Source: a virus (Duplodnaviria; Heunggongvirae; Uroviricota; Caudoviricetes). Taken from it: 64,000 nucleotides of DNA. The position numbers and the translations under genes were made by a program. Every line of letters begins with the position of its first letter. Positions within the stretch are counted from its first letter, which is position 1. The stretch lies in IMG/VR virus record IMGVR_UViG_3300013902_000267; one strand, written 5' to 3'. The notes under the pieces were generated by a model, which saw nothing but the letters and a program-made list of their open reading frames with translations, had not been told where the DNA came from and did not search any database. Positions 1 through 64,000 of the stretch are shown here, piece by piece.

Positions 1-1275
1 AAACCTGGTGATTATGTTTCAATTGCATATGTATCAGATACATTATAGGGAGAAGGTGCTAACCCACTTGTATCAAAACGTGGTTCAAAAAAGCAATGTT
101 ATAATATAAATTCAGAAACGGACGCATAGTTATAGCAATATATTAATGCTATGCCTAATAATAGAATTAAATAGTTATTAACAGAATTTAGGGAATCTAC
201 TAAATATCAAAGCTTTTTAAATGGCACTGCAAAGACAAAAACATGTATGCTTGATTTAACAACAGAACATATACTTAAGATTAGTCATTTAACATGTAAC
301 TGGAAAGATTCTAAAGCATTAGCAAAATTTTATAAAAAATAGAATGATGCTGAATTAAATCTCCGTAGAGAATTTGGTTTTGAAGACGGTTATGATAATA
401 ATTATGAACGTTTTTATAATCGTAAAGATGATAAACCGGTACCATTGGATGATAGAACACCAGAAGAAAAAGAAAACGATAAAAATTGGAGAGATTCTTA
501 TAATGGTAGAAATGTAATGCCTCGTATCAAGAAAAATGGTAATGAATATAATATTGCAACTATTATTCCAGGAATTTATGCAAATTTAAATAAACCTGGT
601 AATATTGCATTACGTTTTGCATATAACAGTCGTTCAAGTCATACAGATTCCGATTATTATTATGTAAATGGAGATGGTACATTATTTAAGCTTGATATGG
701 CATTTATTACATTCTTAACATATGCATATAAAAAGAATGCTATGTCTTCTGATAATACCGAAGAAAAGTCATATGTGTCAGATGAAGAAAAAGAATTTGT
801 TTTAAGATTAAAGCAACTAGTAAAAGATGCACCTAGTACTGCTGAAATGACACTTAAAACAGATAGCATATTATTTATGAAATCTACTGCACGTACGTCA
901 AAAAATGCAAAGGTATCAGAAAATGTACCATTTGTTTGGATTAATACTAATGCTGTTGTAAATAAGTATGATTTTGTAAATCCTTCTGATTTAAATAATG
1001 TTATTAAAAATCTTGTTTATTCTATAGATGATACTAATGTTAATGCGACAATTGAAAATATAAATGTTAAAGGCAAATCTATTTCAGATTTAGTTTCAAC
1101 AACTGATGGTAAAGTAACTGCAGATCCGACAGAAGTAAGAAAGAGATTAGGTATTGCAGAAGCATTAAGATGTATTGCATATAAATATACAATAGAGAAG
1201 AAAAAGAAAGCACTTTATGAATCAATAATGAGTAAAGTTGCAAAAACTATTAAAAGAAAGTTACAATTAATTTAA
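1..1275 (+). CDS. 5'-truncated putative virion protein (TAG=Gln readthrough), C-terminal KKKKALYESIMSKVAKTIK tag
   Basis: Frame 1 is open from base 1 to TAA 1273-1275 apart from in-frame TAGs; joins ORF 445..1275. Confidence 0.75.
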
Positions 1276-1281
1276 AATAAT

Positions 1282-1317
1282 AAAAGAGATAGAATAACCA
1301 AAATTCTATCTCTTTTT
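1282..1317. terminator. Bidirectional intrinsic terminator
   Basis: AAAAGAGATAGAAT / ATTCTATCTCTTTT inverted repeat between convergent genes. Confidence 0.8.
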
Positions 1318-1323
1318 TATATA

Positions 1324-2580
1324 TTAAAATCTTATAAATGAAACTACTTTTGCTTTTACATTTGGATCTGCAATCTTAAATACCTTGTCAGGATTTACCT
1401 ATAACATAATATTCGATTCACCTTTATCTGTAACAGAAGAAGTCCAATATCTTCCTGAACCAATAATATCTTCAACTTTATTTAATTCTGGTAAAGTTGG
1501 CAAATATGCATGTTCTGTAATTTCTTGTTTTACCTCATTAATTTGTGCATCATTCAAACCGGTTAAATTCAATTTCTTCATAGGTAATGATTTGGCAGCA
1601 GAAGCGGCATTGTTACCGTTATCAGAAAGAATGTTTGTATAAAATTCTCCTTTAACTTCTTCTTGATAATAATAATTTGATCCTGCTGTAATCTATAATT
1701 TCTAACTAGCACCAACTAATTTCTTCTTGAAGTAATAATCATCATATACACCATTATTTCCTGCATTACCTAATGTTACTGTTTCATCACTCATAACCAT
1801 AAATACAGGTTTCTTATCTAATGTCTTATATGTAGTTAATACGCACTTAGCTATTGCATTCTATGCATCATTACTTAATACCAAACCATCATTTTCATCC
1901 CATACTAAGAAATCACCGATATTTGCTTTCCTTAATGAATTACCAACTGTTTTAAAGTATGGTTTCATACTATCATACTTTTCACCTATTGTTATAGGTT
2001 CTTCATCAATATCATCTTCCATAGATACATCATCATAATCTGGATAATCATTAGATGTTTCTTCTGAATCGATATTATCATCTTCTGAATTATCAACAAC
2101 AGGTTCTTCATGTTGTTTAATAGAATCATCAAAACCTCTACTTACTTTAACTGGTTCATCAACAACTTCTGGTTCATCATCTACTGTATCATCCGTTGAA
2201 ACATCATCATAATCCGGATAATCTTGCTTTACAGGTTCTTGTGAAATTTCACCATCAAATTTACCACCATTTTCAACATATAATTTCTATATTGATGTTA
2301 TATCACCACCTGCATTTATATATGCGTCACCAATATTTTTATATGCTTTCAACTTATCAATATCAGAAATATTATGTGGACATTCAACTTTCATAGTAAG
2401 CAAACCTGCAACATATTTCTGAAGAAGGATTTCCTTTGAGTCTTTCTTCATAACTCGGGCATCTTCACCTAATGTTGAACGCATACGACTTGACATAGAA
2501 CTCATAGAAGCCCAAATCTTCGGATCTATTGTTCTCTATACACGTGCTTCGTTTAATATATTATTTTTAAATGTTCTCAT
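1324..2580 (-). CDS. 418-aa putative virion/head protein with acidic linker (TAG readthrough)
   Basis: ATG 2580 to TAA 1324 in one frame with several TAGs; joins 2287..2505 and 1399..1581; N-term MRTFKNNILNE; ATAAATA at 2611-2617. Confidence 0.75.
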
Positions 2581-2755
2581 TTAATATTAAAATAATTATT
2601 TTACTTATGATATTTATCTTTTATAATAAAATAAGAGATTTAGAATTAAATAATTCAATTATAGCATATTCATACAAAAATAGGAGTAAACATAATTATC
2701 TTATATTTACTCCTATGTATTTATTTATTATTCTAAATCAAAAATTGCCTTAAAA

Positions 2756-4540
2756 TTAATTAAGTTCCAACCAAGTTACACGTTTGTCAAGTTTTGCAAC
2801 AAGTTTTGCAAGAGCTTCGATTGTCTTCTCATTGTATACATCAATTGATTTCTCTACATCTTCACCAGCAAACTGAACAGTGTAAGTTGTCTTACCGCCT
2901 GTAACATTAAGAGCAAACTCCTCATTAACATCTGCTTCTGCAGGAACTGTAATTGCAACATCGTTATCAGCAGAATTAACAGCAACTGCCTTATTTTCAA
3001 CTGTTTGTAAACGTGTTTCGTGATCATTGAATGCATCTGCGATTACCTCTTCATCAGATACTAATTCACCTGCAACGTCAGCTGCAGTAGCAAGACCGGT
3101 TGCATTATTATTTGTACCTGCAACCCATTTACCAGAATCTGTATTCTTTGTAAGACCAACTGAACCAAGAGCAGAAGTCTTAACTTCAACTTCATGATTA
3201 TCAACTGCAACAAAATTCTCAGAACCTGCCTTTACAGAAAGTTTAGGAAGTTCTGCATGTACTACTTTAATCTTACCATTTTCCTGTGAAACTGCAGATA
3301 CATACTTACCTTCTTCTGCGTTATCTGTAACATCAAGTGCTTCAATTGCAGAAGTTGCAGCTTTTTCTGTAGTCTTGATAGACTTAGCTAAACTTGCAAT
3401 CTGTGCATCAACCTTATCACCTTCAACAGCAACAGTATCATCAGTTGCAACAATAGCTTCAGCTGCAACACCATTAGCTTCAAGATTAGCAGAATCAACA
3501 GTCAAATTACCATTTGCATCAACATGTACTCCCGATACATATTTACCATCACCAGCAGTTGCATCACTTACAGCATGTTTCTTAGCTTCAAGATCTTCCA
3601 ATCTCTTATGAATACCAGTAGCTGCTGTGCTTGCATCAGACGGTGTACCAATTTCTGCTTTATTATGAGCAACATCTGCAATAAGTTCTTTACCAGTTTC
3701 AGTTTCATCTACCTCTTTAAACCAATCAATAACTTCAACTACCTTATTGATTACATTATCTTCATCAGGATTCTATACATCACCCATAATAGTTTCAATA
3801 TTAGTGACACGTGTATCTAACTTACCTTCTGCTGTTGTAGCACGATCTGCTTCTTTAGCAATCTTTCCAAATGCAGTTTCCTAAGTCTTATCATCATCAA
3901 CAGTGCCAAGAAGTTCTGCGGAAGCAATGTCGTCCTCTGAAATGGTTACTACTTTCTTATCAGAAACTGCAACCTTTACATGACCGGTTTCTTTCTTTTC
4001 TACAGTTGTATAATCAGCATTCTCAAGTTCATCAATACGATCTGAAAGTTCACCTTCTGCTGTTGTAGCACGATCTGTTTCCTTTGCGATAGCGCCAAAT
4101 ACAGTATCTACATCCTTTGAATCTGCTTTAGATCCAACAGTTGTTTCCAATGTAGAAACTCTATCAGCAAGGCTCTTAAGTTTAGTATCAGCTGAAACAG
4201 GAATATCAAGAGTCTTAACAGTCTTATCTGTATCAACATAAGAAACAGTAACAGTTGCTTCAGATTTAACTTCACCTGTAATTCCATCAATATTAGCAGG
4301 AGTAGATTTAATATTTAAAATCTTTGAAGAAACAATCTTACCACGAGCAACGATAGCGCCTGTATTATTTGCTTCATCATAACCAAAATAAATAACACCA
4401 TCATCAGGAGTTCCTACTTTTTCAAGTACCTTATCAAGTGTACCATAACCAAAGTTTACTTCTACACCATCGCCAGCAATAGGAGCACCAAATATAACAG
4501 GAGTATTATCCTTATTTGATTTCTTAATTGTAATAGCCAT
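2756..4540 (-). CDS. 594-aa tail-fibre-like coiled-coil protein (TAG readthrough)
   Basis: 3881..4540 and 2756..3601 share a frame joined by TAGs; repeats AKETDRATTAEGEL / AKEADRATTAEGKL. Confidence 0.75.
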
Positions 4541-4659
4541 ATTATTAATTAAGTTTTATATTTTATTTTTTACTATAATATTTATTCAAAAAAATGGAGA
4601 AACATTAATAAAAACGTTTCTCCATTATATTAAAAATTAATTACTAAATTCTGTTAAAA

Positions 4660-6204
4660 TCAGAGTTCTTCCCATGTCAAAAGACCAGCAAGATATGTGT
4701 CATTTGCTTGAAGTTGATTTAATGCAGTATTTAAACCTGTATAGAATTTATCATTAGCAACGTCAACAGTAACTTCTGCTTCAACACCGTCCTTACTTGT
4801 TGTAAGTTTCAATGTATTGAACTGCTCGTTATCTGCTTTAGGAGCTTCAAGAGCAGCATCCTTTACATATGAAGCTTCAATAGCATTAACAGAAGCATCA
4901 GTCTTTTCAAGATGAGCACCAATTGATGTATCTTCTGCTTTAAGTTCGTCAAAAGTAGACTTAATTCCAAGAGAAGTATCAACATATGTTGTTACAGCAT
5001 CTGCATCAAGTGATACAACACCATTCTCTACCTTAATATACTTACCATCACCCTTGAATGTTTCAAAAATTTCTGTAAAATCAAGATAAACATCAGAATC
5101 TTTCGCAGATTCAGTTTTTGACGGTTTTGTATTAAGAACAAGGTGTAAATATGAATGACCATATTTAATCTTAAATCCAAGACGTGCTTGTTCCCATGTA
5201 CCATCCTGATTCTCTGACCATGGAAGCATTGCTGCAGATGTTACTTCATCACCGTAATTAACAGTTGCTGAATTACCCCATTGATCTGAGTCACTACCAT
5301 ATACAATTTCTGGACCTCCTTCTTTAACATACTTAAATGTACATACATGTGCGCCAGATACCAAGAAATCCTTAGCAATATTGATCTTATCACCAACAGG
5401 AGAAACTGTGCCATCAGGAGCAGTTTGCATTAATTGATATTCAGCTGCATATGTTTTCTCGCCATCAGTTTGTTCCATCTGATCATCAGAAACTTTCTTA
5501 ATTGCATATGTAGAAACTTTAAGTGCATCATCAACAACCTTTACTGTTGTATCATCAACTTTAACACCTACTGTATATGTCTGATAATCATTAGCACCCT
5601 TTGTAGGAGTTACTGTAATTGCACCATTTGCTGCTTCAGAAACAACATCGCTCTTAAGATGAGTTTCAATACCGGATACCGAAGTATCCAAACGAGTAGT
5701 ATCTTCAGTATGAAGTGCTTCCAAATCATCAATCTATTTCTGAAGATTAGATTGAGCTGCTTTAATCATTTCCTGAACAGTTGCAGTATCAATAATATCA
5801 AACTCTGTTGTCCATGTCTTCGTCTTTGTTTGATTATCAACAGGATCTGTTGCACTACCGAACCATTTAACCATTACCTTATCAGCAACTTTCTCTGTTG
5901 TAGATTCTACATATTTACCTGTTGATGGATCAAAATGTTTCTTTGCAACCTCATTTGTTGTAATATCAAGGATCTTAGAAGATACAAGTTGATTACCAAC
6001 AAATATCATACCGGAATCACCAGCAGCGTCATATACGAAACGTAATTTAGCGTCAGAATCTGCAGCATCATAAATACCAATCACTTTGCCTTCATCAAAC
6101 GCGCCACTCAAAAAGTGTACTTCCTTACCTGCAATAGTTGCATCAGCAACCTAATCTGTTAACTTTGTTGCTTCATTAGCACCATAAACCATTTTATTTG
6201 TCAT
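4660..6204 (-). CDS. 514-aa tail-fibre-like protein (TAG readthrough)
   Basis: ATG 6204; joins 5734..6111 and 4660..5724 across TAGs; DTS/DAS heptad repeats; ends LTWEEL. Confidence 0.75.
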
Positions 6205-6256
6205 ATTAAATTTTTATAGATTTAATTTTAATATTTATTAATGTTTTAAAAAATTA

Positions 6257-7222
6257 TTATTTATATATCTCTTCCCATTTCAATTGGTCTTCCACAATAG
6301 TCAATCTATCATTAATAGATGAATCTGTATTCATGAATTCATTTATATGTGAATCATAATCTTTAAGATCTAATGTAACTGTCTTAATAAGACTACTATC
6401 AAGTGAATGTGTAACATCCTTAATTACTGTACCATCTTTCAATGTCAATACACCTTCAACTAAATCAATCTTATCAATAGGTTCAGGCCAAATTTTCGCT
6501 TCAATCTTATTTGAATCCTTAACATAATTAAGCTGTTTCAAAACCATGTCAGTTACTTCAATCTTAGATGAATCTGTTTGTTCTTCATCACCTTTAAATA
6601 AAGTGAATGTTTGTTTGAAACCATTCTCATATGTACCTGAATCCTTATGAATTGTATAATTATATTTGCCTTTATCCAAATCATCGATTAACTGTACATA
6701 AGAAGTATCTATAGTATTGACTCTATCAAAAAGAGTATCAACAGAAGTATCTATAAATGTAAGATGTTCATTTATATCTGTAATAGAAGTATCAATAACA
6801 TTTAATCTTTCATATACATCATTAAATGAAGCATTCATTTTTTCTGTAATAGAAGAATCAAACTATTCTAGTTTTTCTTTTACTTCATCTAATTCTTTCT
6901 ATGAAACAATATTTGTTTTTACAGTTGCAAGTTTACCAGAATCATTTACATATTTGAGAGATAAAGTTACAACACCATCTACTGAAGCAAGAGATATATC
7001 TTTAACTTTAGATGTAAGTTCAAGATCACCCAAGAAGATACCTGTAAGCAATTCTGAATTCTTAGACTTACCAAAATACAAAGTATGTGGATCCTTATTC
7101 TTAGTATTTACAATATCAACATAACGACCTTCTATGAACTCAACTTCATCATGTGGTTTACATTTTTTATTTGGGTCAAAAACATGTAATACATGCTGAG
7201 GTGGACGTATATCTTTATTCAT
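6257..7222 (-). CDS. 321-aa tail-fibre-associated coiled-coil protein (TAG readthrough)
   Basis: 6899..7222 and 6257..6838 in frame across two TAGs; IDTS repeats; ends LKWEEIYK. Confidence 0.75.
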
Positions 7223-7333
7223 TTAAATATAACATGTTATTTTTATTATTTATTATAAAATAAAAAATGAGTAATAATTATATATCATTATAATATAAAA
7301 GTATTACTCATTTTTCCAATATTTTATTTTCAA

Positions 7334-9541
7334 TTATTCATTTCTATTTATATTATATTTATCTAAAAGATAATTTGCAAAATCTTCTTTTTCCTATGTT
7401 TTATTATTAAATTTAAAAAAGAAATTAAGATTAAGACCTACTTTTCCACCTTGCAAATAATTAGTTGGCCAAAGTCTTACCATCTTATTCATTACATATT
7501 CCTCTATTGTCTTGAATCTATAATGATTTAACCTTGCGTTTTCCCATGTTTTTTCATTATCTCTTAATTTTATAGAATTTATACATAACTAACCTATTGT
7601 ATTTACTGTAACTATTTTTTTACTATATGGCGAATCATATAAAATGCCATGAGGTGAATTAAATTCTATATTATCTACACATGTTTTAAATATTATTTTA
7701 GTTTGAGTAGACCAATTTTCTGTAATAGGTAGATAATCTGTAAATCTTTTAATTGAATAATTATTATCTTCTACTTTTAATATTTCTGAATCTGTAAACT
7801 ATCTCCAGCAAACTCTTATTGTATTAATTCCTCTATCATTAAACATATCATTAGATAAAAATTCATGTATATCATTACAATCTAATTCTAAAAATTCATC
7901 AATATCGAAATATGCGATCCAATCATATTTGTCTTTGTATATATTATAGCAATCTGTATATGATGGAATCTAAACCAATTCTTTCCCTCTCTAATCTTTT
8001 AATATTACATATCCAGAATTTATATAATCAGATATTACATCTTCAAAATGTTCGCCATCAATATCATTGTTATCATATAAAACAATATTATCAAATCCTA
8101 TTGATTTATGATGTTCAACAAATTCTCTTATATAATTATTTTCCATTTTTCCTATACAGCATAATAAGATCTTTCCTGTATATTTTTTAGGTTTATTATA
8201 TAAATTCAAATGATTTAATTTTACTGGGCATACATCAATTAATTTCTACAAATCAATATCATATGTTGAATCATAGTTATTCTTTAATTTCAATAAATCA
8301 TCTTCTGTTGTTTCTTCTGTTACTAAATATGAATCATATAATGGTTTATGAATAGATAAAAAGAAATCTTCGAATTTAAAGTCCTATCCTATATTTTTAC
8401 CTATACTAATCCATATATTTGGAATCCTATATGCTTCTGAAATAATCAACCCATGTAAACTTTCTGAAACAATAAATTCACATTCTTCTATATTTTTTAT
8501 TATATCTTTCCAATCATTATATTTTGTAAAATCTATTATTAATATATCTTCATTATCTTTAAATTTATTTAATATATATGATTTAATATGTGAATGATGC
8601 GGAATAATTCCCAACTTATATTTTTTCATTACATATGGTTGATAATAATATGGAAATAATAATGCTGGATCCCCATAAACTTTTGGGCAATTTATATTTA
8701 ATTCCTATAAGTAATCCCTTGTTTTGGGACCTCTCACTGCATATATTTTATTTGGTTTATTTTTTAAATTATGTTTATATAAGAAACCACTCCCCCATAT
8801 TTTTGTAAAATCATCTATATATTCATCACATAAAATAGAGCCTATGAATATATAATTTATTTTCTTATCTTTCTTATTATATTTTTTATGTTGTTTACCT
8901 GTAAGTTCTTTTAAAAAAGAAAAATTTATATCATCACCAAAGTTATGTGGTATTACTGTATTATCAGAATTTAAAAATGCCCAACTATTTAAATATATAG
9001 TATCATTCTCGTTCTTCATAATTTCGCTATTTAATTCTTTTTGAAATAATGAATTCGAAGTATTATTTTTCTTCAATACATTTACAACTTCAGTATTAAT
9101 TTTATTTTCTTTTTCCTTTTTTATTTTATCTTTAAACTATTTACTATTAATAATAACATTTTTATTTTTAATAATATCCTATTTCTCTTTAAGAATTTCC
9201 TAAATTGGTTTTACTTTAGGCTCAATAGTAGGTATCATGATATTGGAAACATAAGCATACGTTTCCTTATTTGTTTTTATATTGTTAATATTAATTTTTG
9301 TATTATTTCCTTTATGTTCTTTTTCTTTATTATCATAATTAACAAATGTTTTCATATTAGGTTTCGTAACATTACCTAATATGTACTTATCAGGATTATA
9401 TGTACCTTGTAACTAATTTATATTATTAGTCACTGATGAGAATCCGTCCTAATTATAATAAACACCAGCATTCTAGGCGTAACTTCTATTTTTTGAAAAA
9501 TATGCTTTATCTATCTTCTATACATTTTTAATTGGAAACAT
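7334..9541 (-). CDS. 735-aa fusion: unknown N-term, polysaccharide pyruvyl transferase, GT-A glycosyltransferase (GT92/GT2-like)
   Basis: Single frame across many TAGs; GDDINF, FIGSIL, AVRGPKT, GDPALL, SESLHG (pyruvyl transferase); IGKMENNYIREFVEHH..GFDNIVLYDN and FDIDEF (GT). Confidence 0.8.
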
Positions 9542-9665
9542 ACAGATATAAAATTATTTTAATATATTTATTTTAAATAGAAAAGGATAGACTATTCTCT
9601 ACGAACAATCTATCCTTAATTTAATATGAAAAACCCGAAATTAAGTTTTGAACTTAAGTTTATAT

Positions 9666-10925
9666 TTACTTATTCACTGCAAGAATTGCACATGAACTAT
9701 TAACAAGGAGATTTACATTTCCCTTAAATTCATTAATAGTTCTCTTATCTGTATAACTCATTGCAGATCGCATATAATCAATCATATTATCAGTCCACTG
9801 TTTTACTGTTTCTTTCACTGTAATATACTTTGTACAACCTTCTGAAGTCTTTGTTTTTGCTGATGGATTAATTAACTTTTGAGCCTTCTTTGTGGACATT
9901 CCATAAGACTCTTTTGTAATAGTCTTCATATCCTTAATAAAGTCTTTTTTCTGTTTTTCAAGTTCATCTGAAATAACAGGATTTTCAGAATTTAATCCTT
10001 CCCAAATATTAAGAATGTCTTCTACTCCATTATTAATAATACCATCTTTATAAAAATAAAGATAATGATTATTATAACTTTCAATATTCAATGGTGCTGT
10101 TGACTCAAGAAGTCCTGTAAACAAACTTCCAATCATTACATAATCTGCACCAAGACCTAATGCTTTAATTACATCTGCATAACCACGAATACCACCATCT
10201 GCAACAAGGTAAGGATGTGACTTAAAATAACTTGTTGGATTATCATTTTCATCAAATCCCTTGTCAGCAATATTCTTATAATATTTACACTTATCAATCA
10301 ATGATGCAATAGGATAATGAATTGAAGAATTTGAAGTAGTTAAACACACGGATCCGCTTCCTATAGACAGTCTGATATAGTCCACGCGAGCATGCTTACA
10401 AATCCACTCATAAGTTTCAGGATTAGCGATATTACCTGTCATTACAATGAGTTTATAATTACTATTATCAGCAATATCCTTTGCCTTATTAATAGTCTCA
10501 TACAAACTTTCCATATGGCCATTTGCTAAATCCACACAAATCCTATATGTTCGATTATATCCAGAAAATATTTCATCAGGTGACATCATCTTATGATCAA
10601 CAAAAACATATTCAAACTCTTTCAATGACAATGCAACCCAATCGCCATCATCCATAAATGGTTTAATATATTCCATACGTTTTACAATATCACCATTTGG
10701 ATCTGCTCCAATATTTCGTGGAATCATTGGATGAATCTTATTCAACTTCCAAATGTTAATATTATATTCATTCGTAATAGTAGACATAGGTGCAGTAAAC
10801 AGTGGTAGATACTTATCATCTTCCACAAATGGATTACATTCCTTTCTACTCTTAATTGAACTAATAACAGCAGGTTCAATTGTCAAATCATTATATGAAT
10901 ACTTTGTATCTTTAATAATCGGCAT
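9666..10925 (-). CDS. IMP dehydrogenase / GMP reductase family enzyme
   Basis: TAPMST, GNIA, SIGSGSVCLT catalytic Cys loop, ADGGIR, ALGLGADYVMIG, SYGMS; no CBS insert; no in-frame TAG. Confidence 0.85.
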   Translation of the reverse strand: MPIIKDTKYSYNDLTIEPAVISSIKSRKECNPFVEDDKYLPLFTAPMSTITNEYNINIWKLNKIHPMIPRNIGADPNGDIVKRMEYIKPFMDDGDWVALSLKEFEYVFVDHKMMSPDEIFSGYNRTYRICVDLANGHMESLYETINKAKDIADNSNYKLIVMTGNIANPETYEWICKHARVDYIRLSIGSGSVCLTTSNSSIHYPIASLIDKCKYYKNIADKGFDENDNPTSYFKSHPYLVADGGIRGYADVIKALGLGADYVMIGSLFTGLLESTAPLNIESYNNHYLYFYKDGIINNGVEDILNIWEGLNSENPVISDELEKQKKDFIKDMKTITKESYGMSTKKAQKLINPSAKTKTSEGCTKYITVKETVKQWTDNMIDYMRSAMSYTDKRTINEFKGNVNLLVNSSCAILAVNK

Positions 10926-10961
10926 TTTTATTCTTTTATTATTTCTAAATATTATATATAA

Positions 10962-11165
10962 TTAAATACTCTTTGTCTTATTAATTACCATTGTAATAAA
11001 ATCATGTCTCTCTACATAATCCTTACTCTGACAATCATGTTTTACCAACAGATATGCATCGATAACTTTCTCTATAAAATCATGATCGTATCGTTTTTCA
11101 AGTCCCTCTTCAAAACCTGTTTCATATCCATTATTATATTCTTCTTGCAAATCTTTTTCTGTCAT
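10962..11165 (-). CDS. Hypothetical protein
   Basis: 67-aa ORF, co-oriented, TAA stop. Confidence 0.65.
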   Translation of the reverse strand: MTEKDLQEEYNNGYETGFEEGLEKRYDHDFIEKVIDAYLLVKHDCQSKDYVERHDFITMVINKTKSI

Positions 11166-11188
11166 AATTATATTACTGTTTTATTTTA

Positions 11189-11734
11189 TTACCAAAATAC
11201 AATAGGACTATCACTTTGATTAGTAATCAATAATCTTCTATTAGTTGGACAAGATGGATAATCACTCAATCGATGAACACCGCCTACCATCATTCTTCTA
11301 GAATCTGAACATCCATAATGTGGTTGACAAAAATCATAATGAATACGAATAAACTTAAAATCATCATTAACTTCTACTGATGTAATAGACAATGAATCAA
11401 CATTAATATAATGAGAATTTTCAATATTATTATTCAAACTATTATTATGCATCTTAATCCATTCCATATCATTCTTAATAGCTGAAGTTAAATCAATACT
11501 CAAAAACACAGAATATGTATCAACCATCTCTGGAGATTCATGGTCTGCTTCTGTAAAGAAATCAAGAAATACTCGTTTATCGATTATATCACCTTTCTTA
11601 TATTCATCACGCATTGTAGCTACATGATCAATAACTAGATCGCTCTTATTCTTTGATTTATTTGAGTCTCCATGTTCATCTACCCATTTGATATACATGC
11701 CTCCTCTATTCTTAGGATAAAAAACTTTTGTCAT
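11189..11734 (-). CDS. Hypothetical protein
   Basis: 181-aa ORF, co-oriented. Confidence 0.7.
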   Translation of the reverse strand: MTKVFYPKNRGGMYIKWVDEHGDSNKSKNKSDLVIDHVATMRDEYKKGDIIDKRVFLDFFTEADHESPEMVDTYSVFLSIDLTSAIKNDMEWIKMHNNSLNNNIENSHYINVDSLSITSVEVNDDFKFIRIHYDFCQPHYGCSDSRRMMVGGVHRLSDYPSCPTNRRLLITNQSDSPIVFW

Positions 11735-11744
11735 AATTTTTATT

Positions 11745-11921
11745 TTAATCAGTTATATATTTTGCTTTATAAGTTTTATAATTATTAATAATATTAATCC
11801 ATTCTTCTTTTGTAAGTCCAGTTATTTCACAACCTTTTTTATAATCAAACATATTAATTTCTCCAGACATTTGAAGATGATAATATGCATCAAATTTCTC
11901 TTCTGTAATTTCTACTTTCAT
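11745..11921 (-). CDS. 58-aa hypothetical protein (below ORF-track cutoff)
   Basis: MKVEITEEKFDAYYHLQMSGEINMFDY...; fills the gap exactly. Confidence 0.65.
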   Translation of the reverse strand: MKVEITEEKFDAYYHLQMSGEINMFDYKKGCEITGLTKEEWINIINNYKTYKAKYITD

Positions 11922-11933
11922 ATATTAATTATA

Positions 11934-12350
11934 TTATTTGTTATTATTAATCATATCAATAAGTTTACCGACATTATCATAAAGTGTTCCCAACTCATAA
12001 AATGCCATAAATTGATTTGATACTTTATGATATGTAGGATTACATACATTTATATCAATGAACAGATTTTCACAAAGGTTTGAAATATACATTGATTTCT
12101 TATCTTTCTTTTTCGATATTTTTTCAGCTAATGGTTTCAATCGAGAATTTGCAAACTTAATTACGTCATTATAATAATTTACAATGCCCTGTTCATACTC
12201 ATAATCTGATACATATACAGTATTCTTATTTAATGTAAGAACATAATAATCAGAACACATATCAGATGTTCGTGTTACATGTAATTTATTATCTGCATTT
12301 GCAATTACACACATGAATGAAAGAACCAATGTTATAAATATATGTTTCAT
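11934..12350 (-). CDS. Secreted hypothetical protein
   Basis: Signal-peptide-like MKHIFITLVLSFMCVIANA; host-type promoter upstream. Confidence 0.7.
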   Translation of the reverse strand: MKHIFITLVLSFMCVIANADNKLHVTRTSDMCSDYYVLTLNKNTVYVSDYEYEQGIVNYYNDVIKFANSRLKPLAEKISKKKDKKSMYISNLCENLFIDINVCNPTYHKVSNQFMAFYELGTLYDNVGKLIDMINNNK

Positions 12351-12377
12351 TTTATATTATTTTAAATTATTGTTTTA

Positions 12378-12400
12378 ATTAACAATACAAAGATACATAT
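12378..12400 (-). promoter_or_regulatory. Bacteroidetes sigmaA-type early promoter cassette (-7 TAnnTTTG)
   Basis: ATATGTATCTTTGTATTGTTAAT, identical at 26384-26406 and 53859-53881. Confidence 0.8.
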
Positions 12401-12419
12401 TTTATTTTGAATAAAAAAA

Positions 12420-12683
12420 TTAATATGAAATTATTTTACTAATTTGTGAACAATATCCAAACCATTCTTTACCTTTATATATAACACAGAAATCTCCATT
12501 TATATTAAGAACTCGTTGACCAGCAGAATTAAATACTGCTATAATTTCGCAATCGACAAAACCTTTATCACCTCTATCTTCGTTCATTAAATGAATATTA
12601 ATAATAGTTCCAACACGAATATCTCGTATAGTGAAATGCTTTTTATCAATATCGTCTTTATTATTTTTATTAAACTTAATCAT
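12420..12683 (-). CDS. Hypothetical protein
   Basis: 87-aa ORF; TATCTTTG at 12710-12717 upstream. Confidence 0.7.
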   Translation of the reverse strand: MIKFNKNNKDDIDKKHFTIRDIRVGTIINIHLMNEDRGDKGFVDCEIIAVFNSAGQRVLNINGDFCVIYKGKEWFGYCSQISKIISY

Positions 12684-12806
12684 ATATTATTTTATTAATG
12701 TTTATATAACAAAGATACATATAATTTTATAAAAAAGAAAAAGAGATACTATAAAAATACAGTATCTCTTTAAATTAAATTATTAATTAAACTTTCTAAA
12801 AACTTA

Positions 12807-13850
12807 TTACTTTACAGTAACAATAGCAACACGACCAAAATCATCATCCATACCATGACCTGTAGCATCAGTTACCTTAACACCACGAGACTCAAGATAC
12901 TTCTTAACTGCTGTTGCACGAGCATCAGACAATGCCTTATTATGCTTCTTAGCACTCTTAGGTTCCTGAGATGCATAAGCGTCTACAACTACAGTTGTTC
13001 CTTCAGGAATTGCATCAAGTACAGACTTACACTTTGCACTCAAATTTGAGCTATTAAACTTAAATGGTGCAACAAATACATTCTGTGCATAACCACTTGC
13101 ATTTGTAACAGGTTTCTCTACAATCTTCTCAATTACCTGTGGCTCACGAGACTCAAGTTCATTAATCTTTTTATTAAGAGCATCAATCTCTGCCTGATCA
13201 TAAAGCTTTGCCTTTGCAAATGAACGTGTTCCATTTGAATTCTTGAAACGATAAACAACACCTGCAGTAATCTCAAAACTACCATTCTTCTTTACAAGCT
13301 TGCCATTATCAATATCATTCCATACAACAGAAGGATTTACAACAATACCCCATGCACGCTCCTTACCAAGATTAAAATTAAACTCTGCACCAGCACGATA
13401 AGTCATCCAGTTATTATGATCTGCACCATAACCTGCAGTCTGATGACCCCAACCAAGACCTGTATAAACAACAGGTTCAAAGAACTTACGTGTTCCATCA
13501 AACTTAAATACATTAGCAAGATTTACCTTACCATAACCACTTACATTTACATAATCAAATGCAGTGTATGTATTATAACTACCATGACCTGTTCCAATAA
13601 GTGTACGACCTTCAATACCAAATCCCAACCATGGTGTTACATACTTATCTGCACCAACTACAATAATAGGTGCCATTGCTGTATGACCACTATAGAAATT
13701 GTCAAATGATGTAAGAACACCACCCTGAAGTGTTACTGAAACATTATCAGTAAACTTACTAGAACCTGCATAATCATTCTGTACCTGTGCATTAATTGTA
13801 CCAATTGCAAATGTAAACATTGCAATCAACATAAAAATAAACTTCTTCAT
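12807..13850 (-). CDS. ompA: OmpA-family outer membrane protein (Bacteroidetes type)
   Basis: Signal peptide, beta-barrel ending GVVYRF, coiled linker, OmpA_C-like domain (FKFNSS, DAYAS, NKALSDARATAVKKYL); no TAG. Confidence 0.85.
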   Translation of the reverse strand: MKKFIFMLIAMFTFAIGTINAQVQNDYAGSSKFTDNVSVTLQGGVLTSFDNFYSGHTAMAPIIVVGADKYVTPWLGFGIEGRTLIGTGHGSYNTYTAFDYVNVSGYGKVNLANVFKFDGTRKFFEPVVYTGLGWGHQTAGYGADHNNWMTYRAGAEFNFNLGKERAWGIVVNPSVVWNDIDNGKLVKKNGSFEITAGVVYRFKNSNGTRSFAKAKLYDQAEIDALNKKINELESREPQVIEKIVEKPVTNASGYAQNVFVAPFKFNSSNLSAKCKSVLDAIPEGTTVVVDAYASQEPKSAKKHNKALSDARATAVKKYLESRGVKVTDATGHGMDDDFGRVAIVTVK

Positions 13851-13856
13851 AGTTTT
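13831..13856 (-). repeat. 26-bp direct repeat copy covering the ompA start codon
   Basis: AAAACTATGAAGAAGTTTATTTTTAT at 13831-13856 and 13971-13996. Confidence 0.95.
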
Positions 13857-13935
13857 TCTTTTAATTTAAAATTTGTTATTAACTAAAAAATTATTTGTTT
13901 AAAATATTTGATTTATTAAAAATCATTATCATAAT

Positions 13936-13973
13936 AATATATAATAAACTTCTTAAAAAGTTTACATTTTATA
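13936..13973 (-). promoter_or_regulatory. Phage TAAACT-N17-TATATT promoter for ompA, containing a 27-bp repeat
   Basis: TAAACT 13959-13964, TATATT 13936-13941; 13947-13973 is identical to 15292-15318. Confidence 0.7.
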
Positions 13974-14125
13974 AAAATAAACTTCTTCATAGTTTTAGTT
14001 TTTATTTATACTAAAAACCTATATTTCTTGTTTCATAAATACATTATATATTAAATTTATATATAATTCATATCTCCACAAGCTTAAATTCGGTAAAACT
14101 CAACCCTATTTAATATTTTAAATAA
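13971..14125 (-). ncRNA. Putative TnpB omega-RNA (scaffold plus guide)
   Basis: Directly 3' of tnpB: GGGTTGAGTTTTACCGAATTTAAGCTTGTGGAG ... ATGAAACAAGAA, hairpin GTTTTTA/TAAAAAC, then the ompA-matching 26-mer; resembles IS200/IS605 right-end RNAs; boundaries uncertain. Confidence 0.6.
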
Positions 14126-15259
14126 TTATAAATTAATTTGTCTTAATCCTTCTGATAAAATATTCAAAGAAGCATTATAATCTCTATCTATTAAAGATTT
14201 ACAATGTGGACATATCCACTTGCGCTAACTTAGTTTTAAATCTTTATAAATATATCCACAATTATGACATGTCTTTGATGAAGGATAGAATCTATCTATT
14301 ATAACTAAATTTTTATTATACCTATTACACTTATATTCAAGTTGTCGTCTGAACTCAAATAAACTTAATTCCTATATGGACTTAGATAGTTTATGATTAG
14401 ACATCATTCCATTTACATTTAAATCTTCAATACAGATAACTTGGTTCTCATTAACTAGTTTTGAAGTTATTTGATGTAAATAATTTAATCTCTAATTCTT
14501 TATTTTCTCATGAACTTTTGCAATTTTAACTCTTACTTTATTTCTATTAATACTGTCTTTCTATTTCTTAAATAATTGCCTCTATAATTTCTTTAATTTA
14601 TTTTCTTGATTTTTATAAAAATGCTTATTCTCATATCTATTTCCATTTGAATCAACAATAAAATCTTTAATTCCTAAATCTAATCCTATTACATTATCTA
14701 ACTTTTCTTTTTCTTTAATATTATAATCAATACATATTGATAGATAATATTTGTTTGTAGAAGTTTTAGTAAGAGTAACAAAATGAATTTTATCTTGATT
14801 ATGATTTAAATATATTTCATCTTTTCTTGAACACTTAAATAATATATTTTTTAACTACTTTATTAAAGTTATTCTATTTCCTCTAATTTTTTTATTTTTA
14901 AACTTAAACATTGAATTAGTAAATCTGCAAGATTGTTTAGCATCTTTTTTAGATTTAAATTTAGGATAATATGTATATGATTTTAAAAAATTATCATATG
15001 CTTTAATTACATCTATCATTGATTGCTATAAACATGCATTATATACATCATTTAAAAAAGAATATTCATCTTGCTTCCTTAAAGAAACTAAATATTTACC
15101 TAACTATGATAAAGAAACAGATTGCTTATATTGTTTATATATTAATTTTTTATAATCTAATAATTTATTATATATAAATCTACAACAACCTAATTGTTTA
15201 GAAATAAATTCTTTCTAAGCAACATCAGGATATATTCTTATTTTAATAGATTTGATCAT
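14126..15259 (-). CDS. tnpB: TnpB RNA-guided endonuclease, 377 aa, TAG-recoded (absent from ORF track)
   Basis: MIKSIKIRIYP..GCCRFIYN, LQQS, RuvC IGLDLG / CIEDL / DRDYNA, Zn finger CHNCG..CPHC; at least 8 in-frame TAGs; no tnpA nearby. Confidence 0.92.
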
Positions 15260-15280
15260 ATACAATAAAATTATTTATAT

Positions 15281-15318
15281 AATATAAAATTAACTTCTTA
15301 AAAAGTTTACATTTTATA
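15281..15318 (-). promoter_or_regulatory. Phage TAAACT-N17-TATATT promoter for tnpB
   Basis: TAAACT 15304-15309, TATATT 15281-15286; shares 27 identical bp with the ompA promoter. Confidence 0.7.
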
Positions 15319-15328
15319 GAAATATTTT

Positions 15329-15997
15329 TCAAATTGGTTTTGGACAAAGTTTAACTAACTTACTTCTCAACGAATTTAATATAGGTTTAAACTTAGTTTT
15401 ATATTCATCCCAATTATTACCCATCATTTGAATCTTTATCCAATATGGATTTGCTTCACTATAATCATATATCTTTCCATATTCTGCAATTTGAATACCA
15501 AACATATATAATCTTATACAATGAAAAATAGATTTTTTTGCCCTATATAAATCATAATCTTTTTCTATAATTAATTTCTTATGACATTTTGCATATGAGT
15601 TATTAACAATAGAAGAAATAACTTTCCTTAATTTCCATTTATCAAGAATGAAATAATTCGCGTATAACGAGTTAAATTTTTCAAAACTATCATACATACT
15701 ACTTTTCATAAATAAGCTCTCTAACGCGATTATATGATGTTCATATAGCATCTTTTTAAATGTATTATTATTGATAATCTGAAAATCAAAATCAATAGCA
15801 TTTCCATCAAATACATGAAGTTCCGTTATACCATTATAATCATCTGTTAATTTAATATCATCATCTACAATAACAATAATATCCTTATCTGATTTTTCAT
15901 TATTAGTCCCATATACATAAGATCCATGCATAAAAGATAATATATAATGTTCACGTATATTTAATGGTAAACATTCCTTTATAAGTTTCCAATCCAT
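15329..15997 (-). CDS. Pol-beta-superfamily nucleotidyltransferase
   Basis: HGSYVYGTNNEKSDKDII (GS..DxD motif) plus helical C-terminal region. Confidence 0.75.
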   Translation of the reverse strand: MDWKLIKECLPLNIREHYILSFMHGSYVYGTNNEKSDKDIIVIVDDDIKLTDDYNGITELHVFDGNAIDFDFQIINNNTFKKMLYEHHIIALESLFMKSSMYDSFEKFNSLYANYFILDKWKLRKVISSIVNNSYAKCHKKLIIEKDYDLYRAKKSIFHCIRLYMFGIQIAEYGKIYDYSEANPYWIKIQMMGNNWDEYKTKFKPILNSLRSKLVKLCPKPI

Positions 15998-16000
15998 AAA

Positions 16001-16423
16001 TCATTCAACTAAATCATATTCTAACTTATGAAATATTATTCTCTTTTCCTTTAAAAGTTTATCCAATAATTCATTAAAATCAAATTTAACGGTAGTTAAT
16101 GAATCATATACTAAATTTGGTACTTTATATAATTTGAATAATTGCTCAAAATTCGCAATTATACCATTATAAAGTTTTTTCTCTGATGTATATGTATGTT
16201 TACCTTTATAATTAAGAATAAGTTTACCATCTAATGTAGCATACCACATATATTTCTTCTTATTATTCTTATTAATTAAAGGTTTTGTTATTTGATCAAA
16301 AAATGAATCATCTATATCTATCTCATCATTTAACTCTATTTTATTATCATGGTTAAAATCAATACGTTTCTCAATATTAATCTTTACTTTCATTTTATTA
16401 TCTTTGTATTTAAAAGAACACAT
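16001..16423 (-). CDS. Hypothetical protein
   Basis: 140-aa ORF; true start may be the internal MKVKINI. Confidence 0.65.
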   Translation of the reverse strand: MCSFKYKDNKMKVKINIEKRIDFNHDNKIELNDEIDIDDSFFDQITKPLINKNNKKKYMWYATLDGKLILNYKGKHTYTSEKKLYNGIIANFEQLFKLYKVPNLVYDSLTTVKFDFNELLDKLLKEKRIIFHKLEYDLVE

Positions 16424-16773
16424 GGTTTACCGATATAAAAAACACCAGGAATTTCCTTAAATTCTTTCATTAGTTTTTTAGTTTCACGTTTTAATTTATT
16501 CAAATATGTTTTATATGCTTTCTCTCTGTTATGGTCTATCCATGCATCATAATAATCTTGTCTAGAAAAATCTTCACGCTTTTTATCATACCATTCTATA
16601 TCAGTAAACTTATTAATGTATATTTCCATCGCTTCTTCTATAGAATTAGCTGATATATGATAAGTTTCAGTTATTACTTTAACATCATCTTCATAATCGT
16701 CTTCTTCTATAGATATGTCTGTATAACAAAATATCTTTAATGTATTATTTTGATTTTTAAACTTTACACTCAT
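16390..16773 (-). CDS. Hypothetical protein
   Basis: 127-aa ORF, co-oriented. Confidence 0.7.
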   Translation of the reverse strand: MSVKFKNQNNTLKIFCYTDISIEEDDYEDDVKVITETYHISANSIEEAMEIYINKFTDIEWYDKKREDFSRQDYYDAWIDHNREKAYKTYLNKLKRETKKLMKEFKEIPGVFYIGKPCVLLNTKIIK

Positions 16774-16884
16774 TTATAATATTAATTAGTTATACTCTTT
16801 ATATGTAATATAAAATAAAAAAGTCTTAACATATTATAATAATATAATACATTAAGACTAAAAACTTAAAAATAACATGAAAAA

Positions 16885-17409
16885 TTATTTCTTATTATTA
16901 CAATTAACAATAACCTTATTATATACATCTAATAATATATTATCATTATTAAATGCTATATCTATATCAGATGTAAAAATCATTGATAATGGAATAAACA
17001 TTATATCATCAACTTCATTAGGTTCAGAATGTTCACTTGTTAATTCATAATCATCTATTATTCCTGGAAGAATTGCATAATAAATTACGCTTACATTCTG
17101 TCGCTTTGTATCTGGAATTGAATTAATGGCATAAAAATTCATCAATACTCTTGGGATAGAAATACCTGTTTCTTCAAAGGTCTCTCTCATTCCACATTGA
17201 CATAAATCCTCATCATGATCCAAATAACCAGCTGGAACATTCCACCTTCCTACATTTGATGGACATCCTTTACCGCGTTTATTAATTAATGCACACCAAT
17301 TTTCATCTGAATCTTTACAGAATACACAAGTCGCAACAGTTATTGAACGAGAATACCAATATTTTTCACCGTTATATTCAAACTCAAAATTTCGTAATCT
17401 CTGTTTCAT
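16885..17409 (-). CDS. NUDIX hydrolase
   Basis: NUDIX box PAGYLDHDEDLCQCGMRETFEETGI. Confidence 0.88.
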   Translation of the reverse strand: MKQRLRNFEFEYNGEKYWYSRSITVATCVFCKDSDENWCALINKRGKGCPSNVGRWNVPAGYLDHDEDLCQCGMRETFEETGISIPRVLMNFYAINSIPDTKRQNVSVIYYAILPGIIDDYELTSEHSEPNEVDDIMFIPLSMIFTSDIDIAFNNDNILLDVYNKVIVNCNNKK

Positions 17410-17428
17410 TTATTAATATAATTTTATT

Positions 17429-17962
17429 TTAAAATGTTCCTGTAGAACCAGCCATTCCATCTGCCCTATCAGATTTCTCTATCTTATTATAATCATCTTC
17501 ACTCATTTCTTTCCAATCTGTATCAAGATAAATCTGATGGATAAACTGAACAAGTTTCTGACCTGTCTGAACTGTAATATCTGTATTTCCATTATTACAA
17601 AGATTAATATGAACTTCTCCCTGGTAATCTGCATCAATAGTATTTGCCATTACATCAAGATGATATTTAGAAGCGACACCAGATTTATTTGTTGCTTGAA
17701 GATATGTTCTTTTATCATTAATCCAAACTTTAATACCAGATGGAATCATTACTTGCTCACCTGCAGGAATAGTAATAAACAAATCATCATCCTTAATATT
17801 ATAGAAAATTTTGTTACCTTCATTCTTCTTAATCAAATCAACAAGAAACTCCTAATTATAGAAAGGTACGAAAAAATCAGTTCCTGCATCATGACTATTA
17901 GCTCTATTTGGCAACTTAACATTTCTAACTCTTGTAAACTATACTGTAGTATTATAACTCAT
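17429..17962 (-). CDS. dut: Trimeric dUTPase, 177 aa (TAG readthrough)
   Basis: Motif 1 HDAGTD lies upstream of a TAG; NKSG, TIDADYQGE, KLVQ, RADGMAGSTG. Confidence 0.9.
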
Positions 17963-17987
17963 TCTTTATATTAAAAATAATTTTTAT

Positions 17988-18016
17988 ATTATATGAATAT
18001 ATGTTAATAAAGTTTA
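17988..18016 (-). promoter_or_regulatory. TAAACT-N17-TATAAT promoter for the dut operon
   Basis: Exact 17-bp spacing; same class at 19652, 33172, 44455, 45118. Confidence 0.7.
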
Positions 18017-18029
18017 ACAAAATAATTAT

Positions 18030-18610
18030 TAATAATACTTAAAAAATATTTTCAAAAATAGTAGACTTTTTTCACAAAAGTAAGTAAAATAAATACTGGT
18101 ATTTTGAGAGGTTAAGATATTTAAGAAATTATATAAAGAAATTTAGTTTTTATAATTGAAATTTAAATTTTATTAAAATTATTTAGAATTTGTATAAATT
18201 AATAAAAATTATATATTGATTATCAATTAGTTATAAATTATTTTTAATAAAAATTAAACTTTTTTCTTAAAAATGTAGACTTTTTCTGAAAACTTGAGTA
18301 TAATAAATATATTAGTATTTAAGGTTGAGATAGATATTATATATAATATTGTAAAAAATTTAATTATTAATTTATTTTATATTATTGATGAAATTTCTTT
18401 TTGGTTCTTTTTCTTTGCCTACTTTCTTTTTGAACATAGTTTTTTAGAGAGATAAATATTGTAGGATCAATTTTTATTTTAATTAAATTTAGATTTGAAA
18501 TTTAATTTTCTTTTGGTTCTTTTCTTTTTGATTATTTTTTCTTTGGTTACTTTCTTTTTAAATTCTATATACATTTATTATATAGATAAATATTCAAATA
18601 TTCTTTTTTT
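18030..18610. other. Extremely AT-rich divergent intergenic region with tandem promoters and pyrimidine-rich repeats
   Basis: TAGACT-N17-TAAAAT 18062-18090, TAGACT-N17-TATAAT 18276-18304; CTTTTGGTTCTTTT-type repeats 18395-18560. Confidence 0.55.
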
Positions 18611-18616
18611 AATTTA

Positions 18617-19528
18617 ATGAAATTTAATTTTGATAAATCTATTAATGAAAAATTATCTTTTTTATATGAATCATTATTTGATGATGAAACTGATGATATT
18701 CTTAATAATGATGAAGAATCTCCGTTGAGTAATGTTTATAATGATGAAAAATAGTTTAATGATTTTTTAAATGATTGTAATAAATTAGATTTATTTTATA
18801 GATAGTGGAATTCTGAAAAATATATAGAAAGATTATAGGAAGAAAAGAAAATTAATCATAGTAATGTGATTTATCTTAAACAATTAAGTTTAGCTTTTAA
18901 AGATTAGAAATAGTTTGATAAATTTTGTAATATGTTCGATTGTTATCCAACATTAAAATTATATATAGGATATTTAGAATTAGATATGAATTTTGATAGA
19001 AATGGAATACCTAATATAAAATTTAATTTTAATAATTTTAATAATACATTTATTGATGTTGATACTATTTCTATATATGGCGGAATATTTGAAAATTTAG
19101 AAGGAATTAATGAAACAATATCATTGAAAAATATTCATTTTAATAATTCTTATGTTAAGTCAATAAATGGATTATTAGGAAGCGTTAGAATATTGGATTT
19201 TTTATATAATAAACCTATTGAATCCGTTACTGATTGGAGTAATTTATAGAATATGACAAAACTTTATAGGTTAACCGTTGATTATACAGAGTGGAAATTT
19301 ATTGGTATAGATCATCTTTTACATTTTAATAATATACCAGAAGAAATATTAGATATTAAAGAAGTTAATTTTATTAATCATGATGCATTTGGTAAATTAA
19401 GATATTATAAGAATTATATAAAAAATATGTTTATAGAGGAAAATCCTAATGTTAAAGGTAAACTTAAATCTAATATTATTAGACAACTTCAAGGTAATTA
19501 TGAACCTATATTACATGGGAGAAAATAA
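18617..19528 (+). CDS. 303-aa hypothetical protein, LYESLFDD family (TAG readthrough)
   Basis: ATG 18617 in frame with 18932..19249 and 19253..19528; LRR-like LEG repeats. Confidence 0.7.
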
Positions 19529-19701
19529 TATATTGAATATTTCTTCTGTATTGTGTTAAAATTAATTAAGGTTAATAACTATAAGGTAAAGAGATTTGAT
19601 TGCGATACGGAGAAGATATGGTATCAAATTTTGAGTTTTATTAAATTATGTTAAACTATTAAAAATATATTTTATATAATAAACAAATAAAAGTTTAATA
19701 T

Positions 19702-20811
19702 ATGAGAAAATATTTTGAAGTTCCTGATATTATAACTGATGATTTTATTATATAGAATTTTAAATTAAAGAATACAGAAAATGATATTAATCCTAGTAGG
19801 GCAAGTAAGATATTTTTAAATTAGTATCCAACTATTAAAGAATATATAGAAAATAGATATGTGGATTCAGAATCCACATATGAAACTTTTTATAGAATAT
19901 TTCATCATATTGAACATAGACCTAAATGTAAGGCATGTGGTAAAGTTTTAGAATTTCATCATAACCATAAATTTAGAGAATATTGTTCATAGAAATGTGT
20001 ATAGAATTTTGAAGATGTTATATAGAAGAAATCAAAAACAAGAAAAAGAAAAGTAACAGAATATAAATATTTGGGAAAAGATTTTTATCAAGAAGTTAGG
20101 AAGAAAATAGAAGATACCTGTTTAAAAAGATATGGTACAAAATATCCTACGTAGTGTGATGAAATAAAAGAAAAAGTTAAGCAAACTAATATAAAAAGAT
20201 TAGGTGTTCCATATACAGCTTAGAATAAAAAGTGTTTAGAAAAGATGAAGCAAACCTGTATAGAGAGATATGGAGTAGACCATAATTTTAAAATTCCAGG
20301 TATGAAGGAACATATTAAGGAAACTTGGATTGAAAAATACGGTTGCGAAAATCCTATGTAGAATAAAGATATATTATAGAAAAATTTTGATTCAAAGAAA
20401 AAACATAATTCATACAGATAGTCAAAATCAGAAGAATCATTACATGAATATCTTTGTAATAAATATGGAGCAAATGATATATTAAGATAGTATAAATCTG
20501 ATTTATATCCATATCATTGTGACTTTTATATTAAAAGTTTGGATTTGTATATTGAATTGCAAGGTTATTGGTCACATGGTTATCATCCATTTAATCCTAA
20601 TGATAAAAATGATATTGAACGTTTAAATGAATTAATGTTAAGAAAAGATAAAACAGGTTATTCACATGCTATTGATGTATGGACTGTTAGAGATGTCAAT
20701 AAGAGAAATACGGCAAAAGAAAATAATTTAAATTATTTGGAACTATTTGCAGTTAAAAAAGAAGATTTAATTAATAAATTTGAAGAATACATAAAAAATA
20801 AAAAAATTTAA
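19702..20811 (+). CDS. 369-aa homing-endonuclease-like protein (TAG readthrough)
   Basis: Zn ribbon CKACG..YCSQKC, three-plus KQTCIERYGV-type repeats, C-terminal CDFYIKSLDLYIELQGYWSHG PD-(D/E)xK/Vsr-like domain. Confidence 0.75.
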
Positions 20812-20814
20812 TAT

Positions 20815-21374
20815 ATGAATGAAAGCTATAAAAATCAACATAAACCATCAAGAAATTCAAGGTTTAAACAAGGTTATTTTCATCCAAAACATCCAGAAAA
20901 ATGGGTGACTAAAACCAACGAATATAGAAGTTCGTGGGAATTTTTTTTTTTTTTATGGATTGGTGTGACAGAAATCCTTAGGTTTTGAGAGTTGGTTCAG
21001 AACCATGTGCTATATAGTATAGAGATCCTGTTGCTAATTTGGAATATTGTCATCAACATCATTTGGATCCAAATAATCCTTAGAACTGGAAGATTAGAAA
21101 ATATTATGTTGATATGTGGGTTGAGTTTAAAAAGAAAGATGGTGAAGTTATAAAAGTGTTTATTGAGATTAAACCTTATGCACAAACAATTAAACCTGAA
21201 CCATTGAAACCTGGAGCGAAGTTAAAAGAAGTTAATCGTTATAATAGAGAAATGAAAACATTTTTGACTAACCAAGCAAAATGGAGAGCAGCAAAATATG
21301 AGTTTAAAAAACGCGGAGTTTAGTTTCAGGTGTGGACAGAACGCGAATTAAGTGATAAATTAAAATTGTTTTAA
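20815..21374 (+). CDS. T4 gp4-like head-completion nuclease, frameshifted at a 14-T run
   Basis: QGYFHPKHPEKW..YRSSWE, then T14 (20941-20954), then MDWCDRNPQVLRVGSE..YYVDMW..IEIKPYAQT..VWTEREL in another frame. Confidence 0.75.
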
Positions 21375-21381
21375 TTTAATT

Positions 21382-22308
21382 ATGAATAAGAATATTAGAC
21401 GATTAATAGAATCTCTATTTGATGATGATATATTAGATGATATTAGTAAACCAGATAATTCTGATATGATTTTTGATAAAATAAGTTCAACTGATATTGT
21501 AAAGCCTTTATTGGATAAGATAGTAGATAGATCCGAGAATAATGATTTAGCAATATTTTTCAACGCATATAAAACATTACCATAGTTATCCGAAATATCA
21601 AAAAGTTATAAGAATGGAATAAACATAGGTTATGTTAGAATTTCATTATATAAAGGAAATGTAAAATATTTTAAAGAATTATTTGATATATTATTGGATT
21701 ATGATATTCATTTTAGTATAAACGTATTAGAATTTTCATTAGAAAATAAAACTGATAAGGTATATTCAATTAAAGATTTATTTGATTTTGAAAAATATAA
21801 AAGTATTTTAAAAATAAAAGATTTTGTAGTTAGTTATGGGAGATTAAAAGATTTTAAAGGATTTCCGTCTTATATAGAAAACGAAATTTATTTAAATTGG
21901 ATTAAAGAAGTAAATTCATTAGAAGGATTTCCAATAACAAAAAATAACTTATCTTTATATTTTAATAATAGTGTATTACCGGATGATTGGACCGGATGCC
22001 CACATAAATTACAAGAATTAAATTTTCAACCGGAATTACCATCTATGTTATTTAATGTAGAGGATGAAGTTAATTCTATTGTTAATAGTATGGGTAATTT
22101 AAAAAATATACCATATGATTTAACATTTGAAAGAGATAATATGAGTAGAGGATGTAATCTATATATAGGATGCATGCTTGTAGATCCTTCATGGAAGACA
22201 GAGGTTAAAAAAGAAATAAGAAAATATATAGGAAATTGTTTAAAAACACAATATAAAAATATAACTAATTTAAAAAAGAAATTATGTTATAGTATTAAAA
22301 TGACTTAA
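21382..22308 (+). CDS. 308-aa hypothetical protein, IESLFDDD family (TAG readthrough)
   Basis: 21382..21585 and 21694..22308 in frame; LKDFKGFP / NSLEGFP repeats. Confidence 0.7.
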
Positions 22309-22413
22309 TCTATATAAAAATCACAAAATTATATTAATTTATAGTTTTGTGATTTTTTATTTTATAATAATATGTGTATCTTTGAATTATAAATTAAAAA
22401 AATGTAATTTATT

Positions 22414-22995
22414 ATGGATAAGAATACATTAAAAAAACAGATGAACCAAATTCATGATATAAATTTATCAAAGCGAATTGGTGAAGTTTGTGAGTGTCCA
22501 GTATGTGGCAATTCTTTCGTTAAGAAACATATTAAACATGTTTATTGTGGAGGACGTGATAATCAGACATGTAAGAATGCTTATAATAATTTCATGCGTT
22601 ATAATACTGTTTATGATTTTGGGAGATTTGTTAATTTGAAAAATAAAAATAAAAATAATAATGTCACTACTAAATCAACAAAATCATTTAATAAGTATAT
22701 GTCTTTTTCATTTGGCAATGATTCTTCATTATCAGATAAGTCGAATAAAGAGTTAAATGAAGTTAAAGATACTTCTAAGTATGTTAGTGAAACTTTAAGT
22801 GTAGATAAACAAGTATTAAAGAATATTGAGTCTTCATTAGAAACTCGTATTAGAGAAAAAATTGAAAAAGAGTTTGAATATGAATATAAGAATAAATTAG
22901 AGAAAGAATATAATAAAGGTTATAATAAAGCATGTGCTAACTATGAAGAAGCAAAAAATGGGAAAATGCCGAATTTAATGGTTGTGTTTAAATAA
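22414..22995 (+). CDS. Zn-finger hypothetical protein
   Basis: CPVCG..YCGG..TC; TATCTTTG promoter at 22377-22384. Confidence 0.7.
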   Translation: MDKNTLKKQMNQIHDINLSKRIGEVCECPVCGNSFVKKHIKHVYCGGRDNQTCKNAYNNFMRYNTVYDFGRFVNLKNKNKNNNVTTKSTKSFNKYMSFSFGNDSSLSDKSNKELNEVKDTSKYVSETLSVDKQVLKNIESSLETRIREKIEKEFEYEYKNKLEKEYNKGYNKACANYEEAKNGKMPNLMVVFK

Positions 22996-23001
22996 TGATG
23001 T

Positions 23002-23304
23002 ATGTTGTTATTTTATAGATTTGATGATATTCCAAAAAATGAGAGGTCTTCAATTTTTTGGAGAGGCGAAGAAAAAATAGGTGAAGAAAAAGGAGTATCT
23101 GTTTATGAAGCTCATAAAAATATAAATGGAACATATTCACCAGTTTTACCTAATCCTATAAATGAAACAGGGTTTGATACTTTTATTCATTTAATTAGAT
23201 ATTATTCCGGTAACAAATATTTGGTAACAGGAGATTTATTAGATGACAGAGGAACAGATGGTGAACCATTAATTAAGAACGTTAAAATAATTAAGAAGTT
23301 ATGA
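23002..23304 (+). CDS. Hypothetical protein
   Basis: 100-aa ORF, ATGA overlap with next gene. Confidence 0.7.
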   Translation: MLLFYRFDDIPKNERSSIFWRGEEKIGEEKGVSVYEAHKNINGTYSPVLPNPINETGFDTFIHLIRYYSGNKYLVTGDLLDDRGTDGEPLIKNVKIIKKL

Positions 23305-23528
23305 ATAAAGAAGAACGTTATAAGAAGATAAATGATTTAATTCCACAAATCGAGTTAATTAAAGATACTATTTATAATATCGTATGGGAACCTCAGGAAG
23401 GTGATTTTGATAATCATTTCGACAATCTTCCAAAAGCAGAGAAGGTTGCTATCATAGGAATATTGAATGATGCAAATAGACTTAGTAATTCAGTTGCATG
23501 TTATGCACATTGGTTTGAACAAAAGTAA
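23301..23528 (+). CDS. Hypothetical protein
   Basis: 75-aa ORF. Confidence 0.7.
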   Translation: MNKEERYKKINDLIPQIELIKDTIYNIVWEPQEGDFDNHFDNLPKAEKVAIIGILNDANRLSNSVACYAHWFEQK

Positions 23529-23585
23529 ACATTTTCAATAATTTAGACTATAATTTATAGATTTGTTGTTAATTAGATAAAGTTT

Positions 23586-24326
23586 ATGAAAAATAATAAA
23601 GAAATTATTAAGGAATTTTATCCATATGTAAGTGATGCACTTAAGAAAATGGATAATGTTGATATAGAAACATTGCAGAATACATATAATATTCTTAGTA
23701 ATATGAATGATTATTCTGTTGATGAAGTTATTAATGCTCAAAAAATAGTTAAAGATATTATTAATAAAACTATTGATGAGTTTAAAGATAAATTTATTAA
23801 GAATGTTTCATTTGATGATATTATTTTATATGCGCAGGTATCAAAATCTGTATTGAAAAATAATAATACAAAGAAGAATTTTATTAATAATACGGGTGTA
23901 ACTATTGATACAAAAAATATAGTAGGAACTAAATCATTTGAAGCTATTCAACATGATTTGTTTGGTGGTGAACCAACTGTATATAAGAAGAAAAAGAAGT
24001 TTTCAAAAATTAATGATAAAGTTACACTTTATTCAAATATTCCTTATTTAACTCTTAAGAAAAATGAGCATTTATATCGTATAGCTACACTTATTCCTTA
24101 TAATAAGCAAGTAGTAGATGATAATGGTAAGAAAATAAAGGGATTAATCTATGGAATGCTTCCAACTATGTATTTTGTAACAGATAATAAGAAACGAGAT
24201 TTTAGAATTGCTCGTAATAATTATATTAATATTGTAAGGTCTCAGAATGAAAAGTTGGTTAAGCATTATGAAGAAACTTACAATATTACGTTAGGTTATG
24301 ATGTTTCAGCTAAAATGATTAAGTAA
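23586..24326 (+). CDS. Hypothetical protein
   Basis: 246-aa ORF. Confidence 0.7.
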   Translation: MKNNKEIIKEFYPYVSDALKKMDNVDIETLQNTYNILSNMNDYSVDEVINAQKIVKDIINKTIDEFKDKFIKNVSFDDIILYAQVSKSVLKNNNTKKNFINNTGVTIDTKNIVGTKSFEAIQHDLFGGEPTVYKKKKKFSKINDKVTLYSNIPYLTLKKNEHLYRIATLIPYNKQVVDDNGKKIKGLIYGMLPTMYFVTDNKKRDFRIARNNYINIVRSQNEKLVKHYEETYNITLGYDVSAKMIK

Positions 24327-24328
24327 TT

Positions 24329-24883
24329 ATGGTAGCAACTTATATAGCATTTACATTTTTTGTATGTTTAGTATTATTATGTTTTACTATAATACTTTTT
24401 ATATGTATATCAGTATATGATAATATGGTACAATATAATGATCCAGGTCCATTTAAGAAATGGTTTTCAAGAATTATAATTTTTATTATATGCTATTTTT
24501 TTATAAATTGGACACATTATTTAATGTTTAAACCTATACGATTTATAAGTAGTGATGAACCTGTTTTAATAACAGGAAATAATGCTACATATAGATATTA
24601 TAATTATTTTCAAACAGATTCTGATGATGTAATTGTACATAAACCGATCTATATGAAAGGTATAATATATAAGGATAAAGTATCTAATTGTAGTGATAAT
24701 GATAATAATGTTAATCATCATGATATTTGTATAAAGTCAGAAGATGGCAAACATATTGAAGAAGATTATCATTATAATCCTCAAATAGAAGATTTACCTT
24801 TTGAAGAATATAAGAAACGTGTAGGATTTAAAAAGGTATTTTTTCCAGAGGAACGATATTATTTAATTTATTTTAGCAAATAA
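24329..24883 (+). CDS. Membrane protein
   Basis: Two N-terminal hydrophobic segments. Confidence 0.7.
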   Translation: MVATYIAFTFFVCLVLLCFTIILFICISVYDNMVQYNDPGPFKKWFSRIIIFIICYFFINWTHYLMFKPIRFISSDEPVLITGNNATYRYYNYFQTDSDDVIVHKPIYMKGIIYKDKVSNCSDNDNNVNHHDICIKSEDGKHIEEDYHYNPQIEDLPFEEYKKRVGFKKVFFPEERYYLIYFSK

Positions 24884-24889
24884 AAGTTT

Positions 24890-25264
24890 ATGATGAATAT
24901 ATTTTTAATTTTACATTTTATACCCGTAATTGTAGGACTATATATTTTTTATATAATACCTTATTTTACATTGAAAAAGAATTCATCATTATATGATTAT
25001 TTTAATAATTTGGAGTTTATATCAATTCCATCTTTAACTATATTAACAATAGTACCAATATTTAATTATATTATATTGTTTAAGTTAGTTGAAGAGTATA
25101 GTAATGATTCTGAAAAAGAAGAATGTTTAAATCAAACAGTATCTAATATATATGATTTCTTTAAAGAATTTTTTACAGCTTTATGGATGTTATTTGTATG
25201 GTTGTTTGGTCTTAAGTATGTATTTAGATTTTTTAATAAAATATTAACACTTAAAATAAAGTAA
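24890..25264 (+). CDS. Membrane protein
   Basis: Three hydrophobic segments. Confidence 0.65.
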   Translation: MMNIFLILHFIPVIVGLYIFYIIPYFTLKKNSSLYDYFNNLEFISIPSLTILTIVPIFNYIILFKLVEEYSNDSEKEECLNQTVSNIYDFFKEFFTALWMLFVWLFGLKYVFRFFNKILTLKIK

Positions 25265-25270
25265 TTAAAA

Positions 25271-25543
25271 ATGGAATTAACAAAGGAATATCTTTTAGAT
25301 CATGGATATGAAACAAATCATCCTGATCGTGTTTTGTGTCGTTTTTATAAGACTAATAATGAATCTCCTGAGTGGCGAGTTAGTGTAGAACAGGAATATT
25401 TTCCATTGAGTAATAAACTTACATTCAATATTAATTGTTGGAAGTGTAATGAGAGTGGTGCTATTATTAAGCGTTCTTCCATAGGATATGCTACAACAGT
25501 TGAAGAGTTGAATAATGTTATTGCTCTATGTGGAATCGAGTAA
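25271..25543 (+). CDS. Hypothetical protein
   Basis: 90-aa ORF. Confidence 0.7.
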   Translation: MELTKEYLLDHGYETNHPDRVLCRFYKTNNESPEWRVSVEQEYFPLSNKLTFNINCWKCNESGAIIKRSSIGYATTVEELNNVIALCGIE

Positions 25544-25620
25544 TATTTAATATAAAGAATTTATGGTTTTGGTATTTAATAAATTATTATACCAAAACAT
25601 ATTTCAATAAATTTAAGAAT

Positions 25621-26361
25621 ATGTTTAAACCGTATATTAAAGATGATAGAAAATTAACAGCTAAGAATCATATAGAAGAGATGGAAAATTCTTTTCACAC
25701 TATGATTCAAACGTCTATTAGAGATTCTGTTGTATATATAGATGATGATAATGTTTTAGATAAAAGAAATATTATTGTAGAAGATATAAAGACAGAAGAT
25801 GCAGTATTTAAGTATGGAGAAGATAAACATTTATGTGTATTGAATTTTTCAAGCTATAAATATCCAGGTGGAGGTTTCATTAAAGGTGCGATAGCTCAAG
25901 AAGAAGCATTATGTCATGCAAGTGATTTATATAATGTAATCTCCGATGAAAAATTCAATACATATTATGAACATAATCGACAAAATACTAACGGCGGATT
26001 ATATAAGAATTTTGCTATCTATTCTCCAAATATTATTTTTAATAGAGTTGCTGATAATTTTATTTCTGTAGATGTAATTACATGCCCAGCACCAAATCTT
26101 TCACATTATGAAGGACATATTTATTATGCGATGAAAGCTATGAATGATAGAATAAAATTTATTCTTGATATTGCAGAGAAACATAAACAAAAGAATTTGG
26201 TTCTTGGTGCATTTGGATGCGGAGTATTTAAGAATGATCCTCAATTTGTTGCTGAAGTATTTAAGGAATTATTGGAGTCTTCTAAATATCATTTTGAATC
26301 CATTATATTCGCAATACCGGGAGGGATTAATTATAAGAAATTTAAAGAAGTTTTTTCTTAA
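25621..26361 (+). CDS. TIGR02452 / bacterial PARG-type macrodomain ADP-ribose glycohydrolase
   Basis: LNFSSYKYPGGGFIKGAIAQEEALC (GGG-x-QEE), VITCPAPN, LVLGAFGCGVF; start at MFKPY preferred over TGT/TGG-overlapping 25528. Confidence 0.85.
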   Translation: MFKPYIKDDRKLTAKNHIEEMENSFHTMIQTSIRDSVVYIDDDNVLDKRNIIVEDIKTEDAVFKYGEDKHLCVLNFSSYKYPGGGFIKGAIAQEEALCHASDLYNVISDEKFNTYYEHNRQNTNGGLYKNFAIYSPNIIFNRVADNFISVDVITCPAPNLSHYEGHIYYAMKAMNDRIKFILDIAEKHKQKNLVLGAFGCGVFKNDPQFVAEVFKELLESSKYHFESIIFAIPGGINYKKFKEVFS

Positions 26362-26436
26362 ATATTTTTTTATTTAAAATAAAATATGTATCTTTGTATT
26401 GTTAATAAAATAATGAACAATTAAAATAACAAAGAT

Positions 26437-26658
26437 ATGAATAAGTCTCTTAAAATACAAATAACACTTCTTGTAGTCATTCTTACAGTAGGAATAATTA
26501 TAGTTAACAACATTAAATCTAATGTTAACTATATTAATGAACCTTGTCCTCTTTGTGGTTCATCTGAGGTTCTTGATTTTGGTTATGATAATATGAATGG
26601 TCAAGAACATGCTCATTGTGTTACTTGTGAAAGAGACTTCTACATTGATGTAGATTAA
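26437..26658 (+). CDS. Membrane-anchored Zn-ribbon protein
   Basis: N-terminal TM, CPLCGS..CVTC; 23-bp promoter cassette at 26384. Confidence 0.7.
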   Translation: MNKSLKIQITLLVVILTVGIIIVNNIKSNVNYINEPCPLCGSSEVLDFGYDNMNGQEHAHCVTCERDFYIDVD

Positions 26659-26768
26659 AAAGTTCCTACTGTTTTTTATAATGGTTAAAGAGTATTAGAG
26701 AATATTCTTTAACCATTTTCTTTTATATATATAAACAATTATTTAATTATTTAATATAAAATATAGAG

Positions 26769-27092
26769 ATGATAAATTTTAAAAAGAAACATGTTGAACG
26801 GACATATTTTTCTGTTATAATGTCATGGGTATATACAGGATATAAATATGATTCTGTTTCTGATGCAACAAATAATTTAAGAAAAGCAATAGAATATATA
26901 GAAAACAATAAATCTGATTTATATTTTGATGAAATTATATCATCTGGATTAGGCTCAATAGCATCAGGAAATTATACAGATACTATTATTAGACCATATC
27001 TTATAGTAAGGAGAAATTATTGGGATGATATGTTTAAAACAGAACATGAAAAAAATATATATAAACAAATAATAAATTTAACAATACCTTAA
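26769..27092 (+). CDS. Hypothetical protein
   Basis: 107-aa ORF. Confidence 0.7.
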   Translation: MINFKKKHVERTYFSVIMSWVYTGYKYDSVSDATNNLRKAIEYIENNKSDLYFDEIISSGLGSIASGNYTDTIIRPYLIVRRNYWDDMFKTEHEKNIYKQIINLTIP

Positions 27093-27096
27093 AAAT

Positions 27097-27315
27097 ATGA
27101 TTTATGAAATGAATGTTAAAGAAGAACCAGATATTTTTAATGAATTAAAAAAATATCTTCAAAATACATATAAACTTTCTGTTGTTGAATCTATTAATTT
27201 AATAGGTAAAATAGAAAATTTAATTAGAAAAGAAACCGATAAAATTATAAAAAATAGAAAACCATTTGAAATTGATTTTAATAAAATTGATTTAGATGAT
27301 ATTTTAGATGTTTAA
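27097..27315 (+). CDS. Hypothetical protein
   Basis: 72-aa ORF. Confidence 0.65.
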   Translation: MIYEMNVKEEPDIFNELKKYLQNTYKLSVVESINLIGKIENLIRKETDKIIKNRKPFEIDFNKIDLDDILDV

Positions 27316-27335
27316 AAATAATTAATTGTTAACAA

Positions 27336-27806
27336 ATGAGTTTATATAAATATCCAAGTATACATGGTTTGAAGGATATTGCAATGATTTATAATGATTC
27401 TGAATGGGATAATGCAAAACTTAAAGTGTGGGATCCTGAATATCAAAGAGAATATAATATATCATTTACAGGTTCTACAAGACCAACTGAAACTGAACCA
27501 GGTATAGTAAGTTTCAATATATCAAAAGTAAAAGACGAAAAATCTGCTGATGAAAAATCAATAGATATTTATTTAGATAAAAGATTTCCTAATATATCTA
27601 AATTAGAGAGAAACAAATATGAATTGATTTTTAGAGCAGGTGTTGAATATGGAAAGAATGTAAGTAAAAAAGATTTACTTAAAGAATTATTTAAATCACC
27701 ATGTGAAAAATGTGGTAGTTATATGATGTCAGATAATTGTATTTGTAATAAATTATATAACTATTGTGATTTTATAGAAGAAATAAAGAAAAGGATAGAG
27801 AAATAA
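27336..27806 (+). CDS. Hypothetical protein with C-terminal Cys cluster
   Basis: 156-aa ORF; CEKC..C.C..C. Confidence 0.7.
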   Translation: MSLYKYPSIHGLKDIAMIYNDSEWDNAKLKVWDPEYQREYNISFTGSTRPTETEPGIVSFNISKVKDEKSADEKSIDIYLDKRFPNISKLERNKYELIFRAGVEYGKNVSKKDLLKELFKSPCEKCGSYMMSDNCICNKLYNYCDFIEEIKKRIEK

Positions 27807-27831
27807 GAATCTCTATCCTTTATTATTTTAT

Positions 27832-28404
27832 TTAATATTCATCATCGTCATCCCATTCATCGTCAGAATCATCATAATCTTCCTCTTCATCATCAAAATT
27901 AGAATCAGAAAGATAAATTTCTTCTATAACTACTTGATTAACTTTGAATACCATAAGTCCTTCTGAAAATTCAAGTTCAATATCAATTTCACCATCTTCA
28001 TTTGCAGGGAATATTTGAATACTTTCATCTTGTTTTAATTCAATTTCAGGTTTACAATAGGCAATATCAAAAATACCTATTGTACCAGAATCTACATCAT
28101 ATTTTTGATTTGTCATAGAATCATATGTACCATCGCCATATTGAGTTCCTTGAATAATACCTATAACTTCCTCATCATTTTCAAGAATTCCATCAGGATA
28201 TTTCTTTGCACCCCATACATTATCATAAATATCTTCTGTTAAACAATAACATGGATCACCAATAACAAGCGATTTTACATTTGTTAATGTTGCTGAATAA
28301 CTACCACTTGTTTGCGTATATTTCTCATTAATTGATTTCTTTACAGATTTTGATACTGATTTCATTATACTTTCATATAATGATTTCTTTTGTTTATTAT
28401 TCAT
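27832..28404 (-). CDS. LYESIM-tagged protein with DUF4241-like core and acidic tail
   Basis: N-term QKKSLYESIMKSVSKSVKKSINE; LVIGDPCY, YGDGTY, VDSGTIGI. Confidence 0.75.
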   Translation of the reverse strand: MNNKQKKSLYESIMKSVSKSVKKSINEKYTQTSGSYSATLTNVKSLVIGDPCYCLTEDIYDNVWGAKKYPDGILENDEEVIGIIQGTQYGDGTYDSMTNQKYDVDSGTIGIFDIAYCKPEIELKQDESIQIFPANEDGEIDIELEFSEGLMVFKVNQVVIEEIYLSDSNFDDEEEDYDDSDDEWDDDDEY

Positions 28405-28519
28405 AATGTTATGTAAATTAAAAAAATTATTTTTAGTATTTATCTTTTAACAAAGATACATAAATTTTTTTAAATAAAAAAGAGATGTAATTTAATTATT
28501 ACATCTCTTAAATTATTAA

Positions 28520-28822
28520 TTATCCATCATATCCGTATTTACCGAATACATGAACAATTTCACCGCTTTTAGTTGTATAAGATTTATCATAAGATTCTAG
28601 ATCATAATCACCGAAGTAATCATCATATGATTTATATCTCCAGCTATCTTCTGTAATATCTTCCTCTGATATAGAATCTTTTGAAACTAATTTATTATGA
28701 TCTCTATCAAGAACATATGTTCCATTTTTCCATCCATTATATTCATCATCTGATGCAAATGTCAATGAATGTGTAGAACTTGAGTTAGTTTCAAATACAC
28801 TTTTCCTTACTTGAATTTTCAT
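28520..28822 (-). CDS. FETNSSSTH-tag protein 4
   Basis: MKIQVRKSVFETNSSSTHSL. Confidence 0.85.
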   Translation of the reverse strand: MKIQVRKSVFETNSSSTHSLTFASDDEYNGWKNGTYVLDRDHNKLVSKDSISEEDITEDSWRYKSYDDYFGDYDLESYDKSYTTKSGEIVHVFGKYGYDG

Positions 28823-28840
28823 TATATATTATTATATATT

Positions 28841-29404
28841 TTAATTACTCTTATAGTATTCCCATGATTTTCCAAAATTTGGACAATCCAACTCTTCATC
28901 ACTATTATCATTACCTGTTGATACATAACTATTATAATCAAACAAATAATTCATAAGTTTTTTATCATTACTTATAACATCTTCGAGAAAATCACCTACT
29001 TCATTTCCATGATCTATATAACCACTATCTTCTTCATCATCATTATTCATAAATTTAATATAAGTATATTCACTACCATCATCATATTTATGAACTTTAA
29101 CTTTCATATTAGCAGCATATGGAAATAGTGCTTTAATATTATGTTTTGCAAGAATATCTGTAATTGATTTAATTGCATTATTTACTTTATCAATATTATT
29201 CCAATAACAACTTGTAATTGCTTCCCATAGATATTCTGCTTTAGTAGCAGTGTCAAAATGAATATCAAAATCCCATCCAAATTCGCCTTTACCAAATATT
29301 ACTTTATCAGGAAATTCATTAATATCAGATTTCTTAATAATGGAAATAGAATGTGTTGAACTTGAATTTGTTTCAAATACACTACGTCTAACTTGTACTT
29401 TCAT
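28841..29404 (-). CDS. FETNSSSTH-tag protein 3
   Basis: MKVQVRRSVFETNSSSTHSI. Confidence 0.85.
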   Translation of the reverse strand: MKVQVRRSVFETNSSSTHSISIIKKSDINEFPDKVIFGKGEFGWDFDIHFDTATKAEYLWEAITSCYWNNIDKVNNAIKSITDILAKHNIKALFPYAANMKVKVHKYDDGSEYTYIKFMNNDDEEDSGYIDHGNEVGDFLEDVISNDKKLMNYLFDYNSYVSTGNDNSDEELDCPNFGKSWEYYKSN

Positions 29405-29428
29405 TTTATTTTATAAAATTAATAATTA

Positions 29429-30094
29429 TTAAATAATATAAATCTTTGGTTTATAATAAGGTGCATAAGCTTCATCGGCATAAGTAATAGTATTATTATC
29501 ATCCATAATATTCCAAAAATATTCATTGAATTTTTCTACTGTTAACCAACCACCATTTTCACCAATATTTTCAAAAAATTTTTTATTTGTATCTGTATTT
29601 TTTGTAAATTCAACATATGAACCATATTCAAGTTGATTCTTAACATCTTGAATATCATACCCATGTTGTTTTGCAATCTTCTTTATATACTCTACAAACT
29701 TCTTATATACTTCTGTATCTTCTAACCAATCATCATGATTATCCTCAAAATAATGGTTTCTATATTCAGCTCTATTATAATCTTCAATATAATATGCATT
29801 ATTATTTAATTCCATTGCAATATATTGAAGTTTAGCAACCCAATTATTAATGATATAATAAATATTAGTCATTTCATCACCATTTTCGAAATCAATACCA
29901 CGAAGAATAAATGTATGTTCTATAATATAATCCTTTGGATTAAATATACCACAGTCCATATTATCCTTATATTGCTCAAAAATAGCTTTATATACAATAT
30001 CTTTTACATCATTAATTGTTCCATGTGTAATTTGTAAAGAATGTGTTGAACTTGAGTTCGTTTCAAACACCCCTCTTCTAATTTGTACTTTCAT
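29429..30094 (-). CDS. FETNSSSTH-tag protein 2
   Basis: MKVQIRRGVFETNSSSTHSL; TAATG overlap with upstream gene. Confidence 0.85.
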   Translation of the reverse strand: MKVQIRRGVFETNSSSTHSLQITHGTINDVKDIVYKAIFEQYKDNMDCGIFNPKDYIIEHTFILRGIDFENGDEMTNIYYIINNWVAKLQYIAMELNNNAYYIEDYNRAEYRNHYFEDNHDDWLEDTEVYKKFVEYIKKIAKQHGYDIQDVKNQLEYGSYVEFTKNTDTNKKFFENIGENGGWLTVEKFNEYFWNIMDDNNTITYADEAYAPYYKPKIYII

Positions 30095-30594
30095 TAATCT
30101 GGTTCTATATAAATTTTTGTATGTTCATGATTTAAATCTTTATCGTAATTGAAATAATCCCTATCAAATATGTCAACTTTTGATTCATCATTAAAAATAT
30201 ATTCTAACAATAATTGCTCAAAGTCTTCATCTTTTTCATCAAATAGGTCATTAAATACATCTTCATACCCATAGCTATAATTATCATATTCTCCCGTTTC
30301 TGAAATAAGGAATACACAATTAATATCATATTTAGATAATACTTTTTCAATGCGATATTTAGTAGACATAAAATGAGATAGATTATCACCAAATGTCATA
30401 TAGTCAAATAAGTTATCTAATCTATCTTGAAAATGATTACCTTTATCTCTTTCTCGCCAAGGTAAACCAAATTTAAGTGTAGTTCCTGCATATAATTTAA
30501 GAATTTTATCATCTACAGGTTTTGTACATATAGTTAATGTATGTGTTGAACTTGAATTAGTTTCAAATACACTATGCCTTATTTGAATTTTCAT
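30094..30594 (-). CDS. FETNSSSTH-tag protein 1
   Basis: MKIQIRHSVFETNSSSTHTL. Confidence 0.85.
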   Translation of the reverse strand: MKIQIRHSVFETNSSSTHTLTICTKPVDDKILKLYAGTTLKFGLPWRERDKGNHFQDRLDNLFDYMTFGDNLSHFMSTKYRIEKVLSKYDINCVFLISETGEYDNYSYGYEDVFNDLFDEKDEDFEQLLLEYIFNDESKVDIFDRDYFNYDKDLNHEHTKIYIEPD

Positions 30595-30617
30595 AATTTT
30601 CCTATTGTTTTATATTA

Positions 30618-31502
30618 TTACTTATTATATTTGTTTCTAATAAATTGAAACATTTCATCCATAGTCTTATCACCTATAGGGAATCTTTCTTTAGAAATTG
30701 AATTCTTTGCAAATTCACCCTTTACTAAATCAATATAAAATGTATAACCACCATCATCTCCCATGTAGAATTCATTCCATTCATCATCGGACATAATACG
30801 TTTTACATCAAGTTGCTTAATTGCTAGATTATCAAAACTTAATACTTTAAACTTCTCCGTAATTTCCTTAAGATTATCAAAGATATATTTACGATTTGTT
30901 TCAATCATATCATTATGTTCCTTATGGAAATTAACTCCTCGTTGTAAATCTTTATATCCAAGGAGAAGAACTTTAAGATTATGATTTGCCAACTTATTAA
31001 TGTCATCTTCAGATAAAATTCCTACAATAGTATGAAGAACTGTATTAGGAATACTATTCATTTTCTGGATAAGTTCATCAGATGGTTTTACCAACGAAAC
31101 ACCAATACCATATACGAGTTTATTATCAGACCAATCCTTTAATTTATCATAATTATCAAAGAATTGTTTTTGATTTACTGTAATATTAGCAAATACTTTC
31201 TTCGATTTAAGAAAATTAAGGAACTTATCAAGATCAGGGTGATCAAGGTCATTACCATTCAATGCAATTTCTGTATATGGATGAAGTGTATTTATAAATG
31301 GATATGTAAACAAGTCACCATGTTTCCCATGTGGCGAACATCCTTCATAACAAAACGCACAGCCTATATTACACTTATCTGTTAATTTACAGTCTATATT
31401 CTCACTGTATGCAGGAATAAACTCATCATCATTTGTACGACGAATTTTTGTTCCATCACCCAAAATTGTTACGATATAATTACCATTCTTATAACTTGGC
31501 AT
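30618..31502 (-). CDS. Radical SAM enzyme, 294 aa
   Basis: CNIGCAFC (CxxxCxxC), EIALNGN (GGE-like position), ANITVN, GIGVS; no Cys-rich SPASM domain. Confidence 0.88.
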   Translation of the reverse strand: MPSYKNGNYIVTILGDGTKIRRTNDDEFIPAYSENIDCKLTDKCNIGCAFCYEGCSPHGKHGDLFTYPFINTLHPYTEIALNGNDLDHPDLDKFLNFLKSKKVFANITVNQKQFFDNYDKLKDWSDNKLVYGIGVSLVKPSDELIQKMNSIPNTVLHTIVGILSEDDINKLANHNLKVLLLGYKDLQRGVNFHKEHNDMIETNRKYIFDNLKEITEKFKVLSFDNLAIKQLDVKRIMSDDEWNEFYMGDDGGYTFYIDLVKGEFAKNSISKERFPIGDKTMDEMFQFIRNKYNK

Positions 31503-31631
31503 AATTTCTTTATTTTAAAAAATTAATAAATTTAAATTTAATATCACGAAGATACATAATTTGTTTATATATAAAAAAGAAAATAGAGAATATCTAACAT
31601 TAATTAGTAAATATTCTCTATTTTAAAAAAT

Positions 31632-32129
31632 TTATAATTCTATTATTTCTAATTTATTATAAGGTATTATTCCATTATAAAAATATGTTGGATCTATTTC
31701 ATCTTCAGATTCTTCATCATATATGTTGTTTTGATCTAAAGAAAGTTTATTTAAATCAATATCAGATGTTTTAATTTTAAATACAATAATTTCTAATTCT
31801 TTTTCATATCGATCTTCATATTCTTCAGCAAACTCTTCAAAATCATCGGAACATTCCAAATATGATTCCGCAACATATTCATCTGTTGCTAAAAAAACAC
31901 CATGACTTATATTTTCATATGGCGTATTTTCATAATTCCAAAATCGTTTCTTTGGTATTTTTGCACCTAACCCATTTTTCTTTATTGAACGCAAATAACA
32001 AGATGGAGTTGCATGATAAAAATATTCAGGTATATTATAATTGATTGTTTCATTAATTGATTTCTTTACAGATTTAGAAATAGATTTTATTATATTTTCA
32101 TATAATGTTTTCTTTTGTATAGAATTCAT
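31632..32129 (-). CDS. LYESIM-tagged ADP-ribosyltransferase-fold protein (Tpt1/KptA-like)
   Basis: N-term tag QKKTLYENIIKSISKSVKKSINE; FYHATP..SIKKNGL, GVFLATD..A, YNGIIP; TATAAATA upstream. Confidence 0.55.
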   Translation of the reverse strand: MNSIQKKTLYENIIKSISKSVKKSINETINYNIPEYFYHATPSCYLRSIKKNGLGAKIPKKRFWNYENTPYENISHGVFLATDEYVAESYLECSDDFEEFAEEYEDRYEKELEIIVFKIKTSDIDLNKLSLDQNNIYDEESEDEIDPTYFYNGIIPYNKLEIIEL

Positions 32130-32274
32130 AATTTTACATAAATTAAATTTTATTTTTATATTTATATGATGATATACAATGTAAATTTATAATAAATAAT
32201 ACATTAAATAAGACATTTTTATAATTATAGAATATTTAATAATAGGTAAGGTAGAATATTAAAAGATTTAAATT

Positions 32275-32562
32275 ATGACGACATTTATATATATTATATT
32301 TTTATGTTTTTATATAGCATTTGGAATAACAATATTTGGAATTTGTTATCGGTATAACTTTTTAAATATGAGAGATGAATATATAAGAGATAAACGTGCT
32401 AATTCAGAAAATGAATCTGTATTTTTAACAATAACATTTTGGCCGTTTTTACTTATTATTATTTTATTTATTTGTATACCTAAAAGGATTATAGAATCAT
32501 TAATTAAAAATATTGATGAAGAATTAAAATAGATAATAAATTACATAAAAATAATAAAGTAA
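32275..32562 (+). CDS. Membrane protein
   Basis: Two TM segments; TAG at 32530 read through to TAA 32562 (end uncertain). Confidence 0.6.
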
Positions 32563-32578
32563 CTAATAGTATTAATTT

Positions 32579-32878
32579 ATGATACAAAATAAAATGATAA
32601 CTTTATCTAAAAGTTATGAATATATAGATTATTATTGCGAGTTTGTTAAATATAAGAATAAAGTATTTAAAATTATTGTAAAATCAACAGGTACAAGAAT
32701 TGCAGCATATATATTTATAATCAATAAATATGGAATATCAGAGATAGCAGAAGGTTCAGATTTTGAAGAAAATATCAGGCATTTTGATATTAAAGAATCT
32801 ACAAGTAGCGATATAAAACATAAATATATATTAAAACAACTCAAATATGCTAAGGATTTTATTACTAAGATATTTTAA
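32579..32878 (+). CDS. Hypothetical protein
   Basis: 99-aa ORF. Confidence 0.65.
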   Translation: MIQNKMITLSKSYEYIDYYCEFVKYKNKVFKIIVKSTGTRIAAYIFIINKYGISEIAEGSDFEENIRHFDIKESTSSDIKHKYILKQLKYAKDFITKIF

Positions 32879-32906
32879 TAAATATTTAAAGACTTAGTAA
32901 TTAACG

Positions 32907-33170
32907 ATGAATCCATTAACATATTTGATTTCATTTTTATAGAATATATTTTATATAATAGAAGGTTACAGTAAATGGCTATTTGATATTGTAACATTCA
33001 AGGAAAATCGATTATCAAAAAAGCGAATGGCAATCTGTAATAAATGTGAACATAATAAACATGGAATATGTGAGTTATGTGGATGTATTCTTAAAGCAAA
33101 AACAAGAGTAGATTTTATATTAGATAATAATGGAATAACGATAGACGGATGTCCAAAAAGGAAATGGTAA
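32907..33170 (+). CDS. 87-aa Cys-rich protein (CxxC..CxxCGC..CP..W), one TAG
   Basis: ICNKCEH..ICELCGCILKAKTR..GCPKRKW; absent from ORF track. Confidence 0.7.
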
Positions 33171-33228
33171 TTAAACTATTTCCTTTTTTCTTTATATAAT
33201 AATATATGTAAAAATAGAATTATTTAAA

Positions 33229-33726
33229 ATGAAAGATATATCAACAGATATTAAGAGAGAAATGAATGAAATACAAGATAGGATAGGTGCATTTCATGAT
33301 ACCGGAGTAACAGATGATGGTATGATGAAAACTAAACCTTCTATAACCATATGTGTTGATTTTGATGGTACAATGGTAAAGCATGAATATCCTAATATTG
33401 GAGAAGAAGCAGAAGGTTGTATCGAAACATTGAAAAGGTGGATAAATGATTATAACGTAGGTATTATTTTGGATACCATGAGATCTGATGAAACTTTAGA
33501 TGAAGCTGTTAAATGGTGTAAAGAAAATGGTATTAAACTTTATGGAATAAGTAAGGATCCAACACAAGAAAAATGGACAAATTCACCGAAGGCATATGCT
33601 CCATTTTCTATTGATGACAGGAATGTCGGATGTCCATTAGTATATGGAAAATCAAAACGACCATATGTGGATTGGAAAAAGATTGTAGAAATTTTTGAAC
33701 CGGTTATTAAAATGTTTGTGGAATGA
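33229..33726 (+). CDS. HAD-superfamily hydrolase (BT0820-like)
   Basis: ICVDFDGTMV, IILDTMRS, SIDDRNVG. Confidence 0.8.
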   Translation: MKDISTDIKREMNEIQDRIGAFHDTGVTDDGMMKTKPSITICVDFDGTMVKHEYPNIGEEAEGCIETLKRWINDYNVGIILDTMRSDETLDEAVKWCKENGIKLYGISKDPTQEKWTNSPKAYAPFSIDDRNVGCPLVYGKSKRPYVDWKKIVEIFEPVIKMFVE

Positions 33727-34121
33727 TAAAGTTTAAAAAAGAAAAGTCAAATAAAAAATATATAGAAGTTATTCCTATTGAATACAATATGTATGAATTT
33801 CTTCATAATATGAACAGTTATAAACATATAAATTTATTTGATGTTATTACGAAATCAACTGATACTGATATAAAGAGATTCATTAAAGAACACCCTATTA
33901 TTGATAACATTATTAATAATAGAAATAATAGAAATAAATTAACTATTAAAAGAACTATATTACCTATAAACAGTGTATGTGAATTTTCCGAGATAGAAAA
34001 ATTCACATGTGTTGGCGATAAACCTATATATTTCTTTAAGGCTACATTTTTACAACAAGAATATGATGCTATATATTTAACTGATGAAAATCTTTTTGAA
34101 TTGTTTAATTTACAAGAATAA
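33723..34121 (+). CDS. Hypothetical protein
   Basis: 132-aa ORF, starts MIKFKK. Confidence 0.7.
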   Translation: MIKFKKEKSNKKYIEVIPIEYNMYEFLHNMNSYKHINLFDVITKSTDTDIKRFIKEHPIIDNIINNRNNRNKLTIKRTILPINSVCEFSEIEKFTCVGDKPIYFFKATFLQQEYDAIYLTDENLFELFNLQE

Positions 34122-34124
34122 ATT

Positions 34125-34475
34125 ATGATTAAGTTTAAAGATAATAATGATAATTTCTTGAGAGTTACTATAATATCACCTGTCACTTATGAATTAATAT
34201 CTTTATTAGATAAAGAAAATGTTGATATAAGTGCAGTGTATAATTACAAGGATTTAAATAGAATTATTAAAGAACATGATTGTATCATGGATGAACTTAG
34301 GTATTATATGTGTAATAGGATGAATCAATTAATAAATTATAAAAATATAGTTAAAGTTCAGAATATTACAAAAATTAATTGTCTAGGAATTGATGATACC
34401 TATTTTCTATATATAGACGGATGTTATTATCTTACGAATGATATAAATTTTATACAAAAATATATAAAGAGATAA
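34125..34475 (+). CDS. Hypothetical protein, possibly paralogous to the upstream gene
   Basis: 116-aa ORF, starts MIKFKD; similar layout ending YLT(D/N). Confidence 0.7.
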   Translation: MIKFKDNNDNFLRVTIISPVTYELISLLDKENVDISAVYNYKDLNRIIKEHDCIMDELRYYMCNRMNQLINYKNIVKVQNITKINCLGIDDTYFLYIDGCYYLTNDINFIQKYIKR

Positions 34476-34479
34476 GTGT

Positions 34480-35325
34480 ATGTAGTACGAAAATACTATT
34501 GTAATTAATTTGGTTGCTGGACCATGTGCAGGAAAATCAACTATAGCAAGTGGTATATTCTATAAGTTAAAGATGAAAGGAATTGATTGTGAACAAACTT
34601 TGGAATATGCAAAGGATCGAGTATGGGAAGGAAGTTACTCTACAATGGATGATTAGATCTATATGTTTGGAAAACAATATCATAGAGTATGGAGATTGAA
34701 TCATAAAGTTTAGGTAATTATTTCAGATAGTCCATTGATATTATCTATTCATTATGCGAAATTTGAGAGTAACTATTTTGAGAACTTTGTTATTGAGCAA
34801 TTTAATAAGTTTAATAACATTACTTATTTTATTGAACGAGATACAGAATATAATGAGAATGGTAGGGTTCATTCATTAGATGCCGCAATGAAAGCAGATT
34901 AGGAATTAAAGGATATTCTTAATAAACATGATATTAAATATTCAACGGTAAAGACAACAGAGGCAACCGATATTATTACAGATTAGATTTTATAGAAATT
35001 AGAAGATATGAAGAAAATTAAAAAAGATACCGTTGTTACTCTTTATGAATCTAAATGTTATAATGGAGATGAAAGAGACGAAAACGGAGAATCTAAACTT
35101 CATATGATAAAATATACAGCTAATAATATGTATAATTATTTAACTCAACAATTGACATTATTTGCCGGTAGTGATGTAGATAAGAAATTAATTTGTGAGT
35201 TATGTAAGAAAAATGAAAAAGATGAAAATAAGAAATTTATTTGTTATTATACAATAAATAAAGAACATTATACATGTATTCAAAAAGTTGATTATTTAGG
35301 AACTGTGACATATATATTGGATTAA
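34480..35325 (+). CDS. NadR/AAA_28-like P-loop kinase (TAG readthrough), in frame with the 35008..35325 domain
   Basis: INLVAGPCAGKST Walker A, EYAKDRVW, SDSPL; second codon is TAG; no TAA/TGA before 35325. Confidence 0.7.
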
Positions 35326-35413
35326 GATAAAGGGATATAGATTAAATTATATGAATCTATATCCCTTTATTATTTAAAATAAATAATGAAATATTGTATG
35401 AATATTTTAATTT

Positions 35414-37687
35414 ATGGAAGATAACAATGTGAATAATATAATTTAGAATGATGAAAGTGAAGTTTCAATATAGTCTACTATAAGTTCAGCAGAAGGAAAC
35501 TTGAATTTTTCACAAAATAGAGATGAAACTACGGGTTCTGGAGGAGGCGGAGGTTCATCTTTAAGTGGTAGTTCTACATCGGGAAATACTTCATCAAATT
35601 CAAGTGGTAGTGAATCATCTCAATTAGCGAGTGATAATTTAACACCTATATTATTGATATTAGGTGATAGTCCAGATCCTGAACCAGATGTTGAGGAAGA
35701 ACCTGTATTGTTGGAAGAAGATAATTTATAGCAATATACTATTGCACAAAATGGTTAGGAACCATATCACGTAATAATAGGTAATTCTGGGTGTACTAAT
35801 AAAGTTGATGAAGAGCATATTATAGTTATACAAGAAGGTGATAATATTATAAATAATAACAATAATATTATTGCAATAACTGCTAAAATAGATTAGAGTT
35901 GGTGTCATGTTGTTTTTGAACATCCTTTAAATTCACCATTATAGTTGGGAACTCCATATAAATTAAATTCTGATAATTTTAGTAGTGAAGATAATGAAAG
36001 AACTATTGTTCCTATGATAACATGTGAGCAAAATTCAGGTCCTCAAAGAACAGCAAATATTATATTTTGCATTGATGGTATAGAATCAGATTTAAAAATA
36101 GGAATTACTCAAAATGCAGGTAATTATAGCGAAGAACCAGTTATTATTAAATATAAATCTGTTGAAAATGGTGTTATAAAGTATGATATATTAGATAGTA
36201 ACAAAACATATTATATTCATAAAAATAGTAACTATATATTTAGTGACAGAACAAATATGAGTGAGAACCCTTTATTATTTGGATTAAGAGATAGTAATAA
36301 TAATATAAATGGTAATTTAAAAAATTCAGATAGTTCTTATACATTTGAATCAGAACCAGAAGGGTATAATATGGTAATAACAGATAATAATACTGCTACA
36401 ACAACAAATACAGCATATCTCATGATTATAACACAGCCGCAAACGGTTGATATAAATCAAGTAATAACATTTAAATATAATAATATTGATTTTATAAAGG
36501 TTAAATATTCAGAATCATAGAAAGATTATAAAACATCTATAAAAATATGTAAATTAGAGAATTTATAGAATTATAAAGAAACATCAGGATATAATATATA
36601 TTTATTTAATTCTGATATAGGAACGACTGCAAATATAAAAACATCATTTACTGTATGTAGTACTGTAAAATTACATAGTTACGGCAGTAATGATGATATT
36701 AGTAATGGACGAATTGTTGCATGTATACGTCTAGATAAAAATACAGATAAAATTCCAGAAAATAATATAAGTGATTTAAATGATGATAATGATGATATAT
36801 GGCATTAGTTAAAACCTGTTGGTACCACATTAACATCAACATTATTTAAAGAAACATATAAAGATATATATTTATAGGATTGGACAAATTTGAAAGTTTA
36901 TAATTATTCTGCTGAAACAATAACTAACGTTGAAGAAAATTAGAATATATATGTATATATTGTAAAGGATTCTAAATATAATAAAGTTGGCGTTATTAAT
37001 TTTGGCGGAACAATGGGACAAAATGGATATTTGGGTTTATTTAATTATTATTATACGTCTTTATAGGCTTGCACATATAATACATATTGGATTTGCTGGT
37101 GTCATTGGTATGGAGATACAAATGACAGTTATTATGATAATTCTGGTGATACAATAACAGAAACAGAAACAATAAATGCAACATTTAAAAATAAACAATT
37201 TGGAACATTTGATTTATACTTTGTTGCAATGAATGAACGAGGTGATGATAATGATATACATGATATTGATATTGCGAATAAAATAATAAATTCTGGAAAA
37301 AATTATAAAAAGTATAATATTCCTTCAGGTACTTATAATTTTAATATGAATAAAATAATGGGTCTTGTATTTCATCCAGAAAATTCGTCTATAAATGAAA
37401 TTAAAACATTTAGAGAAATATATGATACATTATAGTTTAAAAATAATAATCATTATTATGATATAATAAGTGTATATAAAGATTATTATGTTATAGATTT
37501 GAATAATGTTTGTAATGATATAAATGGAAATATCATTAATTTAAATGAATTTTATACAGATATGATGTATTAGATATATATTTTTACAAAAGTAAATGGT
37601 TCATTAATATATATAGGTATACTTTCTTATGGACATGTTAATACTAAACAAAATTGGGGAAATATTGCATGTTATAGCGAGGGTTAA
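35414..37687 (+). CDS. 757-aa tail/receptor-binding-like protein with Ser/Gly linker and BACON-like module (TAG-rich)
   Basis: Joins 35501, 35945 and 37229 ORFs in one frame; QNSGPQRTANIIF..ITQ; ATAAATA at 35379. Confidence 0.7.
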
Positions 37688-37750
37688 TTACGTAAAATAA
37701 TACATAGAATTTCATAAGTCAATATAGATACAGAAAGTTTTGAATAATCT

Positions 37751-38794
37751 ATGTTGAATAATATTATATATGGTTCTAATTCTAGTTTACCTGATTTAAA
37801 TGGACCTTAGTAGTCATCATGGATTGGTCCAGGTGATATTGATTGCGAATTACCAGGTCCAAGTATAAATCCAAGTTTAAATACGTCTATTGGTGAATTA
37901 GTAGATAGTAGTTTTATTATAAAAGATCCAAGTAGTTCCAGTAGTTCTAGAAGTTATATAAAATGGCAAGATTGTCCGTATACAATAACATTAGCAGCAA
38001 CAACAGGAACTGCCATATCTAATAGATGTTTAAATAAAACAGCTAGTATATTAAAATCAAATTATGTATATTTAGGATATACAGATACAGATGGAAATTT
38101 TAAAAATAAATTAAAAACCGGTTTATCATTAAATACAATAAATGATGATACAAGTATTGCTTTAACATGCGATACTCTTGGATGTACGGGATATATAAAA
38201 GGACAAACTGATGATAATACGGGTGCTTTAATATATTATAGTTTAAATACATTTAGTAATAGTAGAACTGTTACATTTAGTTTAAATAAATTACCATTAT
38301 TTAAAATATCATAGACATATAAAGCTCCAGTTCCATATCTATATTTAAATATAACAACTAGTTATAATGAAAATAATGCTTATGCATTATTTAATGACTC
38401 TGTTGCTGATATACTATAGTTTACGACAACAGGTCTAAATGTCTATTTACAAATTGATTCATAGAACTTAAGTGGAAGTACACGTTCATATATATTAGGT
38501 TTTTATACTGGTAGATTTGCATTTAATACAGAACTTACTGTTAGTCAAATTAGTAGTAACCTAGAACATGTAAGTGGTATAAATGTTGGAGGCTTTGGAA
38601 ATTATTATATTTTAAGCATGCCTCATACTGTAAATGTTTATAATGGAGATAGTAGAAGCACTACTACTATAAGTGTTGGAGATGATATTTATTTTTATAA
38701 AGTTTTAGGATCAACTTATATATATGCTTTTAAGGTTAATTTTAGTGATACTACATTAACCGGTAAATATAAAATTAAACAGGTAACATCTTAA
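37751..38794 (+). CDS. 347-aa tail/receptor-binding-like protein (TAG-rich, absent from ORF track)
   Basis: ATG 37751 to TAA 38794 with TAGs including TAG-TAG; NTFSNSRTVTFSLNKLPLFKISQ module. Confidence 0.65.
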
Positions 38795-38891
38795 CATAAA
38801 AGGAGAATTATTCTTAATTCTCCTTTATTTTATTATAACTTTTTCAACCTTTTATAATATAATATATAAATCTATAATTTTATAGTTATTA

Positions 38892-40811
38892 ATGGAATAT
38901 ACGATAGAATCAATAAAACAAAATATAGTATGTTGGGTTGAAGATCATTTAGGATTAGATTTTACATTTAGAAAATATTAGTTGGAATCTATAATGTTTA
39001 TTATTAAATCTATTCTTAATGATGATAGGGAAACTTCAATTATCGAGGCTCCAACTGGTTCAGGTAAGTCACTTATCTGTATTATATCTGCAGGTGTACT
39101 TTCAACATATTATAAGAAATCATCATATATACTTTGTTCAGATCTTTTCCTTTGGCAACAATACGCGGATTTTATAGATAAGAAATCATTAAGAGAATTC
39201 GGATATATAAAAGGCGCAATAGGAAATTATACATGCTTTGTTAATAAACAAGATTTAAGTTGTGGAAGGTGCAAGTTAGCGAAAGTTTCATATGGTCAAT
39301 TAAAGGATAAGAATTGGAGAGAACGAAATATGTTTACATGCGTTGAGAGATGTAAATATATGCAAGATAGATTCAGAGCTGAACGTTCAAACGTTACACT
39401 TATGACATATCAACTTTGGCTTCATCATATGAATCTAGTTAATTCAAAAGCAGCTGGTTCACATCCATTTCCGAAGAGAGATGTAATATTTTGTGATGAG
39501 TGTCATAATATTCCTGATTTGGTTCAACAATTCTGTGCGCCAACATTAAGGGATCAATCTCATGTAAATAAAATAATGGATATTCTTAATTACGCAGAGG
39601 AAAACAATATTGAGATTAAAACTATATTAAAACATATAGATCCAGAATTATATAAATATGATTATTATTTAAAGATATATGAGAAGAATAAGGATAATAG
39701 ATATACAAACATGTTTGATAACTCTATTATTAAAGATAGGTTGGATATTATATTTACAGGTCTTAATTTTTATCATGATAATGCTAAACAGATTTTAGAC
39801 TTATTAAAAATGTTCCGAGATATTCTCTCTATTGTTTCTGTTGTGAATGAATCAATGGAAGATGAAATTCAACATGAATCATTATTCAATACAAGGAATA
39901 TGGATAAAGGATTAGAAACATTATCTAAGAGGTTAACATGGTTTCAAACATTCGGAAATTCTTTTGAGGACTTTATGGAAGCTATAAAGAAATCAGGAAT
40001 TGAATATATGTTAATGGAAGTTAATATCAATCCAGAAACAAGAGAACGAATATTTCAGTTTAATTGTGCTAAAGAGGATTATCTTTGTAGTGAGTATCTT
40101 TTATCACATGCTAATAATAAAGTTTTACTATCAGCGACTGTTGGATCGCATCATGCTTTCGATGAGAATATAGGGATAAAGTATACAAAACAACATGAGT
40201 CTTTTTTCTCAAAGATTCCGTCTACATTTGATTTTACACATTCACCTATATATTACATACCAAAATATAAAATGAATTATGCCAATAAACAACATGATTT
40301 TCCGTTTATTCAACAGATGTCATGTAAGATTATAAATGCACATATTAATAACAGAGGTATAATTCATACAGGGTCATATGAGAATGCAAGATTCTTTTAT
40401 AATGCATGTCCACGAGAAATTCAAAAAAGATTATTCTTATATGGAACACCAAAGCAAAAGGAAGAGATAATGCCTGATTTTAAGAAATCATTGAATGGCA
40501 TATTAGTTGGTCCAACATTAACGGAAGGTATAGATTTACCGAATGATTATTGTAGATTCATTATATTGATGAAAGTTCCATATCCTAATATAACAAGTAA
40601 GATAGTAAAGAAGAAATTAGAATTATTCCCTTTATGGTATAACAGTACGACAAGTAATGTGATAATTCAGGCTATTGGTAGAGGCGTAAGAAATGAACAT
40701 GATTATTGTACAACATATATATTGGATGGGTGTTTCGGTAATCTTTATCAACAAACAAAAGATCAATATTCACCTGAATTACAAAACAGAATAAAAGTCA
40801 TATATAGTTAA
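38892..40811 (+). CDS. DinG/XPD-family helicase
   Basis: Q-motif FRKY(TAG=Q), EAPTGSGKS, CDECHN, LSAT, 4-Cys cluster, QAIGRGVR. Confidence 0.9.
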
Positions 40812-40812
40812 T

Positions 40813-41154
40813 ATGTATAACCAAGATATATATTTAAAAAGTTCAGGAATATTGTTCGCTAAAGAATTTGAGAGAGTTGTTCATGGAGGTAGAGGAGATT
40901 ATGTCGAATTTACACGTGAACAAATTATTCCAAAACTTTATTATAAATTCGATGAAGAACATAATGAATTTGATATAAATAACTTTGAAAAATATAACGG
41001 ATATTATTATCATTGGTTATATCCGTTATATGATACTGAAACAAAAATATATTTTCAATTGAAAACAGTTAAATACGCAGATTATAAATTATATCATTTT
41101 TATGTAAGTCCTGAACTTTTAATAAATTTCAAAGATCCAGAAAGTTTATTTTGA
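40813..41154 (+). CDS. Hypothetical protein
   Basis: 113-aa ORF. Confidence 0.7.
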   Translation: MYNQDIYLKSSGILFAKEFERVVHGGRGDYVEFTREQIIPKLYYKFDEEHNEFDINNFEKYNGYYYHWLYPLYDTETKIYFQLKTVKYADYKLYHFYVSPELLINFKDPESLF

Positions 41155-41159
41155 ATAAT

Positions 41160-42104
41160 ATGAAAGATAAGAAAATATTAATATTAACGATGTGTTGTAA
41201 TCAAGATTTATTCTAGCAATAGGAATATAGATTACGAACATAGTTATATGCTAAAGATATATTAGATAATAAATACGATAATGTAGATTATTGGACATAT
41301 ACTGCATCAACCGATGGTAAATATCATGTAAATAAAAAATTACATAAAATAGAAGTTCCATGTGATGACACTTTATATGGTACATATGATAAGACATATA
41401 AGGTATTTAAATTATTAAATCAATTTAATATAGAATATGATTATATATTAAGAACAAATTGTTCAACATATATTAATATTCCATTATTAAAGTTATTTGT
41501 AAATAATTTAAATAATTATAGATTAATATATTCAAATTCTATATATTGTAGTAAAGACGGATGTGGGCCATACCAATGGAGTTTGTATGGATTAGGGAAT
41601 TCATTGTTGTTATCTAAATTTTGGGTTTCTATTATTATAAAAAATAATGTTAATAATCTAACGAAATTCAATTATAATAAATTATCAACAGATTCCGTTT
41701 ATACTGTTGATGATAATGCTATAGGATTTACAGTGAACTGTTTTTGCTTGCAGAATAATTGGGATATATGTGATATATGGAAATCATGGAAAGCACCATT
41801 ACAAAACAAAATACCGGTTCAACCATATAATTATATATGTATTCCTTTTAGAGAATATAAAACAAGAGAGAATGAAATAAAAAATTCATTATTTATACAT
41901 GATGAAATAACTAAATATAAAGATGGTTATACAAATGAATATGTAAATAGTTTATCAGATAACATGTGGTTTCATATATTGGATTTTGAACAAGGCATGC
42001 ATTCTATAGTTGATAGAAAATTAGGTGAACAATTTATGGATTTTGTATATGTTCCGAGATATATAGAGAGAATAAAAGAACAAGAAAATAAAGCATAGAA
42101 ATAA
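41160..42104 (+). CDS. 314-aa glycosyltransferase-like protein (TAG readthrough)
   Basis: YDYILRTNCSTYIN, VDDNAIG; readthrough of TAG 42096 gives a TAATG overlap with the next gene. Confidence 0.55.
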
Positions 42105-42313
42105 TGGTAGATATAGATTACGTTAAGGGTAATGTACGAGATGGTTGGATGTTGAATCCAAATGAAAAAGTCGTTAAGGGAATTATTAAGGGAATTAACC
42201 GTTGTAACGGTGATTGTCCATGTAATAATGATTCTGATGAAAAACATTGTCCATGTTCAAATTATAGAACAAAGGATAAGTGTTGTTGCAAGTTATATGT
42301 TAAGAAAGATTAA
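42104..42313 (+). CDS. Ferredoxin-thioredoxin-reductase catalytic-subunit-like protein
   Basis: WMLNPN, CPC..CPC..CCCKLYV. Confidence 0.7.
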   Translation: MVDIDYVKGNVRDGWMLNPNEKVVKGIIKGINRCNGDCPCNNDSDEKHCPCSNYRTKDKCCCKLYVKKD

Positions 42314-42332
42314 TTTTAATTAAATAAGAAAT

Positions 42333-43055
42333 ATGGCAAAACATACAATAGATATAATTAATTCAGATAATTCAACATTGAAGATGTTTTCTATAGAAGA
42401 TGATATATCAGAACAAGTTACATTTTCAACTGATGGATTATATCCATGTATTGAATTATCAAAAGATATATTGAATAAGTATAAGGAACAAAATAAACTT
42501 TATTATATTCATACATACGGTGATATTTATAATCTTATTGATGATGTAAATATGACAGTTATTGTATATAATAAAGAAGATGAACAATATCATGTGGGTA
42601 TTGTTAACATGATTAACAAAAAGCATATAGAATCAAGCGACTATATTAAATTTATTGATTTAACAAAACGAATTAAAAGTGATGTTGAATACTGGATTCC
42701 AAAATATTGTTGCTATAATTATGAGAAGTTCCATACATATCAGACAAGTTTGTTATATTTGTTTGATACAATGAAAGAATCTCAAGTTGATATGTTAAAT
42801 GATATTATTCAGAGATATAAATTTAAGATGTCTAAAGAAAAAGCAATAGTTATAACTTTAAATAATAAAGAGTTATACCAACAGAAATTTGATAAGATAT
42901 TTAATGAACGAGTAACTGAATTGAAAGAAGAAATTACGGATCAACTTCAAGATGAATTATCTAAAGCAGAATCTAATATCAAAAGTTTGACCAATAAGAT
43001 TACTTATGTTCAAGAAGATTTAAATAAAGTTGAAAATGGAACTGATAACGTATGA
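42333..43055 (+). CDS. Hypothetical coiled-coil protein
   Basis: 240-aa ORF. Confidence 0.7.
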   Translation: MAKHTIDIINSDNSTLKMFSIEDDISEQVTFSTDGLYPCIELSKDILNKYKEQNKLYYIHTYGDIYNLIDDVNMTVIVYNKEDEQYHVGIVNMINKKHIESSDYIKFIDLTKRIKSDVEYWIPKYCCYNYEKFHTYQTSLLYLFDTMKESQVDMLNDIIQRYKFKMSKEKAIVITLNNKELYQQKFDKIFNERVTELKEEITDQLQDELSKAESNIKSLTNKITYVQEDLNKVENGTDNV

Positions 43056-43566
43056 TGATTTCAAAAATAATGAATTCAATACCGTATATGGCGTAATATA
43101 TACATCAGAATTAAAAGATGGTATATTACCAGTAGCTGATGATATAGCTGTAGGTAATATGAAAATATCTGATTTATTGAAACCAGTAAAACCGACAGAA
43201 TTCACTATTATAAAGAAAAGTGAAATACTTTTATCTAATAATTTACTTATAAAATATATAATAGATCCTCCATATCATGATTGGATGAATAAAGATATTC
43301 CATATGAATTTTATCGTGAATGTAGACATTCACCAGATGTTTTTGGAATTATATATAATGTTACGACAAAGGAATTAAAGTCTCCTACTGAATTTGGTAG
43401 AAATAGAGATATTCATTTATTTACTACAAAGGAAGAATGTAATAATTTTATTGATTCATGTAATAAAATTATATTGGATAGAATAATAAAATATTATAAT
43501 GAAAAGATTTCACAGTATACTTCTACTGTAAATGAAATTAAAGCAAAATTTGATAGTATTTTATAA
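43030..43566 (+). CDS. Hypothetical protein
   Basis: 178-aa ORF. Confidence 0.7.
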   Translation: MKMELITYDDFKNNEFNTVYGVIYTSELKDGILPVADDIAVGNMKISDLLKPVKPTEFTIIKKSEILLSNNLLIKYIIDPPYHDWMNKDIPYEFYRECRHSPDVFGIIYNVTTKELKSPTEFGRNRDIHLFTTKEECNNFIDSCNKIILDRIIKYYNEKISQYTSTVNEIKAKFDSIL

Positions 43567-43701
43567 GAATTTTATTGGGTTTTACTTAATTTTTCTCAAT
43601 ATTTTTGAAGTTTTATTAAAGTTATAAGAATTTTAATAAAACTTCATTTTTATTTTATATGTGTTTATACTAGATAAATAATAAAAATGATTTTTTAATA
43701 A

Positions 43702-43977
43702 ATGGAACCAAAGAAACATACTTCACGTGATGGTGGTTTAGACGTAGTAGATGTTAACGATACACCAGAGGACGTATATATGGATTCATTCTTAGAAGAT
43801 GGCGATGACGGTTTTGTAGAGAATTTGGAACCAGATAAGATGCCAGCAGAAGACTTAAGAATTGAAGCATTGAAGAGAGCTATAGATATTGCAAAACTTA
43901 TGAGTAATGTTACTACACAGGATGTTATTAACATTGCGGCTAAAATTGCTGATTATATCAGTAACACACAAATTTAA
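43702..43977 (+). CDS. Acidic LMSNVTT-family protein A
   Basis: EDLRIEALKRAIDIAKLMSNVTT; ATAAATA at 43674. Confidence 0.75.
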   Translation: MEPKKHTSRDGGLDVVDVNDTPEDVYMDSFLEDGDDGFVENLEPDKMPAEDLRIEALKRAIDIAKLMSNVTTQDVINIAAKIADYISNTQI

Positions 43978-44001
43978 AATATACATATTTAATATATAAC
44001 A

Positions 44002-44397
44002 ATGAATACAACAACATTAAAAGAAAGATTAGGTCTTGATGAAGACGCTGTTTTCGAAGATGGAGCGGCAACTGCAACAGATGATGGTATGACTGATGAG
44101 GAACTTAAGATCGAATCTTTGAAGATCGCTACAAATATCGGTAAACTTATGAGTAATGTAACAACAGAAGATATTGTTAGTATCGCCGAGACAGTTGCCA
44201 AGTTTATCAAAGGTGGCGAAGGCGCATCTCTTGAAACATCAAATGATAATTCTTCTGATGAAAGTTCAGATGATACTGAGGAAGAAGCAGAAGATTTCGA
44301 TACAAATGATGAAGATACATCTGATAACGGTGGAGAAGAAACAGATGAGACTATTTCTCCGGTTGCTGGTGAAGATGAAGAAGATTTTGAAGTTTAA
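44002..44397 (+). CDS. Acidic LMSNVTT-family protein B
   Basis: EELKIESLKIATNIGKLMSNVTT plus acidic tail. Confidence 0.75.
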   Translation: MNTTTLKERLGLDEDAVFEDGAATATDDGMTDEELKIESLKIATNIGKLMSNVTTEDIVSIAETVAKFIKGGEGASLETSNDNSSDESSDDTEEEAEDFDTNDEDTSDNGGEETDETISPVAGEDEEDFEV

Positions 44398-44519
44398 TCA
44401 TAAAGGAATAACATTATTTAACGATTTTGTTATTCCTTATTTTTATAATTTAAGTAAACTATTTCATGTATTCTGTATATAATCTTTAAATTGTTTAATA
44501 AAAATAAAGAAATAAGTTT

Positions 44520-45044
44520 ATGACAGAAGTAAATGTGAATGGATCTATTGATCTTAATTTGAACCGTGGTAAGAGAGTGAATAATGATAAACGTCCACGT
44601 ATTAAGCGAGAGGAACGTAAGCCACGTGTTAAGACAGATGAAGAGTATATTGCGCAGCTTGAAGCAGCGATGCAGAAAGCGGGCGGACGTTATGTAAAGT
44701 TTGATGATATTGATCATACAGAGGGATTGATGGTTGCTGGTGTGCAATGTAAAAACGGTAATTATATGTTCGCCGTTATGAATCGTGATCGTAAGGTACA
44801 GCTTGTTGGTAATAATGAGCATTTCTCAGTTATTCGTGATGTTCCAGCAAGTCTTTATGTATTGGATTATGTATATCATCGTGACCCTGAGATTTTGCTG
44901 AATATTGCTGATGCAACATTTTATCAGGATGAGATTAAGTTGATCACTAAGATGTATATCAAGGTTGCAAAGAAAGTTAATAAGGATAATAAGAAAAACA
45001 CAAAGAAATCAAAGAAGAACACTAAGAAAAACACAAAGAAGTGA
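44520..45044 (+). CDS. Hypothetical protein with Lys-rich tail, possibly nucleic-acid binding
   Basis: KKNTKK repeats; TAAACT-N17-TATAAT at 44455-44483. Confidence 0.7.
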   Translation: MTEVNVNGSIDLNLNRGKRVNNDKRPRIKREERKPRVKTDEEYIAQLEAAMQKAGGRYVKFDDIDHTEGLMVAGVQCKNGNYMFAVMNRDRKVQLVGNNEHFSVIRDVPASLYVLDYVYHRDPEILLNIADATFYQDEIKLITKMYIKVAKKVNKDNKKNTKKSKKNTKKNTKK

Positions 45045-45172
45045 TTAATAGATTTAATTTAGTTTACTTCTAAATATAAAGAGATATATTCTAATATAGA
45101 GTATATCTCTTTTTTCATAAACTTAATTTTAATTTTAACATATAATATTTAAAGTTATAATATTTTTAATAA

Positions 45173-45571
45173 ATGGAAAAATTAAATTCATTCAAGGAAC
45201 TGTTTACATGGAATAAAGATGAACAACAAGATTTAGAATTTGAAAATCTGAATCTTATAACTGCTGTTTATTCTGCACAACGAATTGATTTGATACGGAG
45301 GGAATTTAAACGAACATATAAAGAATTAACAGATTTATTAGATATAAGGAAATCAAATGAATCGCTGAAAACAAGGATTAATAATTTTAATTCAGAAGAT
45401 TGGATACATAAAGTATATTCATTGATGAATGCGTCCGTAAAGAAATATGATGATTTAATGTATGCGATAAATTTTCATAATATATTATTTCCTGATGAAC
45501 CTGCATTAGGATTAGATGAAGATGAAATAAAAGTTATAAATCAAATAAAAGGAATAGAGTTTATTACATAA
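45173..45571 (+). CDS. Hypothetical protein
   Basis: 132-aa ORF with its own promoter and terminator. Confidence 0.7.
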   Translation: MEKLNSFKELFTWNKDEQQDLEFENLNLITAVYSAQRIDLIRREFKRTYKELTDLLDIRKSNESLKTRINNFNSEDWIHKVYSLMNASVKKYDDLMYAINFHNILFPDEPALGLDEDEIKVINQIKGIEFIT

Positions 45572-45631
45572 TAAAAATGGGGATATAACAAATTGTATGT
45601 TATATCCCTTTACTTGTTAATAGTTATTTAA

Positions 45632-45883
45632 TCAAAAGATACAATGTAGTATTCCACCTATGCAGATTACCAATGTATATTTTAACATATCTTTGTGATT
45701 GCATACGTCACACTTTTCTGTTTGCATATGATGTACATAACAAGAGTGTACGATCATCGCTAAGATTGAAAATGTAAATCCAGTTAACAAAGAAATTAAT
45801 AGCCATGCTATGAACATGATAGCATTCCCGTTATTTGTTTTTACATCATTCCAAACTTCCTTAAGTATTTCCAATATGTACAA
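45632..45883 (-). CDS. Small membrane protein
   Basis: Two to three hydrophobic segments; solitary minus-strand gene. Confidence 0.6.
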   Translation of the reverse strand: MYILEILKEVWNDVKTNNGNAIMFIAWLLISLLTGFTFSILAMIVHSCYVHHMQTEKCDVCNHKDMLKYTLVICIGGILHCIF

Positions 45884-46085
45884 GCCAAAAGTTATGAAGA
45901 ACTATTTAACTGAATCAAATGTTAATCCCTTAAGGAAATTAACTAAATTTAAAAAAGAATTTAACATATCAAATTATAAATAACTATTTTTAGTATGTTA
46001 TTAGTAAAACATACCTATATATTTATTAAACTATTTTATTTTATAATCATATAAACAATATGAAGTTAGATTAATTTTAAATAAA

Positions 46086-46622
46086 ATGAAAGAGCAAAGA
46101 TATACAATAAAGGATGCAGAGGAAATGTCTTATAATGAAGATATTATCTGTTTTTGGAAACCATACGGAATAAATGAAATAGGTCCACATGTATTGTGTC
46201 AGTGGTATAAGTCAATATTTAGTGATGATAAGAATACTTATTCTTGCACTGAACAATATATGATGTATCAGAAAGCTATTTTGTTTGGCGATGATGAAAT
46301 TGCAATGAAAATTCTTCAAGAAAAACGTCCAGATCAAATGAAGAAATACGGAAGACTTATTAAGAATTTCGATGAAAAAGTTTGGAATGAAAATAAGTTT
46401 ATGATTGTATATAATGGTAATTATCTTAAGTTCACGCAAAATAAGAAACTTAAGGATTATCTTAAATCTACAGGAAATTCTATATTGGTAGAAGCATCTC
46501 CATATGATGCTGTATGGGGAGTAAAAATGTCAATGGATAATGACGATATTTTATATCCAGAAAAGTGGAATGGACAGAATTTATTAGGATTTGCACTGAT
46601 GCAAGTAAGAGATGATATTTAA
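46086..46622 (+). CDS. NADAR (YbiA/DUF1768) family protein
   Basis: LCQWY, TEQYMMYQKAILFGD, GRLIKNFDEKVW, KFTQN, LVEASPYDAVWGV, GQNLLGFALMQVR. Confidence 0.92.
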   Translation: MKEQRYTIKDAEEMSYNEDIICFWKPYGINEIGPHVLCQWYKSIFSDDKNTYSCTEQYMMYQKAILFGDDEIAMKILQEKRPDQMKKYGRLIKNFDEKVWNENKFMIVYNGNYLKFTQNKKLKDYLKSTGNSILVEASPYDAVWGVKMSMDNDDILYPEKWNGQNLLGFALMQVRDDI

Positions 46623-46641
46623 TATTTAATTTTATATAACT

Positions 46642-49600
46642 ATGAATATACAAGAGATTTTAGGAGAGATTAAGAAATTATCTGATGATGATATTGTAAA
46701 GTTTAATAAGGAGTTTTCCACTTTTTATAAGCCATTTAAGAAGAAGGAAGATGAGATTAAAAAAGAGCAGAAAAAGAAAGAAGATGAATTGAAGCTTGTT
46801 CGTGTAAAAGAAATAGGTGATAAAATTTGTGAACTATATGAAATAAATGGATTTCCAGTTTCAAGTGTACATAAGTGTAATGATGCACCTTACTCTACAT
46901 ATGAAGATTATGGTGGATATGTATTGGATGACTGTGATATAGAACCATATATTAAAAAAGTAGATGAGGAGACTGATAAAGAATTAGATAAATTATTTAA
47001 CGATTTTTATAATAATATGTCTGATAAAGAATATCTTAATGAGAAAAAAGAAGCTGATGATTTATATCCAGGTGATACAATATTTAACTTCTATATGAAA
47101 GGTGGAACATTTAAAAAAGTAATGGACAATGAAGTGGAATCTGTTATTACAGTTTAAGAATTATATAAAATATAAAACACCTTGGAAATATTGTCAATAT
47201 AATAAACAACTATATAAAAATGATAAATTCCGAATAGAATATTTTTGGAGAAGAGAAAATCATTTTGCGATAGGTTTTTATTATGATGGAAATTTTCATA
47301 CAGAAGTATGGTCTAATAATGAAAGTTGGTTTGTAAATAAAATATATATTAATTTTATATATGCATCATTTTTAATTGTTACAAAGAAAAAGTTATATTG
47401 TAAATATCCAGATGATTATTTTGATTTGAATTAATTATGAAATTATATCAGATTTATACTAAAGGTAATTATTGTAGTGGTGGATTTAATGAATCTTTTG
47501 ATGAACCTATGGATGGTCCAGCATATAAAACAATTTTCACTACATATGAAAAAGCAAAAGAACATTTACCAGAAAAACATGGTGATAGATTTACAGGTTT
47601 TTCTGAGTATTATATAAAAGAAGTTGAAATAGAATGATTGATAATACGAAAGAATATATTGTATGTGCTGCTTATCTACAAACTAGAAATACTAGTAATA
47701 GACAAAATATGATAGATAAGCAAGGTAAAGATCCAAAATCAATATATTATGAACCACATAATCAAGTATTTGATATGAGATTGGGGTTTAGACATCCCGA
47801 TATTATATATCAATATGGTGATGAAATAAACAATAAAGAATCTGATGGAGGTTTTATGACATCAAAAGGAAGATATGTAGGAAGAGTAGAAGCAATGAAA
47901 ATAGCTTATGAATGTGGTCAAGTATCCAAGGAAAAAGCTATCAGGAATGATAAGTATATAAAGAATGGATATTGGCCATTATATTCAGAAGATATTTATT
48001 AATTTTAATACAATATGAAAAAGAATAAAATTACTATTGAACTATCAAATTCTGAAATTAATAGATTAACTAATCTGTTATTTAAAGGTACTGCATATGA
48101 TGAAACTTATTATGATAAACGAACATGCACATTGGATGAAAAATTCAGAGAGAATTTTTGTCAGATGCTTGTAGATGGTTCAGAAAAATATAAAGATAAA
48201 AATATTAAAGTAACAACCTTTAATGGTATATTAAAAGATGTAGATAAAGATTATTACTTGTTTAATTAAATTATGAGTATGACATTAGATGAAGCTATTA
48301 AGCATGCAGATGAAGTATCAGAAACATGTGATAATAGAGATTGTGGATTAGAACATAAGCAACTTGCTAGTTGGTTGAGAGAACTTAAGGAATTAAGGAA
48401 TAAACATATTCAAGATGAGTTAGAGAAAGATGCTACATTTTATGCAGATAAAACTATTTACGAAGGGAGTATATATGGATTTCCATCAGGTGATGTTAGA
48501 GAGAAATATAATGCCGTAAAATGTGCATATAAAGAAGGATTCTGCGCATGTTTAAATAAAAATATTAATACAAATGAGTGAGATAAGAAAAGGATGCTAT
48601 ATGCATACATCATATAATGGTCCATGTGATGATGAGGAAACATGGATTTTCCCTGATGGATTTGAAGGTGTAGATGATGATACTTATTATGAAATTGAAT
48701 ATGATTATCATTCAGCAGCAGATCCTATGGATCAATCATGTACATATCATGTAACATCTATTAAACCTGTTTCTATATTGATGAAGAATGCTTATGAAAT
48801 TATTCAGAAATATAAATATATGCAAAATCATATAGATGAGTTTGAAAAGTGGTTAAGTGACAATTATGAAATTAAACGAATATGAATTATGTAAAGCTTT
48901 CATTATGCCATGTTATTGGTATATCGAAGGTGAAGAACATGAAAAATTTTATGTTGATGAACAAACATGTGATTGGTATAATTTTATAGAAAATGATGAG
49001 TTTAATAATAACGAAAAAGAAATACGTAAATGGTGGAAAATAATGTTATATAAACCATCAAATATAGAAACAAAGGATCTTACAGAAGAACAATGTAAAT
49101 GGTTGGTTAATGGGTGTTATCATGATATGATTAATATATATGATGATAAAGAAGATGATACAGATTATGAAAAATATGAATGGGATTTTAAAAAACATTG
49201 TATAAAAAAAGATTAAAGATATTTTTCATATTTAAATTTTAATATGTAACTTTGAATTATAATTTTAATTTAATATTATATGAAATATCGTATTACAAAA
49301 TCAGAAAAAGGTTATCGTGCTGAAATTGGTAAACATAATGCACGAAATGGTGTATTAGAATATATATCCATTGAGAACGATAATAATTATTTGTGTAGTT
49401 GTAAAACTTATTATGAAACCGAGATTGATGCAATTGAAGCATGTAAGAAGCATCATCATGAAAAGGGATATGATAAACTACCTAAAGTAGTAGATGAGTT
49501 TGAACTTTAAATTTTATTAATATGTGGATCGCAAGAAATAAAGGATTTGAATCATGTGACAATGGATTTATTCTTGGTGATGTTCATCTTTTTTCAAAGA

Positions 49601-51600
49601 AACCAAAACGTAAAATTAATAAAGATCGTAAGTGGGAGAAAGAACCATCTATATGGGATGGACATTGTGCAAAGATGAAGCTTAAATCGGATGAATATCC
49701 TGATTTAAAATGGGAAGATGAACCATTAGAAGTTGATTTAGATATTAATCATAATAGATGGGATTTAGATATTTGGAAATATTTAACTGCAATTGAGAAT
49801 ATAGCAGGATGTTATGAAAATCAATTTACTAATGATAATCAAGGTTTAAAAATCTGTAATGAAATATATAATAAAGTAAAAGAGTTAAAGCAATTATTAG
49901 TTTTAAAATAAGTTTAAGAATATCTTTCTTATTCCAATAAAAATATGTATCTTTGTAATAGAGTTTAATAATAATTAAAAGATATATTATGGATAAGAAA
50001 GATATTCTTTATAATTTAAAGAAGGTTAATAAGTATATTGATTATAAAATAGGCGATTGGGTAGAAACATGTAACATGCTTCCAGGTATTGTACAAGAAA
50101 TTCATAATTATTATGATCCAAGAAAAAATATGCAATGCTTTGTAGAAGATGTTATTATTTATTATCCACATTATGCTATTGATAATCCAGATTATCATGG
50201 TGGTTCATCATGTTCAATTACAGGATGTGGCGTTCATCAGATTTCACAGGAATATGCAAAGATATTATTTTCATTAGGCTATGATAAACTTGTTAATCTG
50301 TGGAATGATTATAAATTAAAGGATGATGAAATATCATGGGATGATTTTGTCAAGAAAGAATATGATAAACTTTCTGACAAAGAGAAATTAAATGGTATTA
50401 TATTATTTAATATCGGTGAAGAATATTCACGAAAAATTAAAGATATAAAATAAATGAATGATAATAAGTCAAATATAACGGGATTATATTTTGAAGATAA
50501 TATGGCTGTTTTTAATAAAGCTGTAGTTTATCCTAAAAATTATAATCCTAAAACAGATTCAAAATTCATGCATGATTTGGATTATACATCTGAATGGTGT
50601 GAACATTCTGAAGAGAGATTATTTTGGAATAATGATCTCATTGAGAATCCATTTATAACAAATGAATTTTATTATGCAGAAATTAATCATCCTACAATGG
50701 GTAAAGCTATATATAGAAAACGAAAAAATGGTAAATATATATGGCAATTTGAAAATGAAAAAGATGTAAAGGTATCTATGAGATCATCATTTGGAAGTCA
50801 ATATAAAGATATGATTAATGATGGTTATATTGTAATTAAGAAGGGACATAATAAAATTACATCAAATTAAAATTAAAGCGTATGTATAAAGTAAAGCATA
50901 TTCCAACAGGTTTGTATTATCAACCTGTTACATCATCAGGAACAAATCTTGGGAAGAAAGGAAAAATATATGAAACATCTTCATCTTGTTTATCAGGCAG
51001 TGAAGATTATATTATTATTGATATTAAGAAAACATCTCCTATATATAGAGATTTTGCTGGTATTCTTGATATGAAATACGGTTTAAAAAAAGCTGGTGCC
51101 AAATTTGGATATGTATATTGTAAAATTCCTAAATCAGATTTTGAAAAAGAATATTTACCTGTTGATATAAATACATTAGAAAATATTATAAGTAAACAGA
51201 GAGAAAAATATATAGATAATGATATTGTTCAAACATGTTTAAATGAAATTATTGAACAAATAACAGGTGAAAAAGTAAATGTAAAATCAAAAAATAATGT
51301 ACCTAATATGGATGAACTTGTTAAATCTGTTAGGGAATTAAAAGTTTCAAAAGAAAGAACAGAAGGACTTTTTAAAAATTTACATAGTATGTTATCATGA
51401 AAATGTTTCAAGATGGTAATATGGATTATGATTATTATGAACATAATAATCATTTTACTGATGAGGAAGAAGATGTGATGAAAGATTATGAATGGTCTAT
51501 CATGAGTCATTTATCAAAAGATGAAATAAATGAAATAAATGATTATGAATATAGTCTTTTATCTAGACAAGCAGATGATGAATATGATAATTTTTATTAA
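46642..51600 (+). CDS. Run of 13 small co-oriented, TAG-free hypothetical genes (46642, 47129, 47437, 47634, 48015, 48273, 48574, 48857, 49280, 49522, 49989, 50454, 50882) plus 51397..51600
   Basis: Tightly packed or overlapping ORFs from the track; TAnnTTTG promoters at 49247 and 49948; no recognisable catalytic motifs. Confidence 0.7.
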
Positions 51601-51644
51601 ATAATAAAAGAGAGTTAAGAAACGAATCTTAACTCTCTTTTTCT

Positions 51645-53780
51645 TTATTCATATGTTTTAATTTCTATTCCTAATTTATTGGCTTTTTTCATTTTACTAG
51701 ATGTCGAACATAAATCATCAGTAAATAAAATTTTACATTCAGTCCATATAGTAGTTTCTTCATATTCAGGATGTTCTTTTAGAAACTCTTTTTTTGTATT
51801 AAATCCAAAAGATTTTGGAGAACCAGTCATAATAATTTTAATTTTTTCAGAATTTTCATTACTAGAATTACTATTTACTTTTGTTGTAATATCTATATTA
51901 AGTAAATTAACAACTTCCATAACTAAATTATATTCTTCACTATTTTTATCTAATGCCCAGTTATATGCAATAGAACTAAATCCAAAGGTAGAATACTCTT
52001 CATTTCTAATAATTTTAGCACATAATGAAGATGCTCTATGTCCACATGATTTAAAGCAAAAACTTAATATAATATCTTCTAATGTAATATGTTCTCTATA
52101 TGTTTTTAAGTTATCTACAATATTTTTAATAGATTTACTTGTACCTAAATATTCTGTAATTAATTTTAATCTTTCATCTGACATTAAATATACAATATTA
52201 CGTAAATCATGAATTTCATTATGAAGATTACTATCCCATAACATATTTGCAACAGCAGGTCCAATAGTGTTAATATTTAATGCCGTAGCAGAAGCTAAAA
52301 AATTATTTTTATTAAACTCATCATGAGATTTAAAAACTTTCATAAGATGCATAGTTCCAGATGATTCAGTTACAACTTCTGTATCCTCAGGAATATTAAT
52401 ATTGTTTATTCCAGCAGGCTTAATAATTTCATAAACAAATGGAATAATATCTCCTGCTAATGAAATTCTTACTTCTGAACCTATACCGCATTGTTTCTTT
52501 ATAATGTAATTATAATTATGTAATGATGCTTTCTTTAATTCTTTACCATCCAAGTATATAGGTTCAATAATAGCTTTAGGAAAATATTCTCCTGTTTTTT
52601 TTACATTCCATTCAATATCTATAATTTTTGTAGTGTTAATCATAGGAATGAATTTCATAGCAACGCAATCAAGAGGTCTTTCTCTATCTTCATTATATAA
52701 TCTTGATGATGCAGAAGGTTTGAATACAATACCATCTAACGCATATTTAGAATTTTCATTTCTGAATTTTTCATATTCATCATAGATATGTTTTAAATCA
52801 TCTCCTGATATATATCCATTATATGTATGACATTGACAGAAATGTAATTCAGGTAATTCGCCTATATATCCTAAATATGGTTGTAACATTTCATATGTAG
52901 GATCCGTAGGATTCATCCATGATAATTCTGTATATTTTTGTGTATCTTTATTATATATACGATAATCATAACATACGAAATGTAAATCATTATCTATCAA
53001 TAAATTTTGATCAATATCAGTTACTTTCCGACCAAGAAGACCTGCAACATATGATCTAGGATTTGTAAATTTATCAGCAAAATTTTCATTAAACACTGAT
53101 ATTGGTACCAATACTTCACCACGAATACATAAAATATCACCTGGTGTTAATATATTGTGACAACATTCATTTATTAATGTCCATGTATTAAGTTTAGGTA
53201 AAAACCAATGTTTAATATCTGTTCCATAATTACCGTCACCTCTTGTGGCACATGAAATTAATTCAACATTATTATTTTTATCTAGTGTAAATTCTGTACT
53301 AAATGAACATCCATCTAATTTAGGTGTTGTCTCATAGGAAGTCGTATTATGTGATTTATTGATATACTTATTTAACTCGTCTGCAAAATATTGCCAATTT
53401 ACATTATTTGTTTCTTTATTTTCCTTAATTTGTACTTTTGATAAAGAACCCATTATAAAACTATGTTTAATAGTATAATTCACATGTTTAGATGTATTTT
53501 TACTGCCAATATAGTTTTTATTTTCTAATCCTACAAATGATTCTAGTTCATCAAACATAGAATCATTAAGTATTTCCCTTTGTGAATTATAATACGAATC
53601 CTTACATATACGAAGCAATTCCTTTATTTCATCAGTAGATAAATTATTTTTAATATCATCTATATTACTGTTAAATAAATTTGATTGTATACTTATATAC
53701 ATATCAGATGGATCCATGCCTTTGAGTTCATATTGCTTTACTGCATATAACTCATTTTTTAATGTTGTATAATTTGTCAT
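51645..53780 (-). CDS. ligA: NAD-dependent DNA ligase
   Basis: YY..EILNDSMFDEL, TPKLDGCS, TRGDG, RGEV, DGIVFK, OB and HhH regions, C-terminal BRCT-like IMTGSP; GAGACT-N17-TAAAAT promoter. Confidence 0.92.
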   Translation of the reverse strand: MTNYTTLKNELYAVKQYELKGMDPSDMYISIQSNLFNSNIDDIKNNLSTDEIKELLRICKDSYYNSQREILNDSMFDELESFVGLENKNYIGSKNTSKHVNYTIKHSFIMGSLSKVQIKENKETNNVNWQYFADELNKYINKSHNTTSYETTPKLDGCSFSTEFTLDKNNNVELISCATRGDGNYGTDIKHWFLPKLNTWTLINECCHNILTPGDILCIRGEVLVPISVFNENFADKFTNPRSYVAGLLGRKVTDIDQNLLIDNDLHFVCYDYRIYNKDTQKYTELSWMNPTDPTYEMLQPYLGYIGELPELHFCQCHTYNGYISGDDLKHIYDEYEKFRNENSKYALDGIVFKPSASSRLYNEDRERPLDCVAMKFIPMINTTKIIDIEWNVKKTGEYFPKAIIEPIYLDGKELKKASLHNYNYIIKKQCGIGSEVRISLAGDIIPFVYEIIKPAGINNINIPEDTEVVTESSGTMHLMKVFKSHDEFNKNNFLASATALNINTIGPAVANMLWDSNLHNEIHDLRNIVYLMSDERLKLITEYLGTSKSIKNIVDNLKTYREHITLEDIILSFCFKSCGHRASSLCAKIIRNEEYSTFGFSSIAYNWALDKNSEEYNLVMEVVNLLNIDITTKVNSNSSNENSEKIKIIMTGSPKSFGFNTKKEFLKEHPEYEETTIWTECKILFTDDLCSTSSKMKKANKLGIEIKTYE

Positions 53781-53916
53781 ATTCTATATATAGTTTATCT
53801 AATTATTTTATAAAATAATAAGAAAAAAGTCTCATTAAATTTTTTATTTAGGAAATTAATATGTATCTTTGTATTGTTAATAAACAAATAAGTTGAACAA
53901 TTAAAAATATAAGATT

Positions 53917-54306
53917 ATGTTATCATATACAGATTTACAATCAGATGAGTTTCTTTCAAAAGCAATTAAGAAGGCATATTTAGAATCATTAGGTTCAGAA
54001 ATTAAGGAAATGATTCAGACTATTGAATCACAATGTGCAAAGATTCAACAGTTAGAAGGCAACCAGAAGGCACTTGAACAAGAAATAGAAGCTCGTGATG
54101 CACAACTTAATACTCCAGAACATAAGGTCGCACTTGCAATTAAGGAAATGATGCATGCAGAAGCTTTAGGTACTGTTGTAACAGAAACACCTTCTATCGT
54201 ACGTTCACAAGTTACAAAGCATCTTGCGATCGATATAGATACCTGTGGATATTATGAGGATGGAGCAAAGCGATATGATTCAGACGCAACTGTTGAATGG
54301 CGTTAA
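53917..54306 (+). CDS. Hypothetical coiled-coil protein
   Basis: 129-aa ORF behind the 23-bp promoter cassette at 53859. Confidence 0.7.
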   Translation: MLSYTDLQSDEFLSKAIKKAYLESLGSEIKEMIQTIESQCAKIQQLEGNQKALEQEIEARDAQLNTPEHKVALAIKEMMHAEALGTVVTETPSIVRSQVTKHLAIDIDTCGYYEDGAKRYDSDATVEWR

Positions 54307-54392
54307 ATATCTAAATTATATTAAGAGATAGATAATAAACAAACTTTATCTATCTCTTTTACTATAATAATAAATGATATTGATCTATACAG

Positions 54393-55013
54393 ATGAAAGT
54401 TTATATAGATGTTTACTATTATACAGATAATAAAACTAGTAAAGAGTATGCTCATACAGTAGCTGGTCTTTTTAATGATTATTCAGATTTGGATTTTGAA
54501 AAAGTAATAGTAACAAGAACAGATAATATAGCAGAATATGAACAGGGTAATTTTTATAAGAGAGAATTACCTCCTATTATTGATGTATTAAAAGAAATTA
54601 AAAAACAAGGATATATACTTGATACAATAATAGTTGATGGATATGTACATATGTGTGAAGATGATGGTATAACATATCATAAAGGTTTAGGGTCAAGACT
54701 AAAAGATTATTTATTGGATAATAATATAGATATACCTATTATTGGAATTGCAAAGCATCCTTATAAATGGATGTATAAAGATACGTATTTTAAATATGAT
54801 AACAATATAATAAAATATGAAACTTTTGATAAATCTTTGAAATTACCAAAGAAAAATATGTATATAACATTTTCTTTAGAATATAAAGATGATGTTAAAT
54901 TACAAATAGTAAAGGAAATTTATGCAATGAAGAAAGTTCAACGTGATGCTAAATTTAGTTTACTGTTTACAAAAATTGATCAAATAACAAAAGAGTATAA
55001 ACATGATAGTTGA
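54393..55013 (+). CDS. nfi: Endonuclease V family protein
   Basis: IDVYY, FYKRELP, IIVDGY, GLG, IPIIGIAK. Confidence 0.8.
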   Translation: MKVYIDVYYYTDNKTSKEYAHTVAGLFNDYSDLDFEKVIVTRTDNIAEYEQGNFYKRELPPIIDVLKEIKKQGYILDTIIVDGYVHMCEDDGITYHKGLGSRLKDYLLDNNIDIPIIGIAKHPYKWMYKDTYFKYDNNIIKYETFDKSLKLPKKNMYITFSLEYKDDVKLQIVKEIYAMKKVQRDAKFSLLFTKIDQITKEYKHDS

Positions 55014-55467
55014 TTTTAAAACATTTATATATGCCGGTTTCTTTGTATCAGATGATGATAAGTAGAAACTTGAAATTGCATTTTGTGAGAATGTAGAAAA
55101 TGGTGCTTCATATCTACAAGATTGGAAAGTGTATATTGATCACTGTACAATGATATTTAATGATGGAAATTTTGATGATGCAAAATCAGAAAATATCATT
55201 AATTATTTGAAGGATACTCCACCTGATACACATATGTATTTAACGGTAGATGGAATTGGTAGATATGAAAATGTATTTGCGTTTAGGATTAAGAAAACAG
55301 AAGTAGTATCTATGTTGATTAAGAATAAACAACCACATATTACATGTGTATTAAATCCTGATACAAATAAACCTGTTGATAGTAATAAGATTTGTAACTG
55401 GATTGATATTAATCCTATTAAGATAGATACAGTTTGTAAGATTTTTAACAAGAAGAAAAAGAAATAA
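55003..55467 (+). CDS. 154-aa 2H phosphoesterase (one TAG)
   Basis: Two HxT motifs (DHCT, PHIT), KPVDSN; ATG 55003 in frame across a TAG. Confidence 0.7.
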
Positions 55468-55469
55468 TT

Positions 55470-56192
55470 ATGAATACTTATGATTTTACAGATCCATTTG
55501 ATTATGAAGAATATATGAAATTATTGAATAATTTCTTAGAACCATCAGTTAAAGAGAAAAATAATATTATATATAATTCTCATTTTACGCTACGACCTGT
55601 TGATACTGATACTTATAATAAGTTTAAGGAATATCTTGAATATGAATATGATAAGAATACTTGTTTTTTTATGCATATTTGTATTGATGGAAAAATTATA
55701 AATGATTCTGTTTATTTTTGTAGATTCGATTCTTATGATTATTTATATTCAAAGATAAAGGATTATAATAAGAAGAAACATTATTTTGAATTTTTCACTA
55801 AATGTGATATAGCGTCATATACAAAAGAAGAAGTTGATAAGTATAATGATGAATATGAGCGTTATCATTATAGAGGAAAAAAACGAAAGGTTGGTGAGAA
55901 ATATTTAAAGAAAACAGATGTTATTGTTAATCTTAAATCAGGTAAAGAAGTATCGTTTATTGAAATACCTAAGTATAATAGAGGATATATTGTATATGAG
56001 AAATATTATTCACCAAATGGTGAATATAAAATTATTTCTTTAGAAACAGGTAGAATAATTGAATATGATTATGGTGATAAAATTGAAACAGATAATCATG
56101 TAATATTTAAAGCGAAACGTAATGATTATAATGATCCTGTTAAAGCTATAGTTCTAGATAAAAGTACAGGTGATTTTATTTATATTGATTAA
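55470..56192 (+). CDS. Hypothetical protein
   Basis: 240-aa ORF. Confidence 0.7.
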   Translation: MNTYDFTDPFDYEEYMKLLNNFLEPSVKEKNNIIYNSHFTLRPVDTDTYNKFKEYLEYEYDKNTCFFMHICIDGKIINDSVYFCRFDSYDYLYSKIKDYNKKKHYFEFFTKCDIASYTKEEVDKYNDEYERYHYRGKKRKVGEKYLKKTDVIVNLKSGKEVSFIEIPKYNRGYIVYEKYYSPNGEYKIISLETGRIIEYDYGDKIETDNHVIFKAKRNDYNDPVKAIVLDKSTGDFIYID

Positions 56193-56206
56193 ATTATAAT
56201 AAAATT

Positions 56207-56695
56207 ATGTTAGTATTTCATGGTAGTTCACAACGAATAGATTATATTGATATAGATAAATGTCATTTAGGTTGGCATTGCGGAAATATTTGTCAAGCAA
56301 TAGATATTACAGATCCTAAAAGACATAATGATAAATTTGATTGGGAAACTACATATATTTATGTATCTGATATATATCCAACACATGATAATACAATTTA
56401 TATAGAAGATAAATTTAGATATTCTGATAATTTTTTAGATGATATTATTACAGAACTATCAAATAAGTTAATATCAGAATTTCCTAATATATCATTAAAT
56501 GATTTATATACATGTGAGTCTGAAAGAGATGTTAGAGACTTCTTACTTTATAATAATATAAAATATATTGCATATGAAAATTTAATAGAAAGTAGAGGAT
56601 TATCTTTTGTTATATTAGATGAAGGTGAAATAGATAATGTACAAGAATATACATTTTATGATTTTTTAATAATAAATTTAAATGCTAAAATTTAA
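56207..56695 (+). CDS. ADP-ribosyltransferase-like protein (ART-PolyVal-like)
   Basis: VFHGS..GWHCGN..QA; IKYIAYEN.IE..GLSFVIL. Confidence 0.5.
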   Translation: MLVFHGSSQRIDYIDIDKCHLGWHCGNICQAIDITDPKRHNDKFDWETTYIYVSDIYPTHDNTIYIEDKFRYSDNFLDDIITELSNKLISEFPNISLNDLYTCESERDVRDFLLYNNIKYIAYENLIESRGLSFVILDEGEIDNVQEYTFYDFLIINLNAKI

Positions 56696-56912
56696 GAAAC
56701 AACATAAACATTTCTTTATAACTAAATATAAATCTATGTTTTGTATAGAAGATATTATAAAAATAGCTCGTTATGATGATAATTGTAGAGGAGGAAAAAT
56801 ATATAAAGCAAGATTAAATGGAATAAATGAAGATTATGAGTTTAATATTGATCCAGATGATCAAGAACGATTAGTAAAATATATTAAGCAGTTAGGATAT
56901 GATAAAATTTAA
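56682..56912 (+). CDS. Hypothetical protein
   Basis: 76-aa ORF. Confidence 0.65.
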   Translation: MLKFKKQHKHFFITKYKSMFCIEDIIKIARYDDNCRGGKIYKARLNGINEDYEFNIDPDDQERLVKYIKQLGYDKI

Positions 56913-57561
56913 TTTTGATAATAAAGGAGTTTCTATTAGTTCTAAAGATATGAAGGAATTTCAGGAGAATGTAATGACAGTAGAAGATATTGTTAATAGA
57001 CTTTTGAAGTTTTATTCAAAGGATAAGACATATATGGGTGAACAGAAACAAATGCTTACATCATTTTTCAATGATCCAAATAGGCGTTCACTAGTAATGA
57101 CAGAACCATCATTTGATACATTGAATTATGGTTATGGTGTAGCAGATAATAAATTGCATAAACTTATTATGTGGCGTGATGATAACGGTCTTCATAATTT
57201 TGCAATGTGGCTTAAGAATGAAGATATGCTTGGTGGTAAGCTTGTAAAAATTTATCCAGAAGATGATGATATTTTTACAAAGAATCAAATGGAAGGTGCA
57301 ATGTATCTTGCAGAAATTAATAAGATACCATATTTTGAAGGATGTGATGAACATGCGGATAATTATGTATATCAAACAAAGTTGAAGGAACTTGATGATG
57401 AAATTGAAAATATCAAGAATCAACGAACATCTTGTAAGAACGAAATGAAATCTATTCAAGATAGATATGCTGAACTTCTTACATATTATGCAAAGATGAA
57501 AGTAAAGCAAGTTAAATTGCAAATTGAAAGAGAAACATTAGTTAATAAACATAAGAAGTAA
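56899..57561 (+). CDS. Hypothetical protein with C-terminal coiled coil
   Basis: 220-aa ORF. Confidence 0.7.
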   Translation: MIKFNFDNKGVSISSKDMKEFQENVMTVEDIVNRLLKFYSKDKTYMGEQKQMLTSFFNDPNRRSLVMTEPSFDTLNYGYGVADNKLHKLIMWRDDNGLHNFAMWLKNEDMLGGKLVKIYPEDDDIFTKNQMEGAMYLAEINKIPYFEGCDEHADNYVYQTKLKELDDEIENIKNQRTSCKNEMKSIQDRYAELLTYYAKMKVKQVKLQIERETLVNKHKK

Positions 57562-57566
57562 TAGAA

Positions 57567-58493
57567 ATGATACAGTATTTGAAATGTGATAATGGTTTTA
57601 AAGAAATTGAAAATTGGGAATCAAATTGTTGGATTAATGTTGTGAATCCAACAAAAGATGATATATCAGAACTAGTATCACATTTCAATGCACCTGATTA
57701 TTTTTTTGAAGATATATCAGATATTGATGAAAGATCTAGATTTGATAGAGATGATGGTTGGGTATTAACTATTATTCGTATTCCTAACAGAAGTAGAACA
57801 GAAGATAATCAAGATCCTGTATATACTACAATACCGGTTGGTATGATGATAAAGGATAATATTTTTATTACAGCATATTATGGACAGAATAATGTTATAT
57901 CAAATTTCATTAATTGGAGTAATCAGAAAAAGATTAATGATAGAATAGGATATAATCTTTATATAAGTATATTTCTTGAATCTAATTTTTGGTTTCTTAA
58001 ATATCTTAAACAAATTCATATTCAGATGAAAAAAGCAGAATCATCTTTAAGTGATAAGATGAATAAAAATGAACTAATGCATATAATGAATATTGAAAAA
58101 TTCTTGGTATATTTCACTGCTTCACTTAAAGATAATGAATCTGTTTTAACTCGTGCAAAAAAATTTATTTCATCTAAATTATATGATGAAGATTTAATGG
58201 ATGATGTAGAAGTTGAGTTAAGTCAGGCATTACATACATCTCAAATATATAGTGATATTCTTGAAAGAGAGCAAGCATCTTATTCTTCTATCATTAATAA
58301 TAGTCTTAATCAGACAATGAAGAAGATGACTATTATAACTATATGTTTAATGGTAGCAGCACTTATTCCAGGATTTTATGGAATGAATTTAAATAATGGA
58401 ATAGAAACATGGGCATATGGATTTCCTTTTGCTGTTTGTTTAACAGGAATATGTGCAGGAATATCTTATTTTTTATGTAAACTATTTAAGTAA
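57567..58493 (+). CDS. corA: CorA-family Mg2+ transporter
   Basis: WINVVNPT, DIDERSRF, IINNSLNQTMKKMT, GFYGMN signature, two C-terminal TM helices. Confidence 0.92.
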   Translation: MIQYLKCDNGFKEIENWESNCWINVVNPTKDDISELVSHFNAPDYFFEDISDIDERSRFDRDDGWVLTIIRIPNRSRTEDNQDPVYTTIPVGMMIKDNIFITAYYGQNNVISNFINWSNQKKINDRIGYNLYISIFLESNFWFLKYLKQIHIQMKKAESSLSDKMNKNELMHIMNIEKFLVYFTASLKDNESVLTRAKKFISSKLYDEDLMDDVEVELSQALHTSQIYSDILEREQASYSSIINNSLNQTMKKMTIITICLMVAALIPGFYGMNLNNGIETWAYGFPFAVCLTGICAGISYFLCKLFK

Positions 58494-58507
58494 ATATAAA
58501 TATAAAT

Positions 58508-58708
58508 ATGAGTATATGTTTTAGAAATATAGATAAATGTAAATATTCAAAAGAAGAAATAAAACTTCGTATTATTGAAAATTTTATAGAAAATAGGTTT
58601 AAAAATTACAGTAATAAAGAGTTGAAAGATTCTATGTATGGTACTAATAATGTTTACCCAAGATTTAATGAAATTTATAATTGGATTTGTGAATATGTAT
58701 TTGAATAA
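58508..58708 (+). CDS. Hypothetical protein
   Basis: 66-aa ORF. Confidence 0.6.
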   Translation: MSICFRNIDKCKYSKEEIKLRIIENFIENRFKNYSNKELKDSMYGTNNVYPRFNEIYNWICEYVFE

Positions 58709-58712
58709 TGAT

Positions 58713-58913
58713 ATGATACGATTTAAAAATAAAGATAATAATATAAAACATGAATTAACAAATGAAGAGATAAATCTTAAAATTCATGAATTAGTATTAA
58801 AAACTATTACTGCAAAAAGAACTTATCTTTCTGATATATGTACAGATATGTCAAAAGAAGATGGATATTATAAAAAAATGGTATCTATTATAAAAGAACA
58901 TATACATGATTAA
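58713..58913 (+). CDS. Hypothetical protein
   Basis: Internal ATG (MIRFKNK) of track ORF 58638 avoids overlap. Confidence 0.55.
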   Translation: MIRFKNKDNNIKHELTNEEINLKIHELVLKTITAKRTYLSDICTDMSKEDGYYKKMVSIIKEHIHD

Positions 58914-58992
58914 GTTATTATATAAATTAAAAATAAACAAAATATTAAAATAAAAGATAATATTTAAATAATAAAATTAAATAAATAAAAGT

Positions 58993-59169
58993 ATGTTGAT
59001 TGGTTCATGTGTATTATCTATGATTATTTGTATGATTCTTTGTTATTATATTGCAAAGGCAAATAATCGAGGAACAACTACTGCATTAATTTGTGGACTT
59101 TTGTTTACATATATTGCAGTTATCGTCTATATTATTATTGGACGAAAGAGTGTAAAAGTTAATTATTAA
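58993..59169 (+). CDS. 58-aa two-TM membrane protein
   Basis: MLIGSCVLSMIIC..ANNRGTT..IIIGRK. Confidence 0.6.
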   Translation: MLIGSCVLSMIICMILCYYIAKANNRGTTTALICGLLFTYIAVIVYIIIGRKSVKVNY

Positions 59170-59194
59170 TTCACATTTAAATAATAATAGAAAA

Positions 59195-59680
59195 ATGGAA
59201 AATAATAAACAAGAGGTTAATGAGATTATTGAGAAGTATGATATTCTTATCAAAAATGCAATGAAGGCGCGTGAGAAAGAAAAACTTAATACTTATAAGT
59301 TGGTTAAGGCTCGTCTTCTTGAGTATAAAACAGGTGATAAGGATAAAAATGATAATTATCCAGTATTGGATGAAAAATCTGAAATGCAGATTCTTAATAA
59401 GATGGTAAAGGAACTTCAAGGTGATATTGAGATTCGACAGAAAACAAATAGTCATTTGGATGAAGTTGAAGAATTTACACATCAGATGAACTATATTAAG
59501 GATTTGCTTCCAAAGATGGCATCAGAAGATGAAGTAAATTCAGTAATTGATAAGTATATTTCTGATAATGGAAATTATTCTCAAAAAGAAATGGGTAAGG
59601 TTATCGGTTTTGTTCGTTCATCATTTAAAGCAGTTGATGGTGGAATGGTAGCAAAACTTGTTAAATCAAAGATGTCTTAA
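59195..59680 (+). CDS. GatB/YqeY domain protein
   Basis: AMKAREKEKL..LVKA, QKEMGKVIG, DGGMVAKLVK. Confidence 0.85.
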   Translation: MENNKQEVNEIIEKYDILIKNAMKAREKEKLNTYKLVKARLLEYKTGDKDKNDNYPVLDEKSEMQILNKMVKELQGDIEIRQKTNSHLDEVEEFTHQMNYIKDLLPKMASEDEVNSVIDKYISDNGNYSQKEMGKVIGFVRSSFKAVDGGMVAKLVKSKMS

Positions 59681-59786
59681 ATAATAACTAAATAAATTAT
59701 AAAGTGGGTATATTCATGTATATGAAATATATCCACTTTTTCTATATTTAATAAAATAAATATTAAAAATATGTATATAATAAAGA

Positions 59787-60524
59787 ATGACTAGATCTGA
59801 ATTTATTGAATGGTTAAAATCAGAAATAACAATGAGTAATACTATAAATATTTCTTTATCGGACCGTGAATATGAAAGACTTGTAGATAGAGAACTAAGA
59901 ATGGTTTATGAATTGGATAATGATAGCGTGCGTTATGATAAATATATAATCCCACGAGATGTATTTTATTCTCAAGAATTTAGGAAAACTAGAACTATAA
60001 AATTTCCTGATTGCGTTTTATCTGTAGTTAAATTGGAAGAGATGAAAAGGAGAAATTATATGTATGGTGTGAACGACCCAGATCTATCATGGAACCGTAT
60101 GTTTTAGACAGATATGTGGATGGGTCCGTAGATGGCGATGGACACTGTGATGTTTAGGACTATATAGTGGTCTAATTGGGATTAGTTAAAATAGTTTAAT
60201 TTAGTTGATATAAAGCATAAGTGGAATAGACTTACACATTAGTTATTTGTGATGGGACATGATCCATATAATGATGTTTATTGTGAAGTAGCTGTAAAGG
60301 TAGATGAACAGGAATTATTTGAAGATCCTTGGGTAAGACAATGGATTGCAGCTAAATGTAAGTTATAGGTTGTGAAAAAATTAGGAACATTTACAGTGAC
60401 TGCAATTGGAGGTGTAACTGTAAATACAGGAACATATTCAGAAGAAGCAAATAATGATATAAATGATTGTAAAGAATATTGGACTAATTTACGTCAAGCA
60501 GATTTTTTCGAAACAGGTTGGTAA
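59787..60524 (+). CDS. T4 gp13-like neck protein, 245 aa (TAG readthrough)
   Basis: Frame open to TAA 60524 across TAGs; DPWVRQWIAAKCKLQ..LGTF..IGGVTVN..EEA. Confidence 0.7.
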
Positions 60525-60556
60525 TTAAAGAATTGGTTATTAATAAGTTAAGATAT

Positions 60557-60609
60557 GTTAATAGAGAATGTAATATTTTGTAATTTATGAATATTGCATT
60601 CTCTATTTT
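60557..60609 (+). terminator. Intrinsic terminator (representative)
   Basis: AATAGAGAATG / CATTCTCTATT inverted repeat; similar hairpins near 4590, 9580, 12740, 22320, 27790, 35330, 38800, 44400, 45080, 45580, 51610, 54320, 59700, 62460. Confidence 0.7.
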
Positions 60610-60651
60610 TATAAAATAAATAATGTAAAATTAAGAATAATTTTAGTTAAT

Positions 60652-62451
60652 ATGGGATATAAAAGATATAGTGAAAATACATTTACAGTTGATAATAGTG
60701 GTGCTACATCAGGAACTTTAAAAAAAACTTCTGGAAAATATATATATTTTGGTATAGCTAAACCAAAAGGAAGCAATACTTTTAGGAATTTAGATTAGTC
60801 AGATTTGGATAAAGGTATATAGAGTGATACATCTGGTTGTTCTGCAACAATAACATATACATCTAGCAAATCAAATGTTGGACTAATAAATTATACATTA
60901 TCATAGAATACATCTGGAGCAGATAGAACTATTATATTTAAATATAATAATATAGATTTATTTTATATATTATAGAAATATAGTGGTGATAATTTAATAT
61001 ATGAAACTGGTAATATATATGTATGCGTAATTCCGAGCATATCTAACTCTCCAGATAAAATATATTTATTTGTTGATCTCAATAATTATAGGCCTACACA
61101 AGCACAATTGGATTCAAATAATTATAAAACAATGTCCGGTACAAAGGGTTTTAATACAACATATTCTGGAAGTGGTTTAATGTTATATTTTTCCAATGTA
61201 ACTTTACCTGAAAATAAAACAATAAAAGAATTAAAAGATGATGGGATATTAACAGTAGTTAGAGAAAATATTTCATTTACTTCAAATTCTCAGTATAATA
61301 AGTAGATACCATATCATATGGAAAAAGTAAATACACCAAGTGCATTAAATGGTTATTATGATTTTACTGATGAATCAAAAAAAAGTAATGCATTTGATAA
61401 AGAATATTCAATGTATAATGCTGCAGGAGGTGTGTATGGTAGTATAAGATTTAATATATTTAATAGTCATTATTATTATGGTATATATAAATTAAATATA
61501 AATGATTATTTTATTTATATAATAAAATTTAATACTTCAAAAACAAGTGGAATTATTGATAATATAGGCGTTATTGGTGATTATAAATATGGTATATCTT
61601 AGACATCTGGTGGTGCTTGGTATACTATTCTGTCTGGTGATATATTATGGTATTATTCAAATAATATAACAATAAAAAATATAAATACATCTATTAAAAC
61701 ATTAATATCCAATGGAATATTAGAACCAGTTGAGTCTACAAATACATAGTTAAATAATTCAAATTATATATTATATAAAGTTCCTTATAGTTATAATGGA
61801 GCAGTAGATAGCGCTGTTACAAGTGTTTCATTTAATGATGATATTTATATATATGAAAATTCATCAGAAATAACACAAGATTCTGTAAAATGTATTACAA
61901 TGGTAAATTTTAGTAATTTATCTACATCATATCATATGGGAATATATAAATATAATGCGAACAATGATAAAGTAAAATATACTATATCTTTATATAGTAT
62001 AGAAGCCTCATCTATTACAAGTGAAACAGGGTATAAATAGTATATATTTAATATGGAAAATAATGCATGGACTGATTTTACAGAAACTAGTTCAACATCA
62101 AAATATATGAATTTACAATTTAAAAAAGAACCATCAAGTTCAACATGTTCATATTTACTATGGGAAAAATCTAATACATTATTATATGATAGTTTTAAAC
62201 CAGAAACGATAAGTAATTTAAAAACAAAATATAATTTAAAATCAAAAAGTAATGCAGAAGATATAAATCATTTATATGGTCAATATGTATTGAATGTAAC
62301 AGGTGATACAATATGTAAAAAAGGCAAATCAAGCAGATATACTTGGAATGCAACATTAACTAATTATATATTTGAATTAAAAGATGGAGAAACTGAATTT
62401 AAAAAGAAATCAAACATAACATTAGTTGGTGCATTTACAATAGAAGTTTAA
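60652..62451 (+). CDS. 599-aa tail/receptor-binding-like protein (TAG-rich)
   Basis: Joins 61108, 61318 and 62053 ORFs; SDTSGCSATI..QNTSGADRTIIFKYN..Q module. Confidence 0.7.
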
Positions 62452-62572
62452 TAATTATTTTAATTCGTTATTCAAATCTAATTTTGCGTAACGAATTTTT
62501 TATTTATGTATATTAATACATAGGATTTTATATATTTGTATAGATACTGAAATAATAAATTTCAATATTTTT

Positions 62573-63265
62573 ATGACAACATATAAAAAATATACATCAT
62601 CAATAACTGCAAATATTTCTTCATCTGCTCATACAAATGAAGAATTTAAATGGTATGTAGGTTCTTCAACATAGTCTACTGTTTATTTTGGAATGGAAGA
62701 TAATGATAATAACTTTACAGGTAAATTATCAAATTCATCATATACATTATCATCAGATGTATCCGGATGTTCTGCAACAGTATCAAATATAGATTCAACA
62801 AAAACTGCAGGAATAATATATTTAAATATACCAGCAAATACAAGTACAACTAACAGAACAATCGTATTTAAATATAATACAGTTTCATTATTTACAATAA
62901 TATAGTCAGGTAGCACAACTTCTGTAACTACTATAATATTTAGTATTGGTGGTTTTTAGGGAAATAATAAAGTTATAATTCACTGGAGTGGAACTAATTT
63001 TTCATCAGATGGAACTACTGTAAGTTGTAGAATTAATGATAGTACGCCGAATTCAGATGGTTCATATAATGCACGATTTACTATAACTATACCGTCTGGA
63101 TATGGACAATCATATGCAACATGTGATGGTGGATATGTATATAAAGGACATAAGTATTCTTTAGTTGAACCATGTACACCATCATCATATGGTAATTATA
63201 GATTTAAATGTAATACTACAGAAGTTACTTATACAGATCGTATGGTGGGTACTATAACTACGTAA
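62573..63265 (+). CDS. 230-aa paralogous tail/receptor-binding-like protein
   Basis: SDVSGCSATV..ANTSTTNRTIVFKYN..Q; TAG readthrough to TAA 63265. Confidence 0.7.
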
Positions 63266-63324
63266 AGTGAGATATTGTATTTTCTAATTGAGTGTAGATA
63301 TAAAAATTATTTTTTAATATTTTT

Positions 63325-64000
63325 ATGTCAACATATAATAAATATGGTTATGAAAATCCAACATTTATAGGATATACAAATTAGACAAATTCTATTATTA
63401 AAACAGATGATGGAAAATAGGTTTATTTAGGATTTGAAGATATTGATAAATTATTTAAAGGAAAAAATAATATATCTGATGAAATTTAGTTATATGACAA
63501 TGATTATTCAGATAAAGTAAATGGATTAACGGTAACTGCATATCCTTCAGATAATACAAATACTGGTTCTGATTTAAGATATACTTCAACATCTTATAAA
63601 CATAAGTATCAAGTTGCATATAAAGGTATAAAATTATTTTAGCTTGATATTAGAGAAAATAATATAATATTATTTGAAATAACTGTTAACTTTTTAATAG
63701 AAACACGATTGTTAGACGATACATCTGATAATTATGATGTATATGTTTCTACAGTCTCTCTTACATTATCATAGTTATTACCATTTAAATTAAATGTTTG
63801 TGTTAATTTAGTATATGATTCAACATTAGATGATGGTTCAATTGATTTAACTGAATGTATAGAAGGTTATGATTGGTATTTTGATGTAAATACTACTGTT
63901 GGAAAAGCAATGAATAACAATAATAATCGACCTAATATAATATTAAATAAAGGTAATGGTCAATATGGGTTTCATAGTATAGAATTTTTAGATAGTACTA
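63325..64000 (+). CDS. 3'-truncated paralogous tail-like protein
   Basis: MSTYNKY..QVYLGF; open to the window end with TAGs only. Confidence 0.65.

Follow-up and report, generated by a model that had tools for sequence, protein, structure and literature searches.

Does a TnpB nuclease whose putative guide repeats the first codons of the neighbouring ompA gene act on that gene as a regulator, or is it a selfish element that still carries the imprint of its landing place? The question is posed by a locus in a viral sequence of 64,000 nt (IMG/VR record IMGVR_UViG_3300013902_000267), here called the window, the source of which is a Lak-B Prevotella megaphage, a giant gut phage. Its tnpB gene is flanked, according to Pfam, by a nucleotidyltransferase (NTase) gene and an OmpA-family gene:

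12807..13850, minus strand: ompA-family gene, 347 aa, no in-frame TAG (ORF translation and Pfam)
14126..15259, minus strand: tnpB, 377 aa, RuvC D/E/D and CxxC..CxxC intact (ORF, Pfam and alignment)
15329..15997, minus strand: NTase gene, 222 aa, upstream neighbour of tnpB (Pfam Polbeta/NTP_transf_2)

The same arrangement recurs in Lak-B1, B3, B6 and B9, in two IMG/VR contigs and in one ENA contig. This recurrence rules out an assembly artefact, the concern that the original prediction had attached to the repeat described below. In Lak-A/C the NTase gene adjoins ompA in the same conserved order, and NTase-ompA without tnpB was found in Lak-A1, A2 and C1 and in three IMG/VR contigs; L020/L021 show this order. 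The presence of tnpB between these two conserved genes is thus polymorphic, and empty alleles retain the target.

Only code 15 keeps the tnpB frame (15259..14126) open, with nine in-frame TAG codons read as Gln. Pfam matches to OrfB_IS605 (PF01385, 1.6e-24), PF07282 (1.4e-22) and HTH_OrfB_IS605 (PF12323, 9.8e-16) correspond to an OrfB_IS605 RuvC core, a Cas12f1-like TNB domain/zinc finger and an N-terminal HTH. ISDra2 TnpB (8BF8) aligns over the full length (E=1e-55), with GLDLG, IEDL and DRDYN of the window protein placed on D191, E278 and D361, and the C-terminus is complete; translation and alignment therefore bear out the 377-aa TnpB with RuvC D/E/D that had been read from the sequence. 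Against the paralogues dN/dS is 0.15-0.26 (at dS 0.5-1.1), and the two SNPs that separate this tnpB from other Lak-B phages are both synonymous. Given the full-length ISDra2 match, the retained triad, the low dN/dS and the synonymous SNPs, the window TnpB is likely to be active. The absence of tnpA, also noted earlier, was confirmed: no tnpA adjoins tnpB among the neighbouring genes (Pfam), and a search for Y1 (HUH) TnpA (PF01797) gave nothing over the cut-off in the four complete genomes Lak-A1, A2, B1 and C1, in which controls matched.

Seventeen related loci were found in Lak-like contigs (the window copy is denoted WIN below, and compared loci or contigs carry labels such as L006). Lak-B1 holds four family copies, the window's tnpB being one of these, and Lak-A1, A2 and C1 hold two to three close ones. 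The TAG positions are common to the paralogues, so that the family as a whole is written in the phage's TAG=Gln code; judged from these comparisons, it is old and under purifying selection. The description of this TnpB as domesticated is not supported, since it is one of two to four copies per Lak genome in an old family with conserved right ends and omega-RNA. The literature searched yielded no mention of TnpB in Lak phages. Long, diverged direct copies of the target enclose several members of the family, and at the duplicated loci other than WIN the repeats span 28-62 nt and their copies differ from each other. An origin by target-primed reverse transcription was considered for the 5'-truncated copies with flanking repeats, to which the mutual differences of the repeat copies run counter. 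An IStron, in which a group I intron is fused to an IS605/IS607 tnpB, was rejected: no intron family matched four full elements and the window at E<=1, and an Rfam scan of the window region and the four full elements returned no omega-RNA, HEARO, IS605-orfB or group I intron match.

Compared with IS200/IS605 TnpB (ISDra2, PDB 8BF8/8EXA; PMC8612924), the Lak protein has the same domains, the full-length alignment and the RuvC triad, and its element would likewise yield a structured RNA running from the tnpB 3' end through the right end (RE) and continuing into the flank as guide, with a subterminal hairpin at the right end in both. The combination of tnpB without tnpA is shared with IS1341-type elements. 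The Lak elements differ from IS200/IS605 in residing in a lytic megaphage with the TAG=Gln code and no TnpA in four complete genomes, and in right ends that are regularly fused to start codons; the window copy in addition has no left end (LE) and a shortened scaffold. Canonical peel-and-paste transposition, moreover, does not yield the long diverged target copies seen around several Lak elements.

The guide of such an element is defined by where its right end stops, and the following features, all on the minus strand, bear on this point:

13989..14112, minus strand: omega-RNA scaffold and RE (alignment A1, consensus fold and single-sequence folds)
14019-13997, minus strand: RE hairpin, part of the omega-RNA/RE
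13996-13989, minus strand: RE tail AAAACTAT (paralogue comparison)
13971..13996, minus strand: first repeat (R1), copy A, comprising 8 nt of RE tail and 18 nt of ompA start (perfect repeat)
13971..13988, minus strand: inferred guide template, 18 nt, identical to 13848-13831 (paralogues, L014/L015 against empty sites, repeat)
13831..13856, minus strand: R1 copy B, the real ompA start, with ATG at 13850-13848 (perfect repeat and empty-site comparison)

The omega-RNA-like region and hairpin that had been proposed do exist and are conserved in 10 paralogous loci, and the alignment shows scaffold blocks, hairpin and tail conserved across 11 distinct loci. In WIN the omega-RNA comprises a 5' hairpin, a long-range CUUG/CAAG stem and the GAAACAAGAAA block. 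Its distal arm is shortened, the conserved middle being replaced by a short AT hairpin, and the blocks CCAACTATGGATGA and CTAAAAAGTAG, invariant in 10/10 paralogues, are missing; without them the RNA may be inactive. In the consensus fold the core helices persist through one- or two-sided (compensatory) changes, and in single-sequence folds the MFE architecture matches that of L006, from which we consider it likely that the predicted RNA folds.

The perfect 26-mer shared by the element's right end and the ompA start was confirmed: it occurs in exactly two copies with 0 mismatches, and 100 shuffles gave no match at up to 3 mismatches. If 3 mismatches are allowed the repeat stretches to 38 nt, the 12-nt extension probably being AT-rich chance, and only the perfect core is counted. 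Family elements end in the hairpin followed by a short tail in ...TAT. In 7/11 loci the AT of the RE and a following G open the downstream ORF, the RE stopping in ...TAT before the start-codon G, and the first 8 bases of the 26-mer are for this reason assigned to the RE tail. The guide thus probably begins at the G of the ATG, and the original prediction of a guide copied from the ompA start is upheld as to the template expected but not as to its start, which is shifted by 8 nt. What remains as template is the G of a relic ATG and ompA codons 2-7 (in part), and copy A opens a dead-end frame of 24 codons. Alternatively, the RE might stop at the hairpin (...AAAAACT), in which case the whole 26-mer including AAAACTAT would be flank and guide. 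The perfect repeat does begin at AAAAC, and what follows the hairpin loop in L017 and L006 looks like the native leader of the empty site. However, the 8 nt that follow the hairpin are common to L014 and L015, whose tails agree up to ...GAGCTAT and then part, and at the junction their empty Lak-A1 sites have nothing of this but TAT; AAAACTAT stands before G in three unrelated loci (WIN, L004 and L006) and yet is rare at native starts, AAAACTATG occurring at just 1/91 ORF starts in the window; and at L009 the native copy reads TTTAC where the element has ATATT. We regard this longer guide as improbable, and retain the 18-nt template.

ISDra2 takes a guide of about 16 nt from its flank, and its cleavage depends on a TAM, with the cuts placed 15-21 bp away; for TnpB elements in general, guide and flank are by default identical (PMC8612924). 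The guide would match the ompA start only because the element once landed on that start codon, an ordinary consequence of the landing place. Neither the left flanks nor a set of nine occupied/empty pairs yielded a TAM: only L014 and L015 gave clean junctions, in which one TAT is shared between both sides, and the other boundaries are blurred by AT-richness, flanking duplications and footprint-like remnants.

How the locus came to its present form can be approached from the other side of the gene. A left end of 185-270 nt with a long covarying hairpin is conserved in 9 paralogous loci and, by comparison of the upstream regions of the 17 loci, is absent from WIN. Measured against a complete IS605/IS1341 transposon, the window copy has the RE hairpin and lacks both LE and Y1 TnpA. 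The window also holds a second repeat (R2), the copies of which bracket tnpB:

15260..15291, minus strand: spacer of 32 nt between R2 and the tnpB ATG, with a weak, ambiguous likeness to the family LE
15292..15318, minus strand: R2 copy 1, 27 nt of native NTase-ompA intergenic sequence just upstream of tnpB (exact repeat)
13947..13973, minus strand: R2 copy 2 (exact repeat), overlapping R1 copy A by TAT
13857..13946, minus strand: native-like region upstream of ompA that runs colinear with the empty Lak-A/C site as far as ...AAATTTTAAATT

The R2 pair is perfect over 27 nt (0/100 shuffles matched), and the empty Lak-A site contains its core TAAACTTTTTAA; an apparent repeat of 83 nt at 76% beyond this core is probably AT-rich chance, and again only the perfect core is counted. 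The TAT overlap of R2 copy 2 with R1 copy A is, from its sequence, a junction by microhomology. A role of R2 as a recurrent promoter gained no support: the window has no further close copies, and shuffles give as many sigma-70-like or terminator-like sites. R2, the loss of LE and the replacement of the omega-RNA middle had gone unreported in the original prediction.

Comparison of the ompA locus with and without tnpB, which had been proposed as a check, shows the Lak-A/C sites to be empty and to lack the RE-tail-like stretch that the window's ompA start carries: AAAACT precedes it in WIN, where Lak-A/C have TTAAAGT. We suggest that the Lak-B ancestor took an insertion of a TnpB element at the ompA start codon, which would explain why the guide template equals ompA codons 1-7. 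A later local rearrangement would have removed the left end, placed a native intergenic copy together with an ompA start bearing the RE tail downstream, and given rise to the two perfect repeats of 26 and 27 nt. These data fit the simpler history that had been offered beside the functional proposals, namely insertion at the ompA ATG followed by a duplication restoring the upstream region. The reconstruction needs at least two to three events, which counts against it as part of the best explanation, and no intermediate state (element fused to full ompA, or a footprint-only allele) was present among viral contigs searched with the 20-mer or metagenome contigs searched with the 26-mer; the same searches recovered the Lak-B type and the empty Lak-A/C type only. 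A TnpB cut at the rearrangement junction, which lies at +18 of the protospacer, was considered in view of the 15-21 bp cutting distance of ISDra2, but it is speculation, given that repeats at the other duplicated loci measure 28-62 nt.

A copy with such a history may be nothing but an immobile, decaying remnant, the ompA-start copy a scar and the TnpB-RNA pair idle. The lost left end, the lack of TnpA in Lak genomes and the replaced omega-RNA middle all point in this direction, and decay does occur in the family, the neighbouring paralogue in Lak-B1 having an in-frame TAA; the TnpB of WIN itself departs 8 times from residues that the other 10 proteins share without exception, the joint highest count among the copies. 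Against an inert relic, all 377 codons can still be read through, no catalytic or zinc-binding residue has been lost, dN/dS against each of the paralogues is no higher than between the others, both SNPs within Lak-B are synonymous, and the scaffold helices have been kept by compensatory changes. We consider this reading unlikely, though it has to be taken seriously.

If the pair is functional, its guide suggests ompA as target, and the phage's own copy is the nearest. The original prediction had included a late TnpB that binds the ompA start and silences the phage's own gene, for which TldRs, nuclease-dead TnpB-derived repressors adjoining prophage fliC, provide the precedent (10.1101/2023.11.30.569447). 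As in TldRs, a phage-borne TnpB relative without complete transposon ends lies beside a surface-protein gene, its putative guide matches the 5' region of such a gene, and the carrier's copy differs in flank or seed. In line with this, all 18 nt match the start of a gene that lies 140 bp away, and tnpB but not ompA depends on TAG=Gln, by which their expression times could differ. The differences weigh more heavily: TldRs have inactivating mutations or truncations, whereas the window protein retains the RuvC triad and a full C-terminus; the match lies in the coding start, not in a promoter; and the target copy is in cis, with the same 8-nt 5' flank as the guide template and so no distinct TAM. 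A nuclease bound there would cut its own genome. Furthermore, the RE-to-start-codon layout is also found at six unrelated genes and is therefore a property of the element family, not of ompA. Repression of the phage's own ompA is accordingly unsupported, and we hold it to be very unlikely.

Least probable of all is a weapon against a host (Prevotella) ompA with the same first bases, the phage OmpA then replacing that of the host. The phage does have its own OmpA, and MKKFIF is a common signal-peptide start. Yet exact matches to the 20-mer, searched in one genome per species, came from 70 of about 185,000 species genomes; these 70 belong to many different phyla, a single one being a Prevotellaceae, and 0/70 of the matched genes are OmpA homologues (BLASTP); every OmpA homologue that starts with the 20-mer sits on phage contigs. 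The host target that had been envisaged was thus not found among these 70 genome matches, which sets the locus further apart from TldRs.

A selfish homing gene is most likely in comparison with a tamed ompA regulator. With reasonable, if far from firm, confidence in a reading drawn from sequence, we propose that the locus is a TnpB/omega-RNA element of the IS200/IS605 family (IS1341-like), devoid of left end and tnpA, in which a relic flank guides a selfish homing nuclease. As tnpB needs TAG=Gln, the TnpB-omega-RNA complex would still be produced late in infection. It would spare the phage's own ompA, which is no more targetable than the guide template because both carry the identical 8-base 5' flank, the RE tail. 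Its likely targets would be element-free ompA alleles of related Lak phages, with the 18-nt protospacer (18/18 in Lak-A/C ompA) behind AAAGTAT, and cutting these during co-infection would favour the carrier region via repair or exclusion. Of the functions originally put forward, homing against element-free ompA alleles with the own allele protected by its predicted 5' flank is thus the most plausible. Two observations call for caution. In the empty sites the protospacer follows (A/T)AT, and TAT also closes the RE tail, so that Lak-A/C alleles may not be cleavable, the TAT on both sides hiding the distinction between self and target; and the Lak-A and Lak-B genomes on record were recovered from the faeces of different hosts (human and baboon), so that co-infection is a supposition.

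T4-like free-standing homing endonuclease genes are known for intronless homing and localized marker exclusion. Like SegA-G and MobA-E, the Lak tnpB is a nuclease gene between conserved phage genes that is absent in relatives, its predicted target is the homologous site of a relative, and differences near the site would protect the carrier. Unlike in T4, recognition would use an RNA guide and a TAM in place of protein; the Lak phages are uncultured, and their system is known here from sequence alone. Homing between co-infecting phages is a recognised category (PMC13565253).

The family features raise a broader and more tentative proposal, which we consider doubtful at present: Lak megaphages may maintain tnpA-independent, RNA-guided homing genes as a module for inter-phage exclusion or gene drive. 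Elements would insert, or be copied, at start codons and at the ends of genes, rebuilding the start codon with the RE tail, and the duplicated or recoded target copies and footprints left behind would immunise the carrier. The ompA locus would then combine a weapon, with the highly conserved ompA 5' end as guide, and an immunised target, the phage's own ompA in which the RE tail replaces the native 5' flank. In bacteria, TnpB is a transposon-retention nuclease; its role in lytic phages is, to our knowledge, largely conjecture. The Lak family combines use of the phage's recoded code, the lack of TnpA in four complete genomes, purifying selection at several loci per genome and guides that match the first codons of neighbouring genes. 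Lak phages therefore offer a natural case in which to ask whether RNA-guided nucleases drive homing or exclusion between co-infecting phages, and a testable pair is at hand in the Lak-B guide and the Lak-A/C ompA start. In the empty alleles, mismatches in the guide region amount to 10/100 against a background of 25/500, a difference that is suggestive only.

All features of the locus, from a nucleotidyltransferase gene through ompA, lie on the minus strand, in the following order.

15997-15329, minus strand: nucleotidyltransferase gene
15318-15292, minus strand: first copy of a 27-nt repeat, R2
32 nt, minus strand: spacer between R2 and tnpB
15259-14126, minus strand: tnpB, its frame open only with nine TAG codons read as Gln
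up to a terminal hairpin at 14019-13997, minus strand: structured non-coding stretch
13996-13989, minus strand: right-end tail, AAAACTAT
13988-13971, minus strand: G plus 17 nt matching the ompA start exactly
13973-13947, minus strand: second copy of R2, sharing TAT with the preceding ompA-start copy
about 90 nt, minus strand: ompA upstream sequence
13856-13831, minus strand: 26-mer at the real ompA start, with the ATG at 13850
extending to 12807, minus strand: ompA-family gene

The 26-mer duplication at the ompA start (13996-13971 and 13856-13831), on which the original prediction was built, is confirmed, since this repeat and R2 are both perfect and neither was reached in 100 shuffles; R2 is an addition to the earlier observations. 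The region shares 99.6% identity with Prevotella phages Lak-B1, B3, B6 and B9, and the match to the complete genomes Lak-A1, A2 and C1 is restricted to the two flanking genes. Comparison of loci with and without tnpB separates the occupied site of Lak-B from an empty one, with nucleotidyltransferase, intergenic region and ompA in succession, in Lak-A1, A2, C1 and three IMG/VR contigs. An assembly artefact, a possibility raised earlier for the repeat, is ruled out because the arrangement with both repeats is present in seven independent assemblies. In a 553-kb Lak-like contig (IMGVR_UViG_3300045988_166570; L022:3100-3500) the nucleotidyltransferase-ompA spacer is interrupted by some 330 nt of other inserted sequence.

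The TnpB element in the window belongs to a family resident in these phages; it is a truncated copy, and its putative guide is a relic flank. TnpB relatives, 62-98% identical, were located at 17 loci of Lak-like contigs. Lak-B1 has four copies, and no Y1 transposase was found in four complete Lak genomes. In eleven distinct loci a conserved RNA-like region follows the stop codon; its features are a hairpin at the 5' end, a long-range CUUG/CAAG stem, additional helices, the GAAACAAGAAA block and a closing hairpin with covarying arms, followed by a tail of 6-10 nt ending in TAT (CTT at one locus, L003). Nine loci have in common a left end of 185-270 nt with a long covarying hairpin; this end is missing from the copy in the window and from the L009 type. 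The paralogs have TAG positions in common and show dS of 0.5-1.1 and dN/dS of 0.08-0.26; the family is an old Lak resident under purifying selection, neither a recent arrival nor a single domesticated gene. The second tnpB copy in Lak-B1 (L039; MK250020 230749-231879) has an in-frame TAA besides 13 TAG codons and may be a pseudogene, and a 50%-identical tnpB in Lak-C1 (L041; MK250029 210208-211332) has no TAG and may have come in more recently from a genome using the standard code.

The window TnpB aligns to ISDra2 TnpB across its whole length, retains the catalytic D/E/D triad and is as constrained as its paralogs; the only two changes that separate it from other Lak-B phages are synonymous. 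Its RNA region lacks two blocks invariant in all ten paralogs, having a short AT palindrome instead; the helices closing the shortened arm are retained, one via a change on both sides, and the predicted fold has the layout of a full-length paralog. The omega-RNA scaffold would thus be shortened and probably functional, with real doubt.

We place the right end at 13989 because three comparisons converge: at two other element-bearing loci, L014 and L015, the tail is common up to ...GAGCTAT and divergent beyond, and their empty sites in Lak-A1 (flanks 95-99% identical) hold only TAT at the junction; AAAACTAT followed by G occurs at three unrelated genes (ompA and those at L004 and L006); and L009 reads TTTAC in its native flank copy vs ATATT in the element. 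This recurrence stands against the rarity of AAAACTATG at ORF starts: of the window's 91, only that of ompA itself carries it. The 26-mer as guide therefore holds in part: its first 8 nt would be element tail, leaving 18 nt of ompA start (13988-13971) as the putative guide template. The ISDra2 guide takes about 16 nt of flank (PMC8612924). At 7 of 11 distinct loci (L004, L005, L006, L008, L015, L017 and window 13990-13988) the element supplies A and T and the next G completes the ATG of a downstream ORF (48-347 aa), so that a predicted guide built from the neighboring gene's first codons is the rule in this family, nothing special to ompA.

The guide template and the matching protospacer at ompA's own start are preceded by the same 8 nt. 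As TnpB TAMs span 4-6 nt, whatever protects the template would protect the phage's own ompA equally, which argues against self-cleavage and self-repression; the RuvC site, intact in contrast to TldR, argues against a TldR-like role, and the proposed repressor of the phage's own ompA is thereby disfavored. A weapon against host ompA also fared poorly, as no bacterial OmpA homolog starting with the relevant 20-mer was found among exact matches in bacterial genomes. Lak-A/C ompA alleles keep the protospacer at 18/18 despite about 15% gene divergence, with AAAGTAT on its 5' side. Element-free ompA alleles of related phages are the plausible targets, and homing or exclusion between co-infecting phages is a plausible function. 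Such effects have been shown for protein homing endonucleases. For TnpB, homing between co-infecting phages has already been discussed (PMC13565253). The original interpretation is supported in part, in that a putative guide matching the ompA start and the simpler history fit the data; the module is most likely a selfish homing element rather than a domesticated ompA regulator. OmpA homologs only 31-35% identical to the window's OmpA, in other large phage contigs (L055, L057, L059, L061, L069, L074), have an identical 20-nt start (ATG AAG AAG TTT ATT TTT AT), which suggests unusually strong nucleotide conservation of the ompA 5' end across large phages, although the search required this exact 20-mer and homologs starting differently lay outside its view.

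With the right end placed at 13989, only an insertion at the start codon of ompA, fusing the right-end tail to the beginning of the gene, can have produced the 26-mer. The real start has AAAACT on its 5' side in the window and TTAAAGT in Lak-A/C, with colinear sequence further upstream. Relative to the empty site, the present order has two novel junctions, one from R2 to the truncated element and one from ompA codon 7 to R2 via the common TAT; with the Lak-A/C empty site, they agree with the simpler history once suggested, insertion before the ompA ATG and later duplication. Several events would be required: the order would follow from unequal recombination of an allele that bears the element with one that bears a deletion footprint, or from a tandem duplication and subsequent deletions; the path is inferred, since searches with the 20-mer in viral contigs and the 26-mer in metagenome contigs found no intermediate arrangement.

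Observations at the family level may be of greater interest than the ompA locus itself. Canonical IS200/IS605 transposition produces no target duplication. Several elements are flanked by diverged direct copies (28-62 nt) of their own target: L003 (2350-2410 and 3905-3960; 51 nt), L009 (2939-3000 and 4283-4346; about 62 nt) and L008 (around 2740-2800 and 4286-4320; 28 nt). In all three the interrupted gene stays in frame through the copy joined to it, and in L003 and L009 the two copies differ at synonymous sites only. Apart from ompA, every element-free allele found mismatches the guide at one or more of positions 2-16. At 27313-27338 of the window (plus strand; gene start 27336) lies the unoccupied site of Lak-B1's second tnpB copy, an element that this phage lacks (site flanks 98.4-98.7% identical); against the guide of that copy the site has two mismatches, at positions 7 and 10 and both synonymous, and over the following 100 nt it has none. 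Two family members of the 553-kb contig are preceded, at a distance of a few kb, by a tmRNA gene and a four-tRNA cluster (Rfam matches above gathering score; L008:176-571, L014:507-1395). Where the L017 element inserts, the "empty" allele (L029/L030; Lak-A1 about 89170-89210) holds some 16 nt resembling the element's outer left side and a right-end-tail-like stretch ahead of the ATG, and its codons 2-3 are unlike those of the element-bearing allele; this could be the footprint of a deletion and not a naive site.

Follow-up and report, generated by a model that had tools for sequence, protein, structure and literature searches.

A divergent radical-SAM enzyme of large phages and the N-terminal Asn-Ser-Ser-Ser-x-His arm of its neighbour-encoded proteins: a candidate protein-maturation module

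Across hundreds of phage loci, a divergent radical-SAM (rSAM) enzyme is encoded together with otherwise dissimilar proteins that begin with the same 20-residue arm, and it is this arm (the tag), rather than any cargo family, that is the constant partner of the enzyme. With a probability of roughly 0.45, the enzyme docks the arm and carries out radical chemistry on its Asn-Ser-Ser-Ser-x-His segment. The original prediction of one enzyme serving a portable tag is thus upheld as a two-way genomic link, whereas the contact between enzyme and arm, the role of the arm as a substrate, and the chemistry that would modify it are what we infer.

The operon in phage Lak-B

The window, a stretch of 64,000 nucleotides analysed as a whole, comes from Prevotella phage Lak-B, a giant gut phage. 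It contains an operon of five minus-strand genes, in which the rSAM gene comes first and four tagged genes follow, flanked by a promoter-like site and a terminator. The ORF check bore out the five reading frames, with the coordinates, lengths and strand originally proposed for them. From 5' to 3' along the operon, the features are as follows:

31573-31620, minus strand: AT-rich hairpin TAGAGAATAT...ATATTCTCTA with a T-run, 3' of the preceding gene, read directly from the sequence
31547-31558, minus strand: putative promoter-like motif TATGTATCTTCG, containing TAnnTT[CT]G, about 45 nt 5' of the rSAM start
30618-31502, minus strand: rSAM enzyme, 294 aa, divergent, predicted single-cluster, with CNIGCAFC
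30094-30594, minus strand: W166, tagged protein of 166 aa, Lak clade only
30535-30594, minus strand: N-terminal arm of W166, first 20 codons
29429-30094, minus strand: W221, tagged protein of 221 aa, Lak clade only
30035-30094, minus strand: N-terminal arm of W221, first 20 codons
28841-29404, minus strand: W187, tagged protein of 187 aa, full-length member of family A (phrog_28997)
29345-29404, minus strand: N-terminal arm of W187, first 20 codons, residues 1-12 of low confidence in the AF2 model
28520-28822, minus strand: W100, tagged protein of 100 aa, member of the widespread family B
28763-28822, minus strand: N-terminal arm of W100, first 20 codons
28480-28509, minus strand: terminator-like hairpin with a T-run, 12-pair stem, directly 3' of the last operon gene

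The upstream hairpin (31573-31620), whose G+C content is under the threshold of the terminator scan, marks the 5' boundary of the transcription unit, within which the start of W221 and the stop of W166 share one base (TAATG). When one mismatch at most is allowed, the 12-mer TATGTATCTTCG has 10 copies in the window against 2.0 expected, and further copies likewise lie just 5' of genes, for example at 28451-28462 on the minus strand. TAG is absent from the entire block 22414-34475. The TAG-free state and the promoter-like motif noticed earlier for the five genes are both present, but they are a property of some 25 genes, those of the operon included, and are not specific to it. Since the operon lies in this TAG-free block behind a recurrent motif resembling the Bacteroidetes-type TAnnTTTG, its early expression is a reasonable expectation.

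The arm and its genomic link to the enzyme

All four small proteins start with MK[IV]Q[IV]R[HRK][SG]VFETNSSSTH, as had been read from the window. In the 547,991-bp Lak-B1 genome, whose GenBank record was used for the genome-wide count, a DNA pattern encoding E-T-N-S-S-S-x-H has four occurrences, all inside the operon, as compared with 0 for the reversed control pattern; the four-fold occurrence of the tag is therefore not a matter of chance. The consensus arm of 20 residues is M-K-x-Q-I-R-x-G-V-F-E-T-N-S-S-S-x-H-S-L. Among 208 distinct tags, conservation is 100% for R6, E11, N13, S14 and S15, 99% for H18, 97% for S16, 95% for T12 and 94% for F10, with G8 at 60%, leaving the tag without an invariant Gly. 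A 30-residue profile of the tag matches 7,378 protein clusters, almost always at residues 1-30. The synonymous codon changes reported earlier are indeed there (R as AGA/CGT/AGG, T as ACG/ACA/ACT, N as AAC/AAT and S16 as TCA/TCT), and within a single phage the codon identity between paralogs over the invariant core reaches 0.547, where codon usage predicts 0.469. Judged by these sequences, it is selection on the peptide that maintains the tag, and not the copying of DNA. At its variable residues, paralogs in one genome share 0.616, as compared with 0.435 between phages, and in two phages F10 is replaced by W in all tags. Both the similarity within genomes and the F10-to-W switch fit adaptation to one common receptor; with n=2 such phages only, no position diagnostic for F10-to-W tags was found in the enzyme sequence.

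The coupling holds in both directions. Among tag-anchored IMG/VR loci, 84 of 120 contain the enzyme, usually adjacent and on the same strand. Five apparent exceptions comprise three in which the enzyme is encoded elsewhere on the contig and two fragments (8% and 15%). No near-complete contig had tagged proteins without the rSAM enzyme, which the original prediction had named as an observation that would speak against it. Conversely, in every enzyme-anchored phage locus (80/80), one or more tagged genes lie on the strand of the enzyme gene and no farther than about 2 kb from it. In contigs from MAGs and isolates, the strict motif is found at 67 of 80 enzyme loci and an N-S-S-A or N-S-S-I variant at three more; it is absent from two fully flanked loci, and the remaining eight, in which the enzyme gene has hardly any flanking sequence, or none, to one side, are uninformative. 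The cargo is far less constant: among the 144 enzyme loci that have tagged genes, family A is present in 92, family B in 87 and both in 63, and 25 have other cargo only. With the exception of an ORF running antisense to the rSAM gene, no family of a third conserved gene was found in more than 21 of 160 enzyme-anchored loci.

Lak megaphages carry the module, as do numerous gut phages and prophages and the cultured phages Ma-LMM01 (Microcystis), Arash (Salmonella) and RM378 (Rhodothermus). In Arash, a tblastn search found a tagged family-A domain fused to the N-terminus of the enzyme, and this fusion keeps the tag residues R, F, T, N, S, S, S and H together with all family-A motifs.

The enzyme and its tagged neighbours

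The enzyme is a divergent member of the radical-SAM superfamily. Its CX3CX2C motif (C44-x3-C48-x2-C51) is invariant at all three cysteines in 17 diverse homologues (alignment A3), and in the enzyme of a related Lak-like contig an intein lies directly before C51. It matches phrog_16999 over residues 28-271 (E 2.2e-36) and has 5,601 homologues. Against Pfam Radical_SAM (PF04055) it scores 11.7 bits (E 0.29) and does not reach the gathering cut-off of 29.5, while its homologue L002 carries the PF04055 annotation. The AF2 model (pLDDT 90.5) consists of an N-terminal three-stranded sheet (residues 3-23) followed by a partial TIM barrel. Foldseek finds 28 PDB matches to it at E <= 1e-3, and those listed to that cut-off are all radical-SAM proteins. 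The best is SkfB (6efn, E 4e-7, TM 0.59), and the nearest solved structures are the peptide- or protein-modifying enzymes SkfB, CteB, SuiB, EpeE, ChlB and anSMEcpe; the single-cluster DesII is also among the neighbours, as are MftC, AlbA and PqqE. In a profile alignment to rSAM structures, the segment A-i-G-G-g-D-p aligns with GGEP of GDGT-MAS and PqqE, so that the enzyme also has a counterpart of the GGE-like motif that binds SAM. No auxiliary-cluster (SPASM/twitch) cysteines were found, there being no conserved Cys beyond C44, C48 and C51 in A3 and no Cys at all past residue 55 in the window enzyme, which is accordingly predicted to carry one [4Fe-4S] cluster. Nor is a PqqD-like RRE or leader-binding domain recognisable, the N-terminal domain being the three-stranded sheet only.

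Of the tagged proteins, W187 matches phrog_28997 over residues 2-168 (E 2.6e-20), and its family A comprises 320 homologues with conserved GEFGW, KA.YLY, [YF][VI]DH, TGNDN and C-terminal YKGN motifs (alignment A2); the conserved H18, D131, H132, N165, D166 and N167 are enzyme-like. The AF2 model of W187 is confident (pLDDT 91.6), with residues 1-12 below 50, so that the arm is unplaced. Searches with this model returned nothing in the PDB at E <= 1e-3 (Foldseek), a best Z of 2.8 (rmsd 3.0 A, 68 aligned residues) among 48,161 PDB representatives (VIA-align), and uncharacterised relatives only in the AFDB clusters and BFVD; the A2 profile hit nothing below E 0.09 among PDB sequences. Judging from the model, the fold of family A appears to have no solved relative. 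A tentative lead is a 261-aa phage cluster annotated as Tad2-like (PF11195), which reaches TM 0.56 over 134 residues of the family-A model; two tagged proteins of comparable size (261 and 265 aa) gave no match to PF11195. A search for longer, fused forms of W187 found none, which is weak evidence.

Whether the four proteins have a common fold was addressed by profile comparison. With the tag removed, W166 aligns with family A over 127 collinear columns (hhalign probability 40%, E 2.9e-4); it has lost the DH and GNDN motifs with its tag intact, and is probably a decayed family-A paralog. That it lost the polar residues of family A yet kept a perfect tag suggests a role of the tag independent of the cargo's own motifs. 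W221 has a probability of 0.4% against family A and no significant similarity to the other tagged proteins beyond the tag. In W100 and the rest of family B, the tag is followed by C..EY.KW..GE, then by a variable central part rich in acidic residues, and at the C-terminus by the hairpin YTTPSGD..VAFGYYGYDG; families A and B show no profile similarity once the first 24 residues are removed (probability 0.2%). In view of W166, the original statement that the proteins diverge completely after the tag is too strong. The matches of W166, W221 and W100 to phrog_28997 come wholly or mostly from the tag, and neither phrog_28997 nor phrog_16999 has a characterised function.

Clustering of the tagged proteins from residue 25 onward yields 17 groups, and client sizes across loci range from 90 to 265 aa. 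Pfam, NCBIfam and PADLOC returned no family for any tagged protein of the operon, Pfam found nothing in ten further cargo proteins (202-274 aa; 14 tagged proteins scanned overall), and none of the five operon proteins matches the anti-phage defence models of PADLOC-DB at E <= 0.01. Readings of the motifs as pyruvoyl, Ntn-type self-processing, SurE-like, metallophosphatase-like or PP-loop-like were rejected, having zero fold or profile support.

Readings of the module and known systems

If the enzyme acts on the arm, the following sequence of events may be envisaged. The arm would protrude from the folded client, and the enzyme would bind it, probably by pairing a strand of the arm with the enzyme's own invariant N-terminal three-stranded sheet. 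The Asn-Ser-Ser-Ser-x-His loop would come to lie over the SAM and cluster site. A 5'-deoxyadenosyl radical would then abstract a hydrogen from one loop residue, leading to a covalent change such as the oxidation of a Ser to an aldehyde (DesII- or anSME-type chemistry) or a cross-link, which the clients would need for activity. In Lak-B, four clients made from one early transcript would be served by a single enzyme. More tentatively, this chemistry may install a novel protein modification or protein-derived cofactor on a portable tag, one maturase activating a changeable set of early proteins as a general device that gut megaphages and cyanophages would share with thousands of other phage lineages.

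The arm as substrate is favoured by the nearest structures of the enzyme, which are peptide- or protein-modifying rSAMs, and by its being unplaced in the otherwise confident W187 model. It is also favoured by the two-way coupling with the enzyme, the confinement of the motif to this operon in Lak-B1, the invariance of the tag and its selection as a peptide, the agreement of variable tag residues within genomes, the intact tag of W166 and the lack of a third conserved gene. Nearly all known peptide-modifying rSAMs use SPASM/twitch auxiliary clusters, and the leaders of known maturase substrates are variable. Against the substrate reading stand an enzyme that has neither such clusters nor a recognisable PqqD-like leader-binding domain, an invariant nine-residue core that resembles a catalytic or cofactor-binding loop as much as a substrate, the enzyme-like conserved residues of family A itself, and the Arash fusion, since fusions typically join two subunits or two pathway steps sooner than they join an enzyme to what it acts on. 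A complex prediction with the enzyme (A3), 4Fe-4S, SAM and W187 (A2) scored 0.16, against a mark of 0.32, and counts neither for nor against contact.

These observations also bear on a different role for the arm, which is possible but on balance unlikely: rather than a substrate, it may be a plug or strand that assembles the tagged proteins onto the enzyme, perhaps lending Asn, Ser and His to the active site, and the tagged proteins would be interchangeable subunits or adaptors that bring in what the enzyme actually acts on, be it a nucleotide, a nucleic acid, a small molecule or a protein of the host. The natural fusion in Arash, with tag and family-A motifs kept, fits such a hetero-oligomer, which had been offered as an alternative from the start, at least as well; yet fusion should relax selection on a mere tether, and the tag residues are kept. 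Module genes frequently overlap and are translationally coupled, arm and enzyme sheet are both invariant as for a fixed interface, the polar enzyme-like residues of family A span its whole length, the enzyme lacks auxiliary clusters and an RRE, and in several phages the module is located among DNA replication and repair genes, all of which speak for assembly. However, neither main cargo family is universal, many clients are short and acidic and have no enzyme-like motifs, and W166 keeps its tag despite having lost the family-A motifs.

Extreme paralogy is improbable. Here, one ancestral fold would use its N-terminal strand and loop as its own catalytic or ligand motif, in the same pathway as the enzyme and with no contact between them. 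W166 is collinear with family A, the three motifs recur in matching order in W221 (with an insignificant score), all four Lak genes encode S14-S16 as TCA-AGT-TCA (the codon list above gives TCA/TCT for S16), and many families end in a similar hydrophobic or aromatic strand next to the chain end, which suggests a shared minimal core with the post-tag strand paired to the C-terminal one. These points are set against the 0.2% between families A and B without their first 24 residues, a tag that stays invariant while the remainder drifts past recognition and is unplaced in the family-A model instead of being packed into a site, and the near-absolute adjacency to one enzyme family which, with the fusion, points to direct interplay.

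A RiPP-like scheme, in which the N-terminus is a leader and the enzyme modifies a core elsewhere (such as C-terminal YGYDG or YKGN) before the product is cleaved and released, is very hard to credit: RiPP maturases are structural neighbours of the enzyme and the extreme C-termini of families A and B are conserved and Tyr/Gly-rich, but the 160 enzyme-anchored loci show no conserved gene for a protease, a transporter or an RRE next to the pair, the clients are proteins of 90-265 aa with family A a well-folded domain, and C-termini that vary between families next to an invariant N-terminal core are the reverse of the usual leader/core pattern.

With 5,601 enzyme homologues and 7,378 tagged clusters, the pair is among the more widespread modules of large phages that have no known function. 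If the enzyme modifies the tag, it would define a new class of rSAM protein maturation, acting on whole proteins at a Ser-rich N-terminal motif without SPASM clusters, and would give a handle on the roles of dozens of "hypothetical" early phage proteins; if the arm serves for assembly, it would offer a modular route to several specificities for one radical enzyme. Since there are phages in culture and a naturally fused protein, the system lends itself to direct tests under either reading.

No description of the enzyme-tag module was found in the literature, and the library searches likewise agree with the earlier view that no characterised system matches it. In vWA-MoxR systems, which differ from the phage module, peptides that share a conserved FxSxx piece at the C-terminus are encoded next to rSAM/SPASM genes (Kaur et al. 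2020, PMC7159879). RiPP clusters are set apart by their short precursor, RRE, and protease and/or exporter, none of which is a conserved part of the phage module. The SPASM/twitch maturases (SkfB, CteB, SuiB, EpeE, PqqE and MftC) include the best structural matches of the phage enzyme, and their substrate genes also adjoin the enzyme gene and encode a conserved N-terminal recognition segment. The phage enzyme, in contrast, lacks the auxiliary-cluster cysteines and a PqqD-like RRE and has no protease or exporter, its partners are proteins of 90-265 aa rather than short peptides, and the segment that is conserved would itself be the site of the reaction. The glycyl-radical activases (PflA/PFL, NrdG/NrdD and GrcA) are, like it, small single-cluster rSAMs of about 250-300 aa, likewise found in large phages, and act on a short loop of a neighbour-encoded protein as is proposed for it. 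However, the tag has neither an invariant Gly nor an RVxG motif, searches with the family-A model gave no GRE fold, a 10-stranded barrel, for the clients, and GRE activases are absent among the top structural matches listed for the enzyme. The anaerobic sulfatase maturases (AtsB, ChuR and anSMEcpe) resemble the phage system as proposed, in that one rSAM serves many folded clients through a short Ser-containing motif near the N-terminus, and the structural neighbours of the phage enzyme include anSMEcpe. The differences are that the (C/S)-x-(P/A)-x-R motif is absent from the tag F-E-T-N-S-S-S-x-H, that the tagged proteins are not sulfatases (no Pfam match in the 14 scanned) and the phage enzyme has no SPASM clusters, and that the phage motif is much less variable and lies right at the N-terminus, with enzyme and clients always encoded side by side and carried by the phage.

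Operon architecture and genomic setting

The module is encoded on the minus strand of Prevotella phage Lak-B by five closely spaced ORFs, whose sites and lengths bear out the predicted operon of one radical-SAM gene followed by four genes with a shared FETNSSSTH start. The four smaller products are named here by their length in amino acids.

Features of the operon, in the direction of transcription
Upstream of the operon: AT-rich hairpin bounding the transcription unit
31547-31558, upstream of the operon: promoter-like motif TATGTATCTTCG
30618-31502, minus strand: radical-SAM enzyme, 294 aa, with CNIGCAFC (ORF reading)
30094-30594, minus strand: W166, 166 aa (ORF reading)
29429-30094, minus strand: W221, 221 aa; its ATG overlaps the preceding stop by one base
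28841-29404, minus strand: W187, 187 aa (ORF reading)
28520-28822, minus strand: W100, 100 aa (ORF reading)
28480-28509: terminator hairpin at the downstream end of the operon

The region 28400-31600 is 99.4% identical to Prevotella phages Lak-B1, B3, B6, and B9, and the module therefore sits in a Lak megaphage of ~550 kb; identity to Lak-A and Lak-C is ~73%. In Lak megaphages, TAG is read as glutamine in part of the genes. The five genes are TAG-free, as predicted, but this is not a mark specific to the operon, because no gene in 22414-34475 contains TAG, and the absence thus marks a block. This block, ~25 contiguous genes without in-frame TAG between neighbours that contain as many as 15 TAG codons each, is presumably expressed early, before recoding. 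The anticipated promoter-like sequence is also present: the 12-mer TATGTATCTTCG occurs in 10 copies in the window against 2 expected (as TATGTATCTT[TC]G with at most one mismatch, at 12388, 12710, 22373, 26385, 28451, 31547, 43709, 49243, 49944, and 53860). It resembles the Bacteroidetes TAnnTTTG element (-7-like), and the copies probably represent a class of host-type phage promoters.

The flanking genes, 27832-28404 and 31632-32129 (both minus strand), start with the Lak leader KK.LYE.I.KS.SKSVKKSINE; the 165-aa flanking protein has a faint match to RNA 2'-phosphotransferase (Tpt1/KptA; NF002012, E 0.1), and the other, of 190 aa, is a strongly acidic protein with a match to phrog_20074. Lak-A/C-like contigs (L135, L136, and L159, ~7800-10400) carry five tagged genes after the enzyme (165/223/118/186/101 aa), the 118-aa gene of these phages being absent from Lak-B.

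The enzyme and its tagged companions

The enzyme is barely detected by the Pfam search (Radical_SAM, E 0.29) and belongs to phrog_16999, 'Fe-S oxidoreductase' (2e-36), with 5,601 homologues in a large protein collection. When 17 diverse homologues are aligned, cysteine conservation is limited to C44, C48, and C51, and an N-terminal segment (Y4, N6, G17, T18, and R21) equals the core in conservation. The profile of this alignment matches solved radical-SAM enzymes weakly, including GDGT-MAS (6.6e-4), PqqE, SkfB, and QueE, with a GGE-like motif aligned. In the confident AF2 model (pLDDT 90.5), residues 3-23 form a three-stranded sheet that precedes a partial barrel; the best solved neighbour is SkfB (E 4e-7, TM 0.59), others being CteB, DesII, SuiB, BlsE, EpeE, ChlB, and anSMEcpe, and the nearest Swiss-Prot models are AhbD, MftC, SkfB, AlbA, MoaA, and PqqE. 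Profile, fold, and structural neighbours therefore identify a true but divergent radical-SAM enzyme, nearest the peptide-modifying branch and without the auxiliary clusters of that branch. In some relatives, an intein (PF14890/PF07591, with an HNH endonuclease ORF) interrupts the gene exactly before the third cluster cysteine (junction ...NILVHN|CYEGC), so that the Fe-S ligand C51 also serves as the +1 splicing nucleophile; carriers are L159:6454-7756 (a Lak-like IMG/VR contig of 553,716 bp), P0128, P0130, P0132, and L069:3741-4580.

All four small proteins start with MK[IV]Q[IV]R.[SG]VFETNSSSTH, past which only two more columns are invariant among them. W187, for which, as for the enzyme, an AF2 structure was predicted, is a full-length member of family A (phrog_28997, 2.6e-20); 320 homologues align with it from end to end at 35-45% identity, and the motifs GEFGW, KA.YLY, [YF][VI]DH, TGNDN, and C-terminal YKGN are conserved along the chain. 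Its model is confident (pLDDT 91.6), with the exception of residues 1-12, which score below 50. No match in the PDB was found by Foldseek or by exhaustive VIA-align (best Z 2.8, rmsd 3.0 A, 68 aligned residues), and matches in AFDB, BFVD, and the ESM Atlas are uncharacterised phage proteins only. An ESM Atlas cluster of 261-aa phage proteins annotated as Tad2-like (PF11195, Thoeris anti-defence 2) matches the model (TM 0.56, rmsd 3.7 A, 134 residues) and may represent the fusion of a Tad2 sponge domain with a domain like that of family A; PF11195 had no match in tagged proteins of 261-265 aa from the collected loci. W100 belongs to a second large family, B, consisting of the tag, C..EY.KW..GE, an acidic variable middle, and C-terminal YTTPSGD..VAFGYYGYDG.

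W166 and W221 are confined to the Lak clade and, like W100, were compared by profile. With the first 24 residues removed, families A and B show no similarity (probability 0.2%), whereas W166 aligns with family A over 127 collinear columns (probability 40%, E 2.9e-4), its DH and GNDN residues being replaced; W221 gives a hint only. The description of four dissimilar proteins was thus partly right: they comprise two or more unrelated families, together with one or two probable A-type paralogs that have decayed yet retain a perfect tag.

Coupling of tag and enzyme across phages

In the complete Lak-B1 genome, a DNA pattern for E-T-N-S-S-S-x-H occurs exactly four times, all in the operon, and a control pattern not at all. 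Among 208 distinct tags from enzyme-anchored loci, R6, E11, N13, S14, and S15 are invariant (100%), followed by H18 (99%), S16 (97%), T12 (95%), and F10 (94%), and position 17 is free. The four genes encode the shared peptide with differing synonymous codons; at invariant residues, paralogs within a phage have a codon identity of 0.547, where local codon usage would predict 0.469, so that, as predicted, the peptide is kept rather than the DNA. Variable tag residues are shared more among paralogs of one phage than between phages (0.616 vs 0.435), and W replaces F10 in every tag of two phages, a pattern that fits adaptation of all tags in a genome to one receptor; no matching enzyme change was found in these, the only two such phages.

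The proposed co-occurrence search confirmed the association from either side. A degenerate DNA pattern for VFETNSSSTH retrieved at least 119 IMG/VR stretches; in these 119 loci and three additional ones, the motif is present in 216 ORFs and begins at residue 9 or 10 in 161 of them, most others having been called from an upstream start codon. There are 1-6 tagged genes per locus, and an enzyme homologue, usually directly adjacent on the same strand, is present in 84 of 120 motif-bearing loci, most of the remainder having too little flank. Of five well-flanked loci without an adjacent enzyme, three have it elsewhere on the contig, and the remaining two lie on contigs with a completeness of 8% and 15%. 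Conversely, in every one of 80 enzyme-anchored IMG/VR loci, one or more tagged genes lie within ~2 kb of the enzyme gene and share its strand. On bacterial MAG/isolate contigs, mostly gut prophage or phage bins, the strict motif accompanies 67 of 80 enzymes and NSSA or NSSI variants three more; in eight of the remaining ten, flanking sequence is scarce or absent on one side of the gene, and the fully flanked L266 and L269 have no tagged gene.

Across these 160 enzyme-anchored loci, no third conserved gene was found beside the pair. The next family, a 301-aa P-loop protein (L176:4952-5857 and 20 other loci), occurs in 21 and is possibly kinase-like, judging from its GxxGxGKS motif. Of 144 loci with tagged genes, 92 contain family A and 87 contain family B; 63 of these have both, and a further 25 loci hold other cargo only. 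The tag, rather than any one protein family, is the enzyme's constant partner. In a collection of 1.84 billion proteins, a 30-column tag profile matched 7,378 cluster representatives, 637 of them at E <= 1e-10; almost without exception the match falls at residues 1-30, and the two double matches inspected look like merged neighbouring genes.

By tblastn against GenBank phages, the enzyme was found in Microcystis phages Ma-LMM01 and MaMV, Salmonella phage Arash, and Rhodothermus phage RM378. In Ma-LMM01, the tagged family A protein gp130 lies two genes upstream of the enzyme, gp128. Arash gp146c (L124:3491-4921, OQ632216.1), a 476-aa ORF annotated as 'methyltransferase', is a family A domain fused to the N-terminus of the enzyme domain, retaining the tag QIRYGFATNSSSSHS and the GW, DH, and GNDN motifs. 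This fusion is independent evidence that both parts physically work together, and offers a convenient cultured model.

Possible mode of action and relation to known systems

The original prediction, which tied one enzyme to a portable tag, is supported in part. The coupling holds from both sides, whereas contact, chemistry, and direction of action are inferred. The best fit, to which we assign a probability of roughly 45%, is a maturase acting on clients, because one enzyme serves a variable number of proteins with a short invariant N-terminal arm as their sole common part, the arm does not seem to pack against the folded domain, relatives of the enzyme act on peptides, and nothing else is conserved nearby. 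The arm would dock by pairing with the N-terminal sheet of the enzyme and present N-S-S-S-x-H to the 5'-deoxyadenosyl radical. Net oxidation is possible with a single-cluster enzyme, as in DesII.

The main rival, in which the arm serves as a plug for assembly and the tagged proteins act as subunits that can replace one another, is somewhat doubtful: it draws on the fusion in Arash and on the motifs of family A that resemble those of enzymes, but the persistence of the tag in that same fusion and in decayed paralogs argues against a purely tethering arm. Extreme paralogy with an intrinsic motif, for which the A-type collinearity of W166 speaks and against which stands the lack of similarity between A and B, is unlikely, more so than a maturase or a plug. 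A RiPP-like leader is highly improbable; the module has no short precursor, RRE, protease, or exporter.

Literature searches found no description of the module, in line with the original statement that no characterised system matches it; the rSAM/SPASM-peptide system of Kaur et al. 2020 (PMC7159879) is different. In its working, the module is most like anSME with its sulfatases and the leader-guided rSAM maturases, but their defining features are lacking, as it has neither SPASM cysteines nor the anSME-sulfatase (C/S)xPxR motif, and it also lacks a glycine-radical motif. It is a real, widespread, and undescribed phage module that belongs to a known kind, a radical-SAM enzyme with client proteins.
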